From a virus (Duplodnaviria > Caudoviricetes): a DNA stretch of 62,833 nucleotides. The notes beneath the pieces were generated by a model, which was not told where the DNA came from, searched no databases, and worked only from the letters and a program-made list of their open reading frames with translations. How positions within the stretch are numbered: the stretch's first letter is position 1; each line of letters begins with the position of its first letter. This document shows positions 1-62,833 of this stretch, one piece after another. The position numbers and the translations under genes were made by a program. Location of the stretch: IMG/VR virus record IMGVR_UViG_3300010413_000029, positions 1 to 62,833 of that record, one strand, 5' to 3'.

Positions 1-144
1 TTATGAATCACCCAACTCAGAAATAGCATAAGCGGCAAATAATCCAAGCGCCAAGTTTTCACAACATTCAATGTTCTGTTTTATTTTTACCCACTTTCCA
101 TTTTCATCCTTTTTATACACTTTTTCAACTGCATCCCAAGCACG
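1..144. repeat. Terminal direct repeat, identical to 62690-62833 (circular assembly overlap)
   Basis: TTATGAATCACCC...CATCCCAAGCACG occurs identically at both ends and falls inside coding sequence. Confidence 0.95.
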
Positions 145-870
145 TTGAGCAGCCTCAGCATCAGACATCTTCTTGTCCTTGTATTCCTGATACACAGCCT
201 CATAGATTTTCTTGCCTTCCGCAGGGAGAGAGCCAGTCACGTTCTGCCAAAGCTCACCATTGACAACAACAAACTCTTGACTTGGATCAAATTCTTGGGA
301 AACTTCACTATTATTTCGATTCAAGCCACAGCCATCTCTAACACTACAAGCTCCCACTTCATCAGGCAACAAGGCAATGTGGTCAGGGTGAATGTTCTGG
401 TCTACATACTGGTAATTCTTATCATTCCATTTTCCCTCTTGTGGAACCGTTTCAGACCAATAGCCCGTAGACACTTCAATAGGGCGTTGGTTCTCAATCA
501 TACTCAGCAAGGCTAAGCCTTCCTGCGTGTTGGCAATGACATCTTTATCGAGCCAAAACTCACCAACAAGCCTCTTGGAATCCTGTTCGATCTTGGCATT
601 GTAGAACCTGCCAACCACAGGGACATCCGAGGAGGGGACACGTGCACTCCCTCCATTCTGTTTCGGGTGACGCAAGACCACAGGCACATCATTCCAGTCC
701 GCAGGGCTAGAAGCAAACTGCTCGAACGGCATAAAACGCCCGTTGAGAATAGTCTCCTTCAAGGGGACACCATTGACAACCAGCCAAGTCTTGCCACCCC
801 GCTCAACCTCGCGGAATGTACTCAATAAGTTGTTTCTAGCAAAGGAAAGGGTGTCTGTATCTGATAACAT
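1..870 (-). CDS. DUF2213-like prohead maturation protein with C-terminal ChaB-like domain
   Basis: Motifs VPVVLRHP, EVSTGY, PDHIALLPDEVGACSVRDGCG; C-terminal LPAEGKKIYEAVY...AAQRAWDAVEKVYKKDENGKWVK; lies upstream of scaffold and capsid genes across the circular junction. Confidence 0.75.
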   Translation of the reverse strand: MLSDTDTLSFARNNLLSTFREVERGGKTWLVVNGVPLKETILNGRFMPFEQFASSPADWNDVPVVLRHPKQNGGSARVPSSDVPVVGRFYNAKIEQDSKRLVGEFWLDKDVIANTQEGLALLSMIENQRPIEVSTGYWSETVPQEGKWNDKNYQYVDQNIHPDHIALLPDEVGACSVRDGCGLNRNNSEVSQEFDPSQEFVVVNGELWQNVTGSLPAEGKKIYEAVYQEYKDKKMSDAEAAQRAWDAVEKVYKKDENGKWVKIKQNIECCENLALGLFAAYAISELGDS

Positions 871-916
871 AAAGCGTTGGCTCCGAGTTTACGAAGTCAA
901 CGCTTCTGATGCTTAT

Positions 917-945
917 ATATTACGGGAAAATTACCTATATGTCAA
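917..945 (-). promoter_or_regulatory. Sigma70-type promoter for the head maturation gene
   Basis: TTGACA-17bp-TAATAT on the minus strand. Confidence 0.7.
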
Positions 946-970
946 GGTAGTGCCAAGGTACTAATACGGA

Positions 971-1095
971 TACTAACGGTTTGCATTACCCGCAAAGGGC
1001 GGGACTAGACAATGACGATTGACGGGGAATGCTTGCATAAGATTATTCTTTTTCAACGGCGTGATTCCCTTTGTCGGGTGAATCTTTTGTTAGGC
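971..1095 (-). mobile_element. attC: Integron attC site (cassette B)
   Basis: R'' GCCTAAC, 5 bp, L'' ATTCACCC ... L' GGGTAAT, 7 bp, R' GTTAGTA; arms ATT(C)ACCCG(A)CAAAGGG and CCCTTTGCGGGTAAT pair with two extrahelical bases. Confidence 0.8.
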
Positions 1096-1231
1096 AGATT
1101 TTACGCATTGGAAGAAGTGCATTATATGGATTGTTCAATCTTCTTCTTGCACACCTGGAACATAGCGGTTTATATTTGTCTGTCCCCAAGACTTTTTGTT
1201 CCCATATAGGATTTTTGATATTTCCTTTCAA
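1043..1231 (-). CDS. Small CxxC hypothetical protein (cassette B ORF)
   Basis: Only sizeable minus-strand ORF between the two attC sites; TTG start uncertain; stop lies within the attC. Confidence 0.35.
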   Translation of the reverse strand: MKGNIKNPIWEQKVLGTDKYKPLCSRCARRRLNNPYNALLPMRKICLTKDSPDKGNHAVEKE

Positions 1232-1238
1232 GCACCAA

Positions 1239-1384
1239 ACCCAACGGACACAGCGTTACCGGAAGTCGGAGTGACGGGCTGTGTCGGCGGTTGACTTCTA
1301 ACCATTCTCGATCTCGGTCGATGACCCGACTTCTTGGGCTGGTTCTGTCCCGTCACCGACTTTCCGGTGCACGCATTGTTCGGC
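1239..1384 (-). mobile_element. attC: Integron attC site (cassette A)
   Basis: R'' GCCGAAC, 5 bp, L'' GTGCACCG ... L' CGGTAAC, 9 bp, R' GTTGGGT; long imperfect palindrome ACCGG(A)AAGTCGGTGACGGG / CCCGTCA(CT)CCGACTTCCGGT. Confidence 0.75.
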
Positions 1385-1573
1385 GTCCCGTATTGCCTGT
1401 CTCAACTTCTCGATGCGAGCATCAATAGCACGCCACCCCATAGATTCATCTGGCTTGAATTTGAGAACAAGCTCAACATGACCATTAGAGACTGCTTCTC
1501 CAGCAATGTTATTCCAGTCCTTTATGGCCTCTATCTTGTTATAGTAATTATTTATTCGGGCAAAGTTACGCAT
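1298..1573 (-). CDS. Hypothetical protein (cassette A ORF)
   Basis: ATG 1573 preceded by GAAAGGAAAAAGG; ORF runs into its attC. Confidence 0.6.
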   Translation of the reverse strand: MRNFARINNYYNKIEAIKDWNNIAGEAVSNGHVELVLKFKPDESMGWRAIDARIEKLRQAIRDAEQCVHRKVGDGTEPAQEVGSSTEIENG

Positions 1574-1674
1574 CCTTTTTCCTTTCAAAGTAAGCCGCAC
1601 AATGTGTGGGGTCGCTGTGTCCGTTCGGTGGCACAAGCGGGTGCGCTCTTTGCGTCCAGCGCAGGGACGCCGAA

Positions 1675-1935
1675 CTATGATTTAACCAATCCTGTATATA
1701 CAGGATGCAATAGTCCTTCCGTTAAATACATTCTTACAGCTCGGCGCACAAGTTCATTTACCGAGATAATGCCACCTGTGCTTTGGCTGATCGCCTGAAG
1801 CGCTGCCAAGTATTCCGGTGAAATGCGAAATAAACGACGAATATAGCCCTTTGACTTTGGGCCAGTGGAAACAAAATAATACCGTTTCTTACCAGTTATA
1901 GTTTGATAAACAACTTTCTTAGACATAACTATCAA
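1675..1935 (-). CDS. Ribbon-helix-helix-like DNA-binding protein
   Basis: FRISPEYLAALQAIS...SVNELVRRAVRMYL resembles the Arc/CopG pattern. Confidence 0.55.
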   Translation of the reverse strand: MIVMSKKVVYQTITGKKRYYFVSTGPKSKGYIRRLFRISPEYLAALQAISQSTGGIISVNELVRRAVRMYLTEGLLHPVYTGLVKS

Positions 1936-2162
1936 TCACCATCGTGGTTATGTGCTTGTTTTTTTGTAACGTATTTTATATTATGATAACCACTTTCATC
2001 AGGAGAGAATTCGCCACACCATTGGTTGGAACCAACTTCTGGCCATACTGTCTGAGTACCATTTATACCCACTTCATTACTATAACGAGGAGCATAACGC
2101 CTACATTCTCCCCATATATTAATTTCGTGGAAAAAAATGCAATTTTTACAATTTGTATCCAT
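1932..2162 (-). CDS. Small Cys-rich hypothetical protein
   Basis: CKNC...ECRRYAP...WCGEF; AGGAGA RBS upstream of ATG 2162. Confidence 0.65.
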   Translation of the reverse strand: MDTNCKNCIFFHEINIWGECRRYAPRYSNEVGINGTQTVWPEVGSNQWCGEFSPDESGYHNIKYVTKKQAHNHDGD

Positions 2163-2186
2163 TTGTTTATTTATTCTCCTAATCTC

Positions 2187-2250
2187 TGGATGAAACAATA
2201 GAATTCTAACCTATAATCCCCCATATGTCAAGGAATTTACAGGATGAAAA
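2187..2250 (-). promoter_or_regulatory. Conserved phage promoter module
   Basis: TTTTCATCC box, TTGACA(2231-2226)-17-TAGAAT, leader TCATCCA, AGGAGA. Confidence 0.8.
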
Positions 2251-3354
2251 TCAACCTATAAATCCTTGACGCAACCAAGCACGAACCCTATCTAAGAACG
2301 ATTTCGGCCAGGGATAATCCACCGGATAATGCTTGTACGTCCAACCAATGTTAGGAGCACCCGGGGGAAGTTTCCACGGAGCGATGTACACGCGCCGATC
2401 ATCCATATCACCATGCAGGGCAGGGGTATCATAGCTTCCACGAATGAGCATCTGGTCAAGCAAATACCACTTTCCATCAACAAGGCCATAGACATCACTA
2501 CCACTGAGCCATAGTTTTTCAATCGTGACTTCCACGCCTTCGTTGGCATCAGGGGTGCGCCAGGCATTATCAACTACCAGACTATCTCGATACAACTTGG
2601 CAACAAATGGAGGCCTCGGGAAAAAAGCAATCTTATATTGTTCTATGCCAACCAAAGGAACCTCCGTATACTCAGGCACTTTATTTTTGACCACTACAGG
2701 GAATTGAACACGACCATTTCCACCCACAGCGCCACGATCATTGAGGATGTTGTAATCACGACTGGCAGTCGATGATACCAACACCTGAGTATGGAACAAG
2801 TGCGGGTCTTTGGTGGGATTGAGACTTTGGTCAACAGGCTTGTCATAATCCTGAGCCTGCACCAATGAGAACCGCTGTCCACCAGATACAATCGTATCCA
2901 ATTCACGTACTACATCACAACCCAAGAAAAGACAATACAAACGCGTGTCACCATGATCCATAAAGCCATAGCCGTCTCGCTGGAAACGAGCAAAGACTGT
3001 ATCGCCCATCAACTCACGCATCTTGGTTTCCCACCCTGTCCCAAGCACCTCTACCACAGGCTTGCCCTTACAACGATAGGCTCCATCCTTGTAATAAAGC
3101 TCATTGCCAGGTTGAATCATATTGGTGAACTGAATCTGAATCTCTTCCAGTTTGGTGCGAGATTCCCCGTAGAGGTAAGCATCATCCCAAATACGACCAA
3201 AGCGACCCACAGTATCAGGGCCATACTCTGTGCCTTCTGGTAGGATGTCTATGGGGTCAGGTATTCCACCACTAGGAGGGGGTGTTGTCTCAGGGACTAA
3301 TGTGGCATCACTGCCATCATCAAAGTGAACAACAAATTCAGTTGTCTCAGCCAT
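2251..3354 (-). CDS. Hypothetical protein co-transcribed with the endolysin
   Basis: 367-aa ORF 2 bp after the endolysin stop; N-terminal FDDGS/TTPPP motifs shared with the endolysin C-terminus. Confidence 0.7.
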   Translation of the reverse strand: MAETTEFVVHFDDGSDATLVPETTPPPSGGIPDPIDILPEGTEYGPDTVGRFGRIWDDAYLYGESRTKLEEIQIQFTNMIQPGNELYYKDGAYRCKGKPVVEVLGTGWETKMRELMGDTVFARFQRDGYGFMDHGDTRLYCLFLGCDVVRELDTIVSGGQRFSLVQAQDYDKPVDQSLNPTKDPHLFHTQVLVSSTASRDYNILNDRGAVGGNGRVQFPVVVKNKVPEYTEVPLVGIEQYKIAFFPRPPFVAKLYRDSLVVDNAWRTPDANEGVEVTIEKLWLSGSDVYGLVDGKWYLLDQMLIRGSYDTPALHGDMDDRRVYIAPWKLPPGAPNIGWTYKHYPVDYPWPKSFLDRVRAWLRQGFIG

Positions 3355-3356
3355 TG

Positions 3357-4997
3357 TTATGCCTTTGGTACCATTTCCTGTGTGCTTCCATCATCAAATT
3401 TTATGGTAGCACCAATGACCTGCTTGCCAGTGGTGGGTGGGGGAGTTGTATCGACTACTTCAAGGAAACGCGATTCTATGGCATTCACAGGCTTTACAGC
3501 GCCAGGCAGAGCGTCCTCCGTGAGAGTATAGTTCTTGTTGTTCTGTGTGGTCGTGCCAGCGGGGGGATAGGTCAATTCATAGCCAGCAGGGAGCGTTCCA
3601 TCAGCCCCCTTGACTACACCATCCACCACACGATTGAACGGCACAGGCGCACCAACATCAAATCTTACTAGAAGCACAGTAGGCATATTATTCTCCTTTT
3701 TATTTTTCAACCCAATATGCTGGGGAACTTTTTCACTTGGGCCATACGGCCAATAGAGCATAACGCCATTCTCTTGGATCTGTGCAGAATGACCACTATC
3801 CATCAAATAGGCATACGTTATTCCCAAACCTTTGACATATTCAGCAGCCTCCATCTGAGTCATGCCTTCACCATCCTCCAATCCACGCGTGACAATCAGA
3901 TAGATAAATTCAGCATCAAAGCCAAGCACACACCAGGGAGCCACATACACAGTGTCCAGGTTGAGATTGATCATCCCATCCGCAAGCATCCTGCGAGCAT
4001 AGTAAGCAGGATTGCCAGCATCATCCAGGATGGACTGGAATCCAGTGGTCTTCGGGATAGCATGGGTGGCATCCGTGTACTCAAAGCCAGCACCCCCATT
4101 CATGGCAGTCTCCCAATCATTCTGGTCAGAAGCCTCAACAGCATCCAAGAGAGGCATTTCACCACTGCCAGGGGTGATGTAAAAGCCATACTCAGAGCGA
4201 GGATGTTTGACGATATAGGCATCAGGCTCAGATGGTATCGAGCCTCCACCAATCCACGAAGTCAAGGCATTGACATCCCCATTGAACACATTCTGGTCAC
4301 ACCATCCACCTGTGCCATGCAAGTCAGGATCACCCGCCTCACTATACTGCCACAGCACCCAATCCCCCCGATTCTTGGGCATGGATGGATTCTTATCCGG
4401 ACTTGGAGAGTAGTAATACTGGGCAATCCACAATCCATCCCAAGGATACTTTGTGAAGATGTCCTCCCCAAACATCCTGATCGAGCCAGGATAGACCACA
4501 TTATCATAGGTCGAGGGGTTGGTATAGAACAGCAACTTGCAATTGGGCTTCCACAAATTGACAAAGCTCCCAAATTCCTGAGCAACAGCCACAAAGGCAT
4601 CATCCATCTGGTTATTGGTAGACTCAAAGTCACACACCAAAATGTCGATCTTCTTTGCACCAACCACATTGGTGAAATGGTCAGCCTGCGTTCTGGCGCT
4701 CATGCCACTACGTAGATAGTGATACGCGCCAATGATGGGAACTTTCCCAACAGAAGCCTGGTAGAAACTCGCAAACCTATCATCAATCCAGGTCGTGCCT
4801 TCCGTAGCCTTGAAGATAGCAAAGTCAACCAAATTGGGAGCAGCCTGGTTAGGATTGAACGTGTCTTCCCATGAAGATATATCAATCCCATAGGCCCTTC
4901 CAAGTCCGCCAATTACACTAGGTTTTGGCTCTGGTAAAACAAAACCAGTTTGAACAAGAAAGCGATTTATAAAAAATTTTCGATAGTTTCTTTTCAT
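3357..4997 (-). CDS. Endolysin: GH25 muramidase + phosphodiester glycosidase (NAGPA-like) domain + C-terminal domain
   Basis: GIDISSWE, FAIFKATEG, GAYHY, CDFE, LWIAQY, LWQYS, DQNVFNG (GH25); GMTQMEAAEYVKGLG..AYLMDSGHS resembles the NAGPA LDGGGS region; TGATAGAAT 6 nt before ATG suggests a leaderless start. Confidence 0.85.
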   Translation of the reverse strand: MKRNYRKFFINRFLVQTGFVLPEPKPSVIGGLGRAYGIDISSWEDTFNPNQAAPNLVDFAIFKATEGTTWIDDRFASFYQASVGKVPIIGAYHYLRSGMSARTQADHFTNVVGAKKIDILVCDFESTNNQMDDAFVAVAQEFGSFVNLWKPNCKLLFYTNPSTYDNVVYPGSIRMFGEDIFTKYPWDGLWIAQYYYSPSPDKNPSMPKNRGDWVLWQYSEAGDPDLHGTGGWCDQNVFNGDVNALTSWIGGGSIPSEPDAYIVKHPRSEYGFYITPGSGEMPLLDAVEASDQNDWETAMNGGAGFEYTDATHAIPKTTGFQSILDDAGNPAYYARRMLADGMINLNLDTVYVAPWCVLGFDAEFIYLIVTRGLEDGEGMTQMEAAEYVKGLGITYAYLMDSGHSAQIQENGVMLYWPYGPSEKVPQHIGLKNKKENNMPTVLLVRFDVGAPVPFNRVVDGVVKGADGTLPAGYELTYPPAGTTTQNNKNYTLTEDALPGAVKPVNAIESRFLEVVDTTPPPTTGKQVIGATIKFDDGSTQEMVPKA

Positions 4998-4999
4998 GG

Positions 5000-5108
5000 T
5001 ATAATTCTATCATTGTTTGGGACTGGCAAACAACAATGTTATAATGATTTAGCCTTTTTCTTTGTGCCAGTCCCACAAAGAGAAGGGCTATTTTGTTTGG
5101 AGAACATC
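5000..5108 (+). ncRNA. Structured leader RNA with complementary loops and terminator-like hairpin
   Basis: TGGGACTGGCA (5018-5028) is complementary to TGCCAGTCCCA (5065-5075) at the apex of hairpin 5050-5090, followed by a U-tract and GGAG; extended -10 boxes at 5000 and 5040. Confidence 0.55.
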
Positions 5109-5594
5109 ATGAAGAAAATTCCATTGACGCAAGGACAATTTGCACTGGTTGATGATGAAGATTATGAGTGGTTGATTGCTTGGAAGTGGTCAGCAAATAA
5201 AGTAAATAAAACCTTTTATGCATTCAGAAAAGAATGGAATCACGGCAATCAAAAAACAATTTATATGCATAGATTAATTATGAACGCTCCAGAAAACAAA
5301 TTAGTAGACCATAACGACATGAATGGCTTGAACAACCAAAGACACAATCTAAGGCTTGGAAATAAATCAAAAAACGGTGCTAATAGGGGAATAGATAAAG
5401 ATAATACAACAGGCTACAAAGGTGTTACTATTTGTACATCAAGTAAACGAAGAAAGAAATATATTGCGCAAATAGGGTATAAAGGAGAGCATATTCAATT
5501 AGGTTATTTTCTCACTGCCGAGGATGCTGCAAGAGCTTATGACAAAAAAGCTAAAGAGCTATTTGACGAATTCGCTTACACAAATTTCAAATAA
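5109..5594 (+). CDS. HNH endonuclease with AP2 DNA-binding domain
   Basis: IPLTQGQFALVDDEDY, MHRLIM, VDHNDMNGLNNQRHNLR, GYKGV, LGYF..AEDAARAYD. Confidence 0.9.
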   Translation: MKKIPLTQGQFALVDDEDYEWLIAWKWSANKVNKTFYAFRKEWNHGNQKTIYMHRLIMNAPENKLVDHNDMNGLNNQRHNLRLGNKSKNGANRGIDKDNTTGYKGVTICTSSKRRKKYIAQIGYKGEHIQLGYFLTAEDAARAYDKKAKELFDEFAYTNFK

Positions 5595-5606
5595 AGGGAA
5601 TTAAAA

Positions 5607-6220
5607 ATGAACAAAAAAGGTGGTTTTTCACATGATCCGCATTATGAAGGCAAATCAAATGATTGGATAACACCTAAATATATTATTGATGCTTTCGATG
5701 AATATGCCTAGAATATGCCTATCAAAGATGGAATTATGGTTGCATGTTTGATCTTGACCCATGTGCATCTATGAGTCAACCATGGCCTTGTGCACGAAAG
5801 GCATACACAAAAGAGCAAGACGGTTTACTTCATTCTTGGTTTGGTAATGTCTGGTTAAATCCCGAATATGGCCCACATACTTCAAAATGGATTCGTAGAT
5901 TAGTAGAACACGGGAAAGGGATTGCTCTTATTTTTGCTCGCACAGATACAAAATTGTGGCAAGATGAAATATTTCCAACTGCTGATGGTTTTCTATGGAT
6001 TGCTGGACGTATAAAATTTTATCTTCCGGATGGAACATTACATAAAGGTGGAAACGCTGGTGCACCTTCTTGTCTAATTGCTTGGGGTAATAAAAATCGA
6101 GATGCACTTATTCAAATTTGTGATGATGGATCAATTCGAGGAGCTTTTACTGACCGTGCATTTTACACAGACTCATATGCCATTAATCCAAAACAAGACA
6201 GATTATTTACAATAGACTAA
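5607..6220 (+). pseudogene. Phage DNA N6-adenine methyltransferase disrupted by an 11-bp tandem duplication
   Basis: DWITP then FDLDPCA, DGL..SW, WLNPEY, ARTDT; GAATATGCCTA x2 at 5700-5721 creates TAG and a frameshift; removing one copy restores a 200-aa ORF. Confidence 0.85.
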
Positions 6221-6324
6221 TGTCTATCCCATACGCACGTGGGCTTCCAGAGATGACTCGCGCAACTAAGGCAGGGTCAATATCCAGAAAGCTTCTAAGT
6301 CTATGATACATATAGGTGAGGGGA

Positions 6325-6648
6325 CTATGCTTTTTCAACACTATCTCCATTATCATCCACCTCAATAGTGTTGATCGAAGTCAAATCCTTGAGCAACTTA
6401 TCAATAGCAGTTTCAGGGATTTTCTTCAAGGGCTTGTTTCTATACCAGTGTTCAAAGTTATTCCAGATATTCTCAAACACAGGGATAGAAGCAGAGTAAT
6501 GACCCTCAGGGCAATCCACAGTCTTATACTTGGAAACAAACAACTGCTTTCTACACAATGGACAATGGCCTTGATAGCCACTATCATCATGGGTGCTTTC
6601 CATGACTTTCTCAATGCCTTCTACGATTTTCTGGACATCATCAGACAT
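6325..6648 (-). CDS. Hypothetical protein (Zn-ribbon-like)
   Basis: CPLC...CPEGH; coupled to the upstream ORF. Confidence 0.6.
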   Translation of the reverse strand: MSDDVQKIVEGIEKVMESTHDDSGYQGHCPLCRKQLFVSKYKTVDCPEGHYSASIPVFENIWNNFEHWYRNKPLKKIPETAIDKLLKDLTSINTIEVDDNGDSVEKA

Positions 6649-6979
6649 CTCTCACCTCAGCAACAAACTCATGCACAGGGGAATCAGAGATCACATTACG
6701 ACTCCCAATCGAGCGCAGTTTATCCGTTGATACAATGCAAAGTACCTTGCGTCTACCATCATTCCTGCGTCCACGCACAGGGATGTACTCAATACAACGA
6801 GTGGCAGGGCTATAAATAAAAAGTAAATGCCCCTCATCATCAACAACTCGAATATCGTCAATACTAAGGTCTTTGACTTCTTGAAATTGTCCACAATTGA
6901 CACATGCACCTTTCTTAGACTTAGACTCTACAAAGACCTCACCACAAAACAAGCAAAGTTTTTCATCAGATAATTGCAT
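6641..6979 (-). CDS. Hypothetical protein (N-terminal Zn ribbon)
   Basis: CLFC...CVNC; follows the MuF-like gene. Confidence 0.6.
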   Translation of the reverse strand: MQLSDEKLCLFCGEVFVESKSKKGACVNCGQFQEVKDLSIDDIRVVDDEGHLLFIYSPATRCIEYIPVRGRRNDGRRKVLCIVSTDKLRSIGSRNVISDSPVHEFVAEVRDV

Positions 6980-6982
6980 AAT

Positions 6983-7831
6983 CTATTTCCTGAATTTGAA
7001 AGCACACAAACAAAATGAAAAACAGGAAGCATCCCCGATTTCCACAGCATTATCAATTGAAACCCAACCCTGCGCAGCCAATTCAATGCAACCAGGGCGA
7101 TTGTGACTATCATGACAATGATTCTCAGTGGGACCTAACATCCTCTTGGCTTCATTCATGCCATTCTCTTGGGCAACCCGAAGCAACTGGTTCTGGTAGA
7201 TGACATTGCCAGCCCTGCCATACATGCCAGCCCGGATGACAGCACGCCCATTCAATGGTTGTTTGCCAGAATAAATCTCATCCAAGAAGTTGTTCAGCCA
7301 ACGATAGTGAGGACGCATCCTCCAGCCAAACTTGGCAATCTCACTTTGGGTATAGTTGGCCTTGCCACCAATCGAAGCGAGATAGGCAGCACGATACTCA
7401 TTCTTCATCATGGTGCGCATGGTGTCATACCACTGTTGCCGACCGATCTCCCCATTGACAAGCCTGACAGTCAACTCACGCATCTGTTGTTCGGAATACT
7501 TGGAGAGCCGCAAGACTCCCAATCTCACGCGCGAGGCAGGCACACGATAGTTGGAACCCACATACCGCCATACCCCATTGACTGTATCAAAGTAGGTCTC
7601 CACAGGCTTATAGGCCTGCTGCTGTACTTCTGTCCGTAGCTTAGCATCCAGAATCCCAGGCACACCACTGACCAGATTCCATAGGTCAATCGAAGCCTGT
7701 AGGTCACTGGTATCTTCCAAGTAGGCCTGTATCTCATCTTCAGTGAGAGGGCGCACAAAGTCAGTGCTATCTCGATATGGTCTAGCAGGCAGCAACTTGG
7801 GGAGAGGGGGAACAGGATAGGGCAGGGTCAA
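6983..7831 (-). CDS. Head morphogenesis / minor capsid protein (MuF-like)
   Basis: Directly after the portal; C-terminal HC...GC.ELAAQGW..I...IG...C...CLC. Confidence 0.65.
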   Translation of the reverse strand: MTLPYPVPPLPKLLPARPYRDSTDFVRPLTEDEIQAYLEDTSDLQASIDLWNLVSGVPGILDAKLRTEVQQQAYKPVETYFDTVNGVWRYVGSNYRVPASRVRLGVLRLSKYSEQQMRELTVRLVNGEIGRQQWYDTMRTMMKNEYRAAYLASIGGKANYTQSEIAKFGWRMRPHYRWLNNFLDEIYSGKQPLNGRAVIRAGMYGRAGNVIYQNQLLRVAQENGMNEAKRMLGPTENHCHDSHNRPGCIELAAQGWVSIDNAVEIGDASCFSFCLCAFKFRK

Positions 7832-9954
7832 GGTACTAATTCCTCTCCAATTCCTTCATACTCCTCACCAAGAGCAAAGGCAATCCACTGACCACCAATC
7901 ACCAAATGCACATCCGAGAAATTCATCTCAAGCAATTGGCCAACGTCCACCTGAGTCTTGTCATCCTTTGGCAAATATGCCAATGTCATATGCGGGATGA
8001 AGCCATGCTCACGGTGATAGGGGATTCCATGCTGGTCCAGCGCATCCGTCAAGGATTGCCGAAAGGCTGGAAACTCAGGACTATCGAACAAGGCCACAAT
8101 CGGATCAGTGTCATTTTCGGAAACAAACCTGGCAACACCCTGCAACTTGGTCTTGATCGGTTTGGCATTCTCCGTGAAGTCAGCCAACGCATAGTCCACT
8201 CTTTTCATGTCCAAAGTACGGTAGTCACCCAGGTATGCTAGCGTGATGTGCAGGTCATCCTTGACATCATCAGACATGATCGGGTATTCCTTCTGCAATT
8301 CATCACGCAAGACATCAGGGATACGCAACGCAATCATGGCAGAGTTCTCGTTAGCTTTATGAAGCAAGATAGGGCCATACTGCGTATTCATGGTAACAGT
8401 GTAAGCATCAACATCATTCAAGCTATGACCTGGGGACAAAGCCTTCTTGATTTTGGCAGTATTGATGTGACTGTTCGCAGAAATAAGATTACTGGGAACT
8501 TTCCCAATATCTATCTTCTTTCCAGAAGGGTCTAAAAATTCACTATTGCCATTGCCATTGGGTGGGGGAGGTGGGGGTTGACTTAGCTTTTCTTGTATGG
8601 CAAGTAACTGGTCTGCTGGGATTTCATAATCAAGATACCGTTTCGCAAACTCGTCAAAAGGCATGATCATTTCAGGGGCATTTCCAGAGGCAGTATTAAT
8701 TGCCTGAGCATACTTGACAGCCAAGTCAGCATTTTCCAAATCAGTCAATTCAAACAAGGACGGCCAATGCACATTGTACTTCTCAGGGACATTCAAAATC
8801 CCCAATTCTCCCATACGTTTGATGAAGGGTCTCAGAATGTACGGCTCTGCAAAGTTCTTGCGTCTCCAATCAATGTAGTCCATGAAGTTGGCATCATCCT
8901 GAGAGCTTGCCAGATTGCCACGTTCCGAGCCAAGCAGGATGCGCTGGGGGATACGTTCACTCCCTGCAATGTACGCAACGATGACATCAAATTGCTCACG
9001 GCTATCTACTGGCTTTCCACCCAACTCCTGAATGTCCAATCCTTGCGCACGCACTACCCGACGAAGGTTGTGCTCCCACTCATCCCACTCCTCCTGCATG
9101 GCCTTGTATTCATTGGAGTCAACCTTGGGCATCGTAAAGCCTTCCACCGCCTTGAGTACCACGCCCTGATAGATTAGTTTCCAGAATGCTTCACTTCCAC
9201 CACCAACCACTTTCTCCAAATCATATAAGCGATTCAAGACCTTCTTGAGTCTTGGCACGCCATAGATGCGACCCAATCCCATCTTGCCAATGCCAGCCCG
9301 TTCCCGCCCTTCTTTCACATGGATGACACGCGAATAGTGTACAGCCAAGTCAGCACTTTCATTCTCATCAATTGAAACATAATAGCGAGTCGGCAATCCA
9401 AAGCGCGGGTTTTGCTTATCTGAAACCAACGACAATTCATCCACCCTGGCATTGCCCTCATCATGGGTGGTCACATACAGGATGTTATTGGATTTTCCAG
9501 ACACTTTTGTTTCTGGTTCCCCAGGCAATCCCAAGTACATCAATGCAAAACGAGAGATTCCACAGGAGCGGTCTACCTCATTGAACTGTGCCCACAGGTC
9601 TAGCCTGTCCACCAAATCTTCAAAGTCCTTCTGCAATTGGGTTGGCTCATCCAATTCATCAGCAGACTTCTGTCCTTCATCCAGTAAAATTGGGTGCTTG
9701 CGCCAAGTCTCGTCACTGACTGTATCAACAACGCGCGTACCCAATCCATCGCGCTCATAGATGTTCAAGTAATCCTGGAACTGCGGGGTTTTTGTGTACC
9801 CAAGAACAGAGTACAAATCACGTTCTCCCCCAAAGGATTGGCCTAGTGCACTGGCAAGGCCGGAGCGAGAGACAAGCGCAGAGTTCAATTTGATCTGGTT
9901 TTCCAGATGGTCAATCAACTCTGATTTCAACATTTTAGAATACGGTTTTTCCAT
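7828..9954 (-). CDS. Portal protein (DUF1073-like) fused to a C-terminal 2H phosphoesterase (Acb1 / 2'-5' RNA ligase-like)
   Basis: Follows terL; PRFGLP..Y, VHYSRVIH, IPQRILLGSERGNLASSQD; two HxT motifs LHITLAYLG and FIPHMTLAY after a poly-Pro linker; start inferred at MEKPY. Confidence 0.85.
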   Translation of the reverse strand: MEKPYSKMLKSELIDHLENQIKLNSALVSRSGLASALGQSFGGERDLYSVLGYTKTPQFQDYLNIYERDGLGTRVVDTVSDETWRKHPILLDEGQKSADELDEPTQLQKDFEDLVDRLDLWAQFNEVDRSCGISRFALMYLGLPGEPETKVSGKSNNILYVTTHDEGNARVDELSLVSDKQNPRFGLPTRYYVSIDENESADLAVHYSRVIHVKEGRERAGIGKMGLGRIYGVPRLKKVLNRLYDLEKVVGGGSEAFWKLIYQGVVLKAVEGFTMPKVDSNEYKAMQEEWDEWEHNLRRVVRAQGLDIQELGGKPVDSREQFDVIVAYIAGSERIPQRILLGSERGNLASSQDDANFMDYIDWRRKNFAEPYILRPFIKRMGELGILNVPEKYNVHWPSLFELTDLENADLAVKYAQAINTASGNAPEMIMPFDEFAKRYLDYEIPADQLLAIQEKLSQPPPPPPNGNGNSEFLDPSGKKIDIGKVPSNLISANSHINTAKIKKALSPGHSLNDVDAYTVTMNTQYGPILLHKANENSAMIALRIPDVLRDELQKEYPIMSDDVKDDLHITLAYLGDYRTLDMKRVDYALADFTENAKPIKTKLQGVARFVSENDTDPIVALFDSPEFPAFRQSLTDALDQHGIPYHREHGFIPHMTLAYLPKDDKTQVDVGQLLEMNFSDVHLVIGGQWIAFALGEEYEGIGEELVP

Positions 9955-9956
9955 GA

Positions 9957-11243
9957 TCACCTTCCAAACGTGCCTGCTGTATGGCTTCCACTCAATTCGG
10001 TGTATGCCCATACTTTAGCATCTAATCTATTGGGACTGGGGTCTCCAGGAACCCACATGCAAAGTTCATCTTCTAGTATTGGAAAAACGCCAACATGATG
10101 ATCACGCCCCTTTTCTGCAATAGCCGAAATAGGTTCTGCTCTAGTAGCTTTTCCACGGGAAGCCCATACAAGTTTCACTGGCACATTTCCAATAGTAGGA
10201 TCTTTTTGTCTAGCATTGATTATTGCTTGCTTTATGACTGATTGTACCATTTCTCCACCATTGTTTTTTTCAGCAACAATACAATCTGCCTTGTATCTAT
10301 GATAAGCGGTTATTGCAGCTTGTGCCCACTGTTCAGGACTTCCGTGCAAACTATCATCAGCCATTGTATAATAATCCTCATTTATTTTTCCTGCGGTGAT
10401 AATTCCTGCCTCATCACCACTGCTAGATGCAGTAGGGTCTACAGCAACAACAACCCGTGACAACTTTGGCGGAACTTTTACAACTCTGCAATCTTCTATT
10501 CCCCATAATATCTCATCGTTGACAAGAATGTTTCTACGCCTCCACAACGCACCCGGAGCTTCATCAATATCTTCTGCTTCGATTTCTTGTCTAATTGCCA
10601 AGGCCGTCATATCCATTGTAATATCGGACAAGGCAACCTTACTAATATAAGGATTATCGTGACTAGTAAAATGGAAGGCAGCCCATCTTCCGGTTTTGTC
10701 CTTTTTTGCCTTTTTCCACAGTTTTGCTGCATGTTGAGGGTCTCTTGCTTTGCTCACGCTGCGAGAATGTAGAGATGGGGGAGTATAAATAAATATGGCA
10801 TCTCCGTTATTATCTAATAACATCGGTGCACCAACTTCACTCCATGCTGTTTCGTCCATCAATTGAAATTCATCTAAAATAAGTACATCCGCATAATCAC
10901 CGCGCAAGGTATCAGCATTCCAGGCAGTCTTTGCTCGTATTCGCTGTTCTGTTCCACGTAATTCAATAATATGCCTAGTCTCGTTCTTGTAATATGCCCC
11001 CGCTTCTATTGGCTCATAAAGCGCTTTGAGTGTTTCCGTCCAAAATCTGTCAATCTGGTCTTGCGTAGGAGCAGCATAAAGCACCCTTCGGCCCTCTAAG
11101 AACTTTTCAAGACCTAAAATTGCCATTCCTACTGTCTTTCCCCCACGTCTGCCAGCACGAACAATTTTTCGTTTTGCTGAATGGTCAATAAATTGACGCT
11201 GTTTTTCATGGGGATTCGGAATCGTTACTGTTATGGTCTGCAT
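9957..11243 (-). CDS. terL: Terminase large subunit
   Basis: PHEKQ, Walker A AGRRGGKT, LRG, Walker B ILDE, nuclease motifs VAVDP, AEKNNGG, SPNRLDA. Confidence 0.95.
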   Translation of the reverse strand: MQTITVTIPNPHEKQRQFIDHSAKRKIVRAGRRGGKTVGMAILGLEKFLEGRRVLYAAPTQDQIDRFWTETLKALYEPIEAGAYYKNETRHIIELRGTEQRIRAKTAWNADTLRGDYADVLILDEFQLMDETAWSEVGAPMLLDNNGDAIFIYTPPSLHSRSVSKARDPQHAAKLWKKAKKDKTGRWAAFHFTSHDNPYISKVALSDITMDMTALAIRQEIEAEDIDEAPGALWRRRNILVNDEILWGIEDCRVVKVPPKLSRVVVAVDPTASSSGDEAGIITAGKINEDYYTMADDSLHGSPEQWAQAAITAYHRYKADCIVAEKNNGGEMVQSVIKQAIINARQKDPTIGNVPVKLVWASRGKATRAEPISAIAEKGRDHHVGVFPILEDELCMWVPGDPSPNRLDAKVWAYTELSGSHTAGTFGR

Positions 11244-11721
11244 ATTTCACAACGATTTCAATTTTTCCACTATTGTCAACATCTGCCTTCTGTATTCTTC
11301 CCCCCGTTTCCTTCGCAATATCATCTAAAAGTCCACGATACGTTTCAAATTCGCTTCGATTGAATTCCTCATATTCTACCTCACGGGCATTCAATCCATT
11401 TCCAATACTTTTGACTTGTGGTAACCAGATAGCATCACGATCTCCACTCAAAATATCAAGCTCGATTACCTTCGCTAATTGCTGTAACTTCATAACACGA
11501 TTGGCAACAATCGCCAATCCTTGATTCAAGGCTTCATGTTCAGATTTCTTCCGCAAGTCCTCAATCTCTACCGCACGACTCTTGCGATATTGATCTACAT
11601 TCTGACGAGTAACCTTGAAAGGTTCCTCGAAGTTAGCTGCTCTTGCGTTGATTTCGTCTGAGAGAAGCCCTTCGGCTATCCACCGAAGCAGGGCTTCCTT
11701 TTGAGATTTTTTTAGTCTCAT
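11206..11721 (-). CDS. Probable terminase small subunit
   Basis: Overlaps the terL start; N-terminal HTH-like region, central helices, IAKETGGR and beta-strand tail. Confidence 0.65.
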   Translation of the reverse strand: MRLKKSQKEALLRWIAEGLLSDEINARAANFEEPFKVTRQNVDQYRKSRAVEIEDLRKKSEHEALNQGLAIVANRVMKLQQLAKVIELDILSGDRDAIWLPQVKSIGNGLNAREVEYEEFNRSEFETYRGLLDDIAKETGGRIQKADVDNSGKIEIVVKYADHNSNDSESP

Positions 11722-11724
11722 TTT

Positions 11725-12309
11725 TTAGCTCTTCACGTCAAGTTCCGTCAAGTTTTTCTTCAATTGCGAGAAAAAAGTCTCTTTAGGTAAGGCAATATTG
11801 ACACCACAAAAATTCAATATCATTTCGATTTCATCATCGGAAAATGTAAACCACTCTCTTAAGTAATTTCTATCCGAAAATCTATCATGTATAAATTTCT
11901 CTAAGGATTCTGCATATTCAGTTTCTAAATAACCTATAAGCTCCAAATTCTGAGGACAAGAAGTCTGCAAAGTTCCCATTCTTGTTCTCACATTAGATGT
12001 AATGCCAATTTTTACCAAACCTTTGAACTCTTCTCTAATAAAATATAAGAATTTTTTCTTTCTATTTTTTATAATTTTTGGGGAATTTTCCCATTTGATA
12101 TGCCATTCATTGTGCAATTCTTGTTCAGATAATTTTCGTATTTTAGCAAAAGTTGAGAAGTAATTTTTTCTATACTGGTCAACATTCTGGCGTGTCACTT
12201 TGAAGGGAGGGGTGAAACGAGATGCTTTATCGTTTATCTCGTCTGACATTAATCCTTCGCCTATCCATTCCAGTAGGGCTTCTTTTTGTCTCTTCTTGAG
12301 TCTTTTCAT
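11725..12309 (-). CDS. GIY-YIG / T5orf172-type nuclease with a TerS-like N-terminus
   Basis: FLYFI...VKIGITSNV..RM..LQT, LEKFIH, REWF; first ~48 aa resemble the next gene. Confidence 0.8.
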   Translation of the reverse strand: MKRLKKRQKEALLEWIGEGLMSDEINDKASRFTPPFKVTRQNVDQYRKNYFSTFAKIRKLSEQELHNEWHIKWENSPKIIKNRKKKFLYFIREEFKGLVKIGITSNVRTRMGTLQTSCPQNLELIGYLETEYAESLEKFIHDRFSDRNYLREWFTFSDDEIEMILNFCGVNIALPKETFFSQLKKNLTELDVKS

Positions 12310-12517
12310 AATTATGCTCCGTCAATAATTCTTCTACTGTTATTTTCAATCGTTTGCCAGTCATAGTAAGCAATCGTACCGCATCAGGGGATACTTTCAG
12401 ATTGCAATCCATCTTGATACGCAACAAATCCCCATCTCCTGAAACAGTAAGTGCTGTTTGGATTGGGGGAAGGTATGCCAAAAACTCTATTTTATTGTCC
12501 GATGGGGTGTCTGCCAT
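12227..12517 (-). CDS. Hypothetical protein
   Basis: ORF in the packaging operon. Confidence 0.55.
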   Translation of the reverse strand: MADTPSDNKIEFLAYLPPIQTALTVSGDGDLLRIKMDCNLKVSPDAVRLLTMTGKRLKITVEELLTEHNYEKTQEETKRSPTGMDRRRINVRRDKR

Positions 12518-12572
12518 ATTTCGCTTCTCTTAGAAAGTCAATTGGTCGGGTTCCCTGAGAACAGTATACGGC

Positions 12573-12604
12573 AAAACAAAGAGCCACGCAAGATATGTGG
12601 CTCT
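12573..12604 (-). terminator. Intrinsic terminator
   Basis: AGAGCCAC-N9-GTGGCTCT hairpin followed by TTGTTTT on the minus strand. Confidence 0.6.
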
Positions 12605-12624
12605 ATTGGGGGAGAGAAACGATT

Positions 12625-12912
12625 TTATAGTTTAGCCTTCCACCCTAATTCGACTGTATTTGTCTGACAATTATTAAGTGGGGCAGGGGAGTTGCTTTCA
12701 ATTCCTTCAAGCCGTAGAATACAGGCATTCACGATTTTAGCAGGCCAATCACAATTTGATTTTGTCCTAATTCCAGAGAAATGATCGCGCCAAAAAATAA
12801 GTTCTTTTTCGGTCATCAGGGGGATTCTCTTGTAAATATGGTTCATTTTCATGCTTCGGATAATCTTTCTTATCGGCATCAATAATGTTATTGATGCAAT
12901 ATAACCAATCAC
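12625..12912 (-). CDS. Hypothetical protein
   Basis: ORF coupled to the upstream gene. Confidence 0.45.
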   Translation of the reverse strand: MIGYIASITLLMPIRKIIRSMKMNHIYKRIPLMTEKELIFWRDHFSGIRTKSNCDWPAKIVNACILRLEGIESNSPAPLNNCQTNTVELGWKAKL

Positions 12913-13478
12913 TTATATTCACCTACTTTTTGCATGAGCCAAATCTCATCATAACCATAAGGCCATCTAGCCAACCTACCTTTTGTCTTTAAATAGAATT
13001 CTGTTTTGGCTGAACTAATATATCCAACTTCTAACGGAAAATGTCCCTCACAATTCAAAACAACCATTTCTCTGGTTTCCAAATTACGCATATCAAATTC
13101 TATTGAGGAATCTATATAAATATATCCATCTTCATCTTGATTTCCTCCCCAAAATTCTCCTGAAAACGGATAGCCTAATTTTTTTAGAATTTTATTGTTT
13201 TCCTTTATGTGATGATCTTTATTAGGCATATCTCCTATAAAAATTCTGGCAACAACTACCTCTGCATTGCACATCCATCCCCATACAGTTGAAAATGAAT
13301 AAGCATCATATAAATCAAATTTTCCAAGGCGTTCCCATTTTTGACAGATCACATCAACATCATGGAAATATCCTGAACGCATTTTTCTTACGTATTCTGA
13401 TAAAACTATCATCCAATCAGTATCTTCCATGAGATTATCAACTTGTTTTTTTATAGTATTCTCTAATATTGTTGGCAT
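12909..13478 (-). CDS. Hypothetical protein (AT-rich)
   Basis: GAGGAG RBS before ATG 13478; has its own promoter and structured leader. Confidence 0.65.
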   Translation of the reverse strand: MPTILENTIKKQVDNLMEDTDWMIVLSEYVRKMRSGYFHDVDVICQKWERLGKFDLYDAYSFSTVWGWMCNAEVVVARIFIGDMPNKDHHIKENNKILKKLGYPFSGEFWGGNQDEDGYIYIDSSIEFDMRNLETREMVVLNCEGHFPLEVGYISSAKTEFYLKTKGRLARWPYGYDEIWLMQKVGEYK

Positions 13479-13634
13479 ATTTGCTCTCCTCAAAAATAAA
13501 CAGCCGCCTTCTACTTTTCGCTGACTGTTGTCACACAGGCCAAGGCTTTAGTAGAAAAGCGGCTATTTATAGCGAAACAAAAAGCCTTCCTGTGTGACAA
13601 GATTTATTTTATCACATGTAAGGCCATTAGACAA
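13479..13634 (-). ncRNA. Promoter plus structured self-complementary leader RNA
   Basis: TTGTCT-17-TAAAAT; 5' element 13600-13581 is complementary to 13549-13528 inside the stem 13568-13550 / 13515-13498; then U-tract and RBS. Confidence 0.65.
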
Positions 13635-13764
13635 TATCAGATTAATTATCAAAAGCAAGAACTTGAAACAAAAAATCACTTGCTCCCTTTTATAACAATT
13701 TGCCTTGTGTAGCATTCTCAAAACTTGGTTTCTCCATCTACAATTGCAAGTGTGTTCATAGAAC

Positions 13765-14586
13765 CTACTCCACATCTCCAAAACGATATGCCCAATAATA
13801 ATATCCGCCAGCAATGAAAACAATCACAATAATGTAGTAAACAACATTGAAAACTGTAATTGATCGCTCATAGTAAGCAATCGAAGCAGCAATCCCCTGC
13901 TCATAATAGATGTCTATTTTTTGGTGTGGATTGGCAGGATTTGAGATGCCTCCATTAAAAAATCTGACAAACATTGTCGCATAAAATTGAGATGGCAAGG
14001 TAAGATAATAGTATCGAAGGTCTCCCTCGCTTTCCCACCAATCACCATTTTGGTACAAATAACTACCTCGTATCCACCCAACATACGACTGGCTGACAGT
14101 GTTCTTATCCAAATGCACTTTATCCTGCCAAGATATGCCCAAAATCGAAGAAGGAAACTGCTCTCCAAGATACATAAACTGATCTGCTACAGTTTCATCA
14201 CGTCGATAAGTATCCCATGTGTAGTACACCTCAGTCCGATAGCTTTCGCAATGCCCATCTTTGTCATAGGAATTGCAAACTTGCCGTGTGTGCATTGTAT
14301 ATCTTTCTGTCACGCGTTGGACCAAACCATATGTGCCAGATAACTCTGGTACACCAACCGGAACAACCGCAGTAAGTTGCCCATATGATAAGACGTTGCC
14401 AACCTCGGTCTTATGAGCATACTGAAACATGGTTGTATCATCATCAACTTGCAATGCTGTCCTCATCTTCCCAAGTTCGTCATACATAGAATCGGTCAAA
14501 AATGGGTTGATGAATATCGCAAACGCAAGCGCCAGGATCACAACAACAACACTGATGAGGAATTCTTTCAGTGAAATGTTACCCAT
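13765..14586 (-). CDS. Membrane protein (N- and C-terminal TM), LemA-associated
   Basis: Hydrophobic termini; adjacent to the LemA gene. Confidence 0.7.
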   Translation of the reverse strand: MGNISLKEFLISVVVVILALAFAIFINPFLTDSMYDELGKMRTALQVDDDTTMFQYAHKTEVGNVLSYGQLTAVVPVGVPELSGTYGLVQRVTERYTMHTRQVCNSYDKDGHCESYRTEVYYTWDTYRRDETVADQFMYLGEQFPSSILGISWQDKVHLDKNTVSQSYVGWIRGSYLYQNGDWWESEGDLRYYYLTLPSQFYATMFVRFFNGGISNPANPHQKIDIYYEQGIAASIAYYERSITVFNVVYYIIVIVFIAGGYYYWAYRFGDVE

Positions 14587-14589
14587 CGC

Positions 14590-15138
14590 TCACTCCGAAA
14601 ATAACTCGTCAGGCAACGTTGTTTCACTTCTATCGAAGGAAAGATATTTATAGTCGATGACCTCATGTCCAGTTGTACGTAAAAACACTCTGGCTGGGAA
14701 GCGCCTTACAAATCGTTTATAGTCGCGGACATCAGCATTGTAAGCATCACGATAGTTTGTAACCAAGTTCTCAGATAAGCTCATCTCAGTCATTAGCTGG
14801 ATATAGGTTTCGTTGGCTTTCAAGTCTGGATATGATTCCGCAACTGCATTCAAATAAAACTGTGCTTGCTGATCGTTTCCAGAATCAACGGCTGACCGTA
14901 ACTGTGCGATGGATGTCTGAACACCAGACTCGTATCTGCTAGCCTGCTCTACAACCTGGACAAGCTGCAAAATGAGATCATGCTGCCTTTTCTCCTGCAC
15001 AGTGATACCAGCTTTCGATTGGCTGATTCTTTCCTCCAAGCCAATTGCATGGTTTTCTACAGCAATTACCCATACAGCCATCAACACTGCGATAGAAATT
15101 GCAATTCCAATCAAGATTTTGTTGGTAGAAATATTCAT
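14590..15138 (-). CDS. lemA: LemA family protein
   Basis: N-terminal TM; KRQHDLILQLV, AVAESYPDLKANE.Y..LM.E...EN....R..YN..V..Y...V..FP. Confidence 0.9.
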   Translation of the reverse strand: MNISTNKILIGIAISIAVLMAVWVIAVENHAIGLEERISQSKAGITVQEKRQHDLILQLVQVVEQASRYESGVQTSIAQLRSAVDSGNDQQAQFYLNAVAESYPDLKANETYIQLMTEMSLSENLVTNYRDAYNADVRDYKRFVRRFPARVFLRTTGHEVIDYKYLSFDRSETTLPDELFSE

Positions 15139-15204
15139 TTTTTATTCTCCTTAGAACAATTTGGTTATTAGAGTTGAGATCAAATCGCTAGTTGCCATAT
15201 ACAA

Positions 15205-15717
15205 TTACCTTACGATATTTCTCATCTTCTTGAGTTCATATACCCTATCAATAGCCCGTTTACATGCACCCAATAAGTCATCATCAAGAATCTTTTCCCA
15301 TGCCATCGTTGCGCTAATCCCCTGCTTCATCAAGGATGCTTGCAAACGCACCATGAACCCATCAGGATCGGAACGAACTACAAACGCAACCTCATCTCCA
15401 CTGGCATAATTTCCCTTGAGCAGAAGGTCATCATCGCGGAAGTCAAACGCATTGCGAATCATTTCGTTGACAGGTTCCTGTGAACCATATTTATCATTCA
15501 ATTGGTGAAGATAGTCAATGTCGATCATGACCACAAACTTATCCCCTGTCAATTTGCGGTGTTCTAGTTCTAACGCCTGCCTCGTCAACGTTCCATAATT
15601 TTTGTTGAAACGCAAATGTTCATTTTCAGCACGGAGACGTTCAATCTCCCGGATAGCATCGTCAATGGCATCAACATACGTTTCAGGGTCATTGAGCCTA
15701 TCAATAATATCAGTCAT
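15205..15717 (-). CDS. GGDEF-like (diguanylate cyclase-type) protein with N-terminal coiled coil
   Basis: YGTLTRQA, MIDIDYLHQLNDKYG, signature variant SGDEV. Confidence 0.7.
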   Translation of the reverse strand: MTDIIDRLNDPETYVDAIDDAIREIERLRAENEHLRFNKNYGTLTRQALELEHRKLTGDKFVVMIDIDYLHQLNDKYGSQEPVNEMIRNAFDFRDDDLLLKGNYASGDEVAFVVRSDPDGFMVRLQASLMKQGISATMAWEKILDDDLLGACKRAIDRVYELKKMRNIVR

Positions 15718-15729
15718 TAGGGAATACTC

Positions 15730-15972
15730 CTACACTAAACGAATCCACGCAAGATTGATCTGAACAAACAATAAACAAATGTCAACGGAAATGAACCCAT
15801 CTTTTACAACATGACCCAAATGGAGCCAATGGTATCCTTTGAAACCATCCAAATCCTCAGTATAGTAAAGCTCATTGGAAAAACCAATGGAAAAGACAAA
15901 TTTGCCAAACAAGATAAACTGAAATCGAATTTCGTCAGGTTCTCGAATGATTTTCATCACATCACCACACAT
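15730..15972 (-). CDS. Hypothetical protein
   Basis: ORF in a tightly packed operon. Confidence 0.45.
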   Translation of the reverse strand: MCGDVMKIIREPDEIRFQFILFGKFVFSIGFSNELYYTEDLDGFKGYHWLHLGHVVKDGFISVDICLLFVQINLAWIRLV

Positions 15973-16240
15973 GCAGCACTTTGGCTATATCGAGATTCTT
16001 GATGTCATCCAACTCTTTCTGGAAGTCATCATCATGTTGACGGGTCACTTTCCCATTTCCAAACGTGACCAACTTGTAGCATTTTGGACAACGCAAGATG
16101 TCAACAGAGTAAATTCGATAAGGCACACCATTCCAAGCAGTCAACTCCACAATGGTTATGCCAATTTCATGAACATACATCACTCGCTGACAATCAACAC
16201 AAATCGGGGGCATGGTTATTTCAGTCATCATTCCCTCCAA
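15962..16240 (-). CDS. Hypothetical Zn-ribbon protein
   Basis: CVDC...CPKC. Confidence 0.55.
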   Translation of the reverse strand: MEGMMTEITMPPICVDCQRVMYVHEIGITIVELTAWNGVPYRIYSVDILRCPKCYKLVTFGNGKVTRQHDDDFQKELDDIKNLDIAKVLHVW

Positions 16241-16524
16241 ACAAATTCAAACTCAAACTGTTGCGCATCTTGATATTCACGCTTCATCAAGAACAATGAC
16301 TTGAATTCCTGATGACTTCTTACTGCTTTCTCCTCGTCAGTGACCTCAAGCAGAATTGCCAACGCAGACTGAGCAGGGCCAGAGCCACCATAACCAGCAT
16401 TGAATCCATCTGGACTATGATTCCAAGCCTTTTGGCTCTTGGAAGGGTCAAGCTCTTTCCCATCCAAGAATAACTTCAACTTTCCATTTTTGCGAATACC
16501 AACTACTTGATGTTTTGTTTCCAT
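16228..16524 (-). CDS. DUF6166-like protein
   Basis: NHSPDGFNAGYGGSGPAQSALAILL motif. Confidence 0.7.
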   Translation of the reverse strand: METKHQVVGIRKNGKLKLFLDGKELDPSKSQKAWNHSPDGFNAGYGGSGPAQSALAILLEVTDEEKAVRSHQEFKSLFLMKREYQDAQQFEFEFVWRE

Positions 16525-16745
16525 CACTCCACGAATACCTTTCTCAAGTCCTTCGCTTGAAACGTCCAATATTCTACATAGGTATTGAAACTTGCATCAC
16601 CATCCCCTTCAAAGCACACAGCCATTGGGCGATCTAAGAGATACACACCATACTTGCGAATGTGCTTCTCAATGACTGCCAAACCTTCGCAGCGTCGAAC
16701 ACGAACAATATCACCTTTTGTTAACTTCTGCTTTTTTGCCATCAA
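16524..16745 (-). CDS. Small hypothetical protein (SH3/KOW-like)
   Basis: KGDIVRV; AGGAGA RBS. Confidence 0.55.
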   Translation of the reverse strand: MMAKKQKLTKGDIVRVRRCEGLAVIEKHIRKYGVYLLDRPMAVCFEGDGDASFNTYVEYWTFQAKDLRKVFVE

Positions 16746-16768
16746 ATTCTCCTACTTTCTTTCAGGGT

Positions 16769-16853
16769 TGGATGCACCCTCATTCTAATGTATCAGTCCC
16801 CAGATGTCAAGGGAGTTACAGGTTGATTTTTATCCCGTAATTATAGCGCGGGA
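16769..16853 (-). promoter_or_regulatory. Conserved phage promoter module with upstream 28-bp hairpin repeat
   Basis: TTGACA(16810-16805)-17-TAGAAT, leader CATCCA; 16826-16853 is 26/28 identical to 35063-35090. Confidence 0.8.
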
Positions 16854-17294
16854 CCTTCCTTCATCCCTGAAATCAATCCGAGTCCGACACTGAGCACACG
16901 GGAACAAGCGATTGATCTCAAAGTTCATCCGTCCCTCATAACCGCATTTTGGGCAATGATACTCATCACTCCCCTGCCTGGCTTCCATCCAGATTTTTGC
17001 AATTGTGAACTTGGCACGCTGGATGACACCCCGATTAGCAAAACGCTGCTCACGATCAAGGTAGGATTGGGCATTGATGAAATGCAATCTCAACACAAGG
17101 TTGTCATGAATGTTATTGACAGCCTGACAGGTTTCCATGCTTTTCTCCAATCCATTCCGAGCCTTGAAGATGATGTCATCATACTCAGCCAGAACACCAG
17201 CATCCATCCCCTGGGGATATTGGACTTTGTAGCTCTTGCCGTCAACAATCACAGTCTTGGGAAAGTTCTCAATAATTTGCTGGGATGCGTTCAT
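16830..17294 (-). CDS. Hypothetical protein with C-terminal Zn ribbon
   Basis: CPKCG...CAQC. Confidence 0.6.
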   Translation of the reverse strand: MNASQQIIENFPKTVIVDGKSYKVQYPQGMDAGVLAEYDDIIFKARNGLEKSMETCQAVNNIHDNLVLRLHFINAQSYLDREQRFANRGVIQRAKFTIAKIWMEARQGSDEYHCPKCGYEGRMNFEINRLFPCAQCRTRIDFRDEGRSRAIITG

Positions 17295-17485
17295 GTGTTA
17301 TCTCCAATATAGAATTCCTTCGTCATCTTGTCTCGTTCCGTTTCCACTGGGGTGACTGGAACCAAACCAGTTCCCTTGCAGGTGGGACATGGGCGTGGGG
17401 TAGGTTGATTATCGATAACCTCCCACACATAGCCAGGATTGCCAATACAATCAGGGCAAGGGCGATAGTCTTTATCATCAGTCAT
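17291..17485 (-). CDS. Small DnaJ-type Cys-rich zinc finger protein
   Basis: CPDCIG...CPTCKGTG; GGAG RBS. Confidence 0.6.
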   Translation of the reverse strand: MTDDKDYRPCPDCIGNPGYVWEVIDNQPTPRPCPTCKGTGLVPVTPVETERDKMTKEFYIGDNT

Positions 17486-17486
17486 T

Positions 17487-17915
17487 TTAGATGTCTCCAT
17501 TCCAATAGGCTTCCACCTTTGTATAGTTAGCCCGATCTGACCGAGCAGGATGTTGCCATTTTTCATGGACAGCACGCAGCTTTTCCAATTCATCCGGTTG
17601 TCCAACCCAATACGACTTGTGCAACCTGCGAAGCATGACAAGCTCATCATGATCACAATAGTATTCCTCAGCCTGCTCATACAAGGCCAGAATATTGCGC
17701 AAAATGCGTTCATACTTCTTGGTGTCAGACCAACGATACTTGGAGTACAAGTCATCCCAAAAAGGTTGGAAGTCATCGCCCATATAGGCCTTTAAACTGT
17801 TCAGGACATCATCGCGAGAGGAAGTAAAGTCCAACTTATCAAACTGTCGATAAGCACCCCCACGAAAGTTGCCATTATTGATACCAACTGCTGATTTCTT
17901 TGCCATCACACACAT
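17487..17915 (-). CDS. Hypothetical protein
   Basis: ORF in operon with AGGAG RBS. Confidence 0.6.
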   Translation of the reverse strand: MCVMAKKSAVGINNGNFRGGAYRQFDKLDFTSSRDDVLNSLKAYMGDDFQPFWDDLYSKYRWSDTKKYERILRNILALYEQAEEYYCDHDELVMLRRLHKSYWVGQPDELEKLRAVHEKWQHPARSDRANYTKVEAYWNGDI

Positions 17916-17918
17916 CTC

Positions 17919-18860
17919 CTACAAATACACGGTCAAGTCACGATCAACCGCGCACATGTCCAGAATATCCACCCGATTGTTATCGGGGACAACAAAAGAA
18001 TAGTAGTTCTCTCCCCCACTCATGGCATAGGCATTGAGAACCTGCAAGCGATTGTCCAGCCTACGCTTCTCAGAGTAACGGGTCACGCACCAACCCACAT
18101 CCAAGATGTGCATTAGGATGTCCACATGTTTTGCAATCTCATCCTGTAACGCAAACGGGAGCATCACAAAATCAGGCTCATCCACATTGGGAACAGTCTC
18201 ACGCGGGACGGGATTGACTTTGCCGTTATTGGGAAGGATCACAGGAATTTCAAACGAGCCATTTGCAAAGCGCGTTTTCTTCCACCAGGAGCGAGAGTCT
18301 TCATCCTTTCCCATGGGCTGGAAGATGGACTGCTTGCCCATCCTTGTCTGGATGTTGGAGCCACCACAGTGAGTACACATCATTGGCATGGATTCCACTT
18401 CGACCTCATAGGATTCTGCTTCATCCAAACAAGTAATGACATACGTGCCTTTTTCGTCCAACTTTTTGGGACCACGCTTGCTAACAGTCTTGCGTAGCTT
18501 CTCAAACTGTGCCTTGTCCTTCTCATCCATCGTGAAGTCTTCCACAACCATATTGGCGATCTGGACAATCTTAGCGCCTTCATCCCTGGCCCACATCGCA
18601 ATATCACGGGCAAGGGTCATGGAGGACACGACAATCGCGCCCTCCTGCAAGATCACACCACGATGGTTGTCAGACTTCCATCGTCCGCGCTGGTTGGCAC
18701 GCCATTCCAACAGGGACATCTCCCCATCATCCGTTGGACGACGAGAATAGAGGCCGTAGTCATGGAGCCGATTGTAGAAAGTGGAGGAGGGCTTGCGCCC
18801 ATTCCACTCTACAAGTACAAGGATTGCCGAGGTGGGATTGGAGTCAATGGGGTCAGTCAT
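17919..18860 (-). CDS. Hypothetical protein with central Zn ribbon
   Basis: 313 aa; CLDE...CTHCGG. Confidence 0.65.
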   Translation of the reverse strand: MTDPIDSNPTSAILVLVEWNGRKPSSTFYNRLHDYGLYSRRPTDDGEMSLLEWRANQRGRWKSDNHRGVILQEGAIVVSSMTLARDIAMWARDEGAKIVQIANMVVEDFTMDEKDKAQFEKLRKTVSKRGPKKLDEKGTYVITCLDEAESYEVEVESMPMMCTHCGGSNIQTRMGKQSIFQPMGKDEDSRSWWKKTRFANGSFEIPVILPNNGKVNPVPRETVPNVDEPDFVMLPFALQDEIAKHVDILMHILDVGWCVTRYSEKRRLDNRLQVLNAYAMSGGENYYSFVVPDNNRVDILDMCAVDRDLTVYL

Positions 18861-19186
18861 GATTGCACAACACCATCAATAACATCATTTCCAATTCTAG
18901 GCAATGTACGTATCTGAGCCAGAATAGAAATCACTTCATTGGCATCTAACCATCCAAGAACATCATCGGTGATTGGTGTACTATAAGTAATATCCCAATC
19001 ATCCCCGTCAAATTGGATAACTGCCAATTCAAAACGATTATCTTTGGAACCATAGGTTCCAAAGCCACGAATTACGGAAGCACCAAAGTCATTCTCAAAA
19101 AGAAAAACCAACTGTTGATTAAATGGATGCTCACCATCAGAAACCAAATATTGCGCAAAATCCTGTAACTCAATCTGATTGCTCAT
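18857..19186 (-). CDS. Conserved phage hypothetical protein
   Basis: FENDFGASVI..FGTYG....FELAVI...TPITDDVLGWL, a motif recurring in phage proteins. Confidence 0.7.
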   Translation of the reverse strand: MSNQIELQDFAQYLVSDGEHPFNQQLVFLFENDFGASVIRGFGTYGSKDNRFELAVIQFDGDDWDITYSTPITDDVLGWLDANEVISILAQIRTLPRIGNDVIDGVVQS

Positions 19187-19192
19187 CTTGTT

Positions 19193-19284
19193 CTCCTAGG
19201 TCGGGGTGAATGTTGGATGAGTACCCGACATAGCTAATTCTAGTATATAACGCCCCAGTTGTCAAGGGTTATTTGGGATGTTTC
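19193..19284 (-). promoter_or_regulatory. Conserved phage promoter module
   Basis: TTGACA(19265-19260)-17-TAGAAT; TCATCCA in the loop of GTCGGG..CCCGAC; AGGAGA. Confidence 0.8.
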
Positions 19285-19322
19285 CCAAATATTCATGTCC
19301 GATAAAACAACCCTTCATTTCT

Positions 19323-19541
19323 CTATATTTCATGACTTATTATATTTCCATCATAATCAACATAATGAACCCTGTCATCAAGATTGTCGGCAAGCTCACA
19401 AAGTTCATCATCGTCAAGCAAATCTAAATCCTCAGGATAATCAATAATAATATCTTCAACAAGATATTCAGTACCAATCCATCTTTTTGTTGGATTGGTA
19501 CTGAATTGTGAAGTTTCAATCTCAATAGTTCGTCTCATCAC
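19323..19541 (-). CDS. Small acidic hypothetical protein
   Basis: ORF following the VWA gene. Confidence 0.5.
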   Translation of the reverse strand: MMRRTIEIETSQFSTNPTKRWIGTEYLVEDIIIDYPEDLDLLDDDELCELADNLDDRVHYVDYDGNIISHEI

Positions 19542-19547
19542 ATCCTC

Positions 19548-21308
19548 CTAGCACCAAATCAACTTGCTCAGGGTTTCAGAGACGTTATCTAAGCCGGTGA
19601 AGTTCAGGATTTCATCTGCAACTTCGATAATGTCATTCATCGGATCAGCATTGATCATCAACACAAAGATGCGCATCCCATAGTCTTCCTTCATCTGTTC
19701 AAGTCTATCTTTCACATCACTACTAATGCCAGCCTCGCCATCTGTGATCATCACGAAGTCAGACTTGAAGCGTTCCTCTTCATCCAGGTTATCCACCAAG
19801 TCCATCATCATCGTGAAGGCATAGTCAAAGCTCGTCCCGCCCCCATAGTAGAACATTGCCCAATGGAGCAGGTCAGCCAACGAGGTGCGAGTATCCACGA
19901 TGTCAGTCACTTCACCATGGGAGCCAAAGCCAGCCAGCAAGAACTCCTGCCCATTTTCTCGGGCAGCCTTTGCCAAGCCAAGCGCAAGAGCCTTCGCAAT
20001 GGTCTCCCGCTTGCCACCCATTTCCTCCATATTCATCGAGCCAGATTCATCCACAAAGCAGATGAAGTTTCCTTCTCGCACAGCCTGCATGGTCTTGGTC
20101 ACGCCACCCAAACCACGTTCCAGCCAATTCTCAATGGCCTGTTTCCGATAAGGGTAGTAATGGGTCAACTTGAAGCGTTCCGCAGGGTGCATCGCCAGCA
20201 AATCCTTCGTAAATCCGGCAGTCTCCACAACTACTTCCACCGGGGCACGACCACGCAGGGTTTTCTCAGCAATCCCATGCACGCGTCCGATCATGGTCGT
20301 CAACCCACCAATGCCAGGGGATGACAAAGAGCGCATCAACTCCATGATCTCGTTCGGGTCCAGCATCAAACCCTTGCCTTCGTCCACACCCCAGGCAGCC
20401 AGGAAGGTCATGACCTCCTCGCCAAAGTCAGAGCCGGTCTTGATGGAGCCAGAACGACCAAAGCCGTTCATCGAGTTGCCCATCGCATCTTTGATCTGCT
20501 GGTTGGCTTCATCCCGAAGGGACTGTGCCTGCTCACGCAATTTGTCAGCCTGCTCCCGAAGTTCATCAGGGTTGGGGGGAGCAAAGTCTTCCTGCTCCCA
20601 TTCTCCATCACCCTGTCCATCTTCATCCCAGTCATCATAGGGATTCTCGTCCTCATCGCCAAATCCGCCACTGGAATCATTACCATCGTCGTTGTCAGCG
20701 TTCTCCTGCTCATTAGATGGGTCAGAGTATGGGTTGTCGCCTTCCCGTTCATCTCCTTCGTTCCCTGATTGATTCTCACCAGAGTCAGAGTCGTTTTCCT
20801 TCTGTTCGATGTCATCGGCCTGCTGTTCCATATCATCGGCCTGCTGTTCCATATCATCAGCACGCCGTTCCATCGCATCAGCCTGCCCAAGTCCATTCAT
20901 GCCACCAGCCACATCTGGCATATTCATCAACTGCTCCACCATGCCATAAGCCGAAGCAGCAGAACTTACCTTGTGGTTCACAAACGGCAACACATTGACT
21001 TTGTAGGTCGGGTCAGACAATACCCATTCCAGCAATCCACGCACAGCCTCCCGCCCTTCCGGACTGGCAGGTTTGAGATTGCTATTCGCAAGGTACATCG
21101 ACCAGTACAGGTCTCGTTGCAGGTCATCAATGGCAGAATTTCCAAAACTGGACAGCGGGACATTGAAACCGGTCACCTTTTGGCCTGGGGTCAAATCATG
21201 TTGTAAGGTGGGAGAGAGAACATCGATGAACTGCCCCTTGACCAGATAGCGAGGGCGATAACCTCGCCCTCGGTCATCATCACCATCATCAAGATAGTAT
21301 CTCGGCAT
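19548..21308 (-). CDS. VWA-domain protein (ViaA/CobT-like)
   Basis: MIDAS motif VDESGSM, GGGTSF, MITDGE; acidic linker with a 21-bp tandem repeat at 20812-20853. Confidence 0.85.
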   Translation of the reverse strand: MPRYYLDDGDDDRGRGYRPRYLVKGQFIDVLSPTLQHDLTPGQKVTGFNVPLSSFGNSAIDDLQRDLYWSMYLANSNLKPASPEGREAVRGLLEWVLSDPTYKVNVLPFVNHKVSSAASAYGMVEQLMNMPDVAGGMNGLGQADAMERRADDMEQQADDMEQQADDIEQKENDSDSGENQSGNEGDEREGDNPYSDPSNEQENADNDDGNDSSGGFGDEDENPYDDWDEDGQGDGEWEQEDFAPPNPDELREQADKLREQAQSLRDEANQQIKDAMGNSMNGFGRSGSIKTGSDFGEEVMTFLAAWGVDEGKGLMLDPNEIMELMRSLSSPGIGGLTTMIGRVHGIAEKTLRGRAPVEVVVETAGFTKDLLAMHPAERFKLTHYYPYRKQAIENWLERGLGGVTKTMQAVREGNFICFVDESGSMNMEEMGGKRETIAKALALGLAKAARENGQEFLLAGFGSHGEVTDIVDTRTSLADLLHWAMFYYGGGTSFDYAFTMMMDLVDNLDEEERFKSDFVMITDGEAGISSDVKDRLEQMKEDYGMRIFVLMINADPMNDIIEVADEILNFTGLDNVSETLSKLIWC

Positions 21309-22477
21309 CAGATTTTCTCCCCACGCAATAGCTTTTTGTACACACTGAACATCTCGCGCAAGGCTTCATCCACTCGAGGGTTTCCAGGATGTTCAGCACG
21401 CAAGGTCTTCTCTGCATCCTGCCACGCACGTCCCAACTCACGGGAAAGAGCATCACGAGCATCTTCATTCAAGCGCCCACGATTGTCACTGTACTTGGCA
21501 ACAATGTTCGTCCAGGCCGCATAGGCATTGGCCTTGAACTCGTTGATCTGAGTTTCAACCACATCCACCAGGGCATAGACAATTTTCTTCCATTGTAATG
21601 CCTGACCAAAATCAACTATAGGGTAGCCGTAAGCCAGCGCATCAAAGGCCTGGCGAGGCAAGTCTTCAAAGTCATCACTACCAGCATAGTACGCGCCCAT
21701 CGCATACAACATCGCCCGAAACTGGAAAATGCGGCGATTGTTCAAGCTAAATTTCCCACCCTGTTCATCACACAACCGCTGGATGTTCTCAAGCAGACCA
21801 ATGATAGCCTCCGAACACTTATAGTGGGAGGGGTCGTTCTCAATATAGGTCGTGACCAGTCCATTGACTTCCATCACAGTGTTGAAGTCAGGCAGGTCAA
21901 AGTTCCAGGTGCTAATGGCAGGCTTGGCAACCAACGCTCGAATATCAGGCTGGGAGGGTTGATACCAGATCGTGAACGAGAACCGATCACGCAAGGCTTC
22001 ATTGCGAGGGGTCGGGGTAAGCCAGTTGGCAGTTCCAACATAGATCGGGCGATGGAACTTGCTGATCGCATGCATCGCGTGCACTGCCGTGTCCATCCCT
22101 AGATCGCCAAAGCGAGAAACTTCATCCAGCAGACAACCACAGACTTCCTCTGCAACCGGAGTGCCTTTCGTAATCCAGTACGGGACGCCCTTTGACTCAG
22201 CCTCAGGGTCAATGGAGTAGATCGGGTTGGCATACCCAATGATGTCAGCAGGGAGCGTGGAAGGAACACACGGGAACAACATCGTGGCTTCCTCGCCAAA
22301 CACCTGCTTGAGCATGTAATACAAGATTTCTGTTTTGCCGTTTCCGGGCTCACCAACAACCAGGACATTCTGCCAGGAAAGCATCGAAGCCTGCATTACG
22401 GGAGTAAGCAGGTTACGCAACTCATCAGGTTGGCTATATCCATTCACGGACAAAGTGGGTGCAACAGTATTCGTCAT
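21308..22477 (-). CDS. MoxR/RavA-family AAA+ ATPase
   Basis: GEPGNGKT, LLDEV, TAN, ALRDRF. Confidence 0.85.
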   Translation of the reverse strand: MTNTVAPTLSVNGYSQPDELRNLLTPVMQASMLSWQNVLVVGEPGNGKTEILYYMLKQVFGEEATMLFPCVPSTLPADIIGYANPIYSIDPEAESKGVPYWITKGTPVAEEVCGCLLDEVSRFGDLGMDTAVHAMHAISKFHRPIYVGTANWLTPTPRNEALRDRFSFTIWYQPSQPDIRALVAKPAISTWNFDLPDFNTVMEVNGLVTTYIENDPSHYKCSEAIIGLLENIQRLCDEQGGKFSLNNRRIFQFRAMLYAMGAYYAGSDDFEDLPRQAFDALAYGYPIVDFGQALQWKKIVYALVDVVETQINEFKANAYAAWTNIVAKYSDNRGRLNEDARDALSRELGRAWQDAEKTLRAEHPGNPRVDEALREMFSVYKKLLRGEKI

Positions 22478-22483
22478 TTCATT

Positions 22484-22579
22484 CTCCTAGTATAGTCTAC
22501 CCCATTGGGGCTGGATGATTCTTACTAGCTCATTCTAAAGGTTATCCCCTTATTTGTCAAGGGTTTGTAAGGATGAAAA
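22484..22579 (-). promoter_or_regulatory. Conserved phage promoter module
   Basis: TTTTCATCC, TTGACA(22560-22555)-17-TAGAAT, TCATCCA, AGGAGA. Confidence 0.8.
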
Positions 22580-22780
22580 TTAACCTTCTTCAGTGTTACT
22601 TAGGCCAACACTATCAGGAATTTTGGTCTGTTCAAAAGTCCACTTCATTAAATCCATAACTGTGGTTTTACTTGGGAGATTCCCGGTACATCCAATAAAA
22701 TCTGCAACAAGTTCATCAAGCATAGCATGAAGCTCAATATGCCTTTGTTTATGTTCTTCGTCATTCATAACTTCCTCCAA
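22580..22780 (-). CDS. Hypothetical protein
   Basis: Short ORF overlapping the upstream stop. Confidence 0.55.
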   Translation of the reverse strand: MEEVMNDEEHKQRHIELHAMLDELVADFIGCTGNLPSKTTVMDLMKWTFEQTKIPDSVGLSNTEEG

Positions 22781-24242
22781 AAATCTTGCTATTCATACTG
22801 ATCCCATCCCCAACATCAGACATATGCCCAAACAACTTTTCGATGCGTTCCACCTGCACTCGCAACTCAGCATCATTCGGTCTACTATCCAACTCATCCT
22901 TGTACTGTTGCAGGTCAAACACATCCCACGGCCACAAGGGTTGACCGGGGTTGTCATGCCCCTCCAGAAACAGGATACCTCGAATATTCAACGCCCAACT
23001 AAAACCAAGCGGCGGGTCTGGAAGTTCCAATCCATCAGGGGGGTCAAATGACAATCCAGAAATTCCACTATTCTTGGGAGACTTCCCACCAAATGGGATC
23101 TGTGCAAAACTTGAGTTCTGGACAGGAGCAGATGCAACCTGCTTATCAAACATAATCAAGCCATTGTCTGCTGCATAACTAAGCATGGCCACAATCCCAT
23201 TATTGGCATTGCCAGAGTTCTGCATATCCTTGAACACAGGTGAGGGGTCTTTGGTCAATGGGGACTGGTCAACAGGAATGGGAGCAAATATCTCATTGGG
23301 AGCATTCCAACCAGCCACGCTATCAAGCACCCCAAAGCCAACACACAAGTCAGGGGATACTTTCAAATTCACACTAACATCCACCTTGTTTCGCGCCAAT
23401 GCCTGCTGATACAAGGGCTGTCTTCCTTTCTGGATACCAGGGGCTTTCAACCATTGCCCATTAGCAGGGAACGGAATCTGTGCCCCTTTGAAGCTCACTC
23501 GCGCAGCCTTCCAATCCCCAACAAGGTCATCAGTTGTGAACACAACAGGAAAGTTCACAGCAGAATGAGCATTTTTCTTGTGGATCAGGGTGCAATAGCG
23601 TAACCCATCCAGAGCAAAGGCAAACACAACCGGGGAGTTCGGATAGTTGTGCTTGAGCGAGGCATATACCGTGATTTCACCAGGGACCAACGAGCCTTTG
23701 TGGTCAGGGTGGTCCATCATGGTAACATCCTTCTTACAAAACACCCAGTCGCCCTTGAGAGCAAAAGCGCCCTTCTGGAATGGGTCAATGCCAGTCAATT
23801 CCTTGCCCCAAGCGGTGAACCATCCTCCATATTTAGCGATCTCGGAACCATGAGTCGGGTCAATCTCAACCAGGCCAGCCTGCTCCACACTGGGCGGGAC
23901 AAACTGGTTGTCATTGCTATAATCAAAAGTCAAAACAAGTTCTATATCGTGTGGCATTTGTTCTCCTACTTTATCAGACATTTGAAAAACGTCCTGAAAC
24001 AAGGGGTCGGATGAACCCCATCGACCTAAAACCAATCGCTCATAATCAGTGGCTTGCCTCATCAAAGAGTACTTGATAGCATCCAAACTATCAGGGTCAA
24101 AAATAGTAGGACTATCACAATAAGTACTGGCAAAAATTGGTTCATCTGGATTGAGAACCATCTTGCGAAATGACTCCATAAGCTCAGAGTCATTACAAAG
24201 TTTCTCGTACTCATCAGGGCTAAGGGATGGGGTCACTGGCAA
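22761..24242 (-). CDS. Hypothetical protein
   Basis: 493-aa ORF; start uncertain. Confidence 0.65.
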   Translation of the reverse strand: MPVTPSLSPDEYEKLCNDSELMESFRKMVLNPDEPIFASTYCDSPTIFDPDSLDAIKYSLMRQATDYERLVLGRWGSSDPLFQDVFQMSDKVGEQMPHDIELVLTFDYSNDNQFVPPSVEQAGLVEIDPTHGSEIAKYGGWFTAWGKELTGIDPFQKGAFALKGDWVFCKKDVTMMDHPDHKGSLVPGEITVYASLKHNYPNSPVVFAFALDGLRYCTLIHKKNAHSAVNFPVVFTTDDLVGDWKAARVSFKGAQIPFPANGQWLKAPGIQKGRQPLYQQALARNKVDVSVNLKVSPDLCVGFGVLDSVAGWNAPNEIFAPIPVDQSPLTKDPSPVFKDMQNSGNANNGIVAMLSYAADNGLIMFDKQVASAPVQNSSFAQIPFGGKSPKNSGISGLSFDPPDGLELPDPPLGFSWALNIRGILFLEGHDNPGQPLWPWDVFDLQQYKDELDSRPNDAELRVQVERIEKLFGHMSDVGDGISMNSKIFGGSYE

Positions 24243-24291
24243 CTCCTGATAGTCACGCTATTCTCCAAAGCTACCAGCAACCCCATGTCAC

Positions 24292-24693
24292 CTAGAACGG
24301 TTCTCCATCATCCTCAGGTGGGGCATCCTCGACAGAACCACCATCACCACTGGAAGATAAGAAGCGAACCGTAGCAGCAACCACCTCAAAGGATGAGCGA
24401 GGGGAACCATCGGGGCCAGTCCAGACACGCGGACCTCCGGTGCCTTTATCAGCAGTCAAGCGTCCCTCTACCAAAACCTTCATGCCCTTCTTGACATACT
24501 GGTTGCAAGTTTCTGCCTGCTTGCCCCATGCAGAAATCCGAAACCAAGCAGTCTCCTGTACCTGATTGCCACCAGAATCAGTGTATTGACGATTGGTGGC
24601 AACAGAGAACGAAGCAACAGCAGCACCAGAGGGAGTGTAACGCATCTCTGCATCCTTGCCAACATTACCAACCACAACGATAGTGTGAAACAT
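24292..24693 (-). CDS. ssb: Single-stranded DNA-binding protein
   Basis: VGNVGKDAEMRYTPSG..VASFSVATNR, VLVEGRL, acidic PF tail. Confidence 0.95.
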   Translation of the reverse strand: MFHTIVVVGNVGKDAEMRYTPSGAAVASFSVATNRQYTDSGGNQVQETAWFRISAWGKQAETCNQYVKKGMKVLVEGRLTADKGTGGPRVWTGPDGSPRSSFEVVAATVRFLSSSGDGGSVEDAPPEDDGEPF

Positions 24694-25379
24694 TATCCAC
24701 CTACCTTTTCGTTGGCTTGCTTGATGAGGGCCTCTACTTCATGATAGCGCTTGAGTAGATCAGATCGAGTTGACTTGTTACGCTGGACAGGATTTACTTT
24801 TACCCCAATATCAGTGGCCTGTTTCACCAAAGCCTGCCACTTGCCCCAAGCTTCATCTGTGATGATGTCCATGTCAACCTTTGTGCCATCATTTGATTGG
24901 GGTTGATTCTTCCCAGTTCCAGCACGCTTTGTATCTTGAGGACTGGAAGTCTCATCGGGGTCATCACCGGTCAAGAGCAAGAAGGTTTCGAGCAAGGCAT
25001 ACTTCTTGCTAACTGTCATGCTCTTGTTTCCGGCCTTATCGCCAGGGTCTGCCCCATCCCCAAAAATTTCAACATCCTGATAGGTGTCACTGGGGACATG
25101 ATAAAAGCGATAAACGTGGGTGGCAACAATGCGATTCCAAACAGTGTGATATTGACCAACCTCAAAAGAAGAATGGGCAACATCCTTCACAGATACAGGA
25201 TACATCACCACACCATTCTCAAGCATGGCAGGGCGAAGGGCATCTAATACAGCATTTTCAGTCTTGAGACTATAGCTGATTTTAGAGTCCTTCGCCTTTT
25301 CCTTTTGCACATATCCAACAGACTGCATGATTGCCAAAATTGCAGTGTGGATATTCGAACTATCTTTCTTTTCAGTCAT
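24693..25379 (-). CDS. ERF-family single-strand annealing protein
   Basis: GDGADPGDKAGNKSMTVSKKYALL...GDDPD; adjacent to ssb. Confidence 0.8.
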   Translation of the reverse strand: MTEKKDSSNIHTAILAIMQSVGYVQKEKAKDSKISYSLKTENAVLDALRPAMLENGVVMYPVSVKDVAHSSFEVGQYHTVWNRIVATHVYRFYHVPSDTYQDVEIFGDGADPGDKAGNKSMTVSKKYALLETFLLLTGDDPDETSSPQDTKRAGTGKNQPQSNDGTKVDMDIITDEAWGKWQALVKQATDIGVKVNPVQRNKSTRSDLLKRYHEVEALIKQANEKVGG

Positions 25380-25428
25380 GGTATCTCCAATTCAGTTTGT
25401 GTACAGGTTTCTACAGGTCATACAAAGG

Positions 25429-25707
25429 TTACGATTCCAGGGCCTTGGATAGTTCCTCAGCCTTCTCAGCCTGATACATATCAAGGTGAGCAAACAAGAA
25501 ATTGCCAGCCTCTCTACAAGAGTAGCTCATATTCCCAACAATGTCATCACTCTTAGGTAGTGACCGTATGTGTCCAGTAAGACGGGCAAGTTTTTCAAAT
25601 CTATCAGCCATATCTTTTGGAACTTGAACGGTGAATGATACCATTGGCACAGGTTCAATTGAGGGTGCTTGCAGTTCAGCAATAGCTTGCTTTACTTCTT
25701 CTTTCAT
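25429..25707 (-). CDS. Hypothetical protein (possible RHH)
   Basis: FTVQVPKDMADRFEKLAR; has its own promoter. Confidence 0.5.
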   Translation of the reverse strand: MKEEVKQAIAELQAPSIEPVPMVSFTVQVPKDMADRFEKLARLTGHIRSLPKSDDIVGNMSYSCREAGNFLFAHLDMYQAEKAEELSKALES

Positions 25708-25744
25708 AGCTTTTCCTTTCTGGATTTCTCCTAATTTTTTGTAC

Positions 25745-25793
25745 TGGATGATTCACTTACAAGGATTATAAATTGTTAGTCCCTAGAAGTCAA
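25745..25793 (-). promoter_or_regulatory. Conserved phage promoter module
   Basis: TTGACT(25793-25788)-17-TATAAT, TCATCCA, AGGAGA. Confidence 0.8.
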
Positions 25794-25908
25794 GGAAGTT
25801 TGTGGGTATACATTCCTTTGTTTTTCTCGTTGATTTCAATAGCCATAACTATCCCGCGTGGCAATCCTAAAATGTAGATTCTCCATTGTCTTTTTATCCA
25901 AGCCCACA

Positions 25909-26697
25909 TCACCTACCTCCAATCACATTCCACATCATCGACAACGCATGAAACAACGCTTTGCCAATCTTGGGATTCTTCACAGCAATGCCCTGAATCA
26001 AGAGATTGATACTATGCAAAGCCTCCCGCAATTCTGCTTCATAGTCCACATCCACAGGATTGGGGTCGTCCACTTCCAAAGGTTCTACCTTGAGGGGAGC
26101 AAACTCAATCCCATTGCCAACCTGCACCCCAGTCTGGTACTGGACATAGCCATTGGACTCATGCACACTGTCAGGTTCAAAGGCTGATCTAAGTTGCCAC
26201 TCAGCAGCCGGATAGCCCTGATTTTGGGAAAGTTCCCAAGAATAGTCCAGAATGTCTTGCCAGATTTTATGACCAGTCTTGGGATTGTCAGCATCAAACT
26301 TGTTACGTCCGGCATAAGTGAAGTGGCTGAACGGAATGTCCAACCAGCGATAGCGTTTGCGTAGTGCTGGGGAGAACCGTCTGGCCGTCAACGCCCATGC
26401 CTTGACCGTGTTCTCGCTCCTGGCTCCACGCAGAAAGCGGCGCGAGACATAATAACAGATGTCCATGAACGTGTAAGGCTTGCCTTCCGAGTTACACAGC
26501 CCGGCAGCCAGTACAGCAGACCAGATGTCATTCGTCCAATCCCCTTTCTGCCATTGTACCCGTTCTTCTTCCTGAGATAAGGCCTCAAACCTCTGGATGG
26601 ATTCTTCTGGAAGGATTTTATCAATCGCGCGAATCATCTCTCCAACAGGGTTGGGAGAGCGCAGGTCAATTTGGAGGGAGGGGGTATCAATTAACAT
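25909..26697 (-). CDS. Hypothetical protein
   Basis: 262-aa ORF. Confidence 0.65.
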   Translation of the reverse strand: MLIDTPSLQIDLRSPNPVGEMIRAIDKILPEESIQRFEALSQEEERVQWQKGDWTNDIWSAVLAAGLCNSEGKPYTFMDICYYVSRRFLRGARSENTVKAWALTARRFSPALRKRYRWLDIPFSHFTYAGRNKFDADNPKTGHKIWQDILDYSWELSQNQGYPAAEWQLRSAFEPDSVHESNGYVQYQTGVQVGNGIEFAPLKVEPLEVDDPNPVDVDYEAELREALHSINLLIQGIAVKNPKIGKALFHALSMMWNVIGGR

Positions 26698-26905
26698 TGG
26701 TATCTACCAATATCCTAGTATCTTCTAAAGTTATCTTACAAGGGATATTTATCCCTCTTACACCAAGGTCAGTTTGAAAGAAGTAATCTTCACCATTATA
26801 TGAAAACTTTACCTCATATCCAGACCAAAGGCCATAATAAATCCCAACAGGTATTGGGCTAGCCTTATGGTATAAGACAGACTTATTCACAGTTTCAGCC
26901 ATCAC
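26687..26905 (-). CDS. Hypothetical protein
   Basis: Coupled ORF with GGAGG RBS. Confidence 0.55.
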   Translation of the reverse strand: MMAETVNKSVLYHKASPIPVGIYYGLWSGYEVKFSYNGEDYFFQTDLGVRGINIPCKITLEDTRILVDTNVN

Positions 26906-27741
26906 ACACCTCCAATCATAAGATTCACATAGTAGTCCAGTATCTGCATCACGCGCTTGCTATAGTGCGAGGGAGCCATGCCAATGTTGGGCATCAAGTA
27001 CAACTCCAACATCTGAGCAAAACAGCGATTGTCATAGGGGATGCTACTACGCATATCTTCCAATAAGTCATCAGCTTTACTGGCATCATCCCCAAGGATT
27101 CGCATGATGACATTGCTTCGTTTCTTCAAACCAACATCCATCGCATCATGCAACTCACCAATTTGCTCAGATAGGTCAGGGAACCACATCTGTTCTTCCA
27201 GATTTAGTTCCATCCAAACCTCTACCACACCAATCAAAAAAGTGGCATGTACCATCATGATGTCCGTATGACTTGCAAGCAAATACTTACAGGCATCAAA
27301 CAGCTGGTCAGGGGTGGATGTCATATAGGCATTGGCAATTTCAATCGGGACATCAGACAGATACAAGCCATTTCTAACTGCAAAGGGATGAGCAAGCAAA
27401 ACAGCAGCATCACTCATCTGCTCTCCCTGTAGCATTTCCAAAGAAAACACAGAAGGGTGCAAAGCAACCAATTTTTTATGATCACTTTCAACTTCCTGCT
27501 GGATGTAGCGCAGAGCAAGATTGATCGGGTCCTTAGAGTCCAACTGCGTCAATACAAAATGCTTTGCGCCAGGATATGCTTGCAATTTCCTTCCAAGCTC
27601 ACAGGCAACACGTAACAATAGGCGAGTATGAAAATCCCCCCACTGGCAATGAAGATAGTCATCAGCCAACTTGAAATTATCCAACTGCATGGTCTCAAGC
27701 AATGGCATCGCAGACAAAAGCACTTCGGTGTTATTGGTCAT
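26902..27741 (-). CDS. Hypothetical protein
   Basis: 279-aa ORF with AGGAGA RBS. Confidence 0.7.
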   Translation of the reverse strand: MTNNTEVLLSAMPLLETMQLDNFKLADDYLHCQWGDFHTRLLLRVACELGRKLQAYPGAKHFVLTQLDSKDPINLALRYIQQEVESDHKKLVALHPSVFSLEMLQGEQMSDAAVLLAHPFAVRNGLYLSDVPIEIANAYMTSTPDQLFDACKYLLASHTDIMMVHATFLIGVVEVWMELNLEEQMWFPDLSEQIGELHDAMDVGLKKRSNVIMRILGDDASKADDLLEDMRSSIPYDNRCFAQMLELYLMPNIGMAPSHYSKRVMQILDYYVNLMIGGV

Positions 27742-27758
27742 CTTATTTCTCCTATCTT

Positions 27759-27824
27759 TGGATGATTTACAACTCCATTATAATTTGTATGTCCCTAGTA
27801 GTCAAGGACTTCACTGGATAAAAA
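27759..27824 (-). promoter_or_regulatory. Conserved phage promoter module
   Basis: TTTTTATCC, TTGACT(27805-27800)-17-TATAAT, TCATCCA, AGGAGA. Confidence 0.8.
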
Positions 27825-28058
27825 TTAACCTTTATCAAATAATGGTTCGTAGTTTTCACCAGTAAGTTCTGGCAATTCATCCAGATATGTTCCCCATCGT
27901 GGCATAGTTTTTACCCCTTTCATCGCATCGTAACATCCTGGGCACAGTCTATATCCTTTGTTCCAATTCTCAATCGAAATCATCCACTGACAATTAGAGC
28001 AAAGACGACCTTCTTCTTTGGCTCTATGATATTGTCGTGCCATGATTTTGTTCATCAC
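27825..28058 (-). CDS. Small Zn-finger hypothetical protein
   Basis: CSNC...CPGC; AGGAGG RBS. Confidence 0.6.
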   Translation of the reverse strand: MMNKIMARQYHRAKEEGRLCSNCQWMISIENWNKGYRLCPGCYDAMKGVKTMPRWGTYLDELPELTGENYEPLFDKG

Positions 28059-28064
28059 AACCTC

Positions 28065-29555
28065 CTACGGTAATCTACTCGCATGGCTCGGCCTTTGCGC
28101 ATTGGGAGCATACGGTTTATCGGTGAACCATTGTGCAACCAAGTCATAATCCCACAGGGTGGGGGTGAAACGATTGCCATCTCTGTCTTTCATAATCCAG
28201 ATGCTAATCTTGAGATTCTTCGCACCAACCAACTGCTGGTTGACTTCCGGCATCAAGACTAACATCACATCCGTAACATGCTTGATCTGCCTTGCCCACG
28301 GAATGGCATTCAAATCTGGCAATTGATTCTTCTGCCCATTGCCATTCATGGCCTTCTGGTTTCGCTTGAAGAACTCAGCAGACTCATCCGGTGAAATGGC
28401 ATGCACCACTCCACAGGCACAATCATATTTGTTCGCAATAGATTTCAACATCGTGAAGTTGTGCAACATATTGACGGTCTTGTTCTGTCCCCCATCTTCC
28501 TCAACCTGATTGATCTGATCTACCACGAATAAGGCAGGGCGATGCAAACGAACTGCTCTCTCGATCTCACGCAGGTTGGTAGCCCGCGAGTTAAACTTGA
28601 GTCTGCCACCATACTTTCCCTGGTATTCATTTACAATAGCATCCCGCAAATCTTGCTGCTCCTGCGGTGTAAGCTTTCCACTTCTAACCTTTTTCCCATT
28701 CACATGGGCAAGTCCAGCAACTCGCCGTAGGACATTCTGCTTATTGGTGGACTCAAGCCCAAAATAGAGTGCCTTCTTTCCAGCCAACGCAACCTGCTCA
28801 CATACTTGCAACCACCATGCGCTCTTTCCAAATGAACTATCCCCGATCATGAGCGTGGCACCAATGGGCAACCCACCCAAAGCATCGGTGTGGTCAAATT
28901 CTGGAAAGCCAGTCATAATTCCAGTCGGATTGTTATTGTCAATATCGATCAATAGATCAACACTGGCCTCGTCGCTATCCTCTGTGTCATCATCCTGAGA
29001 GTAGTTGACATCCTCCCTTACAACCAACTTGTCATACTTTGAAAGGGTGGTCTCAATATCACAACTTTCATCATAACCCAACGCAGCTATTTCATTGGCC
29101 TTAGCAATCAGTTTTCTCCTGACAGAATGAGCCTCAATAATTCTGCCATAAGAGAGAATGCTTGCTACATCCAAGGTCGGAATCCCAGTTGCAACCGTAA
29201 TCAAGGCTGTCAGGTAAGCAGGACCACCAATATCAGCCAATTGACCTAATCCATCCAACACATCACTGATAGTCATAATGTCAACTACCCTGCTAAAGTC
29301 CAAACAAGTCTGCATCGCCTCCCAAATCCAGCGATGCCGATGGATGTAGAAGTCATCAGCTTTCAAGAACTCAGCCACATCGGGGTAAAACTGCGGATAG
29401 ATCAAGAGGGCGCCCAAAAGTAACTCCTCCGCCTCCCGTGAATGCGGAATACTCAGAAAGGTAGGAGGCTCCTCAGGTTGGTCAATCTCTGGAAGGATGA
29501 AATCATCAAAAGGGTCATCAAGTGGCGCTGGGGGTGGCAGGTTCGGTGCAGTCAT
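28065..29555 (-). CDS. dnaB: DnaB-like replicative helicase
   Basis: PHSREAEE.LLGALLI, DDFYIHRHRWIWE, TGI.TGF..FD...LGGL, Walker A GDSSFGKS, KDRDG. Confidence 0.85.
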   Translation of the reverse strand: MTAPNLPPPAPLDDPFDDFILPEIDQPEEPPTFLSIPHSREAEELLLGALLIYPQFYPDVAEFLKADDFYIHRHRWIWEAMQTCLDFSRVVDIMTISDVLDGLGQLADIGGPAYLTALITVATGIPTLDVASILSYGRIIEAHSVRRKLIAKANEIAALGYDESCDIETTLSKYDKLVVREDVNYSQDDDTEDSDEASVDLLIDIDNNNPTGIMTGFPEFDHTDALGGLPIGATLMIGDSSFGKSAWWLQVCEQVALAGKKALYFGLESTNKQNVLRRVAGLAHVNGKKVRSGKLTPQEQQDLRDAIVNEYQGKYGGRLKFNSRATNLREIERAVRLHRPALFVVDQINQVEEDGGQNKTVNMLHNFTMLKSIANKYDCACGVVHAISPDESAEFFKRNQKAMNGNGQKNQLPDLNAIPWARQIKHVTDVMLVLMPEVNQQLVGAKNLKISIWIMKDRDGNRFTPTLWDYDLVAQWFTDKPYAPNAQRPSHASRLP

Positions 29556-29564
29556 TCAGTTCTC

Positions 29565-30479
29565 CTAGGTAGTTATATTGCCAAAATCAAAGGGGGCAAA
29601 GCCAGTCTCAGGGTCGATCTCAACAGGGACATTATTGGGATTGTTCGCAGGAAAGGCTTCAGGATAGGCCTCGATCATTTTGTTCGGGTTCCAGAACTTC
29701 ATCGAGAAATTGTCATCCTCAAACAGGTAGCGCATGAACACATGCAAGTGTCTTCCCTTCGTCTGTTCCTGCTCATCCACAAAACGATAAAAGCTCTCCC
29801 ACTTATTGAAGCTCACCCGAGTATCCAAAATAGCACAAAACAACTCATGGATTTCCTCAAGCCTAGTAGACTTCTTTACCCCGGGTTGCATTCGCAAAGC
29901 ATTCATCCACCCTTCAATGGGATCTCCACGCTTGTCTTCACTTTCTACAATGCGTTGTCTATCTTGTTCTAAAGTTTTTGAAAAATCGTCCTGCTCTACT
30001 TTTTCTTTATTCTTTTCTTTATTCTTTGCTTCATGTGGTGAGTAACCTCCTTCACCTGATGATGTACCTCCTTCATGTGGTGAAGGCTTCATGTCATGAA
30101 GGGTCTTTTTGAACTCTATTCTAGACTTGATAGATAGATGACTTTCAGCCCATTCAATATTCTTACCCCATAAATCAGGAATAGATAAATGCCAAACAGG
30201 TTGGGGATATCCAGGGTCTTTTCTAACTTCCCCTTCAAGAAAGCCAAGTGAAATCCAATAGTTACGACAATCCACTACTTTTCCAATGGACATGCCACTC
30301 AAAGCAGCTAAATCTTCCGTTGATAAAAAGCATTCACTAGAATCACCTGCTACCTCTTTTATCGTATCCCATAAAGAGTAATCATAAGGTGTCCTACTAT
30401 AATATTTCACAATGCGAGGGTTGATCGTGAAATATTTTGCATCACGACTTTTATCTCTTATTTTGTTTTGATCACTCAT
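29565..30479 (-). CDS. Phage replication initiator protein
   Basis: N-terminal wHTH-like region (CFLSTEDLAALSGMS), internal repeats, immediately upstream of DnaB. Confidence 0.7.
   Translation of the reverse strand: MSDQNKIRDKSRDAKYFTINPRIVKYYSRTPYDYSLWDTIKEVAGDSSECFLSTEDLAALSGMSIGKVVDCRNYWISLGFLEGEVRKDPGYPQPVWHLSIPDLWGKNIEWAESHLSIKSRIEFKKTLHDMKPSPHEGGTSSGEGGYSPHEAKNKEKNKEKVEQDDFSKTLEQDRQRIVESEDKRGDPIEGWMNALRMQPGVKKSTRLEEIHELFCAILDTRVSFNKWESFYRFVDEQEQTKGRHLHVFMRYLFEDDNFSMKFWNPNKMIEAYPEAFPANNPNNVPVEIDPETGFAPFDFGNITT
29995..30102. repeat. Putative replication origin (iterons plus AT-rich tract)
   Basis: CTTCA-N4-TGA units at 30029, 30050, 30071 and 30087, next to a pyrimidine/AT-rich tract inside the initiator gene. 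Confidence 0.6.
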
Positions 30480-30841
30480 GATGCACCTTTTTTAGAATTG
30501 CATTTCTTACATAATGTTTGAAGATTGGATAATTCTAAAGTCCCACCTTTTACCTCTGGATAAATATGATCTACAGTCAAGTTTTTTCTTTTTCCACAAT
30601 GTCGACAAGTGAAATTATCTCGCTCCCATACTTCCCACCTAATTTTTGCAGGTATAATTTCTTTCTTGTAAGATGATTTTTCTTTTGGCCTATTTTGTTC
30701 ATCTTGATATTCTTGATATGCTTCCTGTAAATCTTTTTTCAATATTTCAACAAAATTGGGCCTAGCATCAATATCCTCAAGGCAGAAAATTGCATCACCA
30801 AGTCGTCTAACCCTATTATGTAGAGTTTCTAATAATTCCAT
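30476..30841 (-). CDS. HNH endonuclease
   Basis: VWERDNFTCRHCG...LTVDHIYP..KGG....NLQTLCKKCNSKK. Confidence 0.9.
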   Translation of the reverse strand: MELLETLHNRVRRLGDAIFCLEDIDARPNFVEILKKDLQEAYQEYQDEQNRPKEKSSYKKEIIPAKIRWEVWERDNFTCRHCGKRKNLTVDHIYPEVKGGTLELSNLQTLCKKCNSKKGAS

Positions 30842-31055
30842 AACAAACTCCTAACCCAGATACAAAAATCCCTTTCAAACTTTGATAACGGCTCAGGCAA
30901 CACAGGCTTTGATTACATCGGTGGCTTCCGATAGAACCTAAGCCGTTATCAAAATCCAAAAAGGATTGATATTTTGCCCGTGTTTTGCGCTTTTGTTTAG
31001 CGGTAGCCAGCCGCGCGCCTAAACATATTCTAAAGGATGTTCACGATTCTGTCAA
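30842..31055 (-). ncRNA. Promoter plus c4/CI-like structured leader RNA
   Basis: TTGACA-17-TAGAAT; hairpin loop CUGGCUA complementary to loop AAGCCA; AACACGGGC complementary to GCCUGUGUU; long closing stem UUUUGAUAACGGCU/AGCCGUUAUCAAAG; U-tract; AGGAG. Confidence 0.65.
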
Positions 31056-31181
31056 ATGGGATTTCAAAAAATCAATCACCAATTTTCCATCAACAATGGC
31101 ACACTCATAATCATTATTTGGTAAGTATCCCTTGACAACAAGTAGAACATGTGATAACATGTAGTTGTTAGGAGATACACG

Positions 31182-32081
31182 ATGACCACAAAGACCCGCA
31201 AACAACCCAAAAGCCCGATGCAGAAATTCACGCTCAAAGACTTTCAACAGATGTTCCCTGATGACGATACCTGTCTGGATTACATCATGAGCCAGAAATA
31301 CCCTGAGAGAATCGATTGCCCTCAGTGTGGACGCAATAGCATTTTCCATCGTGTGACTGGTCGCAAATCCTATGCCTGTGATGGGTGCGGGTATCACATT
31401 GCTCCTACCGCTAATACCGTATTCCATAAGTCAAGCACCTCCCTGACCATTTGGTTCTATGTCATTTACTTGATGGCACAAACGCGCGGCGGTATTTCTG
31501 CAAAGCAAATCCAGCGCGAGACGGGCGTTACTTATAAGACAGCCTGGAGAATGTGCAAGGAAGTACGCGAAGTTCTTTTTGAAGATCACGACCCAATGAG
31601 CGGCGATGTAGAAATGGATGAAAGCTATTTTGGTGGCAAGTCTCACGGCAAGCGCGGGCGTGGTGCTGAGAATAAAACCGCAGTATTTGGAATGGTAGAG
31701 CGAAACGGGAAGCTCGAAGCGCGAGTAGTTCCCAATTGCCAGCGCAAGACCCTTTTCCCGATTGTGACGGATAATGTTGAACAGGGTACACAAGTTTACA
31801 CGGATGAATTCAACGTTTATCAGACCTTGCCCGCGATGGGATACAAACACGGGACGGTTCCACACGCTGAAAAGGTTTATGTTGTAGGCAATGCTCATGT
31901 CAATACAATCGAGGGTTTCTGGTCACAGTGCAAGAATGGTATTCGCGGCGTTTATCATTCGGTGAGTGCAACCTACTTACAACACTACTTGGATGAGTAC
32001 GCATTCCGCTATAACCATCGCAATGATGTTACTCCGATGTTCCTGACTTTTCTTTCGCGGGCGATTTCTCAATCTTCTTAG
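31182..32081 (+). CDS. IS1595-family DDE transposase
   Basis: Zn ribbon CPQC/CDGC, GISAKQIQRETGVTYKTAWRM, VEMDESY, YTDE, NTIEGFWS, YLDEYAFRYN. Confidence 0.95.
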   Translation: MTTKTRKQPKSPMQKFTLKDFQQMFPDDDTCLDYIMSQKYPERIDCPQCGRNSIFHRVTGRKSYACDGCGYHIAPTANTVFHKSSTSLTIWFYVIYLMAQTRGGISAKQIQRETGVTYKTAWRMCKEVREVLFEDHDPMSGDVEMDESYFGGKSHGKRGRGAENKTAVFGMVERNGKLEARVVPNCQRKTLFPIVTDNVEQGTQVYTDEFNVYQTLPAMGYKHGTVPHAEKVYVVGNAHVNTIEGFWSQCKNGIRGVYHSVSATYLQHYLDEYAFRYNHRNDVTPMFLTFLSRAISQSS

Positions 32082-32970
32082 CAATCACTTTGTTGAGTGA
32101 TTTCAAGAAGTCTTCTTTAGTGAAAACTTCCTCTTCGGAGGAGGTTTTTTGTTGTTTCTTTTTGGGTTGTTTATCTTTCATATTTTTCTCTTTTCCATCA
32201 ATTGAAATGTTTCCATCGGGCATTATATGTATACTTATTGTCTTTATCGGTAAAACTGTTTTTTCGTTATCTAATTCCATGTGGCTTATTATTTCAACTT
32301 CAATCACTACCTCAGGCGTTATTTGATTTTCTTGAAAAGGCCATTCAACACCGTTTTCTTTCGGTACTGTCATGAATTTATAAACCGTAGATGGGTTTTC
32401 TAATCCTGTTATAGCAAAATCTTTGCTCTTCCCGTGTTTGATACTTTTATCTTCATCATAGAATCCCATGTTTTGATTTTCATAATCAATAATTGGAAAA
32501 TAATATGCTTTTTTTACTTCCCTAAATGAAAAAATATCTTGATTTACCCTTCTAGTAATCCAGCGAACTTGTATCCTATCTAAATCAAATATCTTGTCAT
32601 TTGTGATTCTCAACGCATAACCAGAAACACCAACAATATGATATGGAACTTCGTCAAATCTAACCAGGCTCCAATTGTGCTTTGACAATACAATCTTTTT
32701 TTCCTCATACAAGACCTCGTTGGCGTGAATATAGGTTCCTATTGCTATTATCACGAACCAAATCAAGCCTGATATAGCAGCTACAATTTTTACAAAAATA
32801 TCATCTATTGCAATATCAACAGAACCGCCATAAAAAGCTATTAGAGGACCTACAAGAGCTACAACAATGCTTGTCACGGTTTGTTTCCAATCACCCCACC
32901 CAAACCACGATTTAATTTCGTCCCCCCAAATATGTCTAATTTCTTCCCAATATGTTGTTTCTCTTTCCAT
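32029..32970 (-). CDS. IS passenger: two-TM membrane protein with soluble C-terminal domain
   Basis: Two hydrophobic segments, AT-rich, inside the IS ends. Confidence 0.7.
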   Translation of the reverse strand: MERETTYWEEIRHIWGDEIKSWFGWGDWKQTVTSIVVALVGPLIAFYGGSVDIAIDDIFVKIVAAISGLIWFVIIAIGTYIHANEVLYEEKKIVLSKHNWSLVRFDEVPYHIVGVSGYALRITNDKIFDLDRIQVRWITRRVNQDIFSFREVKKAYYFPIIDYENQNMGFYDEDKSIKHGKSKDFAITGLENPSTVYKFMTVPKENGVEWPFQENQITPEVVIEVEIISHMELDNEKTVLPIKTISIHIMPDGNISIDGKEKNMKDKQPKKKQQKTSSEEEVFTKEDFLKSLNKVIAKKIEKSPAKEKSGTSE

Positions 32971-33043
32971 ATCTCACACTCCCCCTTTATTGTACACAAT
33001 AACCATGAAAAACCATTGAGAAATAAGGGTTTATTTGTAGTGC

Positions 33044-33682
33044 TCATATCACCCTCTTTTGTAAAGAGCGTAGCCACTTCAATAACTTCATATAAGAATT
33101 TGTTTTGCTAATATGATATGGTGCATTGCTTATAGAAATCTCTAATCCGTCTGGATTTTTTGACATTCTCAATATAAGCCCACGATATTCCCCTTCAAGT
33201 ATCCTGATAGAAATAGCTTCGTTTATATCTGAGACTACATTTGCTCCATAATATAGTTCTTTCCAATCCAAAAGACCAAGACTAAGCGCTATGTCTCTGC
33301 TAATAAAAGCATATAGCCTTTGTTCAAACTCTTCTTTTGTAATGGAAACTATAAAAACTTTCTTCCTCCTTAGAATCATTGGGTAAAATATCAATTTGAG
33401 AATATCAAATATAACTGCTAAAATAAACAGACCAAGCATTACCCCCAATATACACGCTAACGAAAAACCAATGGTTACCCATACAGAACAAAGAGCATAC
33501 CCTTCTAAGTGAAGCCCAAAGAAAGGATTGCCAGCAGTACAATAATAGCTAATCATACCGCCAGCATCCTTGACCGCAAAAGCAATAATTGTTGGAGTAC
33601 ATATTGCTGAAACAACAGCAATGATCGTCCAGAATTTATTGATATATTTCTTCGGAGTATCCATAGCGCCCGTCCTTTCCAC
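33044..33682 (-). CDS. IS passenger: two-TM membrane protein
   Basis: Two hydrophobic segments, AT-rich, inside the IS ends. Confidence 0.7.
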   Translation of the reverse strand: MERTGAMDTPKKYINKFWTIIAVVSAICTPTIIAFAVKDAGGMISYYCTAGNPFFGLHLEGYALCSVWVTIGFSLACILGVMLGLFILAVIFDILKLIFYPMILRRKKVFIVSITKEEFEQRLYAFISRDIALSLGLLDWKELYYGANVVSDINEAISIRILEGEYRGLILRMSKNPDGLEISISNAPYHISKTNSYMKLLKWLRSLQKRVI

Positions 33683-33851
33683 ACCCCCATTTTACCCCAA
33701 TACTTGTTACAAGGGGATACTCGCCCATTATTTTTACTAACATCCCATCCTATCTTGAAAAGGAAAGTTCCATCTTCCAAGACTTCTATTCCAAGGCGAT
33801 GACCTTCTTCTGATTCATCTTCAATCTCGATTTTTTTGATGCGATTATCCA

Positions 33852-34103
33852 TCAAAACAACTCCATCTGTTCCTTCGGCACTTCCACCTTCTTCACTCGT
33901 TGCCGATAATGATTGACAGTCTCAGGGTGCAATTGCCGCTTGATCTCATCCAGCCACACCTTATATGGCCAGTATTTCTTGGGGCCAAACGGGTAGGCCT
34001 CACTCAAGGCCTTGCGAATCTGCTTCTCAGTCTTTCCAGTAGCTCGGCAATTGTGAATGACGCGCTGGATGATAGGAGCAACCTGCTCACGCCAAGTTGA
34101 CAT
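33852..34103 (-). CDS. Conserved phage hypothetical protein
   Basis: AYPFGPKKYWPYKVWLDEI motif. Confidence 0.65.
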   Translation of the reverse strand: MSTWREQVAPIIQRVIHNCRATGKTEKQIRKALSEAYPFGPKKYWPYKVWLDEIKRQLHPETVNHYRQRVKKVEVPKEQMELF

Positions 34104-34371
34104 CTTTGCTCATTTCTGCCAACTTCCAACAAGCACACCCATGCTCACATCTCCAATAGTATTTCCCACAATAGGGGCCAGCCAGGGTGTGCAATGTTAT
34201 CTTGTCGCAGCGATAGCAAAAGGATTTCTTGTGAACCTTCCCAATATCCTTTGGATCTGAAGTCTGTTCTTCAGCACACACAGGGCAATGGGTGTTCGAT
34301 GAGTTCTTGGGGCGAAAGACATGCCCTTTCGAGCATGTCAATTTGCTGATGGTCACAATTCCTCGATACAA
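34087..34371 (-). CDS. Cys-rich hypothetical protein
   Basis: Multiple CxxC/CxxH pairs. Confidence 0.5.
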   Translation of the reverse strand: MYRGIVTISKLTCSKGHVFRPKNSSNTHCPVCAEEQTSDPKDIGKVHKKSFCYRCDKITLHTLAGPYCGKYYWRCEHGCACWKLAEMSKDVNLA

Positions 34372-34661
34372 TAGTTCACATGGCTTCCAGGCTCCCCGGA
34401 CTTCTGAACCGTGTGCCAGATCGCGATCTGCGCCTTTCGTTTGGATGGGAATTCAGTGTACGTCCCAAAGGACACAATCTCAAGGTTTTTCTCAACTTTG
34501 TTGTAAAACATCAAAGTTTTATCAGGCAAGTGTCGCACCACACACTTCTTCGGTGGCTCAGGGGGCGTGTACTTTCTTTGCTTCTTCTGTGGCCTGGACT
34601 TGCGACCTGGCTTACCACGATAGTGCCGATTGTTATTCGAATAATGTTGATTCTGGTTCAT
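34353..34661 (-). CDS. Basic hypothetical protein
   Basis: Coupled ORF with GAGG RBS. Confidence 0.55.
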   Translation of the reverse strand: MNQNQHYSNNNRHYRGKPGRKSRPQKKQRKYTPPEPPKKCVVRHLPDKTLMFYNKVEKNLEIVSFGTYTEFPSKRKAQIAIWHTVQKSGEPGSHVNYCIEEL

Positions 34662-34984
34662 GATACCTCTCTATTAGCAAGATTCAATTTGTTCAATTTT
34701 TCTCCAAAATCAATAAATTGTTCTGGATCACAAATATGGATATGACGCGGATTTCCATCACCAAAAGGGAACATCCCATCATGCCAAACAAAAATATCAA
34801 TACACCCACCAAATCTTGATTGTGCATCATGAGACTCCTCCCATCTTTTATCCATAACAGCAACGGCTTTTCCTGAATAGCCACCCATCTGTGGATACCA
34901 AATGGCATATCCAATCTTGTCATCAGATTCAAGCACTTTATCATTTGAGTCACACTGTTCAGAAGTTGGTTCTTGAATAGTCAA
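34658..34984 (-). CDS. Hypothetical protein
   Basis: TTG start 5 nt after AGGAGA, downstream of the promoter at 35047. Confidence 0.65.
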   Translation of the reverse strand: MTIQEPTSEQCDSNDKVLESDDKIGYAIWYPQMGGYSGKAVAVMDKRWEESHDAQSRFGGCIDIFVWHDGMFPFGDGNPRHIHICDPEQFIDFGEKLNKLNLANREVS

Positions 34985-34999
34985 TTTATTCTCCTTTAC

Positions 35000-35090
35000 T
35001 GGATGATTGTACACAAGTATATTAGTATAAACTCCCTTAGATGTCAAGACATTGGCAGGATAATTTTTATCCCGCAACTATAGCGCGGGA
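35000..35090 (-). promoter_or_regulatory. Conserved phage promoter module with upstream 28-bp hairpin repeat
   Basis: TTGACA(35047-35042)-17-TAATAT, TCATCCA, AGGAGA. Confidence 0.8.
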
Positions 35091-35103
35091 ACTTACCTTT
35101 TGT

Positions 35104-35224
35104 TAAATGCGATGCACCCGGGAGCAGACCGGGTGCATCATGCAGGGGAGGGTGTGGAGCAGGGAACTTGGCCGAGATTGGTTGTGTAATGCCACCTAGC
35201 ATTGCAAAGACAGTTTCAGTGGCA
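35104..35224 (-). ncRNA. Candidate small RNA 3
   Basis: TGATATACT extended -10 (35238-35230); 5' GCCAC..GUGGC stem; C-rich CUGCUCCACACCCUCCCC; 3' 11-bp hairpin 35111-35139. Confidence 0.5.
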
Positions 35225-35239
35225 AATCAAGTATATCAT

Positions 35240-35319
35240 AAAAAAACCCTATGCTTTGGATGGGCATAGGGTGGGGGACAAGATAGCGGGCTAGGACTAG
35301 TGTATCTCTAATGCTATCT
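35240..35319 (-). ncRNA. Candidate small RNA 2
   Basis: TGGTATAAT (35333-35325); AGAUAGC..GCUAUCU stem; UGUCCCCC linker; terminator ACCCUAUGC-CCAUCCAAA-GCAUAGGGU plus U-run. Confidence 0.6.
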
Positions 35320-35332
35320 AACTCATTATACC

Positions 35333-35453
35333 AAAAAAATGGCCTACTGGCTAGGAGAACGACCGTAACACTCGGAGAGTGCAAATAGGGTCATTTTTGT
35401 TCCAGTAGGCCCAAGTGAAACCTGTTTTCACAGTATGTCTCACTTGCATCCAT
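35333..35453 (-). ncRNA. Candidate small RNA 1
   Basis: TTGACT-17-TACAAT (35486-35458); 5' UGGAUG; GAAA-tetraloop hairpin; closing stem GGCCUACUGG/CCAGUAGGCC plus U7; unpaired UUCUCCUA. Confidence 0.65.
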
Positions 35454-35482
35454 TTGCATTGTAAAGGGGCAATCCTAAAAAG

Positions 35483-35734
35483 TCAAGCCTTCTCAAAATA
35501 GGCATCAATGGCATTGGCAATTTCGGTTGGCACTATTGCCCTACTCTCACCAAATTCCTTTTCAAGAAGCAAACCATCCTCAGTCAACCGATCAATAAAA
35601 TAACTGACAACACTGGTGCTAGTATTGAAATGATCAGAAATATCACGGATGACAGGGCTGCGCTTTTTCTGTTTCCAGAATAGCAAGATGTATTTTAAAT
35701 AGTCATACTTACGATCAGATTGTTTGGGTGGCAT
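35483..35734 (-). CDS. LexA-type winged-helix repressor (DNA-binding domain only)
   Basis: KYILLFWKQKKRSPVIRDISDHFNTSTSVVSYFIDRLTEDGLL...SRAI; TGTTAGAAT 9 nt before ATG. Confidence 0.75.
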   Translation of the reverse strand: MPPKQSDRKYDYLKYILLFWKQKKRSPVIRDISDHFNTSTSVVSYFIDRLTEDGLLLEKEFGESRAIVPTEIANAIDAYFEKA

Positions 35735-35758
35735 AGCACATCCATTCTAACATAAAAT

Positions 35759-35974
35759 CTATGGATTCTTGACCCCTTCCCCCACAGCGGGGTGCTGCAC
35801 CCATCCAGTAGTAGGCGATTCGGGAGCAGGCTTTTCATAGATCGTGCCACTATCCCAAACCTTATTGACTCCATTTTCAGACCAACGAGTCTGGGCATTC
35901 TCATACCCTTCAATCGGGTGTGGATTGGGAACATCAGTTTCTACTGGGGTGTAACCATTGGGTGTTGGTGACAT
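35759..35974 (-). CDS. Small Pro-rich hypothetical protein
   Basis: AAGGAGG RBS before ATG 35974. Confidence 0.55.
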   Translation of the reverse strand: MSPTPNGYTPVETDVPNPHPIEGYENAQTRWSENGVNKVWDSGTIYEKPAPESPTTGWVQHPAVGEGVKNP

Positions 35975-35990
35975 TTTGGCCTCCTTAGCC

Positions 35991-36018
35991 TTGACATATA
36001 TGCCGAACTGCATATAAT
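35991..36018 (+). promoter_or_regulatory. Rightward promoter at the divergence point
   Basis: TTGACA-16-TATAAT. Confidence 0.6.
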
Positions 36019-36059
36019 GTTTATAAGTATTATAAAGATTGTAAGGTAAAGGAGCGCAC

Positions 36060-36251
36060 ATGTCAAGTGAAACTGTATCAAAAACATACCACATTCCCCC
36101 AAAATATGCAGAGGCTCTAGAAGCACTACGCAAGGCAGGTTACAGCGATGACGGTAGCCTGACAAAAGTCAGTGCATTCAAGCAAGCCATCAAGGATGCT
36201 TGGGCCAAACACTTCCCAAATAAACCATTCCCAGGAGATGAGCAATCATGA
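36060..36251 (+). CDS. Small DNA-binding protein (RHH-like), first gene of the rightward operon
   Basis: SKTYHIPPKYAEALEAL...SAFKQAI; AAGGAG RBS. Confidence 0.55.
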   Translation: MSSETVSKTYHIPPKYAEALEALRKAGYSDDGSLTKVSAFKQAIKDAWAKHFPNKPFPGDEQS

Positions 36252-36412
36252 GCAATGAACGCACAGTGACCTACGGTGACGAGGCAGTTGTAGTGGAAAC
36301 TGATAAGACCACTCAAATCATCACATGGGAAGACGACAAACCAGATGAGGATGTCACAACGATTGACAAAGCCACCGGTGAATCAACTACCACCCACTAC
36401 CCAAAGACTTAG
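36248..36412 (+). CDS. Small acidic Thr-rich protein (54 aa)
   Basis: ATGA overlap with the upstream gene; translates MSNERTVTYG...HYPKT; not in the ORF track. Confidence 0.55.
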   Translation: MSNERTVTYGDEAVVVETDKTTQIITWEDDKPDEDVTTIDKATGESTTTHYPKT

Positions 36413-36421
36413 GAGAATACC

Positions 36422-37348
36422 ATGAACGAATTTATGTTTGATAACACAAAGCTCGACAGTCTCGATAAGGACATTGCAGAACACATGGCCCGCCCTACCC
36501 TGGTCAGCAAATTGAAGGGGCAAAAGAAACGCAAAAAAGCAGCAGAAATGTCATGGACAGCAGAATTACAGGAATACTGGTACGTTTATGTATTCCTCGC
36601 AGTCAGTGCCATCTTCACCGGGATGCTCGGATTCATCCTCGGTACTGCTCCAGAAGCACAATCAAATGGTATCTATTTCAACACGGATGGACTCCATATC
36701 ATCACAGCAATCGTGTACATGCTTACCTTCATCACAATCACAGAGGGAGCCTTCGCCCTGGCAAAACGCCGCTTTTTTGTGCGCGAGGAAAAAAACGAAG
36801 TCCAAAAGTTGACAATGCTCGTTGCAATGGTAGTTGCAGGGATTTCCATTGTCGGCACAGGGATTGCAGGTGGATCTGTAACTGCTTCAGTCCTCGGCTT
36901 CCTGACTGAATTTCAAGAAATCCCTGCAAGCGCCCAAAAGTGGATTGTGTACATCATTCCTGTCCTTTTAGCTTTCTACACGTTTCTTTTCGCAGCCTAT
37001 CACCTCTCCAGCGATGCAGCCGCCAGTGAACGCATCACTCGCGAACAGATCAGGGAGCGTGACCTGGATCACCGTACTCGTCAGCGTACCATCGAGCAAA
37101 TCGCACAAGAGAGATTGCAAGAGACAGAGTTGCAACTATTCATGAAAATGGTCGAGGAAGGGCGTATTTCATCAGCTACCGCAACAGCCGCTATTCGCGC
37201 CGGGAAAACTCTCGGTCAACTCGAACGAGAACAAAAACGTGACATCGACGGAGACGGCAAAATCGGCCAAACTTCCCCAAACGGACATCGCCCAACAGTT
37301 CGGGTCCTGGGCGCAGACGAACAGGATTTTACGAACCCGCCACAGTAG
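36422..37348 (+). CDS. Four-TM membrane protein with C-terminal coiled coil
   Basis: Four hydrophobic segments then a Q/E/R-rich helix; AGGAGA RBS. Confidence 0.8.
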   Translation: MNEFMFDNTKLDSLDKDIAEHMARPTLVSKLKGQKKRKKAAEMSWTAELQEYWYVYVFLAVSAIFTGMLGFILGTAPEAQSNGIYFNTDGLHIITAIVYMLTFITITEGAFALAKRRFFVREEKNEVQKLTMLVAMVVAGISIVGTGIAGGSVTASVLGFLTEFQEIPASAQKWIVYIIPVLLAFYTFLFAAYHLSSDAAASERITREQIRERDLDHRTRQRTIEQIAQERLQETELQLFMKMVEEGRISSATATAAIRAGKTLGQLEREQKRDIDGDGKIGQTSPNGHRPTVRVLGADEQDFTNPPQ

Positions 37349-37365
37349 AGCAACATGCTGAGGCG

Positions 37366-37833
37366 GTGATTGATGACAAAGCAGATGAGCTGCCATTAGA
37401 AATACCATTAGATTCGGCTCCTGAGGCATTAGATTTTCAAGATATTGATTCTATGGTTCAGGAAGCCGAACAAGTTCTAAAATCTAATGGCAGTGAAATA
37501 AATCTAACGGCTGTTTACAATATTGAGTTTACCGAAGGAAGGACTAGGAAAGATGGAAACTGGATCAAAACAGGAAAGTTCTACTGGATTTACACCACCT
37601 TCAAAGAAGGTAAAAGAGTACGAATCAGCCCAACAAAAATCCACGGGAACAAAAAATTTCTCACCAGAATTGAGAACTGTCCCCACAAAGGACGGGTCGC
37701 ATCTTTCTACCGCAACCGCACAGCCATTAGAAATGAGCAAGGAAATTCTAATGGCTATCGAGATATTCTTAGGGGACTTCAAAACATTGAAGGAACTATC
37801 TTCGACAAGTCGGCTGGCAATAAACAACGGTAA
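37366..37833 (+). CDS. Hypothetical protein, possibly DNA-binding
   Basis: Acidic N-terminus, basic beta-rich C-terminal domain. Confidence 0.6.
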   Translation: MIDDKADELPLEIPLDSAPEALDFQDIDSMVQEAEQVLKSNGSEINLTAVYNIEFTEGRTRKDGNWIKTGKFYWIYTTFKEGKRVRISPTKIHGNKKFLTRIENCPHKGRVASFYRNRTAIRNEQGNSNGYRDILRGLQNIEGTIFDKSAGNKQR

Positions 37834-37937
37834 ACTCTATTGTGTCATAGATTTTCCTGGCCACAATCTAACGGCTGACGGTGAAAATCTAATGGTTGAT
37901 GGTCAGTCATTAGAAAAGCTATTAGAAAATCTAATGG
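37393..37937. repeat. Array of about 12 TCTAAYGG 8-mers in both orientations
   Basis: Copies or near-copies at 37393, 37405, 37426, 37483, 37503, 37724, 37747, 37867, 37888, 37907, 37919, 37930. Confidence 0.8.
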
Positions 37938-37945
37938 AAAGATGA
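37733..37945 (+). CDS. Hypothetical protein
   Basis: MSKEIL... overlaps the previous gene; start inferred. Confidence 0.5.
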   Translation: MSKEILMAIEIFLGDFKTLKELSSTSRLAINNGKLYCVIDFPGHNLTADGENLMVDGQSLEKLLENLMER

Positions 37946-38077
37946 TATAATCAGATTGTTCAGGTCGTGCGGTAGAAAAGCCGATTTTGTTTTATAATCA
38001 AGAATACTCCGCTTGCCCCGTATGACCTGAACAATCAGACGGCTTTGGCTTGCGGAGTTTTTATTTGGAGCAACCTT
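37943..38077 (+). ncRNA. Promoter plus self-complementary leader RNA
   Basis: TGATATAAT; 37954-37972 pairs with 38018-38036 (19 bp, 2 G-U) enclosed by stem ACTCCGC/GCGGAGT plus U-tract; second TATAAT at 37993. Confidence 0.65.
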
Positions 38078-38617
38078 ATGCAATATCTTTATTTGATAAA
38101 GTGCCAACAATTTTACAAAATTGGAGTTGCCAACGATGTAAAGAGTCGGCTCGCACAATTAGCAACCGGCAACCCATTTGATATGCAGACCATAGCTATT
38201 TATGCGTTTGATAACGCTTCTGTAGTTGAGGCATCTCTTCATCAAGCATTTGCCGGACTTAGAAAAAAAGGTGAATGGTTTCAGTTGCTAGAAGGTGAAA
38301 TAGACGATTTCAATTTAGCCTGTAGAGTATTAGGTGGTCAGCCTTGCTCTTTATTTGATTCTGCCAATAACGAAGAAATTCAAGAAGCAGAGGAAATACA
38401 AGAAGTTGCCCTAGATAGCGACGAACACTTTTATTTTACTTGTGATGAGGGAGGAAATCATTATGTTTATTGCACTGATAGCACTCAAAAAGAACCAAAT
38501 GGAAGAAAAAAACGGGTTTATAAATGGGTACTAGAGGACCCAAGAACTCAACAATATTGCAAAAATGAAGCAGAGCATTGGTTGACAACGCACAAATGTC
38601 GTAGACTGGATAAATGA
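38078..38617 (+). CDS. T5orf172 / GIY-YIG domain protein
   Basis: YLYLI...YKIGVANDVKSRLAQLATGNP, EASLH, GEWF. Confidence 0.85.
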   Translation: MQYLYLIKCQQFYKIGVANDVKSRLAQLATGNPFDMQTIAIYAFDNASVVEASLHQAFAGLRKKGEWFQLLEGEIDDFNLACRVLGGQPCSLFDSANNEEIQEAEEIQEVALDSDEHFYFTCDEGGNHYVYCTDSTQKEPNGRKKRVYKWVLEDPRTQQYCKNEAEHWLTTHKCRRLDK

Positions 38618-38618
38618 T

Positions 38619-38765
38619 ATGAAAAAATTTCTGTTTTTACCGATCATCCCGCTTGCGTCTCTAGCCTGCCTCACCCAGGTAGTGCCGGTTTATACGCCCT
38701 GGCCGACATTCACGAAAGAAAGCGTAGCGACAATCAGCGCGACGGCTCCCGCAGAAAGCGAGTAG
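38619..38765 (+). CDS. Small putative lipoprotein (48 aa)
   Basis: MKKFLFLPIIPLASLAC lipobox; not in the ORF track. Confidence 0.5.
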   Translation: MKKFLFLPIIPLASLACLTQVVPVYTPWPTFTKESVATISATAPAESE

Positions 38766-39024
38766 AGATGGCTAAAAAATTTGCATTTTTCGGTTTCTGT
38801 ATTGGATTATTAATATCAGGTCTTGTATTTTTGGCAGAACAGACAACACAAGAAATAGCCTGGTTATTACTTGGCTCTTTTCCACTATGCTGGGGAATTG
38901 GTGGCTATTTACTTGGATTGAATAATAAACAATGCTAGTTTGTTTGCAAACCGTTTCTAAAAACACCGTCAGAACTCCTGACATTCACAGAGAAAGTAAT
39001 TAGCCCTATTCAAGGTCATTCTAT

Positions 39025-39321
39025 ATGGACACAGAAAAAAACGTGAGAAAAGCACTAAAAAACCTACATGACGATAAGGGAATGTCATGGCGTGAAATTG
39101 CATCAATAAAGCAATATGAGGGGATTCCAGCAGGGACATTGTGCTCAATCTACAATGATGACCCAATCCCAAAAGTGCATAAGCAAAAACTTGGGCTTTC
39201 CAAAAAACCTGAGCCTCCAACATGGGTCACAAATGCAGCCAACAACCTGGCTGTGCTAGAGTCGAAGGCACAACCATCATCAAATCGAATCTATAACCGC
39301 AAGGGAAAGAGAGTGACATGA
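39025..39321 (+). CDS. HTH DNA-binding protein
   Basis: GMSWREIA....GIPAGTLCSIY. Confidence 0.6.
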   Translation: MDTEKNVRKALKNLHDDKGMSWREIASIKQYEGIPAGTLCSIYNDDPIPKVHKQKLGLSKKPEPPTWVTNAANNLAVLESKAQPSSNRIYNRKGKRVT

Positions 39322-39680
39322 GACGCATATCATTATCAATCTTCCTGCTATGCTTTGCCTGCATCTCCGGATTCTCTGCGGCTATTGCACTAACACCCAC
39401 AGCACTTCCAACAACATTGCCAACCAAGGCTGTGACACAAACAATCAGCCCGACAGTAGTGCCAACTGAGAATGTGCCAATCTTGGGAAGTTTCACAGTA
39501 ATGGCTGCCAAGGTTTATATCCGTGATCGTGATGACAACATCATTGGCTATCTATCCAACAATGACACTGTTTTCTGCCATCCATCAAAATCAGGCTGGT
39601 GCATCATGACCAACCACACTAGAATATGGGGAGGGTGTCTTTCGCCAAACCCACAGGAACTCGGATGCGAAGCCAAATGA
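39318..39680 (+). CDS. Putative lipoprotein with PT linker and SH3-like domain
   Basis: LLCFAC lipobox, PT-rich stretch, VYIRD...IIGYL..GWC. Confidence 0.6.
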   Translation: MRRISLSIFLLCFACISGFSAAIALTPTALPTTLPTKAVTQTISPTVVPTENVPILGSFTVMAAKVYIRDRDDNIIGYLSNNDTVFCHPSKSGWCIMTNHTRIWGGCLSPNPQELGCEAK

Positions 39681-39699
39681 AACAACGAGGAGAAATATT

Positions 39700-39981
39700 A
39701 TGCAAATTGTGAATCAAAAAGGATACAACAAGTGGAAGGCAGAACAAAAAAGCGGTTATGGGAAACGCATTTTTGCTTATGTCGAAAAATGGGCAAATTT
39801 GATGGAGTCAGAAATTGCAAGTGGAAAAAGTATAGAAGACATCGCAATAAGGACAAGCCATCAAGCAGATACATTTGAAATTACAGGAGCGGCGTTTGGG
39901 CTTTCAATCAATGTGCTAGTAAAACATTGGAAATACGGAAAACAAATTTCAAGCATCCGTTCAAAATTATTTTTAATATGA
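39700..39981 (+). CDS. Hypothetical protein
   Basis: GAGGAG RBS; WANLME...ITG...W.YG. Confidence 0.65.
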   Translation: MQIVNQKGYNKWKAEQKSGYGKRIFAYVEKWANLMESEIASGKSIEDIAIRTSHQADTFEITGAAFGLSINVLVKHWKYGKQISSIRSKLFLI

Positions 39982-40296
39982 CCCACAAGATCATACCAAT
40001 CCAACGCTGGGATGAATTCAGCGCATACAACGAATGGGTCTGCTCGATATGCAATCTCAGGCTTATTCGACTAGTCGGTCTATCTCACGAGTGGCTTCAT
40101 GGATGGAGGCTTGTAAAATGATTCACACTATGCACTTAGAGCAAGAACACGAAGGCACTCAAGTGTGGGTATGTGATGAAAAGGATTGCAAACACATGCT
40201 TTCCATCGAATGGGAGCCAAAGTTCAGAAAAGCTACCATCCAGCAGGGAAAGAACGTCATTCATACAGGATGGAAACAGGAAACAGAGGCAAACCA

Positions 40297-40767
40297 ATGA
40301 CCTACACTTCAAAACAAGCACGCCAAATGGGCATCAACAAGAAGCTCGGCAACGAGGGGGAGGAGCGTACTATCAATCGCCTTCGCGCTATAGGCGCACT
40401 TATGCCCGAGGAAATAGGCACACCCTTTGTAATAACAAACACAAAGGTAATCAACAAACAAACTTGGTATAAGGGGTACTGGAAGGAAAAGGTATCAGGG
40501 GACATCATTGCCCATACAGTTGACGGGACAAAGATACTGGCAGAAGTCAAGACAATCCTAGACCGTAACCTGCGCTGGTCAGATTTCAAAAAGCACCAAC
40601 CACAAAAGCTATCTGAGAACGCAGAGAATGCCATCTCATTACTCGTTTGGTGGCATTCCACTGGCCTGTACATCATGAACTGGATGGATGTACTGGCAAC
40701 AGGGTTCGGACCAGGGAAGGGACTCACAGAGCAACAAGCAGCACGGTTGGACATCGAAAAGATATAG
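40297..40767 (+). CDS. PD-(D/E)XK nuclease, probable Holliday junction resolvase
   Basis: G..GEE, GDIIA, LAEVK. Confidence 0.65.
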   Translation: MTYTSKQARQMGINKKLGNEGEERTINRLRAIGALMPEEIGTPFVITNTKVINKQTWYKGYWKEKVSGDIIAHTVDGTKILAEVKTILDRNLRWSDFKKHQPQKLSENAENAISLLVWWHSTGLYIMNWMDVLATGFGPGKGLTEQQAARLDIEKI

Positions 40768-40776
40768 GAGAACAAT

Positions 40777-41034
40777 ATGAGCGAAAAATGCCAACACAAA
40801 ATGGTCTACGGAGGTATAAAGTATAGAGATTCTAGCAGACCATTTCCAGGAACAGCAGCTAGAAGAAGATTATATTTCGACTGGTTTTATTGTGAAAATG
40901 GGTGCGGTAGAGCAGATTACAATAGACTAGAATTTCAAAATACAACCTACGATAAGGTGGAACTCAATGCAACTTCGATACCATCAAAAGACGTAGAGTT
41001 GATTATAGCAATGACCGGGGAGTATTTTCGATAA
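40777..41034 (+). CDS. Hypothetical protein
   Basis: AGGAGA RBS. Confidence 0.6.
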   Translation: MSEKCQHKMVYGGIKYRDSSRPFPGTAARRRLYFDWFYCENGCGRADYNRLEFQNTTYDKVELNATSIPSKDVELIIAMTGEYFR

Positions 41035-41035
41035 T

Positions 41036-41073
41036 AAAACCATCCCCTAGAAGTTCTAGGGGATGGTTGCTTT
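41036..41073. terminator. Bidirectional terminator between convergent operons
   Basis: Palindrome AACCATCCCCTAGAA-G-TTCTAGGGGATGGTT. Confidence 0.75.
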
Positions 41074-41090
41074 ACAGGAATTCTTATTGT

Positions 41091-41540
41091 CTACCCTTTG
41101 GAGTGAGAATATCCCAAAGCCAGGAAATTGAACCCGCGCACCTGATTGTGGACAAATCCGCTGATCGCATTCGCAACAGGCCAATGGAATAGCAATGCCA
41201 GGATCGGGAACAATACACCACCAAGCTGGGCAAGTAACCCAAGAATGGTGTCAACCGGGGAAATCGCGCCAGGAGCAAAGACCTGCAAGACACCGACAAT
41301 CACAAGTCCACCAAGGTTTAGCCATTTTGCCCATTGGTCAGCCTGTCCATCGCTTACCCAATTGAACTTTTTCATGATGTTGATCACGAAGGTGATGATT
41401 GCAGCAAACCCGGCCAACGAGAAGTAGAACGTGACCAGCGCCTGCACCCAATCCTGCGGGGTTTCAACCTGGAACAGCGGGCGAAATGCCATCAGGGAGA
41501 GGGACAACACAATCAACAGCAAGAGCAAAAATTTTTTCAT
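41091..41540 (-). CDS. Multi-TM membrane protein, holin candidate
   Basis: Signal-like N-terminus plus three hydrophobic segments; AGGAGA RBS; end of the late operon. Confidence 0.55.
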   Translation of the reverse strand: MKKFLLLLLIVLSLSLMAFRPLFQVETPQDWVQALVTFYFSLAGFAAIITFVINIMKKFNWVSDGQADQWAKWLNLGGLVIVGVLQVFAPGAISPVDTILGLLAQLGGVLFPILALLFHWPVANAISGFVHNQVRGFNFLALGYSHSKG

Positions 41541-41592
41541 GAGAATTCTCCTTTGCCTGTATCCGACAGGCATCAAAACGTTTTGTAAAAAT

Positions 41593-41641
41593 ATTCTACT
41601 ACAAATAACCCCTAATAGACAAGTATTTCAAAGGATAAAAA
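41593..41641 (-). promoter_or_regulatory. Variant phage promoter module (no CATCCA leader box)
   Basis: TTTTTATCC, TTGTCT-18-TAGAAT with G-run in the spacer. Confidence 0.6.
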
Positions 41642-41646
41642 TTAAC

Positions 41647-42771
41647 CTACAAATATTTCTGCACCTTCTCCAAAAATCTATCCTTGCGAAAAGGGGAGCC
41701 AATCATTCTCCTACGCCAATCAGCAATTTCTTCATCACAACTCACGGCTTTTCTTAACAAACCCAAAGAGTCACGAGCCTGCAAAATGTCGTAGGGAAAG
41801 GCGACTAGATGTTCATATTTTTTCCAATTGCGAGCATATAGCACTGGTTTATTGCGTAATTGTACATGGGTCGGCATATCCGTTGCCATCGAGACCGCAG
41901 GAACACCACGCGCAACTGCCAAGTACAAAATCGTCTGATGCCCCACCACTACATCGGCTTCATCAATTTGGTCATAGACCTGGTTCATGGCTCCAGGAGT
42001 GTACTCGATATTCGGATGCTCCACCTTCTGCAATCCAGACTTCCCCAAATCGTTGATAAATCGTACCGTCAATTTGATGTCATCAGCCTTTGCCAATTTC
42101 TCTAACCGCTGGAACGTGACCAGATTCACATCCTGATCGACTTTGGCGCAACGAGGGTGGATCGGTGCAAACAACACCTTTCTTGGTTCCTTCTTGGGAG
42201 TGAACTTTCGTATTGGACACAAGGACCACCCAACCACTTCCAAGGGACGAGAATAGCCAAAGGATTCCATTATTTCTATATGCCCTTGTGCACTTACAAA
42301 GTGGGCAGTTGTAAAAGCCCACTCTTTGTAAATATCATTGACCAGATCAGGCCTGGCAGCATGGGGATATACAAAAAAAACCCCCACACCACTCCTGCGA
42401 ATATGCTCCAACTTGAAACGTCTCCCAAGGGTATCGGTATCAGACAACACCATCTTGATACCATGATAGTGCCGATGACAATCCATTCTCAAATAGTCTT
42501 CATCCAAAGCACTAATGAACTTTCCAGCCTTGTTCTGATGGTTGAAGACCATGTACCCCTTTCTCCCATTCATCTTCTGTCCATCACAACTAATATCCTT
42601 ATCTATGCCATTGGTACGCCTGATGATAATTGGGCCAGGGGAGTTCTCCTTCGATACAATTGTGAACCGTCTACACTTAGGGCAAAAATACTTATCCGTG
42701 TTAGTCATACTTCGATGGAACCTGGCACGAGGAAATTTACAATCAATGTGAGAACAGGGGATATAGTTCAT
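41647..42771 (-). CDS. Putative GT-B-like glycosyltransferase with N-terminal Zn ribbon
   Basis: FVYPH, KVLFAPIHP, IDEADVVVGHQTILYLAVARGVP resembles a GT-B C-terminal motif. Confidence 0.5.
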   Translation of the reverse strand: MNYIPCSHIDCKFPRARFHRSMTNTDKYFCPKCRRFTIVSKENSPGPIIIRRTNGIDKDISCDGQKMNGRKGYMVFNHQNKAGKFISALDEDYLRMDCHRHYHGIKMVLSDTDTLGRRFKLEHIRRSGVGVFFVYPHAARPDLVNDIYKEWAFTTAHFVSAQGHIEIMESFGYSRPLEVVGWSLCPIRKFTPKKEPRKVLFAPIHPRCAKVDQDVNLVTFQRLEKLAKADDIKLTVRFINDLGKSGLQKVEHPNIEYTPGAMNQVYDQIDEADVVVGHQTILYLAVARGVPAVSMATDMPTHVQLRNKPVLYARNWKKYEHLVAFPYDILQARDSLGLLRKAVSCDEEIADWRRRMIGSPFRKDRFLEKVQKYL

Positions 42772-42781
42772 AGTTTATCTT

Positions 42782-43828
42782 TTATGCAATCGGCGTCATT
42801 CCGAGATAGTTTCCTTCCCGCACAGCCGCGTTACTCTGGTCTACTATGGCATTTTCAGCCGTCAATACAGCGCCAACTCCGATCAGGTTGCTTTGCAGGA
42901 TTGCATCCGAGTTCGGAGCAACAATCAGGCCGTATGTAAATCGTTTTTCTGCGGGTACATTTTCAATCCTATTATTGTTTACAAATGCAAATGTGCGCCC
43001 ATTGACATCATCGTTGACTGCTATCCCGCAGGCCTCTCCGGCCTGTCCAATCACTCCCCGGATGGCATTATTGTTCACTGTCACCCTGCCGATGGCACGG
43101 ATCGCATAACACGGTTGACCTACTATCTCGTGCATGTCACTGATGACATTGCCAGAAACCAATACACCACCATCATCCAGTTGCGTGGACAGGACAAGAT
43201 TAATCGCGTAACGAGGGGATACTAGATTTCCTTTCCCAATGCCGTTGAAAATATTATTGGAGATGAGCGCGTCCTGAACATAGGTTGCAACATATTTTTC
43301 ATCATTCAGAACTACGCCAAAGCTGGACAAATCACGAAAACGATTCTCGATGATTTGTACTCCGTGACCAACCGCATGAACCCCCGCTCCACCATCATGA
43401 CAATAGTTCCCACGCGCCAAAAATCCTACGGTACGTGTATCGTTGCAATCAATTGCACTGAGAGTGTGATTATAAATTTCGCAATCCAGAACACGGATAT
43501 TTTCGCCGCCCCCATCGTGATAAATGGCTTCGTTGGGTGAGCCGTCCACCGTCACGCGCCGGATTGTGGCGTTTTTTACTGCCCCGATATAAATGGGCTT
43601 ATAGGGTACGCTCGCACCTTTGATGGTCAGGTTGGACAGACTGACGTTATCGGCCTGAATGGTGATGGAACCGGTCAGAACTGGCCAGTCGCACAACAGG
43701 CGCAGCGGCTTATCTATGGTTATATCTTCGGTGTATCCGTTCGCAGGAATGTAGACAGACGCACCAACTGGGGCCGCCGTAATTGTGGCCTGTATAGATG
43801 GGTAGTAACCAGCATCGATAATCGTCAT
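42782..43828 (-). CDS. Right-handed parallel beta-helix protein (tailspike / depolymerase-like)
   Basis: YPSIQATITAA, YTEDITIDKPL, repeated I..N.I / V..N..F rungs. Confidence 0.8.
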   Translation of the reverse strand: MTIIDAGYYPSIQATITAAPVGASVYIPANGYTEDITIDKPLRLLCDWPVLTGSITIQADNVSLSNLTIKGASVPYKPIYIGAVKNATIRRVTVDGSPNEAIYHDGGGENIRVLDCEIYNHTLSAIDCNDTRTVGFLARGNYCHDGGAGVHAVGHGVQIIENRFRDLSSFGVVLNDEKYVATYVQDALISNNIFNGIGKGNLVSPRYAINLVLSTQLDDGGVLVSGNVISDMHEIVGQPCYAIRAIGRVTVNNNAIRGVIGQAGEACGIAVNDDVNGRTFAFVNNNRIENVPAEKRFTYGLIVAPNSDAILQSNLIGVGAVLTAENAIVDQSNAAVREGNYLGMTPIA

Positions 43829-43868
43829 TAGCTGTCCAATAACATCAAGAGTGAATCCCCTCCGGGGT

Positions 43869-44765
43869 CTAAGGGTTTGTAAGCGCAGCTAATGCATTTG
43901 ACAACGCTATTACCTGTGTAGGTGTCCATAGGGTTCCTGGCGCAACAACAAAAGCCAAAATGTCTCCTGTGTAGGTTGGTATATTTGCTACTGCCGAAGT
44001 TCTGTTCGCCCCAATGCCGATTCCATTAGGACATGTACCCGTGCCCAACATTTGTGACGTAATCGCTATCCCATCAAGATACCCGTAATCAGTGAGTGCT
44101 ATCACTCCGCCAGTTGCCGCATTTGCTACATTGACCTGATTCCCGTTGTCGAAATATTTTATACCACCTATTTGTTGCAAAGCGAAATCAAGTGAAGCCA
44201 CCGCCTTGCCAAACATCAAGCCGTTCCCTGACCGATTCGCATAGCGCATTACCAGCGACGACCCAGCAGGCAAAACAATTGGACATAATATTTTCTTTGT
44301 ACCATCATATGTCCATCCCGTGGCAGCAGCGAACGTAGGATTAACTGCACTGGTCAAATCGTCTGTCCCCGGATCGAGTACATTGACCAAACTTGCAGGG
44401 AATGACACCGCGCCAATAGCACGATATGCTCCTGTATTAACAGCAGCAGTCCCACCAGCCGCCCACCATGCGTTCGTATAATTCTGTCCTGTCAAGTTGC
44501 CGCTCATGGTTGCAATTGATTTCGCCGCCCACGAATAGCCCGTTTTCGTGCAGGTCATCGAACCGCTGGTGCCTGCCGAAATGCCCGTGATGGTGTACGT
44601 CCCATCTCCCCCACTGATTGCCGAGTATACACCCAGCACAACCGTAGCGCCTGAGACGGGCGTCGAGCCATCCGCGTCATAGACTGTCCCACTGATGGAG
44701 TAGGTTGGAGCAACCCCGCCATTTTTGAAAGCAGGAACTCTGCGCTTAGAAAGCAATCTAAGCAT
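43869..44765 (-). CDS. Virion protein: carboxypeptidase-regulatory-like domain plus LamG-like domain
   Basis: ISGTVYDADGSTPVSGATV...DGTYTITG; IGIGA....YTGDI. Confidence 0.6.
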   Translation of the reverse strand: MLRLLSKRRVPAFKNGGVAPTYSISGTVYDADGSTPVSGATVVLGVYSAISGGDGTYTITGISAGTSGSMTCTKTGYSWAAKSIATMSGNLTGQNYTNAWWAAGGTAAVNTGAYRAIGAVSFPASLVNVLDPGTDDLTSAVNPTFAAATGWTYDGTKKILCPIVLPAGSSLVMRYANRSGNGLMFGKAVASLDFALQQIGGIKYFDNGNQVNVANAATGGVIALTDYGYLDGIAITSQMLGTGTCPNGIGIGANRTSAVANIPTYTGDILAFVVAPGTLWTPTQVIALSNALAALTNP

Positions 44766-44766
44766 A

Positions 44767-45231
44767 CTACACCTCTATTCCATAGAGAGTCCCAGTAATA
44801 TTAGCAGCCCCACTAGAGGTGGCTTTCAACACATTATTGATTGCAGAGAGCAAGACTCCATTGCCGAGGTCAAAATTATAGGGCGTATCCGCTAAAAGCA
44901 CAGGGGTCTGAAATACATCAGTGCCAGCAACATTGTCCTCAAACAACACGCTAACAGCCGCATCTACACTAATACTTCCTCCCATCAATTGAACTTTCTT
45001 ACCACTTGCAGGAGTCCACACTGTCGCAATGGAGCCAATGGCTACACCCTTCAAGGTCTTGAAGGTATCAGGAATGAGTAAATCAACGCCACCACCAGCA
45101 CCACCTTGCAAGGAAGCCACTACTGGACGCGCGTGCGACCCATCAGACAACTCTTTCCATGTTTCGGTAACCTCAGTATTTCCAGCACCATCATCTCCCC
45201 TAAGGGTGACAATATTATTTTGGTCAGCCAT
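44767..45231 (-). CDS. Putative virion structural protein
   Basis: G/A/V/T-rich beta-type ORF in the tail region. Confidence 0.55.
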   Translation of the reverse strand: MADQNNIVTLRGDDGAGNTEVTETWKELSDGSHARPVVASLQGGAGGGVDLLIPDTFKTLKGVAIGSIATVWTPASGKKVQLMGGSISVDAAVSVLFEDNVAGTDVFQTPVLLADTPYNFDLGNGVLLSAINNVLKATSSGAANITGTLYGIEV

Positions 45232-45253
45232 CTTTCACGCTCCTTTTTCTCTA

Positions 45254-45790
45254 TTATACATATTCTTTCGCAACTATTCTCATTCCAATCCAAAGTTTGT
45301 ACTCAACATTGAATTCCCATAAATTAGAAGGAATTACGACTTCATCAATCGCCTTCGTGACGCCAGGAGCCTGTTCTTCACGGTAATCATGGAAAACTAG
45401 AAAGCCACCATACTTCACGAATGGCGAGAATTTCAAATAATCATGGAGAACAGAACTAAAGTCATGTTTTCCGTCAATAAACAATAAATCTATTTCTTGA
45501 TCCCAATCCACGTCTTGAGAAAAACTCTTGATGGGGATGATGTTCTTATAATTCAAAATCGTTTGAGCAAAAAGAGCCTCCCTGTTTCTCTGACCTTTCT
45601 GGTCAATAAGAGACCAAGGGTCAATGGCAAACAATGTTACGCTTTTCTTGGCTACATCTGCCATTTTCGAGATCGAATACCCAAAAGCAGAACCTATTTC
45701 AACAATAATGCCATTTTCAGGAACTTTATTGGCAACACCTTGTAGAACAGGAGTTTCTTCATCAGTTATCCTTATCAAGCCTCTAGTCAT
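45254..45790 (-). CDS. Class I SAM-dependent methyltransferase (Methyltransf_24-like)
   Basis: VEIGSAFGYS, IDPW, DLLFIDGKH, GG..VFHDY. Confidence 0.85.
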   Translation of the reverse strand: MTRGLIRITDEETPVLQGVANKVPENGIIVEIGSAFGYSISKMADVAKKSVTLFAIDPWSLIDQKGQRNREALFAQTILNYKNIIPIKSFSQDVDWDQEIDLLFIDGKHDFSSVLHDYLKFSPFVKYGGFLVFHDYREEQAPGVTKAIDEVVIPSNLWEFNVEYKLWIGMRIVAKEYV

Positions 45791-46323
45791 TTCAATCTCC
45801 CAATCCACAATCTTTCCTCAATATGGTACTCCCAAAGCTCAGAGGGAACTACATACCAGTTTACAGCCTTCGTAACACCAGCAAGTAAATCATAGTCATG
45901 GAACACCAAGACCCCTCCAGGCTTCACAAATTTATGGTATTTCCGATAATCATCTCTGACAGCATTACGATGGTGATCTCCATCAATAAAGAGCAAATCA
46001 ATGCCTCTTCCAGCTAGAATTTGCTCAACATCAACTTCCTGAGAAAACGATTTCACAACTTCAACGCGATCCTTAAATGGTTCAATGTTCTCCAAAAAAA
46101 GTTTTTCATGCCCAAGCCAATCTTTTCTACCAAGTAGAGTCCAAGGATCAATTGCAACCAATTTTACAGTTCCACTGGATGCTTCCAACATATTCTTACA
46201 AGAATGACCCCAGGCACAACCTATTTCAAGGATCAACCCATTTTCTGGAACTTCCGAAGCCAATCTTCGCAATATAGCAGTTTCTTCATCATTGACCCTG
46301 ACTTTGATTTCTTTGTTAGACAT
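45787..46323 (-). CDS. Class I SAM-dependent methyltransferase (paralogue)
   Basis: LEIGCAWGHS, IDPW, DLLFIDGDH, PGG..VFHDY. Confidence 0.85.
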   Translation of the reverse strand: MSNKEIKVRVNDEETAILRRLASEVPENGLILEIGCAWGHSCKNMLEASSGTVKLVAIDPWTLLGRKDWLGHEKLFLENIEPFKDRVEVVKSFSQEVDVEQILAGRGIDLLFIDGDHHRNAVRDDYRKYHKFVKPGGVLVFHDYDLLAGVTKAVNWYVVPSELWEYHIEERLWIGRLK

Positions 46324-47276
46324 TAGCAATATTCCTCTACGATTCTCAAAAAATTTTCAGCATTGAAGTTTTCGATATTCATTTTTTTCCATTCTAAAAC
46401 TTCTTCTGGTTCCTCTAAACAATATTCTAAAGCATCATTGCCATCCATATCTTCCAACCTGATTGGAAAGTCACACCATTCGGCATAATCAGCATAATGG
46501 ATTCCATTGTTGGTAGAATGAAGTGGAACATCATTATTGTGGCCTACAAGGATAGTCGGAATTCCCTGCGAGAGGGCAATATATCCCAAAGTATTAGATC
46601 CCAGAAATAGGTCTATTCCATTCAATTGGTTCAAGGCAGTCATAGTTCCCAGGTCTTTAGTAGCAATGGAATCCTCGGCAACATTGATAAATTCAATGCA
46701 AGAATATTTCTTATATTCTTCCAACCCATAAATTTTCAAAGAAAACGAGTAAAACACTTTTATCTCAAAGAACCAATGACGATTCTCAACAATCCAATCC
46801 ATCGTCCTTTTTACATAAACTTCATCTCCTGATCTATAGAATCTTCCTTCAACCCCCAAGAGACGAGGCCCAGAATATCCCAAAACATTTCCTGACGTGG
46901 AAGAAAAAGGTTTTACAGTCAATGGTCTACTAAATCCAATGTTTTCTTTCCTACAAGGATAGCCATAAGAATCCATGATCTTCAATCCAGCCTTATTACA
47001 CACAAAATTACAGGCTATATTGTGGGATGGTTTTGTATAGCCATCCCACAACCATGACGAATATGGAGTGTGAGGATAAATAAAAACAGGTTTATTTTTT
47101 GCTAATTTATCAATCCGATCCCATTTAATTTCATTTCCAGTAGGTTCACGATCAAGAAATACAATATCGGCCATATCAGGTTTTTTCACACGCTTCCACC
47201 CTGCAAACTTCTCCAAAGCCTCTTGCATGACTTGAAACGAATCTCGATAAGCAATGACGTAATAGGTTTTCATCAC
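46323..47276 (-). CDS. Putative glycosyltransferase-like protein (related to 41647-42771)
   Basis: VFIYPH, MDSYGY, DLFLGSNTLGYIALSQGIP match motifs in the paralogue. Confidence 0.5.
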   Translation of the reverse strand: MMKTYYVIAYRDSFQVMQEALEKFAGWKRVKKPDMADIVFLDREPTGNEIKWDRIDKLAKNKPVFIYPHTPYSSWLWDGYTKPSHNIACNFVCNKAGLKIMDSYGYPCRKENIGFSRPLTVKPFSSTSGNVLGYSGPRLLGVEGRFYRSGDEVYVKRTMDWIVENRHWFFEIKVFYSFSLKIYGLEEYKKYSCIEFINVAEDSIATKDLGTMTALNQLNGIDLFLGSNTLGYIALSQGIPTILVGHNNDVPLHSTNNGIHYADYAEWCDFPIRLEDMDGNDALEYCLEEPEEVLEWKKMNIENFNAENFLRIVEEYC

Positions 47277-47305
47277 CTTTGATCTTTCAAAAATTCCTAC
47301 ATCAA

Positions 47306-47992
47306 TTAAGATGCTGGAACAGTCCTATAGACAATCGTAACAGCAATATCAACAGTTCCGGCAGAGGAAGTAAGTCTCATTACGAGATCACCATTGCCAG
47401 ATGGGTACACTGTCCGACCATCAGGTCCTAATAAGAGCACATCCGTTTGGAAAGCAACATCATTCAAGGTAGTAGGCCCAAACCAATCACCCTTATCTGT
47501 GTCAATAGAGTGAAGACCCAAGTTCAAGTTTAGCACTTGTGGACTTGCATTCAAGTCACCATGCAAAGCAATGATCTGATGAAAGTCGCCATTCGACTCA
47601 TCCACATTGCTCAAGAAGCCAACCAGAATATCTCCCTGAAAGGTTGTACTCGGATTGATCGACAAAATAATATGATTGATCGAAAGATGTCCAGTTTCAG
47701 TATGAGGCCAATTTGTAGTATCACTCAGGTCTACCAACATATAATTGGTGTTTCCACTGACACCGTTCAAGCTCATATGCACAAGCGAATGTTCCTGATG
47801 ACCATCCACAATCCGTAACGAAGAATCTCCCTCATATGAAACAACATCAATAGAATTCAAAAGATTATAAATCAATGCCAATATGGTCTGAGCGTAGGTT
47901 CCATCACCCAATAGATTATACCCAACTGGAAGTTCTTCATTGCCACCATCTTCAATGACATGGATCACGATCTTGTCAATTTTATCTGCCAT
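47306..47992 (-). CDS. Hypothetical protein, probably virion-associated
   Basis: ORF in the tail operon. Confidence 0.6.
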   Translation of the reverse strand: MADKIDKIVIHVIEDGGNEELPVGYNLLGDGTYAQTILALIYNLLNSIDVVSYEGDSSLRIVDGHQEHSLVHMSLNGVSGNTNYMLVDLSDTTNWPHTETGHLSINHIILSINPSTTFQGDILVGFLSNVDESNGDFHQIIALHGDLNASPQVLNLNLGLHSIDTDKGDWFGPTTLNDVAFQTDVLLLGPDGRTVYPSGNGDLVMRLTSSAGTVDIAVTIVYRTVPAS

Positions 47993-48803
47993 TCGCGCAC
48001 CTCAACCCCAAAGATTTCAACAATCCATTCGAGTGGTCAACCCATTGTAACCCATCACGTTCCATCAATGGCTCCACCATATCACGAAGCCATAATCCTC
48101 CACTTACCCAATCCCACTGGGTGTTCAGTCCTTCATACTGGGTAAACATTGCACCAGTTCGGAATCGATCAGGCTGATAGTTAGTGTATCTATACCAGTG
48201 ATGATGTTGGGAACTTTCCCTAAAACAGAAATCAATACCAATAGTATGCACCTGTTTTACACCAAGGATTCCAGCCAGATGCAACAACTGAGTCGCAACC
48301 GTCCCCACCCGAAATTGAATTTTCGGACTGGTCAACGCGCCCGGATGGTCAAACAGGGGGCCAGCCAGGAACCCATCACCATACTCCCTAAAACTAAATC
48401 TCTCGAACTGTTCCTCGTAGTTATCACCCAATTCTCCCATACGCTTGATCTTGATCGCCTTCACGCGACCATCTACAATGGGTGAGCCTTTCCAATTCAG
48501 GAACGAGATCATTTTCACTTTGGCAGTATTCTCAGGCGAGATGATCTTCATCATGGTCTGGTATCGCTCCTCCCCTTTGGAAGCCCTACCAGCAGCCATG
48601 TGCATATTCTCAACCACCAAGTGAAAGTCCAGGTTGTCAATCTCAAAACAAGTGCCATTCGCGCCCAAAATCACATCAGGCTTGATCTCATCCTGTAGGG
48701 ATTGCCATTCTTTCCCACTGGGGCCACCCAAGACAAGCAAGGCTTTTCCACCATAAAAAGCACCTTGAAACTTATCTACTTCTTGGGGTTGGTCTTTTCT
48801 CAT
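47982..48803 (-). CDS. Maf/DUF115/sialyltransferase-like protein
   Basis: ALLVLGGPS, LGANG, TVATQLLHLAGILGVKQVHTIGIDF, HHHWY. Confidence 0.6.
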   Translation of the reverse strand: MRKDQPQEVDKFQGAFYGGKALLVLGGPSGKEWQSLQDEIKPDVILGANGTCFEIDNLDFHLVVENMHMAAGRASKGEERYQTMMKIISPENTAKVKMISFLNWKGSPIVDGRVKAIKIKRMGELGDNYEEQFERFSFREYGDGFLAGPLFDHPGALTSPKIQFRVGTVATQLLHLAGILGVKQVHTIGIDFCFRESSQHHHWYRYTNYQPDRFRTGAMFTQYEGLNTQWDWVSGGLWLRDMVEPLMERDGLQWVDHSNGLLKSLGLRCANGR

Positions 48804-49219
48804 GGCAACTTTCCAGTTAGTTCAGGCCAATGTAGAACAGCCAAAACAACCAGAATAATAATAACGGTATCAATAAATCTACGTACCAATCCTGGCCAAA
48901 TTTCCTTTTTGAAAAAACGCACCCACTTATCAGCTTCACCAACTTCTAATTCTTCCTGGTCACTTTCTCGCCTGGCTGGATGATTGTTCTTATCAAACTG
49001 GATTTCACCACTACCTAAATTGGAAACCAGATTCTTCGTTACTCTCACATCAGACTGAATAACCTTGATCTGTCCCTTCATCTCAGTAAGTTCATCAACC
49101 ACATCATTCCAAGAAGTAAGGACATGGAACAGGGATCTCCAAACTCCTTTTGTTGGTATATCATCTGGTAGTCGATTCACGTCTGCCTCTAAAATCTCTA
49201 GTTGATCTTTATATGACAT
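48800..49219 (-). CDS. Coiled-coil protein with C-terminal TM
   Basis: Heptad region and hydrophobic C-terminus. Confidence 0.6.
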   Translation of the reverse strand: MSYKDQLEILEADVNRLPDDIPTKGVWRSLFHVLTSWNDVVDELTEMKGQIKVIQSDVRVTKNLVSNLGSGEIQFDKNNHPARRESDQEELEVGEADKWVRFFKKEIWPGLVRRFIDTVIIILVVLAVLHWPELTGKLP

Positions 49220-49266
49220 CTCATCTACTCCATGACGAAAAATAATAGCATTGGTTATGTATCATT

Positions 49267-50676
49267 TTATCCATAAATTACACCAAGCACATCCAACTGA
49301 CTTCCAGCAATGAACGAGCCAGAAGTCACAGCAATAAGTTGTATTCTATCAATCGCACTGGTACTCAACCACAGACCACCACCAGAACTTTCCCGTTCCG
49401 CAGCAGCATCCGGGTTGGAGCCTCGATAGTCCACCGTCTTATTGTAGGTCGTTCCATCAGCATCGAAAATCTTGGCAAGGAATGTACCAAAGTATCCAGC
49501 CGAGGCAGTATTGCCCGGAACAATCACACCACCAAAATAGGTTGCAGCCGCAGAAGTGTCATTCGATGAGCTAGACCCTTCCCGATGGCAAATATAGGCA
49601 TAATTGTTGCCAGTATCAATCGAACCATTCCCAACCCGCAGAGCAGCCACATCCGCAGTAGCAGCCAATGAGCTGCGAATCCGCTTGCCAACAATCCAAA
49701 TCTCATCATAGCCAGCAGGGATGGTCACAACCGCAAAGGCAGACGTACCAGAAAGGGTCTCACTAGCAATCAACTCAATCGAAGGAGTCCCGCCTCCACC
49801 ACCTCCAACAAGTTCCAAATCCTTCACTCTGGCAGCCAACTGGTCAATGGCATCTTTGTAATTGCCGGGATCATCCAAATAATCCCAATCCGAAAGCACA
49901 GCAGGGGTGTAGGTGATATAAAAAACATCGACAGCACCAACACCACCCTTGTCAAAACGCAAATCCAAGAAGTCATTCCGAGCACTGTTCTGGAACAACT
50001 CATTGTAGCCAGCCTCCAAGATGACAGCCCATATCGCCTTGCCAGTGGTAGCCTCAGGAATATCACCTTCATCCAAACTGGCACGTGTCACATTAGTGGA
50101 GCCAACCACATAATCTACAGACCCATCATCATTGGCCTGCAAGGTAATCCACAGGGCGTCACTAGCAGGCATATCCCCTGACACATCCACAACCTGATCA
50201 CCAATGAATACCCATCCATCAAGGGTGGAATTGCGAACCACACCAGGATAAATCTGTATCGTCAATGTGCCAGCAATGGGCTTGGCGAGCAAGGGTAGAA
50301 ATTGCTGCCCATGTACCCAAGTCGTATTTAATCCGGGCCACGAGTGGTTATGAGGGGGAATAGCTGGATTGACAGATGTCACGCCATTGTTTGAACTTCC
50401 CTCAGACCCCAACTCAAACAAGACTTCAATGCGATTAGCTGAATATTCATCAGAACCAACAAACACCACAAGCCCGGCGCGATTGGGGACATTGCGCCGA
50501 TTGAGAACCTCTCTGGGAAGCCCATCAGACAATGAAGTGACATAAACACGATTCCCCACGCCGGTCAATACTGTCCCATCCAACTTTCCCATGACAGCAA
50601 AATAGCCCTTGGCCTTTGTCTTTCCTGCCTCACCAATGCCTTTCTTGAGTCTGCGAAATTGCAATTTATCACTCAT
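49267..50676 (-). CDS. Tail fibre / minor tail protein
   Basis: Follows the large tail protein; GGGGG linker; C-terminal W.ST.AI..I......F..GS...V.G domain. Confidence 0.65.
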   Translation of the reverse strand: MSDKLQFRRLKKGIGEAGKTKAKGYFAVMGKLDGTVLTGVGNRVYVTSLSDGLPREVLNRRNVPNRAGLVVFVGSDEYSANRIEVLFELGSEGSSNNGVTSVNPAIPPHNHSWPGLNTTWVHGQQFLPLLAKPIAGTLTIQIYPGVVRNSTLDGWVFIGDQVVDVSGDMPASDALWITLQANDDGSVDYVVGSTNVTRASLDEGDIPEATTGKAIWAVILEAGYNELFQNSARNDFLDLRFDKGGVGAVDVFYITYTPAVLSDWDYLDDPGNYKDAIDQLAARVKDLELVGGGGGGTPSIELIASETLSGTSAFAVVTIPAGYDEIWIVGKRIRSSLAATADVAALRVGNGSIDTGNNYAYICHREGSSSSNDTSAAATYFGGVIVPGNTASAGYFGTFLAKIFDADGTTYNKTVDYRGSNPDAAAERESSGGGLWLSTSAIDRIQLIAVTSGSFIAGSQLDVLGVIYG

Positions 50677-53399
50677 GGCGCACACACATTATTCACAACA
50701 GAGCCATAAAGCTCTACCGCTCGCGCTACCACAGTGGCATTTCGTAGCGAATATCCCAACGTGCCAGCATTGTCAGCAAATACAACATCTGCAACCCTGA
50801 AATTGATACTGGCATCAGGGGCAAGGAAATAGCCTCTCCCATAGTTGGCAGAAAAAATCTCTGCATAAAAACAGACAGTGGGCAGGATGATAGTCGTATC
50901 CCCGTTTTGATTCCCAATCGAGCCAGAAGAATCCAACTGGAACCCATAAAAATTGAAACCATCTGCACCATTGTCCCAGGGACCTCCACTCCCATCTATA
51001 CAATAGACATTGCCAGCCACAGTGGCAATATCCGTACCACTCCCATTGGCAGCAGCCACAGAACCAGAAGAAACTACATCCCCAGGGGTGGCACTCTCGA
51101 TAATAGTGCCGACACCAGCATCCAGAACAATCCTGAACCCATCCACAGCCGTATCGACCAAGACATTGAAGTTAGCCCGAAAGGCATATAACCCAATGCC
51201 AGCCGATAGGGTGGCCGTAGCAACAGGGGAGCCGCCACTCATCCCATAGACCGTGATATGACTGGCAGCATCCCCATGCACTTTAGCACTGAAATCGATG
51301 AACGTTTTGGTTCTCGGATTGCTCCGAATCTTGCAGGGGAATATGGCATCCGCAATCAACTTGTCAGAGTTCGACCCATCCAGGTAAGGCTTCGACCAAA
51401 CCAAGCTATAGAAGTTCTTGAACTCACTCCCACAATCCGTATCTGTTCCATCAGGGATGGTAGGAGGAAAGCTAACAGGAGGAATCTCCGGCAAATCTAT
51501 TGGATCAAGCGGGGGCAACTTTCCAAGGCCAGGGATGTCCACAAACGTACCATCCCCGGCAGGGACATCCCCATTGACATAAATGGCATCTGTCTCATCA
51601 GTCTCCCCTTCAAAAACAACCTCCACAACACACTTTCCACCAATGCGAGTGGGGTCAGTGGGGTCAAACTCATAGGATAGATCAACAGAGACAGGCACGA
51701 TTGTGCCAGAATAGTCATCCAATCCTGAAACCGTCCCATACAGGGTGGGTGCAATGTCAAAAGCACGATTCGCGCCAACCAACGTCAATGGGATTTCAGG
51801 GTATGGGTTGTTCTCATGGGCAAAGACCAATCCAGCCAATTTGTTGGCCTGCTCCTGGTCGCCCAACAGCATATTGGGGAACGGAAGCAAACTGCCAAGC
51901 AAGGCAGGGACATGGCCGGGAGAGAGCGAATAGATCGCAGTCCCATTGCCATACTCATCCGCAGCCACGCCACTCAAGAGCACCTGAGATACCTGCGGAG
52001 AGCGTCTGGTCATCTCAATCTGCTTGTCATAGTCCTGGTCTTCCAACGCAATCACAAGTTCTGAACTCGCAGCACGCGAAGCGGACGGGATCAGATTGTA
52101 GGGAACTTTCACAGCAAATAGCATGTTGTAATTGCAGGCCGCTCTTGCCAAAATCTGAGACTCGGCAATGTCCAAAATCTGATCCCACATATTTCCAGCC
52201 GCAGACTCCGTCGAGCCAGTGTACTTGGTGTCATCCGTCAAGTACACATCCATGATCTGTGTCACAGTCGAACGCCAATGCAGAAAATGGTACAAGCCCT
52301 TATCAACAGTCAGGTTCTGCATCTCAGTCCATACCGTAGCGGCAGCAGTGGAAAGCTCCACGCCCACAGGGAAGGAAGACATCTTTGACATCCAAAAAGC
52401 AGCCCCTCGAATGTCAAACGTACTGGGCTTGAACTCAGGGTCATCCAGCATAGAGGATTCATAAATCCACCCGGACATCCAGATATTCTCACGACCAGGG
52501 TATAACCCAACCACATCCTCAACCCCATCAAAGTAGTCCTTAGAGAAAATGACAGCCAACCCTCCAAAACGAAGCAGGGCAATATCATTGGCATCATGCA
52601 AGGTGACTTGTGCAGACCAATCCCCATCCTCCACGCTACATCCACACTCATCCAGTGTAAAGTCAGTAATGGGGCGATGGTCAGCATCAAACACAAATAC
52701 ATAGCGATACCCTGTCATGCTCTTACCACCACTACTAGAAACAGCAGTTGTAGCAACACGAACATAGCCATTGGTCGGGTAACTTGAAATCGTCACAGTG
52801 GGGTTAGTAGTGGTTTCATTAGTTACAACTCCATCACTGGCCTCAGTCAAATAGCTTGCGATAGTGTCATCAAAAACATCAGTATCAGCAACAGCAGGGT
52901 AGCTTACAGAAGCAGGATAATCACTATTGATCAAATCTAAAACAACATGCCCTCCCATTCTTACAATAGGGTCAAAGTTCTCATGCTGGTCCGAATATTC
53001 GACATCCACATCCATGAACACTTCATCAGATGTCACAACCAGGTGTTTTGGGCGAATATCAAAAGCATCCACAACCGTGATGTACAACCCATTGGCAAAC
53101 GGGATGCTAGACTCCTCACTGGTATAGGCAGTCAAGGAAGTCCACGCCTTTCGTACCCTGCAAATCCCCAAGTCATAGGCGCCAGCCGATGATCCCACAA
53201 ACACGATCATTCCTGGCAACACATCCGCATACGAGCCTTCCGTCACACTTCCAAATTCAAACTCTGAGACCATATCCGTGCCAGTGTAATCACTGATGCG
53301 ACATGCCAATATGGTCTTGGGTTGCAATATTGCAAGCCCAAGGATGGAGTACTGGCTCTCGCTACGTAGCAAGGTTTGATGACCAGCAGTCAAACTCAT
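50673..53399 (-). CDS. Large tail tip / baseplate hub protein
   Basis: 908 aa, two genes after the tape measure. Confidence 0.65.
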   Translation of the reverse strand: MSLTAGHQTLLRSESQYSILGLAILQPKTILACRISDYTGTDMVSEFEFGSVTEGSYADVLPGMIVFVGSSAGAYDLGICRVRKAWTSLTAYTSEESSIPFANGLYITVVDAFDIRPKHLVVTSDEVFMDVDVEYSDQHENFDPIVRMGGHVVLDLINSDYPASVSYPAVADTDVFDDTIASYLTEASDGVVTNETTTNPTVTISSYPTNGYVRVATTAVSSSGGKSMTGYRYVFVFDADHRPITDFTLDECGCSVEDGDWSAQVTLHDANDIALLRFGGLAVIFSKDYFDGVEDVVGLYPGRENIWMSGWIYESSMLDDPEFKPSTFDIRGAAFWMSKMSSFPVGVELSTAAATVWTEMQNLTVDKGLYHFLHWRSTVTQIMDVYLTDDTKYTGSTESAAGNMWDQILDIAESQILARAACNYNMLFAVKVPYNLIPSASRAASSELVIALEDQDYDKQIEMTRRSPQVSQVLLSGVAADEYGNGTAIYSLSPGHVPALLGSLLPFPNMLLGDQEQANKLAGLVFAHENNPYPEIPLTLVGANRAFDIAPTLYGTVSGLDDYSGTIVPVSVDLSYEFDPTDPTRIGGKCVVEVVFEGETDETDAIYVNGDVPAGDGTFVDIPGLGKLPPLDPIDLPEIPPVSFPPTIPDGTDTDCGSEFKNFYSLVWSKPYLDGSNSDKLIADAIFPCKIRSNPRTKTFIDFSAKVHGDAASHITVYGMSGGSPVATATLSAGIGLYAFRANFNVLVDTAVDGFRIVLDAGVGTIIESATPGDVVSSGSVAAANGSGTDIATVAGNVYCIDGSGGPWDNGADGFNFYGFQLDSSGSIGNQNGDTTIILPTVCFYAEIFSANYGRGYFLAPDASINFRVADVVFADNAGTLGYSLRNATVVARAVELYGSVVNNVCAP

Positions 53400-53788
53400 G
53401 GCAAGGACGCTCCATAGTTCTGAGTCACAATCAACACCACGGAAAACTCCATAATAATCCCATTGTCAGGAGGTTGTTCTTCCTGCCAGATCATGTTGGC
53501 CTTCACGTACACCAAGTCCCAATCATCATCACGGAGGCGCATATACACGACCGCAGACTTCCCAGGACAATAGCTCTTGAGCGTGTTTCTCTGTGCCTGC
53601 GTGACAAATCCCCAACGCAAAGCAGTTGCCTCGAACCCATGCCCATACACGCGCGCATCATGAGCAGGAGCCTCCACTGTAAACGGAGCATAGGCTTCCT
53701 GAAATGGGGCCTCAATGCCAAGCTCGCCAAACGATTGCATCAGGTTCGGCGCACTTCCAATACGATAATCATGGGCAGGGTTGGTCAT
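53396..53788 (-). CDS. Distal-tail-like protein
   Basis: Position immediately after the tape measure. Confidence 0.5.
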   Translation of the reverse strand: MTNPAHDYRIGSAPNLMQSFGELGIEAPFQEAYAPFTVEAPAHDARVYGHGFEATALRWGFVTQAQRNTLKSYCPGKSAVVYMRLRDDDWDLVYVKANMIWQEEQPPDNGIIMEFSVVLIVTQNYGASLP

Positions 53789-56082
53789 GCTCTCACCAGG
53801 CCTTTTGTCAAATTCTTGAGAAGTTTCGCAGTATTTTTGTCTAAGGCTTCATTAAGCATCTTCCTCGTAATCATGCCACCAGGAAACTGCATATTCACTG
53901 TGGTACTACCTCCACCTTGAGCAAAGTTCTGAATACTATCTCTGGTCAACCGTCCTCCAACCAACTTTTCCAGGGAGCTAGTCGATTGAGGGTCAAGCAC
54001 ATACTCACCCAAATGTGTCCGAATCGGGCCTTCAGGGGTGTAGCCACCACTTTGGTATCCGGGCAGATTGCTCCCATTGCCAACACCAGAAGCAGTCGAT
54101 TGCAGGAAGTTGACCAGATCAGCTTGCATCCTGGCATAATACTGATTACGCAAATTCTCCTCATTGAGTAAGTTGGCATTCAAGTCTCGCAGGATGTCAA
54201 GGAAAGCATTGCGTCTCGTAACCTGTTCTTGCCGATAGGCCAATTCCAACTCACGCAATTTCTCGGCCTGTTGCTGTCTGGCCTTGGACAGTTCTTCATT
54301 GTGCTGTGCATCCAACTGCTTGAGACGTTCTTCGAACTGCGCCTTGGCCTGTGCCTGTTGAAACGCAAACTGCTCGGCAGCCTGTTGCTGTCTGAATTCA
54401 AAATCAGCCTGCCGTTGCGCACGTTCTTTGGCAAACTGCTCATCCATCTCCCGCAGTCTTTGGCGATAGTCTTCCTGCCTGCGCTTCTTTTCCTCACTAT
54501 AGTTTTCTTCGAGGTCGCGCTTCCTGCGTTCATAATCACGCTTCTCACGCGATAGGCCGAGCGCGTCACGAGCAGCCACAAGATCACGCACTTTATCATT
54601 ATGTTCTTCTTCAAGTTTTTGAAGTGCCTTTTGATGGTCTTTGGCAGCACGCTCGGTTTCCTTCTGGTAGGATTCCTGTGCCTTCTTGCGGTTTTCTTGG
54701 TGCTGTTGTTCAGCCTGTGCCTGTTGCTGTGCAAACTGAGACGCGGCCTGCGCCCGTTGGAAGTTGAAACTGGCAAGAGCATTGGCACTTGACTGCTCGT
54801 ACTGGGAAATCAGTTGGGCGCGTTGATTGACATAGTTGGCTTCAATCTGGTTGATCTGCTCCAAGCCCTGTTGTACCAATTGCGCCCGTTGCTGAGAGTA
54901 TTGCTGTTCAGCCTGTGCTTCCTGTTGCCGGTAAGAGATGAACGCATCCGTAGCCTGGGCAAGGTCGGCCTCGCCCTGAAAATCTCGCAATCCAGAAGCA
55001 ACCTTATCGGTGGCATTTGAAGCATCATCTGCGGCAGTTTCCAAGCCAAGTAACTTCTGAACCCATTGGTCAATCTTCGTCAAATTATCGCCAATGGCAT
55101 CCCCAGCTTTCCCGGCAACACCACCCAGTTTTTCAAGCTGTATTGCAATCAAGGCTAACGGTGCATTGGCTGTACGAAAAGCCGTAAGCGCAGCATCACC
55201 CAATCCTTGCTTTTTATAGTCTTCCCCGTACACTAATTTCCCAAGCGCATTGCCAAGAGCAACACCTGCCTCAGCCCCAATCACAACTGCACTGGCATAC
55301 AAGGCAACCGTTCCAATCGCAGCACCAGCCTTACCCAACACACCAGCCCCACCAGCAGCTACAGCAGCAGCATTACTACCATTGGTTTTCCCTAAAACAG
55401 CACCAGCTAGAAACTCCCCAACGCTTTTCTCAAAACGCCGCGTCGCTAAATCGTACTCAGCCGTAGCAGCAAGATATTTGAAATCGGCATATATTTTTAT
55501 TCCCTTACTGACAGCAACACCAACAGCTGCCAATGTTGCTACAACAATACCAGTATTGAGGGCAGCCTGAACTAAGTCAGGATTTTTTTGAACAAAAGCG
55601 GCTGCTTTTTCAGCAAGTTCAGCAGCCTTTTCATAAATTGGTAATAATACCTGTGCGGAAGCCTCGCCCAAATTCAATTGTGCATTCTTTATTCGTTTAG
55701 TTGCTGCGATCCATCTATCCGCAGTTTCATCCCCTCGAATTCCAGCATCTTCTACAAACTTCACGTACTGTCTAGCAGATAAGGCAAGCCCACCAACAAC
55801 GGCAGCACCAGCAGCACCAAAAGCAGTAGAGACTCTAGTAATATTTCCCGATATTTGCGAGAGTCTAGTAGCTTCTTCTCTAGTAGATTTTAGTCTATCT
55901 TCAAATGCTCTTGCTTTTTCCTGAGCTTCAATCAACGCATTATTTAGATTGACAAGCTCAGTTTCGTCAAGAGATTGTAATAGATTTTCAATATTAGAAA
56001 GACCGCGCTCAGTATCTTGTTGCGCGGCCTGATCTAATAGTATCTGAAATAGGAGTGCAGAACTCTCATCAGCCATCGTCAA
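53785..56082 (-). CDS. Tape measure protein
   Basis: A/G-rich helices, long Q/E/R coiled coil, GYQSGGYT..G....H.GEYVL motif. Confidence 0.85.
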   Translation of the reverse strand: MTMADESSALLFQILLDQAAQQDTERGLSNIENLLQSLDETELVNLNNALIEAQEKARAFEDRLKSTREEATRLSQISGNITRVSTAFGAAGAAVVGGLALSARQYVKFVEDAGIRGDETADRWIAATKRIKNAQLNLGEASAQVLLPIYEKAAELAEKAAAFVQKNPDLVQAALNTGIVVATLAAVGVAVSKGIKIYADFKYLAATAEYDLATRRFEKSVGEFLAGAVLGKTNGSNAAAVAAGGAGVLGKAGAAIGTVALYASAVVIGAEAGVALGNALGKLVYGEDYKKQGLGDAALTAFRTANAPLALIAIQLEKLGGVAGKAGDAIGDNLTKIDQWVQKLLGLETAADDASNATDKVASGLRDFQGEADLAQATDAFISYRQQEAQAEQQYSQQRAQLVQQGLEQINQIEANYVNQRAQLISQYEQSSANALASFNFQRAQAASQFAQQQAQAEQQHQENRKKAQESYQKETERAAKDHQKALQKLEEEHNDKVRDLVAARDALGLSREKRDYERRKRDLEENYSEEKKRRQEDYRQRLREMDEQFAKERAQRQADFEFRQQQAAEQFAFQQAQAKAQFEERLKQLDAQHNEELSKARQQQAEKLRELELAYRQEQVTRRNAFLDILRDLNANLLNEENLRNQYYARMQADLVNFLQSTASGVGNGSNLPGYQSGGYTPEGPIRTHLGEYVLDPQSTSSLEKLVGGRLTRDSIQNFAQGGGSTTVNMQFPGGMITRKMLNEALDKNTAKLLKNLTKGLVRA

Positions 56083-56375
56083 CTATCCTGTTCATGCAAC
56101 TTTCTATATTCTTCCAATCTCTGCCCAACCATAGGGTCAAACACTGAGTCAATGTAGAGGATGTCTTCGAGCAATGTGTCCGGCTGTTTCCGAATCTCCG
56201 TAGGAGGTATCTTTCGATCAAACGCTCGATAGATTATCCAGGTAGGGTAGGCCTTTTCAAAGCGTTCCAGGCTAATCTCAAGCATGTCTGGAACGAAGTG
56301 TACAGAACTATAAGGGTCACTAGGCAGGGACTTTCTCAGCCTTTGGATGATCGTCAGGGATTCGGCTCTTTTTTT
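56079..56375 (-). CDS. Tail assembly chaperone extension (GT-type frameshift product)
   Basis: Frame is open from the A9 run (56369-56377) to 56079 and is +1/-2 relative to the upstream gene. Confidence 0.6.
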   Translation of the reverse strand, partial: KKRAESLTIIQRLRKSLPSDPYSSVHFVPDMLEISLERFEKAYPTWIIYRAFDRKIPPTEIRKQPDTLLEDILYIDSVFDPMVGQRLEEYRKLHEQDS

Positions 56376-56805
56376 TTATGTCATCCTTATCAGCCTCTAC
56401 CTGTTCAGCAGTAGAGCGATAGATGTCATTCAAACCGTCATACCAAAGAAACTCATGACCTAACTCTTTGGCAGTATCGACCCAAAAGGCAATGTCACCA
56501 GCAGGCAATCCAAAGAACTGCTCTTTCGTTGGCACTTCACCGCAAGAGCAAACAGTCAGAGGAATCCATACTTCCGTCAACAAATTGCGCTGAACCTGAC
56601 TCTCATAGGTCTTGGCCTCTGGCAACTCTTTCAGCAACTCAGACACCATCGAGTTCATCTTGAAGCGCGTAAATCCATTCGCCTCAGTCACCCATAGTTT
56701 GTACTTACGAAGCTGGATCTCGATCTCAATCAGGCCATCATCCGTATTGCCAACAGACAACCGATGAGGCTGAGGAATGGTTACATCAATATTTTCGCTA
56801 GTCAC
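56320..56805 (-). CDS. Tail assembly chaperone (G-type)
   Basis: Between major tail and tape measure genes; IKKK slippery run near the C-terminus. Confidence 0.7.
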   Translation of the reverse strand: MTSENIDVTIPQPHRLSVGNTDDGLIEIEIQLRKYKLWVTEANGFTRFKMNSMVSELLKELPEAKTYESQVQRNLLTEVWIPLTVCSCGEVPTKEQFFGLPAGDIAFWVDTAKELGHEFLWYDGLNDIYRSTAEQVEADKDDIKKKSRIPDDHPKAEKVPA

Positions 56806-56821
56806 GCTAGTCTCGCTTTCT

Positions 56822-57703
56822 CTAGTCTTCGATCAAATAGATGATATTGACTTCCACGCCAGCCCCATAGGTGGTGACAGGGGCAGTGTTGAACGTCACG
56901 CCAGTGAGTGCCATTGTGTAATCAGCCGCATCCTGGATCACAGGAGTCCCAGTGGTCAAGGCTGTCACAACCTGTACACCCGTGACATTGGCAGCCTGCT
57001 TATTCTCCGCAAACGGGAACGCAACCTGTCCAGCAGCCGGTTTGAACGAAACCAGGTGAGGCCGATAGGCAGCAAACCCATCCCAAATGCCAGCAGAGAA
57101 CGCCTGCGAGGCACTCACACCGGAGTATGGGTCAGAGACATCCGCAAGGGGAGCCAACTCGCTACCCCACAGATATTGGTCAACAGGGTTGGGAGCCAGG
57201 TCAAACACAAAGTCGATCACATCGGGGCCAAGTCCAGGCAAACGCGGGATCATCTTGGTATTACTGACAACCGTGATGCGCCAGCGTTGTGCACCACTAT
57301 CGGCCACAGCAGCCTGCCAGGTCATGATACCCACGTTCGGTTCGGAGCCACGCCGATCAGACAGGTGGGGAATCATTTGCATCTCTGCAATTTCCACAAT
57401 GGTCACACCCATAATCGCGGCCAGCAAATCCAGGTCAGTCCCATCAATGTTGATTTCAGCCGCAGCAGCTTCAATCGGGGGGAGCAACTGTTGTGCTCTC
57501 ACACCATCATTGCCAACATGCACAATACGACGAGCCGGGGGGATGGTCAGGTTATAGGATTTCAAGCCCTTGAGGGCAAACCCATTATAGGCACTTCCAC
57601 CAGCAGGGGCAGCAGGCCGTCCATAAGCATTCAACTCATAGACCACACCATCCCGCGCACCTACATAGGTATAAGGTTCCACACTTATGCTTGTCATATT
57701 CAC
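56822..57703 (-). CDS. Major tail protein
   Basis: Synteny, size and composition. Confidence 0.65.
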   Translation of the reverse strand: MNMTSISVEPYTYVGARDGVVYELNAYGRPAAPAGGSAYNGFALKGLKSYNLTIPPARRIVHVGNDGVRAQQLLPPIEAAAAEINIDGTDLDLLAAIMGVTIVEIAEMQMIPHLSDRRGSEPNVGIMTWQAAVADSGAQRWRITVVSNTKMIPRLPGLGPDVIDFVFDLAPNPVDQYLWGSELAPLADVSDPYSGVSASQAFSAGIWDGFAAYRPHLVSFKPAAGQVAFPFAENKQAANVTGVQVVTALTTGTPVIQDAADYTMALTGVTFNTAPVTTYGAGVEVNIIYLIED

Positions 57704-57957
57704 ACTCCTTCATCATCAAGGTTAGAAGGCACTCTGTAACTTGTCACTGGGGGAGGGGAGTCTTCATCATCCATGACAAGATGTATCTCAGGATTAGCCT
57801 GCCTTACAACTGCACGCCCTTCACAATAAGCAACCAAAAGGTCGGGACGTTCAGGGTCGATCACCAATTCAAGCTTGTGTACATGCCCCCGGATAGGGCA
57901 TTGAGCATACAAAATTTCAGGTTCTTTCTTTTTCTTACTCCGATATTTTCGAGGCAT
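57700..57957 (-). CDS. Hypothetical protein
   Basis: ORF in the structural operon. Confidence 0.55.
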   Translation of the reverse strand: MPRKYRSKKKKEPEILYAQCPIRGHVHKLELVIDPERPDLLVAYCEGRAVVRQANPEIHLVMDDEDSPPPVTSYRVPSNLDDEGV

Positions 57958-57961
57958 ATTG

Positions 57962-58450
57962 TTATCTCGGAACTATCATCTTCACAGTTACAACACACAC
58001 CTGACCAATATGAGAAATCGTAGGATCAGGATCGTTTGGGTCAGAGCCTTTTACAGGAATGTAACGAGGGTCAACATCAGATTGCATAAACGCATCCCGT
58101 ACAAAGTTGGTTTTGTTCAAGTTATGGCCTTTGTTGGTTTGGTTTACCAAGTCAATGACAGCATTCCGATAAGTCTTGAAAGCATTCCAGGCAGCAAGCT
58201 CAGTCGTTGTCCATCGTGCAAGGATGTCAAGGACTACATCATAACTATACTCATAGCGCGAACCACTGATCTCTGTGACAGGAAATCTACTCGGGTAGGT
58301 CGTGGCATAGTAGTCATTGCCATTGTCGTAGACCGTATCATCAGAAGCGGTCACCTGTATGTCAGCATGAGGAAAGTATGGACTGGCAAGCTCAGTCTTG
58401 AGCAAAGCAATCAATCCATTTTCGGCTAGTGAGTAATAATCCGTTGTCAT
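57962..58450 (-). CDS. Tail terminator-like protein
   Basis: Synteny and size. Confidence 0.5.
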   Translation of the reverse strand: MTTDYYSLAENGLIALLKTELASPYFPHADIQVTASDDTVYDNGNDYYATTYPSRFPVTEISGSRYEYSYDVVLDILARWTTTELAAWNAFKTYRNAVIDLVNQTNKGHNLNKTNFVRDAFMQSDVDPRYIPVKGSDPNDPDPTISHIGQVCVVTVKMIVPR

Positions 58451-58938
58451 TCTTTCGTCCGAAATCCTTCTTGCCTAGCAATCTGTTGTAGAGACTCTTT
58501 GACTTTCTTGGGAAGTTTCCCAACAAATTTGTCAATCGCATCTCGAAACAAGTTCCAGCGGCCACGATGGATGTTAGACTGACGATTGGTGCTACGAGCC
58601 GTTCCACCAATGTACTTGGAATGGGATAGGGGATTGCCAACGTCATAGCCTGTCTCAGTCTTGATGACCTGCCATCCCTTCACATACTCACCAGTGCGTT
58701 TGGTGGGGATTCCACGTCCAAACCCATCACTGGCAAAGAACGCTTTACGCTGTTTGACACTATCCCATTTGATAGGATAGGTCGGAGCGAGTCCAGGTTC
58801 CTTCATGACTTTGCGTATTGCAACCGCAGTATCATAGATGCGCTGGCGAGAAATCAAGGGAATCTTACGTCTCAATCTCTCGAAACGTTTCTGTACCAAA
58901 GTTGCCGGAGGGACGATCTTCAAGCTCAGGAACGGCAT
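58447..58938 (-). CDS. Neck / tail completion protein
   Basis: Basic; KRTGEY..GW, VGN...HSKY, Q..IH.GRW. Confidence 0.55.
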   Translation of the reverse strand: MPFLSLKIVPPATLVQKRFERLRRKIPLISRQRIYDTAVAIRKVMKEPGLAPTYPIKWDSVKQRKAFFASDGFGRGIPTKRTGEYVKGWQVIKTETGYDVGNPLSHSKYIGGTARSTNRQSNIHRGRWNLFRDAIDKFVGKLPKKVKESLQQIARQEGFRTKE

Positions 58939-58951
58939 CAGTTTGTAAGGT

Positions 58952-59368
58952 TCAAAGCAAATCAAACGAGGCTACATTTCGACCTGTCTCAGTCTTGACC
59001 AAGCCAAGGTTTTCAAGGCCAACGGTCTTGCGCTTGACCCAATCATGAAGCTCTTTATCAATCGTCATGAAGGGACTCATGCCAGACTCAAGGTACTTCT
59101 TGGTGAAAAACCGTCCTGCATTGTGGGAGTAATTCACCAAGTCTTTGACAATGCCTTCCACGAGCAGGGCAAATTCACCAGTGACATCCGTATCCGTGAC
59201 AGGAACCGTAAAGCCTTCATCAGACAGGGCAGTGTCAAGTAGTTGGCTTACATTACTCAGCCAACCATTGACAACCGCAAGCGTGGGAGTAGTCGCAACA
59301 GAGAAAGAGCCATTATCAGAATACAGAGCAGACAAGGCTCCCACGCCATCAGCAGTCCCATAGGTCAT
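58952..59368 (-). CDS. Head-tail adaptor
   Basis: MTYGT..GV, LDTAL...GFTVPV (Mu gp36-like pattern). Confidence 0.6.
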   Translation of the reverse strand: MTYGTADGVGALSALYSDNGSFSVATTPTLAVVNGWLSNVSQLLDTALSDEGFTVPVTDTDVTGEFALLVEGIVKDLVNYSHNAGRFFTKKYLESGMSPFMTIDKELHDWVKRKTVGLENLGLVKTETGRNVASFDLL

Positions 59369-59688
59369 TCACTGGCCTCTTCACCAAGCAATCCACGCGC
59401 CTCAAGGATCGCATCCAAGATTTTTGGTTTGGTGGTTGGCTTCGGGTTAGGGAGGTCGGCAAATTCAGGCAAACCCTTCAATTGACCTACCGTCAACGTG
59501 GCAAGATGAGCCGCCTCATTGATAGGGATGTCTTCATTGCCAGCAGCATCCTTGACAAGCACTACCTTATCAAGGAAGCCACTGGCCTCATCCTCAGTCA
59601 ATTCAACAGTAGCGCCAGGGCCATACTGCTTGAACGCACCAAACGCACAACCGGGCCGTACCCGATAGGTATATTTCTTGTCTTTCAT
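59365..59688 (-). CDS. Head-associated protein with Rho-N/HeH-like tail
   Basis: PGATVELTEDEA; LTVGQLK...TTKPKILDAIL; follows the capsid gene. Confidence 0.55.
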   Translation of the reverse strand: MKDKKYTYRVRPGCAFGAFKQYGPGATVELTEDEASGFLDKVVLVKDAAGNEDIPINEAAHLATLTVGQLKGLPEFADLPNPKPTTKPKILDAILEARGLLGEEASE

Positions 59689-59720
59689 AGCATCTCCTCG
59701 GATGTCAATTTGTTTTGCGA

Positions 59721-60710
59721 TTAGCACCCAGTGGCGTGACTAATGCCGCAGTTGCCATTGGCATCATGCTTCACGCGCGGGGCCAGAGCCGTCATGACAC
59801 GATATTCTGTGATCATGCCGCCCATCTCAACCCAAGAGATCGGGGCCAGGTTCAGGCCAATCGCCAGGTCAACCACGTTCGAGGTCATCTGGATAAGCAA
59901 GAAGTGACCATCGGTCATCTCATAGCTGGGTTTGATGTCGCGGATTTCTGGCATGTTGCGCAAGATGACCTGCTTCTCACTCTGCGGGTTGGTGGTGTCG
60001 AAGTAGTTGAGCAATTGCCCATACTGCGTCGAGGCACAATAGCCCATGAACGGGCCACGGAAGCCAATCGCACGCAAGGCAGTCAACATACCCTGAGCGG
60101 TCTTGTATGCATTTCCAGCCGTACCAAAGTCACCACCACCGTAGTTGGCAGCCGTGTCAGTCAGACGTTGAGTCTTATTGGTATAGCCTTGAATGGTATA
60201 CCCACCCAATTGAACCGAACTACCGGAGAACAACATGGTCTCCATACTCTCGGTCACAACACGAGTGGCAGCCGCAACATGGTCAGTTTCAAGAGGATCA
60301 CCACTCTGGCGAGCAGACGACAGATCGCGCAGGTCGAACATGAAATCTTTGAAGATGACCGGGATAGGCACGTTCACCTGAGTATATTCCAGGCGGTCTT
60401 TCTCACCAGGAACATCCACACTCATAGAAACGGTAGCCGCAGTCATTTCACCAATCTGCTCATAAGCAGAAACCTTGGAGCCAAGCCCACCCAGTCGTTT
60501 GATCAGACCAGCAGAGATGAGGTCTTGAATACCATTCAGTTCGATCTTAGCAGTTTCCAGAACAACACGATCAAGCTCTAGCCATTCGTCCTTTCTCAAA
60601 AGGGCGTTGTGGTGCATGCCCAAATGAGGGCGCAGGATGGGCATAGCCTTTAGCCCTTGCGGACCAAACAGGCTCATAACATCCGATACATTTTGTCGCA
60701 TCATAGTCAT
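59721..60710 (-). CDS. Major capsid protein (HK97 fold, Linocin M18/encapsulin-like)
   Basis: LRKDEWLELD, VPIPVIFKDF..DLRDL...R, VVDLAIG, PRVKHD..G.CGI.H. Confidence 0.85.
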   Translation of the reverse strand: MTMMRQNVSDVMSLFGPQGLKAMPILRPHLGMHHNALLRKDEWLELDRVVLETAKIELNGIQDLISAGLIKRLGGLGSKVSAYEQIGEMTAATVSMSVDVPGEKDRLEYTQVNVPIPVIFKDFMFDLRDLSSARQSGDPLETDHVAAATRVVTESMETMLFSGSSVQLGGYTIQGYTNKTQRLTDTAANYGGGDFGTAGNAYKTAQGMLTALRAIGFRGPFMGYCASTQYGQLLNYFDTTNPQSEKQVILRNMPEIRDIKPSYEMTDGHFLLIQMTSNVVDLAIGLNLAPISWVEMGGMITEYRVMTALAPRVKHDANGNCGISHATGC

Positions 60711-61201
60711 TATGCTACCCTCACCTTCACACGAGCAGGGGTCGTGCCAGCAAGATTGTTCACAGCCGCAACAGCCTGTCCTACCTTGCGACGAGGGGTC
60801 GGGGTTGTGGAGTTGTAGGCCATGAGATAGCCATCGGAAGCGGACTGCAAGTAACCATCCTGGGCAACGTTCTGTCCAGGGCCAAGCAGACCATAGAACA
60901 CATCACCGGACTTTGGATACCAGTTCTTCACACTTCCATTGTCATCATCATAATCAGTGTCGATGTCACCAAGGGTGATGGAGGTTGCATCAGGGTTTTT
61001 CCCTTCAACTGCAACCATGAGCGGGGCAACATCACCGGCTTGTGTGGAGTGAGGGCGCACCTCACCAGCAGTCAGTTCGGTGATCATGCCAGGGGTGATC
61101 GCACCATTCCCACAGGCATCCAGGGGAGCCAAGGGAAAGTCTTCAAAGTGCGGAGTCCCAGTGCTCTTGAGAACAATCGTGGATGGAGCAGATTTCGCCA
61201 T
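60710..61201 (-). CDS. Capsid decoration / cement protein
   Basis: GAITPGM, L.PGQNV..DGYLQSASDG.L; directly upstream of the capsid gene; start inferred at MAKSAP. Confidence 0.65.
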   Translation of the reverse strand: MAKSAPSTIVLKSTGTPHFEDFPLAPLDACGNGAITPGMITELTAGEVRPHSTQAGDVAPLMVAVEGKNPDATSITLGDIDTDYDDDNGSVKNWYPKSGDVFYGLLGPGQNVAQDGYLQSASDGYLMAYNSTTPTPRRKVGQAVAAVNNLAGTTPARVKVRVA

Positions 61202-61202
61202 C

Positions 61203-61805
61203 TTAGGCCTCCTTATCCTTCCAGGTTTCAATCTTGAAGATGTCAGGCATTTCGGCCACATCCTCAATCTTGTTGGTAATGATGGTACGCCCACCCATCG
61301 GGCCAAAGTTGACCTGCATCGGGAGCATGGCCTTTGCCATCTTGCGCAGGACGGGAAGCTCAAAGTCCTTCATTTCTTCCTCGGTCAACATGCCACCAGA
61401 GTTGGTCACGATTTGAGCCAAGATGGTCTGACGCTCAGTTTCTTCCTGGTTCTGCATGACTTCCACAGCCTGTACGGCACCAAGCAGCAATGCCTTGAAC
61501 GCATCCTGCCCGCCAATTTCATCAATCAGCGAGTTCAACCAGACCACGTTCTTGCCAACAGGGGCGAGAGTCTCTGGTTTGGCAGCAGGCTTAGGCTCCA
61601 GTTTTGGTTCAGGAGCAGGCTCTTGCGCATTCTTGACCATGTGCTTTTCTTCCCAGGACATCTGGTCTTCCTTGCTCATCTCGGCCCAATTGTCAGGCTT
61701 TGCCATGTCGTACTTGTTGACAGTGACTCCCTCTGGAGCATCATCACCAACATCGACATTGGTATTGAAGGCCTCCTTGAGAAGTTCTCCAATAGTCTTT
61801 TTCAT
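61203..61805 (-). CDS. Scaffold-like protein
   Basis: Acidic, PEPK-rich, helical; AAGGAG RBS. Confidence 0.55.
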   Translation of the reverse strand: MKKTIGELLKEAFNTNVDVGDDAPEGVTVNKYDMAKPDNWAEMSKEDQMSWEEKHMVKNAQEPAPEPKLEPKPAAKPETLAPVGKNVVWLNSLIDEIGGQDAFKALLLGAVQAVEVMQNQEETERQTILAQIVTNSGGMLTEEEMKDFELPVLRKMAKAMLPMQVNFGPMGGRTIITNKIEDVAEMPDIFKIETWKDKEA

Positions 61806-61872
61806 ACTCATCTCCTTTCTGTTATTATCCAGCAATATTTACAGATTTATAATAAGGATTTATAATGCTGGT

Positions 61873-62715
61873 ATGGAAACCTACATCAAAAATTGTATTA
61901 TATGTAATAAACAATTTTCTTATAGAAAATATGCTTCTCAAGAACAACAAAATCCAAAGCTTTGTTGTTCTAAAAGATGCAGTTATCAACTTATCTCTCA
62001 AAAAACAAAGGGAATAAGTCGTCCACGATCTAAAGACAAAGATAAATGGGTTATTCATACATGTAAAAATTGCGGAAAGAAATTTAGAGATTACGCTAGC
62101 AATAAAAGAAAGTTTTGTTCTTGGGAATGCAAAAGTTTTGGAAAAAAAACATACACTAAAAAGTGTGTGATTTGTAAAAAAGAATTTTCTTACCAAAAAT
62201 ATCCATCCCATGAAAAATTTAAACCAAAACTTTGTTGTTCTAAAAAATGTAGCTATGAACTTTCCTCTATAAAACTTAGTAGCAGGTTTATCCCAAATCA
62301 ATATAACGAAAAAAACGAGAGCAAATGGAAAATCTATAAATGCAAACAATGTGAAAAAAGTTTTGAAGCTCTCAAAAGTCGCAAACCAAAATTTTGTTCT
62401 GTAAAATGCAAAGGAGAATGGCAAAAAGAAAATTTGAAGGGAAAGAACAATCCAAATTGGAAGCCAACTAATCTCAAAAATCCATATACTCACATTCATC
62501 ATCAAATTAGAAAACAACTTGTAAAAGAACGAAAAAAATGCGAGAATTGCGAGTCGAAAATACATCTTCAAGTTCATCATAAAGACAGAGATCGAAGAAA
62601 TAACACTCCAAACAATTTGCTCTTGCTGTGCAAAATATGTCATGCTAATCTCCATAAAGAAGAAGGAGAGCCAAGAATCGCACAATTCATTATGAATCAC
62701 CCAACTCAGAAATAG
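61873..62715 (+). CDS. HNH endonuclease with four tandem Zn-finger repeats, antisense within the head module
   Basis: Four CxxC..F...CSxxC repeats, G.NNPNW, CENC...LQVHHKDRDRRNN...NL..LC..CH...H; TATAAT 6 nt before ATG; AT-rich. Confidence 0.9.
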   Translation: METYIKNCIICNKQFSYRKYASQEQQNPKLCCSKRCSYQLISQKTKGISRPRSKDKDKWVIHTCKNCGKKFRDYASNKRKFCSWECKSFGKKTYTKKCVICKKEFSYQKYPSHEKFKPKLCCSKKCSYELSSIKLSSRFIPNQYNEKNESKWKIYKCKQCEKSFEALKSRKPKFCSVKCKGEWQKENLKGKNNPNWKPTNLKNPYTHIHHQIRKQLVKERKKCENCESKIHLQVHHKDRDRRNNTPNNLLLLCKICHANLHKEEGEPRIAQFIMNHPTQK

Positions 62716-62833
62716 CATAAGCGGCAAATAATCCAAGCGCCAAGTTTTCACAACATTCAATGTTCTGTTTTATTTTTACCCACTTTCCATTTTCATCCTT
62801 TTTATACACTTTTTCAACTGCATCCCAAGCACG
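62690..62833. repeat. Copy of bases 1-144
   Basis: Exact sequence match. Confidence 0.95.

Follow-up and report, generated by a model that had tools for sequence, protein, structure and literature searches.

Two attC-type sites in a tailed-phage genome

Integron cassettes are usually seen as bacterial cargo, carried by plasmids and transposons. What, then, are two cassette-like units doing in a phage, and how might they have come there? An earlier note on the DNA studied here (the window; a complete 62.8-kb tailed-phage genome, IMG/VR record IMGVR_UViG_3300010413_000029, Caudoviricetes) had claimed that two minus-strand ORFs are each followed by an imperfect palindrome with attC anatomy. On re-reading the sequence, all the palindrome elements named there are present where they had been placed, and each site does lie behind an ORF on the same strand; both ORFs are conserved.

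The two sites are on the minus strand, 144 nt apart. attC_B (971-1095) has R'' at 1095-1089, L'' at 1083-1076, L' at 991-985 and R' at 977-971; its left part reads R'' GCCTAAC, spacer AAAAG and L'' ATTCACCC, and its right part L' GGGTAAT, spacer GCAAACC and R' GTTAGTA. attC_A (1239-1384) has R'' at 1384-1378, L'' at 1372-1365, L' at 1261-1255 and R' at 1245-1239; here the left part reads R'' GCCGAAC, spacer AATGC and L'' GTGCACCG, followed by a variable hairpin between L'' and L', and the right part consists of L' CGGTAAC, a 9-nt spacer and R' GTTGGGT. Complementary R'' and R' cores thus stand at both ends of each site. The published core consensus is RYYYAAC for R'' and GTTRRRY for R' (PMC5027507); attC_A has a G at the fourth position of R'' and a fitting R', and attC_B has a fitting R'' and two departures in its R' (GTTAGTA). 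Each site also shows the L'' and L' boxes and a spacer left unpaired, and in each the AAC arm bears extrahelical bases. In attC_B these are C1080 (position 16) and A1074 (position 22), the extrahelical C and A already proposed; attC_A has C1369 at position 16, an A at 22-24 and one extra bulge on the other arm. The boxes stand as first described, while in attC_A the L'-R' spacer needs correcting to 9 nt, from 6-7, and one bulge lies in each arm. The bottom strand of attC_A is predicted to fold at -32.5 kcal/mol (z -3.4), its R region preferring a shifted pairing both alone and in the present array context.

The aadA1 attC (class 1 integron In2, R100) has the same R''-5 nt-L'' ... L'-spacer-R' layout and the same AAC/GTT core, and the letters are also alike (AACAATTCGTTCAAGCCGAC in aadA1 and AACAATGCGTGCACCCGAC in the phage attC family). 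As described in PMC5027507, attC_aadA7 has extrahelical G16 and T23 on its bottom strand; the phage sites share with the aadA1 and aadA7 sites a bulged C (bottom G) at 16 and a bulged A (bottom T) at 22/23. Unlike the aadA1 attC, which measures 60 nt, the phage sites span 92-146 nt, have a G-A mismatch in the L box and an L'-R' spacer of 7-9 nt rather than 6, and have no integrase or attI1 nearby, unlike aadA1 in In2.

General searches added little: Rfam gave only two chance snoRNA-like matches in 1-4000 at E<=10, both outside the feature, and blastn of 900-1700 against phage and plasmid collections gave no match.

Covariance models and the wider attC family

An attC covariance search had been suggested as a check, and we ran it with two models of our own. 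R1 was built from 8 phage or metagenome sites, both window sites included; R2 was built from 16 bacterial intI-adjacent sites plus the aadA1 attC of plasmid R100, with no phage sequence. Since R1, which includes the window sites, served to choose the R2 training sites, neither model is wholly independent of the other. R2 scored attC_B at 40.8 bits (E 1e-07) and attC_A at 33.4 bits (E 8e-06), and in a 90-kb search at E<=10 (the window plus L002, L007, L008 and L010) its only matches in the window were 971-1095 and 1239-1384. The R1 scores were 77.1 bits for attC_B and 69.7 bits for attC_A, with no third site found by R1 in the window. R1 also matched the aadA1 attC of R100 exactly and on the correct strand (27.6 bits), and elsewhere in 50 kb of R100 gave one weak match (11.7 bits, E 0.63) and none that was significant. 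In a bacterial test set of 20 loci (intI +/-8 kb), it found 19 matches, spread over 10 loci, and every one of them lay on the strand of the cassettes and to the array side of intI. Both window sites are thus recognised by two reciprocal models, bearing out the claim that the palindromes are of attC type.

The family alignment points the same way. RNAalifold on 8 family sites gave 22 consensus pairs, and in 10 of these both bases vary in a way that preserves the pairing, so that the structure is conserved around a variable centre; the centres themselves are unalignable and the sites differ in length (92-146 nt). All 8 sites keep their AAC and GTT cores unchanged, and the aligned family has its bulged C at 16 and bulged A at 22 on the AAC arm, matching the G16 and T23 published for attC_aadA7 (PMC5027507). 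In sequence and in predicted structure, the two sites of the window are attC sites.

This family is widespread in viral contigs. It gave 264 matches in 64/66 viral loci (IMG/VR) examined, in arrays that reach 11 sites at a single locus, and the sites form same-strand arrays behind unrelated ORFs. Exact words were less productive: the exact 20-mer of attC_A turned up in no attC setting in a search of 185,579 species genomes, and so pointed to no host integron, and a 21-mer of the hairpin arm had no match in viral contigs. A search with the 20-mer ACGCCGAACAATGCGTGCAC matched 13 stretches, nine of which (L003-L006, L009, L011-L014) we dropped as chance identity in a conserved membrane-protein-like coding region.

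Anatomy of the two cassettes

Cassette A (1245-1674, minus strand) runs from TT 1674-1673 to G 1245 and consists of a 100-nt leader, ORF A and attC_A. Its first 12 nt from the junction G (GTTCGGCGTCCC, 1675-1664) had been said to complement its own R'' flank (GGGACGCCGAAC, 1389-1378) exactly, and they do, at 12/12 positions; the same pair appears among the inverted repeats as I2 (16 nt, 94% complementary). Nor is this confined to one cassette. In the window and phage G003 taken together, 6/8 cassettes have a start that complements their own R'' flank at 10-12 of 12 positions, and the adjacent R' in those cassettes matches at only 6-9. The cassette ends therefore bear the signature to be expected of circular cassettes joined at G|TT, and cassette A has the form of a promoterless, circularisable cassette.

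ORF A (1298-1573, minus strand; 91 aa, ATG at 1573) has its last ~30 codons encoded by attC_A. Its homologues P0002-P0004 are 68-87% identical, and P0005 and P0006 have in common with it only the attC-encoded tail; the same attC_A-encoded tail is thus common to two proteins with unrelated N-termini. No family match for ORF A was found in Pfam or PHROG, nor any match in the protein atlas or, with the ORF A alignments as query, in genome and metagenome contigs, and a single-protein/alignment search of viral contigs found no relatives of P0006.

The leader holds a conserved module (1623-1675, minus strand; GTTCGG..CTGCGCT..AAAGA..GCTTGTGCCACCGAAC), three homologues of which occur in the unrelated phage G003, each beginning x|TTCGG. 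Cassette A also has an inverted mini-attC (1594-1629, plus strand), a centrally deleted copy of the attC_A ends (GCCGCACAATGTGTG-GGGT-CGCTGTGTCCGTTCGGT) that corresponds to inverted repeats I1 and I3. In the predicted fold of the whole cassette (z -4.9), this element pairs with both ends of attC_A, and it is retained beside different inserts in contigs of runs X2, X4 and X6. Neither R1 nor R2 scored it as an attC. We also considered 1592-1685 as a short attC in either orientation; it had no R1 or R2 score and no fitting R''/R' pair, and was rejected.

Cassette B (977-1244, minus strand; TT 1244-1243 to G 977) consists of ORF B and attC_B. ORF B (1043-1231, minus strand; 62 aa, TTG start) belongs to a family of zinc-ribbon-like small proteins with the motif ..WEQ..LCxxCAxRRLNNPYNALLxMRKI, its tail being encoded by attC_B. 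It represents a real gene family but is truncated at its 5' end and has lost the first CxxC motif, and its homology to P0007 and P0008 extends upstream across the G|TT junction. The start of cassette B matches its own R'' flank at 6/12 positions, which together with the truncated ORF indicates a damaged cassette. It may have been trimmed later, or captured already trimmed, at a GTT within its own gene. No relatives of ORF B were found in viral contigs by single-protein/alignment search; run X2 has pieces of attC_B (973-1009 and 1022-1093) in different surroundings.

Close relatives with other cassettes

The earlier note had proposed looking for related phages with different cassettes at this place. 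We compared metagenome contigs of runs X2, X3, X4 and X6 with the window and found them. Run X4 contains a phage 95-99% identical to the window in the flanking genes, with 128 other nt in place of ORF A. After the attC_A GTT, it continues into the start of a methylase cassette, 30/30 nt identical to the first cassette of viral locus L071; the same methylase cassette is found at different array positions in different phages, and DNA methylase cassettes are frequent in related arrays. Going by these contigs, close relatives of the window phage carry other cassettes at the same place.

Where the likeness breaks off is informative. Differences bounded by the G/TT points had been predicted, and the likeness of independent contigs to the window ends at 1674, 1243 and 973, against an expected 1674, 1243 and 975; two of the stops are exact and the third is displaced. 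Further contig breakpoints lie off G|TT, at 1390-1394, 1592-1593, 1366 and 991. These fit homologous exchange in conserved attC or leader sequence better than a site-specific crossover.

The array within the phage genome

The array lies between an RHH (ribbon-helix-helix) gene (1675-1935, minus strand; Pfam RHH_1 and RHH_3) and a head-protease gene (1-870, minus strand; DUF2213/head-maturation-protease-like, with a ChaB domain). As claimed, the last letter of the RHH gene's stop codon, TAG, marks the array's start; this G is also the G of the first G|TT junction. The 3' end of the RHH gene has the palindrome CCTGTATATACAGG, then TTGGTTAAATCATAG|TT. RHH homologues also stand directly before arrays in L081, L093 and L071, each array starting at the stop codon, which with the window makes four. 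We asked if an RHH gene precedes every array and rejected this; a four-protein profile gave no further copy in the six-frame ORFs of 81 viral loci (L071-L151), L069, L070, L007, L010 and the window. At least 5 viral contigs have the motif TAAAWCATAG|TT where their arrays begin, a recurrence that hints at an attI-like landing site and not a random attG.

A promoter-like site (2203-2231, minus strand; TTGACA, 17 nt, TAGAAT; 11/12 consensus positions) lies upstream of an 88-aa gene, the RHH gene and the cassettes, and may drive the cassettes, although it is known as a consensus match only. Another (917-945, minus strand; TTGACA, 17 nt, TAATAT; 10/12 consensus positions) belongs to the next phage gene and marks the end of the inserted stretch. 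Between the array start and that site (minus strand, 1675-946) there was no promoter-like match, and in 800-2400 no terminator-like site, including no T-run terminator.

The phage had been described as lacking an integron integrase, and the searches agree: the window has no match to the integron integrase model (TIGR02249), nor to other tyrosine recombinases (PF00589) or resolvase-type serine recombinases (PF00239). It has two close same-strand attC sites with no intI in the replicon, where at least two are needed for an attC cluster lacking an integron integrase (CALIN), and its two-cassette array is therefore a CALIN; it is not a complete integron, which would have intI, attI and a cassette promoter. 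The rest of the genome gives few links to other viruses. Single-protein/alignment searches found no relatives of the neighbouring proteins in viral contigs, tblastx of the window against phage G003 gave 0 matches, and of 10 window proteins compared with the viral loci only the RHH protein and the endolysin matched.

Integrases of the right kind do occur on viral contigs. Of 50 viral records carrying this attC family, five encode an IntI above the family cut-off, and three viral contigs (G307, G327 and G348) have complete integrons with the same attC family. In G307, one of the five, intI shares the record with just one set of head and tail genes of a phage; in G327, intI and the array lie between two phage head-gene sets on opposite strands.

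How the cassettes may have been acquired

We consider it highly probable that 977-1674 is a two-cassette CALIN whose sites were recombined by an integron integrase supplied in trans. Its substrates would have been the bottom strand of each attC, in folded form, and the GTT at the RHH stop codon; cassette B would have been inserted first and cassette A second. GWT-type insertion would account for both TCATAG|TT at the RHH stop and the cut in ORF B. The empty site would read TCATAG|TTAGTATCC, and a circular cassette A would join the end of attC_A (..CCG) to TTCGGCGTCCC; neither an empty site nor a circular-cassette read was seen. Also weighing against this reading are the departures of both sites from the core consensus, the 9-nt spacer and the wrongly placed bulge of attC_A, the breakpoints off G|TT and the 20-mer result in the species genomes. 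Having no promoters of their own, the cassettes would be expressed by read-through of transcripts begun at the phage promoter (2231-2203). As to where the integrase came from, the host chromosome and a different phage or prophage are both candidates; some phage contigs with the same attC family do encode one. The interpretation in the earlier note largely stands, and a host IntI may have made the insertions, as it proposed.

A rather unlikely alternative is that the sites are attC by descent and now serve mainly as conserved linkers, homologous or relaxed recombination reshuffling the array through attC and leader sequences shared among co-infecting phages and host arrays, with no IntI acting on phage DNA. 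The breakpoints off G|TT lie at the edges of conserved sequence, the same attC stands behind different ORFs with even its variable centre retained, and unrelated phages (0 tblastx matches) share 21 identical nt of a site; the PeSL motifs of T4-type phages (PMC2839356) offer an analogy. Homologous exchange would not lead us to expect that 6/8 cassette starts match their own R'' flank, as G|TT circle joining does, and it sits poorly with contig likeness that ends exactly at 1674 and 1243 and with a methylase cassette attached directly after the attC_A GTT.

It seems improbable that the exchange worked at a larger scale, with the circular phage genome captured whole by a host integron as a giant cassette (attC x attI or attC x attC) and this serving as a route to lysogeny. 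In formal terms any circular genome that bears an attC is a cassette; the window lacks an integrase, and the position of intI and array in G327 could be read in this way. G327 may also result from chimeric assembly or consist of two ordinary prophages; a prophage copy with attC sites on either side did not turn up, and cassette-sized turnover is sufficient for the data. Still less likely, and close to refuted, is that the palindromes are phage regulatory hairpins (for termination or RNA stability), or a REP or IS200/IS605-type element, that resemble attC. In favour, they are placed at the ends of genes, cassette A as a whole has a strong single-strand fold, and no Rfam family matches; against this, the covariance models pick up genuine attC sites in cross-searches, always on the expected side and strand, no terminator with a T-run was found, and the sites form same-strand arrays behind unrelated ORFs. 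We rejected a MITE or IS200-type element because this stretch of the window has no transposase and the models are specific to attC.

Relation to known systems

The earlier note held that attC arrays are mainly described from chromosomes and plasmids. This is outdated, since CALINs in virulent phages, about twenty isolates, were published in 2023 (Qi et al. 2023, PMC9892861); the kind of locus is thus already known. The examples given there include Tetrasphaera phage TJE1 and Pseudoalteromonas phage PH101, and IntI1 was shown to recombine 5/6 phage attC sites (Qi et al. 2023, PMC9892861). Like the TJE1 and PH101 CALINs as described there, the window has same-strand attC sites behind small ORFs and no intI, and DNA methylase cassettes are a frequent feature of the arrays related to it. 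Compared with the phages in that account (Qi et al. 2023), the attC family of the window extends over dozens of environmental viral contigs, a near-identical phage carries other cassettes, and four arrays begin at an RHH stop codon. What is new is the 95-99% identical phage with other cassettes and a junction at G|TT, found in metagenome contigs, together with an attC family present in 64/66 viral loci, an integrase in 5/50 records and four array starts at RHH stops.

Two other systems bear comparison. IntI-catalysed insertion of cassettes at genomic attG sites, with formation of SALINs and CALINs, has been reported (Loot et al., bioRxiv 10.1101/2022.09.11.507474). The window resembles that system in its minimal GWT-type site outside an integron and differs from what is described there in that the target is phage DNA and the start site is not arbitrary (bioRxiv 10.1101/2022.09.11.507474). 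The PeSLs of T4-type phages are promoter-terminator units shuffled by homologous recombination (PMC2839356, PMC4122927); there too, conserved intergenic hairpins flank small variable ORFs exchanged between related phages. Unlike PeSLs as defined in those papers (PMC2839356, PMC4122927), the window sites have no promoter-like match and belong to an integron attC family, and we found no promoter- or terminator-like match in 971-1675 on the minus strand.

A phage-centred integron network?

A wider reading, which we put forward tentatively as one possibility, is that the window belongs to a phage-centred integron network with an attC family common to dozens of unrelated phages. Some temperate members would carry the integrase, with the array, attI and intI encoded on the same strand (G307, G348), and integrase-less members would retain an attI-like TAAAWCATAG|TT where a conserved RHH gene has its stop codon. 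Trade in cassettes, notably those for orphan DNA methylases and for other probable anti-defence functions, would take place whenever IntI is present in an infected cell. The leader and the inverted mini-attC of cassette A could be a second device, by which the ORF is swapped while the attC stays.

The window itself is a clean case of a phage attC cluster in a complete genome. One attC family in many phages, cassette differences between close relatives and a mobile methylase cassette together suggest that this is no rare accident. If the exchange is driven by integrase, phages would have a site-specific, modular means of swapping small accessory and anti-restriction genes, and integron cassettes would gain a viral route between hosts.

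Two attC sites in a phage genome

The 62,833-nt window has direct terminal repeats and is a complete virus record; its gene products include a large terminase, a portal protein, a DnaB-like helicase, a GH25 endolysin and a DUF2213/ChaB head-protease-like protein. Its attC array lies on the minus strand, flanked by an 86-aa ribbon-helix-helix (RHH) gene (1675-1935) and the head-protease-like gene (1-870). We re-read the sequence at site B (971-1095; GCCTAAC-AAAAG-ATT[C]ACCCG[A]CAAAGGG ... CCCTTTGCGGGTAAT-GCAAACC-GTTAGTA) and site A (1239-1384; GCCGAAC-AATGC-GTG[C]ACCGG ... CCGGTAAC-GCTGTGTCC-GTTGGGT), both on the minus strand, and all the boxes that the earlier note had described for them are present. 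The two cassettes carry ORF A (1298-1573, minus strand; 91 aa, homologues 68-87% identical) and ORF B (1043-1231, minus strand; a small zinc-ribbon-like family). The phage had also been said to lack an integron integrase (IntI), and indeed the 62.8-kb window has no match to TIGR02249, nor to other tyrosine recombinases (PF00589) or resolvase-type serine recombinases (PF00239).

Promoter-like sites lie upstream of the RHH gene (2231-2203, minus strand) and of the head-protease-like gene (945-917, minus strand), with no terminator-like site between these two genes. Common to both is the extended sequence CTTGACATATRGG, which may be a promoter consensus of the phage itself. A 154-aa open frame at 1334-1798 (plus strand), antisense to site A, ORF A, the leader and the 3' end of the RHH gene, is probably spurious because ORF A has conserved homologues on the opposite strand. 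Elsewhere, the C-terminal ~150 aa of the 727-aa portal protein (7828-10011, minus strand) match PHROG families carrying the annotations RNA ligase and head maturation protease, an unusual fusion.

A family of sites recognised by reciprocal models

Relatives of site A were sought in three collections with an exact 20-mer from R''-L'', which matched 13 stretches. Nine were dropped as chance identity within a conserved coding region; this membrane-protein-like region (L003-L006, L009, L011-L014), in which the 20-mer ACGCCGAACAATGCGTGCAC occurs by chance, is carried by Lysobacterales, Gammaproteobacteria and Pirellulales MAGs and several metagenome contigs. The remaining matches were to viral contig G003 (38,245 nt, direct terminal repeats) and two short metagenome contigs. 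G003 has no tblastx match to the window and no IntI was found in it, but two arrays in it hold six sites of this family between them, one array lying directly after the portal gene. Alignment of eight clear sites gives the consensus GCCNAAC-AANGC-GTG[C]ACCCG[A]C ... GCGGGTAACGC-AARCC-GTTRGGY, for which RNAalifold predicts 22 pairs, and 10 of these show compensatory changes. On the AAC-bearing arm, C at position 16 and A at 22 or 23 are unpaired; in attC_aadA7, the published extrahelical bases G16 and T23 of the bottom strand lie on the same arm (PMC5027507). A 2-kb metagenome contig (L010) has R''-L''-like starts (GCCCAACACAGCG.. and GCTAACAAAGCGTGCACCCG..) at 1075-1165 and 1905-2050, behind DinB-like and GNAT-like ORFs; neither scores with the models described below, and both are possibly degenerate attC sites.

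We built a covariance model, R1, from the eight phage and metagenome sites. On 50 kb of plasmid R100 its sole significant match was the aadA1 attC, with the right ends and strand (27.6 bits); one further match was weak (11.7 bits, E 0.63). For a bacterial test set we took 20 loci of intI ±8 kb from sampled genomes, 111 of 301 of which had IntI above the family cut-off (a tally that takes in three unpublished genomes, which contributed none of the loci). R1 gave 19 matches at E≤1, from 10 of the 20 loci; all 19 fell on the side of intI that holds the array and on the strand of the cassettes, none on the other side or strand. Sixteen of these bacterial sites plus the aadA1 attC, without phage sequence, made up the second model, R2. 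Searched with R2 at E≤10, the 62.8-kb window gave exactly 971-1095 (40.8 bits) and 1239-1384 (33.4 bits), both on the minus strand. The attC-model check proposed in the earlier note thus picks out both sites alone, with models of our own that are reciprocal, the training rows of R2 having been selected by R1; E-values of both models are rough, from a quick calibration.

Degenerate patterns for the two halves of the family were matched to IMG/VR, giving 61 stretches for the 5' half and 27 for the 3' half. Across 66 new viral loci (571 kb), R2 found 264 sites at E≤0.001, with at least one site in 64 loci, at least two in 54 and 11 in one locus; since the loci were chosen by family patterns, these counts are not a prevalence estimate. 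By our reading of the R2 table, the sites within each locus are all on one strand.

Signature of joining

A first clue that the palindrome of site A is a mobile DNA unit came from two proteins, P0005 and P0006, with unrelated N-termini: all they have in common is the C-terminal tail RDAEQCVHRKVGDG..TEIENG, which site A encodes. Within arrays, the R' adjoining an attC is part of the next cassette, and therefore a cassette's own R' sits at its own start. As had been claimed, cassette A opens, from the junction G onward, with 12 nt (GTTCGGCGTCCC, 1675-1664) that are perfectly complementary to GGGACGCCGAAC (1389-1378) at its own R'' end. Among the eight cassettes of the window and G003, own starts match the complement of the own R'' flank at 10-12 of 12 positions in six, while the adjacent R' matches the R'' flank at only 6-9 of 12, with perfect runs of 3-5. 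This match of own start and own R'' is, judged from sequence, a signature of site-specific joining.

Of the two exceptions, cassette 4 of G003 has an extra conserved module at its start, and cassette B starts inside its own gene. The in-frame bases just after G|TT at 1245/1244, ..WVWCLKGNIKNPIWEQ, align with ..CTWCLKNKLKNPEWEQ of the homologue P0007, so ORF B is without its first CxxC motif and N-terminus. Such an end would be expected if recombination had used a secondary GTT within the gene.

Array starts and integrases

The array was said to begin at the G of the RHH gene's TAG stop, and it does (..CATAG|TT). Stop codons of homologous RHH genes are also the array starts in viral loci L081 (..CCATAG|TT), L093 (..CCTAG|TT) and L071 (..CAATAG|TT), and in G003 no more than roughly the last 11 codons of such a gene survive, directly behind the portal gene. 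Searching the retrieved loci with a profile of the four RHH proteins gave no further copy. The motif TAAAWCATAG|TT, also the array start in L094, L104 and L129, is similar to the attI1 junction of R100, CTAAAACAAAG|TT. This suggests a preferred landing site resembling attI, and not just any GTT. A preprint describes how IntI can drive insertion at minimal GWT sites in genomes (bioRxiv 10.1101/2022.09.11.507474).

IntI scored above the family cut-off in five of the 50 viral records with this attC family that were searched (396-408 bits), with one just below; six of the 50 have direct terminal repeats, none of these with intI. In G327 and G348, intI is followed on its own strand by the array, which starts 14-17 nt past the intI stop codon at GATAAGGATAG|TTAG, whereas the 10 bacterial loci with R1 matches show the usual divergent layout. 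Head genes of G327 form two sets, on opposite strands, around the integron; this contig may be chimeric, or a stretch of chromosome in which an integron has a prophage on either side. Between its differing head-gene sets (L144-L146), 27860-31659 holds intI and a same-strand array of nine attC sites (R2, E≤0.01). G307 (L149-L151), a 41.5-kb phage contig, has a single set of head and tail genes, a large serine integrase and intI, and its array spans the contig ends; a phage-encoded IntI for the window's attC family is therefore likely. About 130 nt of the G307 contig end, following the attI junction, are repeated at the contig start, following an attC end, so the same cassette seems to occupy two array positions in the population.

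Cassette turnover

We compared window positions 700-2000 with Logan contigs of four other metagenomes (soil, wetland, sediment and mangrove). One contig of run X4 matched 1243-1392 (1 difference in 150) and 1592-1833 (8 in 242), with 128 other letters where the window has ORF A; a second matched 700-991 (14 in 292) and then departs. X4 therefore holds a phage 95-99% identical in flanking genes with other content at the locus, in line with the earlier note's suggestion to look for different cassettes in related phages. Likeness ends at 1243 (runs X2 and X4), 1674 (one X6 contig) and 973 (X2), where G|TT junctions, with TT common to all cassettes, predict 1243, 1674 and 975; other ends (1390-1394, 1592-1593, 1366 and 991) are not at G|TT.

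After the attC_A GTT of the X4 relative, 30 of 30 letters equal the start of the first cassette of L071, which codes for an N6_N4 DNA methylase. This cassette directly follows the RHH gene in L071 and stands second, behind attC_A, in the X4 phage, suggesting cassette exchange between phages. N6_N4 methylase genes are recurrent cassettes (L008 8142-8954; L071 2553-3389; L147 1773-2636 and 804-1715), making up 4 of 12 Pfam-scanned ORFs in or beside phage arrays, and an anti-restriction role fits.

The 100-nt leader of cassette A has two odd features. A conserved module (1675-1623, minus strand) recurs three times in the unrelated phage G003, always from x|TTCGG. An inverted-repeat search also revealed an inverted copy of both attC_A ends with the centre deleted (1594-1629, plus strand), which neither R1 nor R2 scores as attC. 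Folded as a single strand, the whole cassette is predicted to form a three-way junction in which the copy pairs with both attC_A ends (-80.7 kcal/mol, z -4.9; 0 of 100 shuffles as good). The copy and the attC_A start are kept around at least four other inserts (128, 133, 212 and ~274 nt) in X2, X4 and X6 contigs. Possible readings of the copy are a remnant of an inverted site left by slippage, an element acting at the RNA level, or an ORF-swapping device.

The window's feature belongs to a known kind, the phage attC cluster. A 2023 report describes such clusters in temperate and virulent phages, with methylase cassettes and with sites recombined by IntI1 (PMC9892861). A limited literature search found no other paper on integrons in viral metagenomes. 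The additions worth following are an attC family common to many phage contigs, the cassette turnover seen here, the array start linked to an RHH gene and the cassette A leader that contains an inverted mini-attC.

Follow-up and report, generated by a model that had tools for sequence, protein, structure and literature searches.

The locus in front of the replication genes of this virus raises the question of what kind of RNA it encodes and of what that RNA does to the genes behind it. The window (the whole stretch of DNA that was analysed, 62,833 bp) is a complete virus record with direct terminal repeats at its ends, and on its minus strand a leader RNA of about 160 nt precedes the genes for an HNH endonuclease, a DnaD-like initiator and DnaB (Table 1). 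An earlier note on this DNA had likened the leader to the two-element antisense RNA c4, or to CI, and had suggested RNA-based control of the operon, possibly acting as immunity.

The identity of the operon is partly as that note had read it: the HNH and DnaB genes are recognized by Pfam and PHROG, while the initiator is DnaD-like through its relatives only. The 304-aa protein itself matches neither Pfam nor PHROG, and PF07261 and the source name “DnaD/phage-associated family protein” occur in some of its 45 homologues. Other PHROG matches in the genome include Erf, SSB, terminase, portal and endolysin. Integrase, repressor, antirepressor and partition genes were not found among the 79 ORFs scanned of the 83 called (the other four were scanned separately); with no integrase, repressor or partition gene among those 79, the suggested immunity role is unsupported. 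The sole pointer to a host comes from the initiator family, for which all four matches in a genome collection lie on contigs of Chloroflexota metagenome-assembled genomes (MAGs), so that the hosts are likely Chloroflexota, judged from sequence.

Everything that had been drawn at the leader itself could be found again, with corrections to its stem and to one helix. The near-consensus promoter, the single-stranded element b and the U-tract with an RBS ahead of the operon are all present on the minus strand. The hairpin with loop CUGGCUA exists too, in a clamped form that is an alternative of nearly equal energy rather than the predicted minimum: as first drawn it folds at -10.0 kcal/mol, 0.7 kcal/mol above the minimum free energy (MFE) structure of the 5′ segment (-10.7 kcal/mol), in which the loop is partly paired. 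A UAG followed by a 5′ GCGC-type hairpin can also be read in four relatives (L006, L008, L026 and L057). The closing stem, put at 14 bp, really has 31–32 consecutive pairs with zero mismatches, six of them G:U. Both announced complements, a′ and b′, are displayed in the domain that this stem closes; element b pairs with b′ over 9 bp (AACACGGGC/GCCUGUGUU), and a with a′ over 5 bp only (UGGCU/AGCCA). The U-run sits 25 nt ahead of the first start codon. In a variant contig of the window's own sample, both promoter hexamers and their 17-nt spacing are kept, and the spacer and upstream sequence differ.

Table 1. Coordinates of the leader and of the operon that it heads, in positions of the window
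Feature	Position	Strand	Basis or remark
Sigma-70-type promoter, TTGACA-17-TAGAAT	31027..31055	-	Consensus scan, 11/12 matches; RNA start predicted near 31020
5′ hairpin module, GCGC/GCGC clamp around GCGG/CCGC hairpin	30987..31018	-	Sequence and folding
GCGG/CCGC hairpin with loop CUGGCUA	31014-31000	-	Element a = 31010-31004
Element b, single-stranded AACACGGGC	30976..30984	-	P(unpaired) 0.80
Long stem, 5′ arm	30937..30967	-	Folding, inverted-repeat and stem scans
Apical domain, 39 nt	30898..30936	-	Small hairpin 30932-30917 plus b′
Element a′, AAGCCA	30927-30922	-	6-nt loop of the small apical hairpin
Element b′, GCCUGUGUU	30907-30899	-	Abuts 3′ arm of long stem
Long stem, 3′ arm	30867..30897	-	Folding, inverted-repeat and stem scans
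U-run UUUUUGU (run of 5 U)	30862..30868	-	Foot of stem; putative intrinsic termination point
RBS AGGAG (30853-30849) and ATG (30841-30839) of HNH gene	30839..30853	-	Sequence
HNH endonuclease gene, first of the operon	30476..30841	-	Pfam HNH_5/HNH; PHROG HNH families
Putative replication initiator/organiser, 304 aa	29565..30479	-	DnaD-like via relatives only
DnaB-type replicative helicase	28065..29555	-	Pfam DnaB, DnaB_C; phrog_19

The fold stands out from chance (z = -3.77; none of 200 shuffles folds as well). With a score of 32, against 20 for the next best on either strand, its long stem is the strongest in the whole 62.8-kb genome, where block shuffles yield three to six stems with scores of at least 16; the leader region is single-copy. 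In the predicted terminated RNA, element a is unpaired with a probability of 0.56 (its loop being half-paired across the ensemble), b with 0.80, a′ with 0.99 and b′ with 0.77; the duplex energies are -15.6 kcal/mol for b:b′ and -6.9 kcal/mol for a:a′. Taken in the window alone, the complementarity signal is modest: of 30 non-cognate pairings, one reaches the 9-bp b:b′ helix and three reach the two-helix sum. The stem is followed directly by a run of five U, as in an intrinsic terminator, termination itself being a prediction. As a terminator it is atypical, with its 31-bp stem, 39-nt apical domain and a foot rich in A/U and G:U pairs, and a consensus terminator scan, which permits loops of 3–8 nt only, did not flag it.

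No Rfam 15 family matches the window at its gathering score. Between 30780 and 31120 we found six matches at E values up to 10, all far below the gathering score (four microRNA-precursor models, two of them at E < 0.1, one snoRNA and one PYLIS), which we judged to be spurious hairpin matches. None of them is C4, and the proposed membership in the c4/CI family is thus not borne out.

An IS1595-family copy occupies the plus strand at about 31120-32143, 65 nt upstream of the leader promoter and transcribed divergently from it; its transposase (31182-32081) has the Pfam DDE_Tnp_IS1595 domain and its zinc ribbon, and its borders near 31120 and 32143 were set by contig ends and loose ends in run X1. 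Two alleles of the copy occur in that run, which makes the IS multicopy in this sample. The 3′ end of the copy runs into the stop-proximal part of an ORF at 32029-32970, and no plasmid matched the IS region by blastn. On the other side, variant contigs of run X1 have the leader in common and diverge directly past the U-run (30859 and downstream on the minus strand), so that the first gene of the operon, here HNH, seems exchangeable between strains. In two relatives, L056 and L057, the first gene is a different one, encoding a small Cys-rich protein.

For comparison we assembled the loci that carry relatives of the initiator (50 metagenomic, 2 viral and 4 genomic), plus two loci found via DnaB. 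By sequence the leader has no detectable relative among these loci, as blastn against all of them gave chance matches only. A search with the single initiator protein found no relative among viral contigs, and tblastn and blastn against a phage collection found no match. The same layout, without sequence similarity, is present in 15 further loci, with a promoter, two 5′ elements, a stem, a U-run and an RBS; their stems of 21–33 pairs enclose 21–72 nt just 5′ of the first gene of the operon, and the tip complements the 5′ elements. The resulting set of 16 elements comprises the window, L004, L006, L008, L015, L021, L026, L029, L030, L034, L039, L044, L048, L050, L053 and L057. Duplicates were dropped, namely L007 (the same as L006), L056 (the same as L008), L017 (near L015), L032 (near L023) and L060 (near L059), and stems with scores of 16 or less were left out (L019, L022/L023, L037, L038, L043, L045, L047, L051, L054 and L055), as shuffles reach such scores and we judged them to be noise. 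L059 and L060 were also left out for their different, interleaved layout: in these contigs of Caldilineaceae and Dehalococcoidales MAGs, the leader before the initiator gene (775-932 in L059, 483-640 in L060) has a TTGACT-17-TATACT promoter and then a pair of long interleaved stems, with 28 pairs in the first and 21 in the second; the latter ends in seven T, and its 5′ arm lies within the loop of the former.

Position, promoter and terminator-like end are shared across the set. In 51 non-duplicate loci, the density of long stems is 0.244 per kb over the 1.5 kb upstream in the sense direction and 0.035 per kb elsewhere, and 7 of the 12 matches elsewhere are antisense images or the same element lying just past 1.5 kb. 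Among the 38 relatives with at least 600 nt of upstream sequence, we retained an element in 15, and 23 have no clear long stem. A promoter with at least 9 of 12 matches lies upstream in 14 of the 16 elements, ending 10–98 nt before the stem; likewise 14 have a T-run of at least four at the 3′ end of the stem, and the next ORF mostly begins 5–80 nt on. Over all 16 stems we count 365 Watson–Crick pairs, 50 G:U, 10 A:C and 27 other mismatches, or 49 G:U against 5 A:C without the bulged L004, the source of five A:C. This excess of G:U over A:C indicates that the structure is selected as the sense-strand RNA of the operon and not as DNA. Two related loci have tandem promoters (L048 at 60-160, L050 at 1255-1350): TTGACA-17-TAGAAT starts the full leader, and from a second promoter, TTGACT-17-TATACT, whose end lies 10 nt short of the long stem, only the hairpin would be transcribed. 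The hexamers of this second promoter are identical in the two loci, while 8 of its 17 spacer bases differ. The whole records of three relatives (G003, G004 and G001) hold one element each and no second one; a match of 14 nt in G003 falls within coding sequence and was taken as chance.

Complementarity between the 5′ elements and the stem tip was scored as perfect helices between the 5′ 100 nt and the apical loop, a measure that replaced an RNAduplex energy matrix, which proved too noisy. For the best helix, cognate pairings of the 16 elements average 24.3 and non-cognate pairings 17.3 (sd 3.0); for the sum of two helices the values are 42.0 and 31.2 (sd 4.7), and in neither case did any of 20 000 permutations reach the cognate mean. 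Control segments from the same loci stay near background: positions -200 to -101 against the apical loop score 17.9 (cognate) against 16.9, so the two-site signal is not an effect of composition. Downstream, the apical domain has no significant cognate complementarity to the next 100 nt (17.8 against 16.6; reached by 1472 of 20 000 permutations), and the 5′ leader has none to the next 45 nt (1790 of 20 000).

Close pairs reveal how the two sites change. Between L056 and L057, which have 82% identity, most of the differences fall in b and b′; L048 and L050 differ by two double substitutions in a:a′, a wholesale swap of b and b′ and nine compensatory pairs in the stem; and in the variant contig of the window's own sample the small a′ hairpin is re-registered through compensatory changes, a:a′ growing from 5 to 6 bp. 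By our own reading, the complements stand in parallel order in nine elements, in nested order in five and in an unclear order in two. Their order thus differs between lineages, which speaks against any single cis fold. By the same kind of reading, UGGC in the 5′ partner and GCCA in the apical partner recur in 8 of the 16 elements, which suggests common descent with drifting specificity. In the short helices G:U and A:C are nearly equal (37 and 39), and wobble pairs do not tell the strand there. Strict loop–loop pairing is clear in only 5 of the 16 elements (175 of 20 000 permutations), and we rejected the idea that loop–loop kissing holds throughout. The structural and comparative claim as a whole we hold with high confidence.

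One relative adds a further feature. Past the terminator of L057, at about 3035-3062, a second a-like and b-like pair complements the apical loop by 8 bp each; this is the only downstream target set of the c4 or P4 kind that we saw, and the close relative L056 is without it.

Elsewhere in the genome of the window, a second element of the same architecture (13496-13634, minus strand) heads an operon that continues to the terminase and portal genes. It has a TTGTCT-17-TAAAAT promoter with a TG extension (13634-13606), a 5′ segment that complements the apical loop in helices of 12 and 8 bp (scores 30 and 19), a 43-nt loop closed by a perfect 16-bp stem, then UUUU, GAGGAG and an ATG at 13493; its fold z is -4.61. 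AAAGCCU and GCCUGUGU are common to its apical loop and to b′ of the main element, which makes cross-pairing over 7–8 bp possible. The cross-pairing scores of the two elements, 37 and 35, lie about one sd above the background of 31.2 (sd 4.7) and are suggestive only. Two other stems were noted. At 37954-38036, on the plus strand and just 5′ of a gene starting at 38045, a perfect 19-bp stem encloses a 45-nt loop, with no U-run and no cognate complementarity to the upstream 100 nt. On the minus strand, a hairpin of 22 pairs and a loop of 14 nt (24227-24286) separates the SSB gene from the gene that follows; AGGAG and the start region of ORF 24242 fall within its 3′ arm.

Control of the replication operon by RNA, as the earlier note had it, is also our best reading and a likely one, judged from a sense-strand RNA with co-varying complementarity. 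For its form, we propose with moderate confidence that the leader is an untranslated RNA of the replication operon which acts as a transcription attenuator controlled by RNA pairing; a hairpin and U-run directly before the RBS have the shape of an intrinsic terminator, which makes an attenuator the simplest reading. Transcription would start near 31020 and deliver a, b, the 5′ arm, a′ and b′, the 3′ arm and the U-run in that order. Before the 3′ arm exists, a and b may pair in cis with a′ and b′: when partial transcripts that stop short of the 3′ arm are folded, the MFE structure contains one cognate helix or more in 15 of the 16 elements, with all nine pairs of b:b′ in the window, while folds of the full transcript favour the long stem. 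In the window, 8 nt separate the end of element b from the stem foot, which b abuts in L008, and b′ lies at the tip. A 31-bp A-form stem is about 87 angstroms long, so on geometric grounds b:b′ and the fully closed stem should be unable to coexist. Pairing of b with b′ in cis would then delay closing of the terminator foot, and the polymerase would read through into HNH, initiator and DnaB.

A second, less certain step is offered tentatively, again as a model. Terminated transcripts would settle into the long hairpin with a, b, a′ and b′ exposed, and such free leader RNAs could pair in trans with nascent leaders, block their cis pairing and raise termination, giving a dose-dependent shut-off of the replication genes as phage genomes accumulate. 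This trans role is supported indirectly, by the usual placement of one partner in a hairpin loop, by the fast and concerted change of the recognition sequences and by the promoter for the hairpin alone in L048 and L050. A more ambitious version, which we think unlikely, makes the terminated leader RNA a self-recognising sensor of copy number. With a and b at the foot and a′ and b′ at the tip of a rigid stem of about 87 angstroms, no pairing would occur within one folded molecule; pairing would instead join two molecules in antiparallel fashion, or a free RNA and a nascent leader, and shut the operon off like a switch. The concerted change of a with a′ and b with b′ would then mark mutually blind specificity groups, an RNA-only heteroimmunity among Chloroflexota phages, and the second element at the terminase and portal operon would belong to the same circuit.

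The foremost competitor to feedback in trans is a purely cis attenuator, in which another factor (a protein, polymerase speed or nucleotide pools) sets the antiterminator and the released leader is functionless; we regard it as a serious minority prospect. The cognate helices in the partial-transcript folds of 15 elements suit it, as do the nested order in five lineages, which fits a simple alternative fold, and the single element in each of three relatives' whole records. Against this, the parallel order in nine lineages needs a cis pseudoknot, the placement of one element in a hairpin loop is the usual design for fast bimolecular recognition, the conserved second promoter of L048 and L050 would make the hairpin alone, and the recognition sequences change quickly and in concert, like specificity determinants.

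The long duplex could also serve RNase III processing or mRNA stability, being cleaved to mature or stabilise the operon transcript as happens at the processing sites of phage T7; the complementarity would then be incidental. The 31–32 uninterrupted pairs exceed what a terminator needs, and the stems are long in all relatives that have the element, but this proposal leaves the co-varying two-site complementarity and the conserved U-run unexplained, and we consider it improbable as a full account. Such cutting could coexist with an attenuator and release the apical domain.

Phage P1 c4, to which the leader had been likened, is a tRNA-like stable RNA of about 77 nt that is released by RNase P processing; its short elements a′ and b′ find their matches, a and b, in unchanged order on the transcript that carries them, and the target copy overlaps the RBS of the downstream gene. 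What c4 controls is an antirepressor operon within an immunity region. The a/b versus a′/b′ logic ascribed to our leader survives in part: here too, at the head of an operon, two exposed elements, accessible at the apex according to the folds, are complementary to two others on the same transcript, and this complementarity is conserved and co-varies in relatives, but no RBS is targeted. A free-standing trans-acting antisense RNA of the c4/CI family, about 100 nt long and blocking a target on the operon mRNA with its loops, is very improbable. The leader matches neither RF01695 (P1/P7 c4) nor any other Rfam family, there is no cognate complement near the RBS or in the 100 nt downstream, the genes behind it are for replication and not an antirepressor operon, and the closing stem with its U-run, a hairpin of about 100 nt that is terminator-like where c4 is tRNA-like, resembles a terminator or attenuator and not a free-standing antisense gene.

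The inverted repeat adjoins replication genes and an IS copy, as might a DNA-level feature (a replication origin, a cruciform, protein-binding inverted repeats or a miniature transposon), but the strand-specific stem wobbles (50 G:U against 10 A:C), the single copy in the genome, which rules out a miniature-transposon origin, and the conservation of position relative to promoter, U-run and RBS while the sequence is not kept make any such feature a most improbable explanation. Least probable of all is an ordinary terminator with chance complementarity. It is favoured by the window's two-helix score, which 3 of 30 non-cognate pairings reach, but disfavoured by a family-wide signal that none of 20 000 permutations reached and by concerted changes in close pairs (L056/L057, L048/L050) and in the window's variant.

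Among known systems, our proposed attenuator with RNA pairing is best set beside those that decide termination in a leader. In pT181 and in pIP501/pAMbeta1, a countertranscript from the opposite strand contacts the leader and decides, in a dose-dependent way, over a terminator before the rep gene. The likeness lies in the proposed RNA–RNA contact in a leader that decides a terminator just before a replication gene; the difference is that here the complementarity lies within one strand and the partners meet the apical loop of the terminator, not its arm. A consensus scan found no plus-strand promoter-like site within 30842-31020. The relatives' leaders have no detectable sequence in common with that of the window, which itself matches no Rfam family, and we see no riboswitch-like conserved ligand-binding core.

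Phage P4 offers the nearest parallel. Its CI RNA derives from the leader of the replication operon and, by pairing with complementary stretches of that transcript, makes transcription terminate early; one element has targets both upstream and downstream (seqA, seqB and seqC), and processing releases the RNA (PMC4825925). As there, a putative same-strand regulator lies here within the untranslated leader of a replication operon, and pairing would decide termination. Our leader differs from P4 CI in its pair of elements, which have partners only upstream (downstream complementarity is missing except in L057) and are presented at the apex of a long hairpin resembling an intrinsic terminator. We found no sequence or Rfam relation between the two, and the hosts here are likely Chloroflexota, not enterobacteria. 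By this analogy the proposed logic is closest to P4 CI rather than to P1 c4. The same source describes IsrK of Gifsy-1, a relative of P1/P7 c4, with a partly read-through terminator and a short form that acts in trans on the read-through form (PMC4825925), a duality of short and read-through forms that we propose here as well. A terminated attenuator leader with a second life as a trans regulator is described for rnTrpL (PMC7968998), and our terminated leader RNA may likewise act again in trans. The targets of rnTrpL-type RNAs are other genes, and the attenuators from which they come respond to translation or to ligands, whereas the target proposed here is the leader itself.

Our full-text literature searches found no description of such a leader. 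The family provides a natural set of orthogonal RNA–RNA recognition pairs on a terminator, a format that is sought for synthetic transcription regulators, and its 16 elements form a comparative data set for asking how pairing with a terminator loop may control termination. If our reading of the leader as a pairing-controlled attenuator holds, these leaders would be an undescribed class of phage riboregulator, outside all Rfam 15 families and in phages of a poorly studied host phylum. If true, it would also mean that RNA-only, same-strand control of replication, known from P4, exists beyond enterobacterial satellites, on a different scaffold.

Follow-up and report, generated by a model that had tools for sequence, protein, structure and literature searches.

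A candidate small RNA carrying complements of the ribosome-binding leaders in an uncultured phage

The locus studied here raises the question of whether the stretch that separates a small winged-helix gene from a leftward array of genes spanning about 28 kb (35486 to 35100, minus strand) gives rise to small RNAs that act on the leaders of the phage's own genes. The window, that is, the whole stretch of DNA that was analysed, is the complete 62.8 kb genome of an uncultured phage. The original prediction had placed three RNAs in this stretch, together forming a developmental switch. Our analysis singles out the first of them, RNA1, as a plausible candidate translational repressor, because it is conserved in a distant relative and, according to its predicted fold, exposes complements of the phage's ribosome-binding leaders. 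We estimate the probability that RNA1 is a trans-acting small RNA blocking the ribosome site at roughly 45%.

Layout of the locus

The gene preceding the units had been described as LexA-like. A small gene of the DNA-binding type is located there, but its 83-aa product gave sub-threshold Pfam matches to winged-helix families (HTH_27, HTH_24, Fe_dep_repress, and MarR; E 0.001-0.007) and no Pfam match to LexA_DNA_bind. Besides itself, the protein had two homologues in a large protein database, P0002 and P0003, with 89% and 67% identity. As predicted, the small-RNA region contained no credible ORF; the longest ones (62, 52, and 32 aa) all lacked a ribosome site and were crossed by indels of 1 nt and 150-188 nt in relatives. 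Rfam yielded no match at the gathering score in the whole window and just two chance-level matches to unrelated families (E 1.3 and 5.7) at E values up to 10 in the region 34900-35700, and no tRNA or tmRNA was found in the window. A full-text literature search, which was not exhaustive, retrieved no description of RNA1.

Both strands of the locus have predicted folds of similar stability (z -6.4 and -6.2), and the units were assigned to the minus strand because of their U-tracts; all sequence motifs quoted in the original prediction were present on this strand. The features are compiled in Table 1. Of the three promoter-structure-terminator units predicted, units 1 and 2 possess a predicted promoter, a hairpin, and a U-tract, along with very stable folds (RNA1, 35452..35331, MFE -51 kcal/mol, z -5.6; RNA2, z -4.9; none of 200 shuffles as stable in either case), but in unit 3 the -10 box is weak and no U-tract follows the hairpin, and 8 of 200 shuffles were as stable as its fold. 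The sequence TTGACT-17-TACAAT, predicted as the RNA1 promoter, was found, and P2 is one of six occurrences of TGNTATAAT in the window when both strands are counted. Promoter-like matches often arise by chance, with 11 observed against 6.6 expected in 3.5 kb. Intrinsic terminators composed of a stem and a U-tract are situated at the 3' ends of RNA1 (10-bp stem, U7) and RNA2 (8-9-bp stem, U7); T1 and T2 are tandem terminators between transcription units, 93 nt apart on one strand.

Table 1. Coordinates of the features at the locus and of the related leaders, as positions in the window.
Feature	Position	Strand	Description
Winged-helix DNA-binding gene, 83 aa	35483..35734	-	ORF; stop codon overlaps the -35 box of P1
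P1, predicted sigma-70-type promoter	35458..35486	-	TTGACT-17-TACAAT; 10/12 consensus matches
RNA1, candidate small RNA, ~120 nt	35333..35452	-	Fold, promoter, terminator, G001 counterpart
RNA1 5' single-stranded UGGAUG	35452-35447	-	5 nt after the -10 box
RNA1 hairpin 1	35446-35412	-	Predicted fold
RNA1 terminator outer stem	35411-35402 / 35350-35341	-	10 bp, GC-rich, GGCCUACUGG/CCAGUAGGCC
RNA1 terminator inner loop, UUCUCCUA	35352..35359	-	Exact complement of the phage ribosome site UAGGAGAA
RNA1 U7 tract	35339-35333	-	After the outer stem
P2, extended -10 box TGGTATAAT	35325..35333	-	Begins inside the unit 1 U-tract; TAGCCA-17-TATAAT with TG
RNA2, candidate, ~80 nt	35240..35319	-	Fold and terminator
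RNA2 hairpin	35319-35281	-	Followed by the unpaired UCCCCC linker
RNA2 terminator CCCUAUGC[CCAUCCAAA]GCAUAGGG	35272-35247	-	Loop CCAUCCAAA at 35263-35255
RNA2 U7 tract	35246-35240	-	After the terminator stem
Unit 3	35100..35232	-	z -1.7; no promoter in the promoter scan
Unit 3 weak -10 box TATGAT	35240-35235	-	By eye; overlaps the U-tract
Unit 3 first hairpin	35224-35190	-	Predicted fold
Unit 3 C-rich single strand	35164-35141	-	Includes CCCUCCCC at 35152-35145
Unit 3 second hairpin, 11 bp	35139-35111	-	Followed by GCAUUUAAC, not a U-tract
Strain-specific segment (unit 2 and first hairpin of unit 3)	35181..35331	-	Missing from two close variants in sequencing runs (X1, X2)
Operator-like inverted repeat TCCCGC-N9-GCGGGA around TATAGT	35064..35092	-	Second copy at 16819-16861
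First CATCCA-class promoter TTGACA-17-TAATAT	34982..35047	-	CATCCA box 35005-35000, AGGAGAA, TTG start at 34984
108-aa gene	34658-34984	-	TTG start; downstream of the first CATCCA leader
Six other CATCCA-box leaders	2187..27764	-	First base of box 2192, 16774, 19219, 22517, 25750, 27764

RNA1 and the leaders of the phage genes

Seven leaders in the window combine a CATCCA box with TAGGAGAA. In the six leaders other than the first, 7-17 nt separate the -10 box from the CATCCA box, and TAGGAGAA follows another 4-23 nt downstream. A longer leader motif of about 18 nt (TTGTAAgnnAAyCATCCAg) is conserved, and the promoters of this class also have in common a spacer with a GGGGA run as well as a box rich in A/T upstream. 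Both copies of the operator-like inverted repeat, which are 86% identical over 44 nt, are situated upstream of CATCCA promoters, and the promoter scan reported a TTAACA-18-TATAGT match at the copy at 35064..35092. Leader folds did not place CAUCCA consistently in a loop. Homologues of the 108-aa gene were found in unrelated phages, at five loci, none of them syntenic upstream.

The ribosome-site word TAGGAGAA occurs 12 times in the window, 11 times in leaders and once as the antisense copy in RNA1, and the presence of its 8-mer complement in RNA1 is significant beyond chance. The box is a different matter. CATCCA/TGGATG occurs 109 times in the window (both strands), and TGGATG is so frequent on the minus strand that the hexamer in RNA1 alone means little. 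The prediction that RNA1 starts near UGGAUG, the complement of the CAUCCA box, agrees with the position of the hexamer and with a box that is real in seven leaders, but not with significance of the hexamer by itself. In the predicted fold of RNA1, UGGAUG is unpaired with a probability of 0.98, a value above 0.5 being reached by just 5-7% of the 6-mers in the RNA1s of the window and of the distant relative G001. For UCUCCUA, this probability was 0.16, and opening it would cost 1.1 kcal/mol. The ribosome-site complement, described earlier as unpaired, is exact and lies in the terminator inner loop but is partly paired, with a probability of 0.014 that all 8 nt of UUCUCCUA are unpaired.

When pairing was considered, UUCUCCUA matched UAGGAGAA over 8-10 nt in six of the seven leaders and over 7 nt in the seventh, and the summed antisense score of RNA1 against the seven window leaders was reached by 2 of 500 shuffles. 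Cofolding paired nucleotides 1-6 of RNA1 with the box in 6/7 leaders (ddG -4.1 to -7.7 kcal/mol). The match to the box spans just 6 nt, though the leader motif is about 18 nt long and a longer match would be expected of an antisense RNA. Moreover, the patches in RNA1 are arranged as 5'-anti-box ... anti-ribosome-site-3', the reverse of the order in a colinear duplex, so two separate contacts would be needed. RNA2 and RNA3 showed no antisense excess over shuffles against the leaders (sums reached by 291/500 and 105/500). Folding full-length RNA1 as a duplex with all leaders produced meaningless long duplexes, and this approach was dropped.

On the reading that we favour, RNA1 would be a conserved, non-coding small RNA of this phage lineage. 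Its transcription would start at P1, or it would be released by cleavage of the early winged-helix operon transcript at the 3' end, and in either case it would stop at its own intrinsic terminator. It would expose two short single-stranded patches, a 5'-terminal UGGAUG and, where the terminator hairpin is unpaired, (U)UCUCCUA, which would be complementary to the CAUCCA box and to UAGGAGAA, respectively, both common to the leaders of at least seven phage operons. Pairing with the ribosome-binding site would block 30S binding and thereby dampen or delay translation of the leader genes, and the 5' patch may help by pairing with the CAUCCA box.

Unit 1 in a distant relative and among known small RNAs

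The hypothesis of the original prediction was built on the window alone, and G001 provides an independent test. G001 was the only syntenic distant relative found, with 40-55% protein identity to the window, and it was also the sole sufficiently close relative in alignments of the 102-aa gene and of the helicase. A distant blastn search with 35000-35800 returned no match among INPHARED phages, and no syntenic relatives were retrieved from viral_contigs with the winged-helix protein or a three-sequence alignment. Winged-helix searches gave one unrelated locus in metagenome_contigs and one in genome_contigs. An exact 17-mer scan of viral_contigs returned 6 chance matches, and a 25-letter degenerate pattern returned none.

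In G001, the counterpart of RNA1 (15337..15263, 75 nt) occupies the syntenic place: the winged-helix gene of that phage lies upstream of it, and the gene homologous to window 34353-34661 lies downstream. Its promoter, TTGAAT-17-TACTAT, is weak, with 8/12 matches (found by eye, then aligned). TGGATGC follows 6 nt after the -10 box, then a hairpin, and the terminator AGACCGCCCGA[CCUCCUA]UCGGGCGGUCU consists of an 11-bp stem and UCUUUUCCUC; another promoter is located directly after this terminator. The window RNA1 and its counterpart therefore have in common UGGAUGC just after the -10 box and CUCCUA in the terminator loop. The CAUCCA box and the ribosome site UAGGAGAA are likewise retained in the leaders of both phages, with CATCCA and TAGGAGAA present in two G001 leaders and a variant in one more. 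TAGGAG occurs 12 times on the coding strand of G001, 10 of these being flagged with a start codon close behind, and the sole TAGGAG on the other strand is the RNA1 loop, CTCCTA being found once in the 48.9 kb coding strand. A -10-like box followed by TGGATG was found just three times in G001 (both strands). A combined pattern had no other match in 305,730 nt of loci, both strands, and the window RNA1, with UCUCCU, falls outside this pattern.

All seven pairs of hairpin 1 are kept between the window and G001, with three of the seven changed on both sides and no such pairs in slid controls; by shuffle control this covariation was not significant (67/500), with two sequences only and hence low power. 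An unanchored local alignment of the 5' parts of the two RNA1s was marginal (29/500 shuffles). Each complement in the G001 RNA1 measures 6 nt, and its antisense score against the leaders did not stand out (maximum reached by 432/500 shuffles, sum by 179/500). The original hypothesis passes the G001 test in that UGGAUGC and CUCCUA recur in the syntenic RNA and CATCCA in the leaders, but complementarity alone was no better than shuffles there. Unit 2 was not above shuffles when compared with G001 (399/500), and neither was unit 3, whether set against the G001 leader (207/500) or against the sequence that precedes the winged-helix gene in that phage (42/300). By these comparisons, unit 1 is the sole unit conserved in the distant relative. 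The bipartite antisense repressor of the CAUCCA regulon originally envisaged for RNA1 retains its accessible complements of box and ribosome site, seen again in G001, but has against it the 6-nt box match and the reversed patch order.

To our knowledge, few phage small RNAs control the phage's own genes, and c4, sar, and OOP each act on one gene or operon. The c4 RNA has two loop sequences and arises by processing of the leader of the operon that it targets; among bacterial small RNAs, some LhrC copies are arranged in tandem. According to the review PMC12197685, c4 of P1/P7 is a trans-acting RNA of about 77 nt whose short complements, probably in loops, pair with the ant mRNA near the ribosome site and block translation. 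RNA1 is similar to c4 (immI) in being phage-encoded with a loop complement of the ribosome site (UUCUCCUA versus UAGGAGAA). In contrast to c4, which controls one operon (ant), the target words here are present in at least seven leaders, and the Rfam C4 model gave no match either at gathering in the whole window or at E up to 10 in 34900-35700.

The LhrC RNAs of Listeria monocytogenes, as portrayed in PMC4132741, are multicopy small RNAs with two stem-loops and CU-rich motifs in a loop, in the inter-hairpin single strand, and in the terminator loop. Pairing of these motifs with the Shine-Dalgarno region blocks translation, and RsaE, RNAIII, SprD, and FsrA represent the wider UCCC/CU-rich class blocking ribosome sites (PMC4132741). 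The likeness lies in the ribosome-site complement in the unpaired part of the RNA1 terminator and in the UCCCCC between the two hairpins of RNA2. However, LhrC is chromosomal and stress-induced, whereas RNA1 is phage-encoded with a second, 5'-terminal motif; the phage units do not represent repeated copies, and they resemble LhrC neither in sequence nor by Rfam. Nor are the CU-rich motifs redundant within one RNA as in LhrC, RNA1 having one (UCUCCUA), RNA2 UCCCCC, and RNA3 CCCUCCCC. In E. coli, the intrinsic-terminator loops of SdsR, RseX, and ArrS drive fepA regulation, SdsR acting via its 5' part (translation initiation region) and its 3' end, as stated in PMC11979758. A similar use of its own terminator loop as a functional element is proposed for RNA1, but in the fepA case the loops are described as acting 'likely without base-pairing', their target being a structure situated far upstream within a long 5' UTR (PMC11979758), whereas the RNA1 loop is a direct complement of the ribosome site.

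If RNA1 does block a ribosome-site word common to many operons, it would offer a simple way to set the translation of a whole gene class, and a sole antisense copy of a phage's own ribosome-site word, placed in a terminator loop, would serve as a search signature for uncultured phages. A more far-reaching version appears unlikely to us: RNA1 would be a regulon-wide translational governor reading the CAUCCA and UAGGAGAA address of at least seven operons, with address and RNA conserved across a deep lineage, and the newly acquired RNA2, through its CAUCCAAAG-AUAGG leader-like terminator loop, would be an RNA1 decoy in an RNA-only timing circuit rewired by cassette insertion and deletion.

Competing readings and the downstream units

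The locus may instead be a transcriptional junction only, where T1 and T2 as tandem terminators insulate the early winged-helix operon, promoters restart transcription, the motifs have no trans role, and the short RNAs are by-products. We regard this as possible, if rather less than probable, and the finding would then be ordinary. T1 and T2 are good terminators, each followed by a promoter, as is the terminator in G001; the chance frequency of promoter-like matches, the shortness of the motif matches, and the shuffle-level antisense score of G001 point the same way. The variation among strains also fits, as interchangeable back-up terminators would be expected to differ: the sequence after T1 is unit 2 in the window, another short hairpin with U6 in one X1 variant, and nothing in an X1 variant and X2. 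This reading leaves unexplained why the UGGAUGC 5' end and CUCCUA in the terminator survive despite diverged stems and proteins at 40-55% identity, and why, in each genome, the ribosome-site word occurs outside leaders only as the antisense copy of RNA1. In an X1 variant, too, GUUCUCCUAGC is kept at 11/11 positions and the adjacent stem arm differs at 4/10 (by-eye alignment).

In lambdoid phages, the constitutive promoter pR' produces a short structured transcript terminated at tR', which heads a long operon and is the substrate of Q antitermination. The arrangement of a promoter, a short RNA, and a terminator before a long operon recalls this system. Unlike pR'-tR', both phages have a new promoter directly after the terminator, so read-through is unneeded; no -10-like pause element was seen after P1, and the 72 ORFs scanned included no recognisable Q-like gene.

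Alternatively, a phage factor, e.g., the winged-helix protein or an RNA-binding translational regulator, could read CATCCA/CAUCCA, and the inverted site in RNA1/P1 would serve DNA autoregulation or as a decoy RNA. This is improbable in our view, even with a leader motif of which RNA1 matches so small a part, the extra DNA motifs of the promoter class, the operator-like inverted repeats nearby, and a small DNA-binding protein gene adjoining in both phages. The orientation of the box relative to transcription is fixed in the leaders (7/7 in the window, 2/2 exact ones in G001) and inverted in both RNA1s, which an RNA-RNA model requires and a DNA-site model does not. The distance of the box from the -10 box varies by 10 nt, and the ribosome-site complement in the terminator loop would have no explanation.

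The three-RNA switch, with RNA1 repressing the CAUCCA regulon, RNA2 as its sponge or decoy, and RNA3 as a further ribosome-site regulator, we find quite doubtful. The predicted UCCCCC linker and CAUCCA-type terminator loop of RNA2 are both present, each unpaired with a probability of 0.99, as are the two CUGCUCC and the single CCCUCCCC (0.95) predicted for RNA3; the unpaired C-rich stretches of RNA2 and RNA3 are like the UCCC motifs described for LhrC and related small RNAs in PMC4132741. A target-mimic look is given by CATCCAAAGCATAGG (RNA2 loop and 3' arm), which resembles the leader at 27764 at 14/15 positions, with 3/300 shuffles scoring as high, and is the one hint of a sponge. Against this, RNA1 and RNA2 match over 6 bp only, the antisense sums of RNA2 and RNA3 lie at shuffle level, unit 3 has neither a listed promoter nor a U-tract, and neither unit 2 nor unit 3 has a counterpart in G001.

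Three tandem units as a design also fail to agree with the close variants, as 35181-35331 is missing from an X1 variant and from X2 and is therefore strain-specific. In an X1 contig, 35179 and 35368 are connected through 38 other letters. An X2 contig covering 35332-35666 ends in a 19-letter loose end, 17 letters of which equal window 35164-35180 (by eye), and X2 differs from the window at three positions over 35091-35165; the absence in X2, which has no cover at 35210-35303, was judged from the contig ends and the joint. X3 and X4 yielded no sequence for this comparison. Unit 2 is a strain-specific insertion that may act as a back-up terminator or an extra small RNA, and unit 3 most probably serves the downstream genes as their 5' leader rather than being a separate RNA.

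Finally, the AUG in UGGAUG, which in both phages follows the -10 box by 9-10 nt, might start a leaderless or near-leaderless peptide (32 aa at 35449..35351; 53 aa in G001, 15334..15173) and so account for the conserved 5' sequence, but this is highly improbable, since the two peptides differ in length and are alike only in their first residues, the ORFs cross the terminator hairpins and in G001 also the promoter that comes next, the ORF of an X1 variant has lost 1 nt at 35398 and had its 3' part replaced, and the changes in hairpin 1 are compensatory at the RNA level.

Organization of the leftward leader region

The complete virus record (62,833 bp) has direct terminal repeats and a tailed-phage gene set. 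PHROG scans of 72 ORFs recognised genes for the terminase, portal, structural proteins, endolysin, DnaB-like helicase, Erf, SSB, HNH nucleases, and methyltransferases; none of these ORFs was identified as an integrase gene. The promoter scan placed two strong divergent promoters near 36,000. The leftward one leads into a 71-aa gene, an 83-aa winged-helix gene, and the region under study, past which genes are arrayed over about 28 kb, nearly all on the minus strand. The name "LexA-like" previously given to the winged-helix gene is loosely justified: the window protein had sub-threshold matches to winged-helix families (HTH_27, HTH_24, MarR, Fe_dep_repress), and LexA_DNA_bind was touched only by its counterpart in the distant syntenic phage G001 (E 0.006, below the cut-off). 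In the close relative X2, an insertion (+1) and a deletion (−1) within this gene are separated by 9 nt; this compensated frameshift agrees with selection on the gene.

Coordinates of the features discussed
Feature	Position	Strand	Record
Region under study	35486–35100	minus	window
Unit 1 (RNA1)	35452–35333	minus	window
Unit 2 (RNA2)	35319–35240	minus	window
Unit 3 (RNA3)	35232–35100	minus	window
CATCCA boxes	2192, 16774, 19219, 22517, 25750, 27764, 35005	minus	window
CATCCA leaders	47140, 4986, 8161 (variant)		G001
Inverted repeats	35064–35092, 16819–16861		window
Winged-helix gene	35483–35734		window
Site of X2 indels	35557–35566		window
108-aa gene	34658–34984	minus	window
Gene with homologue beside the G001 unit	34353–34661		window
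299-aa ORF	31182–32081	plus	window
Further terminator	~41040–41000	minus	window
Noncoding stretch	16372–16016	minus	G001 (L018)

The minus strand carries every feature of the original prediction, which proposed three tandem small RNAs forming an RNA-based switch; fold strength was equal on both strands, so the strand was assigned from the U-tracts. The predicted promoter of unit 1, TTGACT-17-TACAAT, was recovered by the promoter scan with 10/12 matches, and TGGATG sits 5 nt past its −10 box. The RNA1 fold consists of a 14-bp hairpin, a GC-rich outer stem of 10 bp around an inner hairpin, and, past this stem, U7 (MFE −51 kcal/mol, z −5.6; equally good folds in 0/200 shuffles). The extended −10 box TGGTATAAT, a 9-mer found six times in the genome, this copy included, opens unit 2; past it come a hairpin, UCCCCC as an unpaired linker, and a classical terminator with the 9-nt loop CCAUCCAAA (z −4.9). 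For unit 3 the promoter scan listed no promoter, the fold was weaker (z −1.7), and the final 11-bp hairpin is without a U-tract; the preferred reading is that this unit forms the 5′ leader of the genes downstream. Rfam returned only two chance-level matches in the region, ARAGORN returned none, and RNA1 is a member of no Rfam family. The box of unit 2 overlaps the end of the unit 1 U-tract. A plain terminator-promoter junction is an unlikely, though still serious, account of the arrangement; it leaves the conservation of the RNA1 words described below unexplained. A terminator-then-promoter layout also occurs at a further site, where CCAUCCCCUAG/CUAGGGGAUGG with a U-rich tail, its stem formed by CAUCC/GGAUG, precedes the extended −10 box TGCTATAAT.

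Leader box, ribosome-site word, and the G001 counterpart

The CATCCA box proved real. Seven minus-strand leaders carry it 7–17 nt past a −10 box and 4–23 nt ahead of TAGGAGAA, and they form one promoter family, ccTTGAC(A/T)-N17-TA(G/T)AAT, whose members share a spacer GGGGA run, an A/T-rich upstream box, and the longer leader motif TTGTAAgnnAAyCATCCAg. Because the hexamer is common (109 copies in the window on both strands, mostly intragenic), a single TGGATG at the RNA1 start means little within the window alone. The TAGGAGAA 8-mer occurs 12 times in the genome, 11 of them in translation leaders, the twelfth being an antisense copy inside RNA1. Only 2/500 shuffles attained the summed antisense score that RNA1 has against the seven leaders; RNA2 (291/500) and RNA3 (105/500) scored no better than chance. 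On cofolding, nucleotides 1–6 of RNA1 paired with the box in 6/7 leaders at only −4.1 to −7.7 kcal/mol, and the box complement spans 6 nt only, versus a leader motif conserved over about 18 nt. That these words are protein sites and not RNA sites appears improbable; the antisense copy of the ribosome-site word lies in the RNA1 terminator.

Since the original prediction drew on the window only, G001 (48.9 kb, 40–55% protein identity) served as an independent test, which RNA1 passed. Downstream of the winged-helix gene and directly upstream of a homologue of a window gene, G001 bears a 75-nt unit in which TGGATGC lies 6 nt past TTGAAT-17-TACTAT and precedes a hairpin and a terminator with the 7-nt loop CCUCCUA; its own leaders combine CATCCA with TAGGAGAA, one of them in variant form, and two of the three precede homologous genes. 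On the entire G001 coding strand CTCCTA is found once, inside this loop; the 12 remaining TAGGAG are all on that strand, and for 10 of these the scan flagged a nearby downstream start codon. The combination of a −10-like box and a following TGGATG is limited to three sites in G001. In the first hairpin, 7/7 pairs are kept between the two phages, three changed on both sides (slid controls 0), a covariation not significant with two sequences in the shuffle control (67/500). Both complements in the G001 unit are 6 nt, its antisense score against the leaders was no better than shuffles, and unanchored alignment of the two RNA1 5′ parts was marginal (29/500 shuffles). Given the weakness of the G001 promoter, processing of the upstream transcript is a possible alternative source of the RNA. 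Units 2 and 3 had no counterpart in G001.

The promoter family is common to both phages, with near-consensus −35 and −10 elements, a GGGGA/GGGA run 3–5 nt past the −35, an upstream GGTTAATTTTCATCC-like A/T-rich box, and a leader motif (about 18 nt) that closes with CATCCA. The genes behind these promoters probably form a single temporal class. Two copies of an inverted repeat, TCCCGC-N9-GCGGGA, surround a TATAGT/TATAAT box (86% identity over 44 nt), each 45–80 nt upstream of a CATCCA-class promoter, and X2 keeps one half-site, the other being changed. The repeat resembles an operator of the kind recognised by dimeric DNA-binding proteins; the winged-helix protein encoded nearby may be the one that binds it. 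In G001, a strong terminator opens a noncoding stretch of about 350 nt that lies upstream of the winged-helix gene; directly past the terminator come a −10-like box and a hairpin of 10 perfect base pairs. The stretch may hold further small RNAs and shows no similarity to window units 2 and 3.

Proposed action of RNA1

We tentatively propose, at a probability of roughly 0.45, that RNA1 is a conserved small RNA whose CU-rich terminator patch would pair with the phage's own ribosome-site word and block initiation on a class of phage leaders, the 5′ UGGAUG serving as a second contact at the leader box. In RNA1 the two patches run in the reverse of the order that a single colinear duplex requires, and pairing of both would take two contacts made separately. 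The anatomy of RNA1, the conservation of both patches, and the rarity of the words are shown by the sequences; transcription, pairing, and repression are inferred. By mechanism, the nearest analogues are CU-rich small RNAs including LhrC, which block ribosome sites, the LhrC terminator loop among the sites used (PMC4132741); c4 of P1/P7, a phage RNA that pairs around a ribosome site through its loop sequences (PMC12197685, review); and SdsR, RseX, and ArrS, whose terminator loops drive regulation (PMC11979758). A full-text literature search found no description of RNA1.

Close variants and downstream genes

Contigs of public runs aligned to the window showed that the three-unit arrangement is a property of the window strain only. 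In one X1 variant, 35179 is joined to 35368 with 38 other letters between; the X2 contig, from another study and about 90% identical to the window, covers 35332–35666, and of the 19 loose letters at its end, 17 match window 35164–35180 (by eye). Unit 2 is thus missing from both, as is the first hairpin of unit 3. Within the 38 letters, GUUCUCCUAGC is kept (11/11), the adjacent stem arm differs at 4/10 positions, and most upstream letters differ (by eye). A second X1 contig has a different short hairpin and U6 directly past the RNA1 U-tract; together these contigs mark the site past the RNA1 terminator as a hot spot where hairpin cassettes can be swapped. Unit 2, a recent insertion, has a loop and 3′ arm similar to the leader at 27764 (14/15 positions, 3/300 shuffles). 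A fragment copied from a leader would account for this likeness, as would a decoy; RNA2 acting as a decoy seems quite improbable overall. A leaderless small ORF is highly implausible; the ORF scan found no credible ORF in the region.

Just downstream lies the 108-aa gene. Five IMG/VR phages that are unrelated and have no neighbour genes in common carry homologues of it (51–58% identity), and G001 is without it; it behaves like a mobile "moron" inserted between the leader region and a conserved 102-aa gene. The 299-aa ORF, on the opposite strand, breaks the leftward array and matches PHROG families of unknown function only; judged by its own sequence, it is read as an IS1595/ISXO2-type transposase, and hence as a likely insertion sequence inside the phage.
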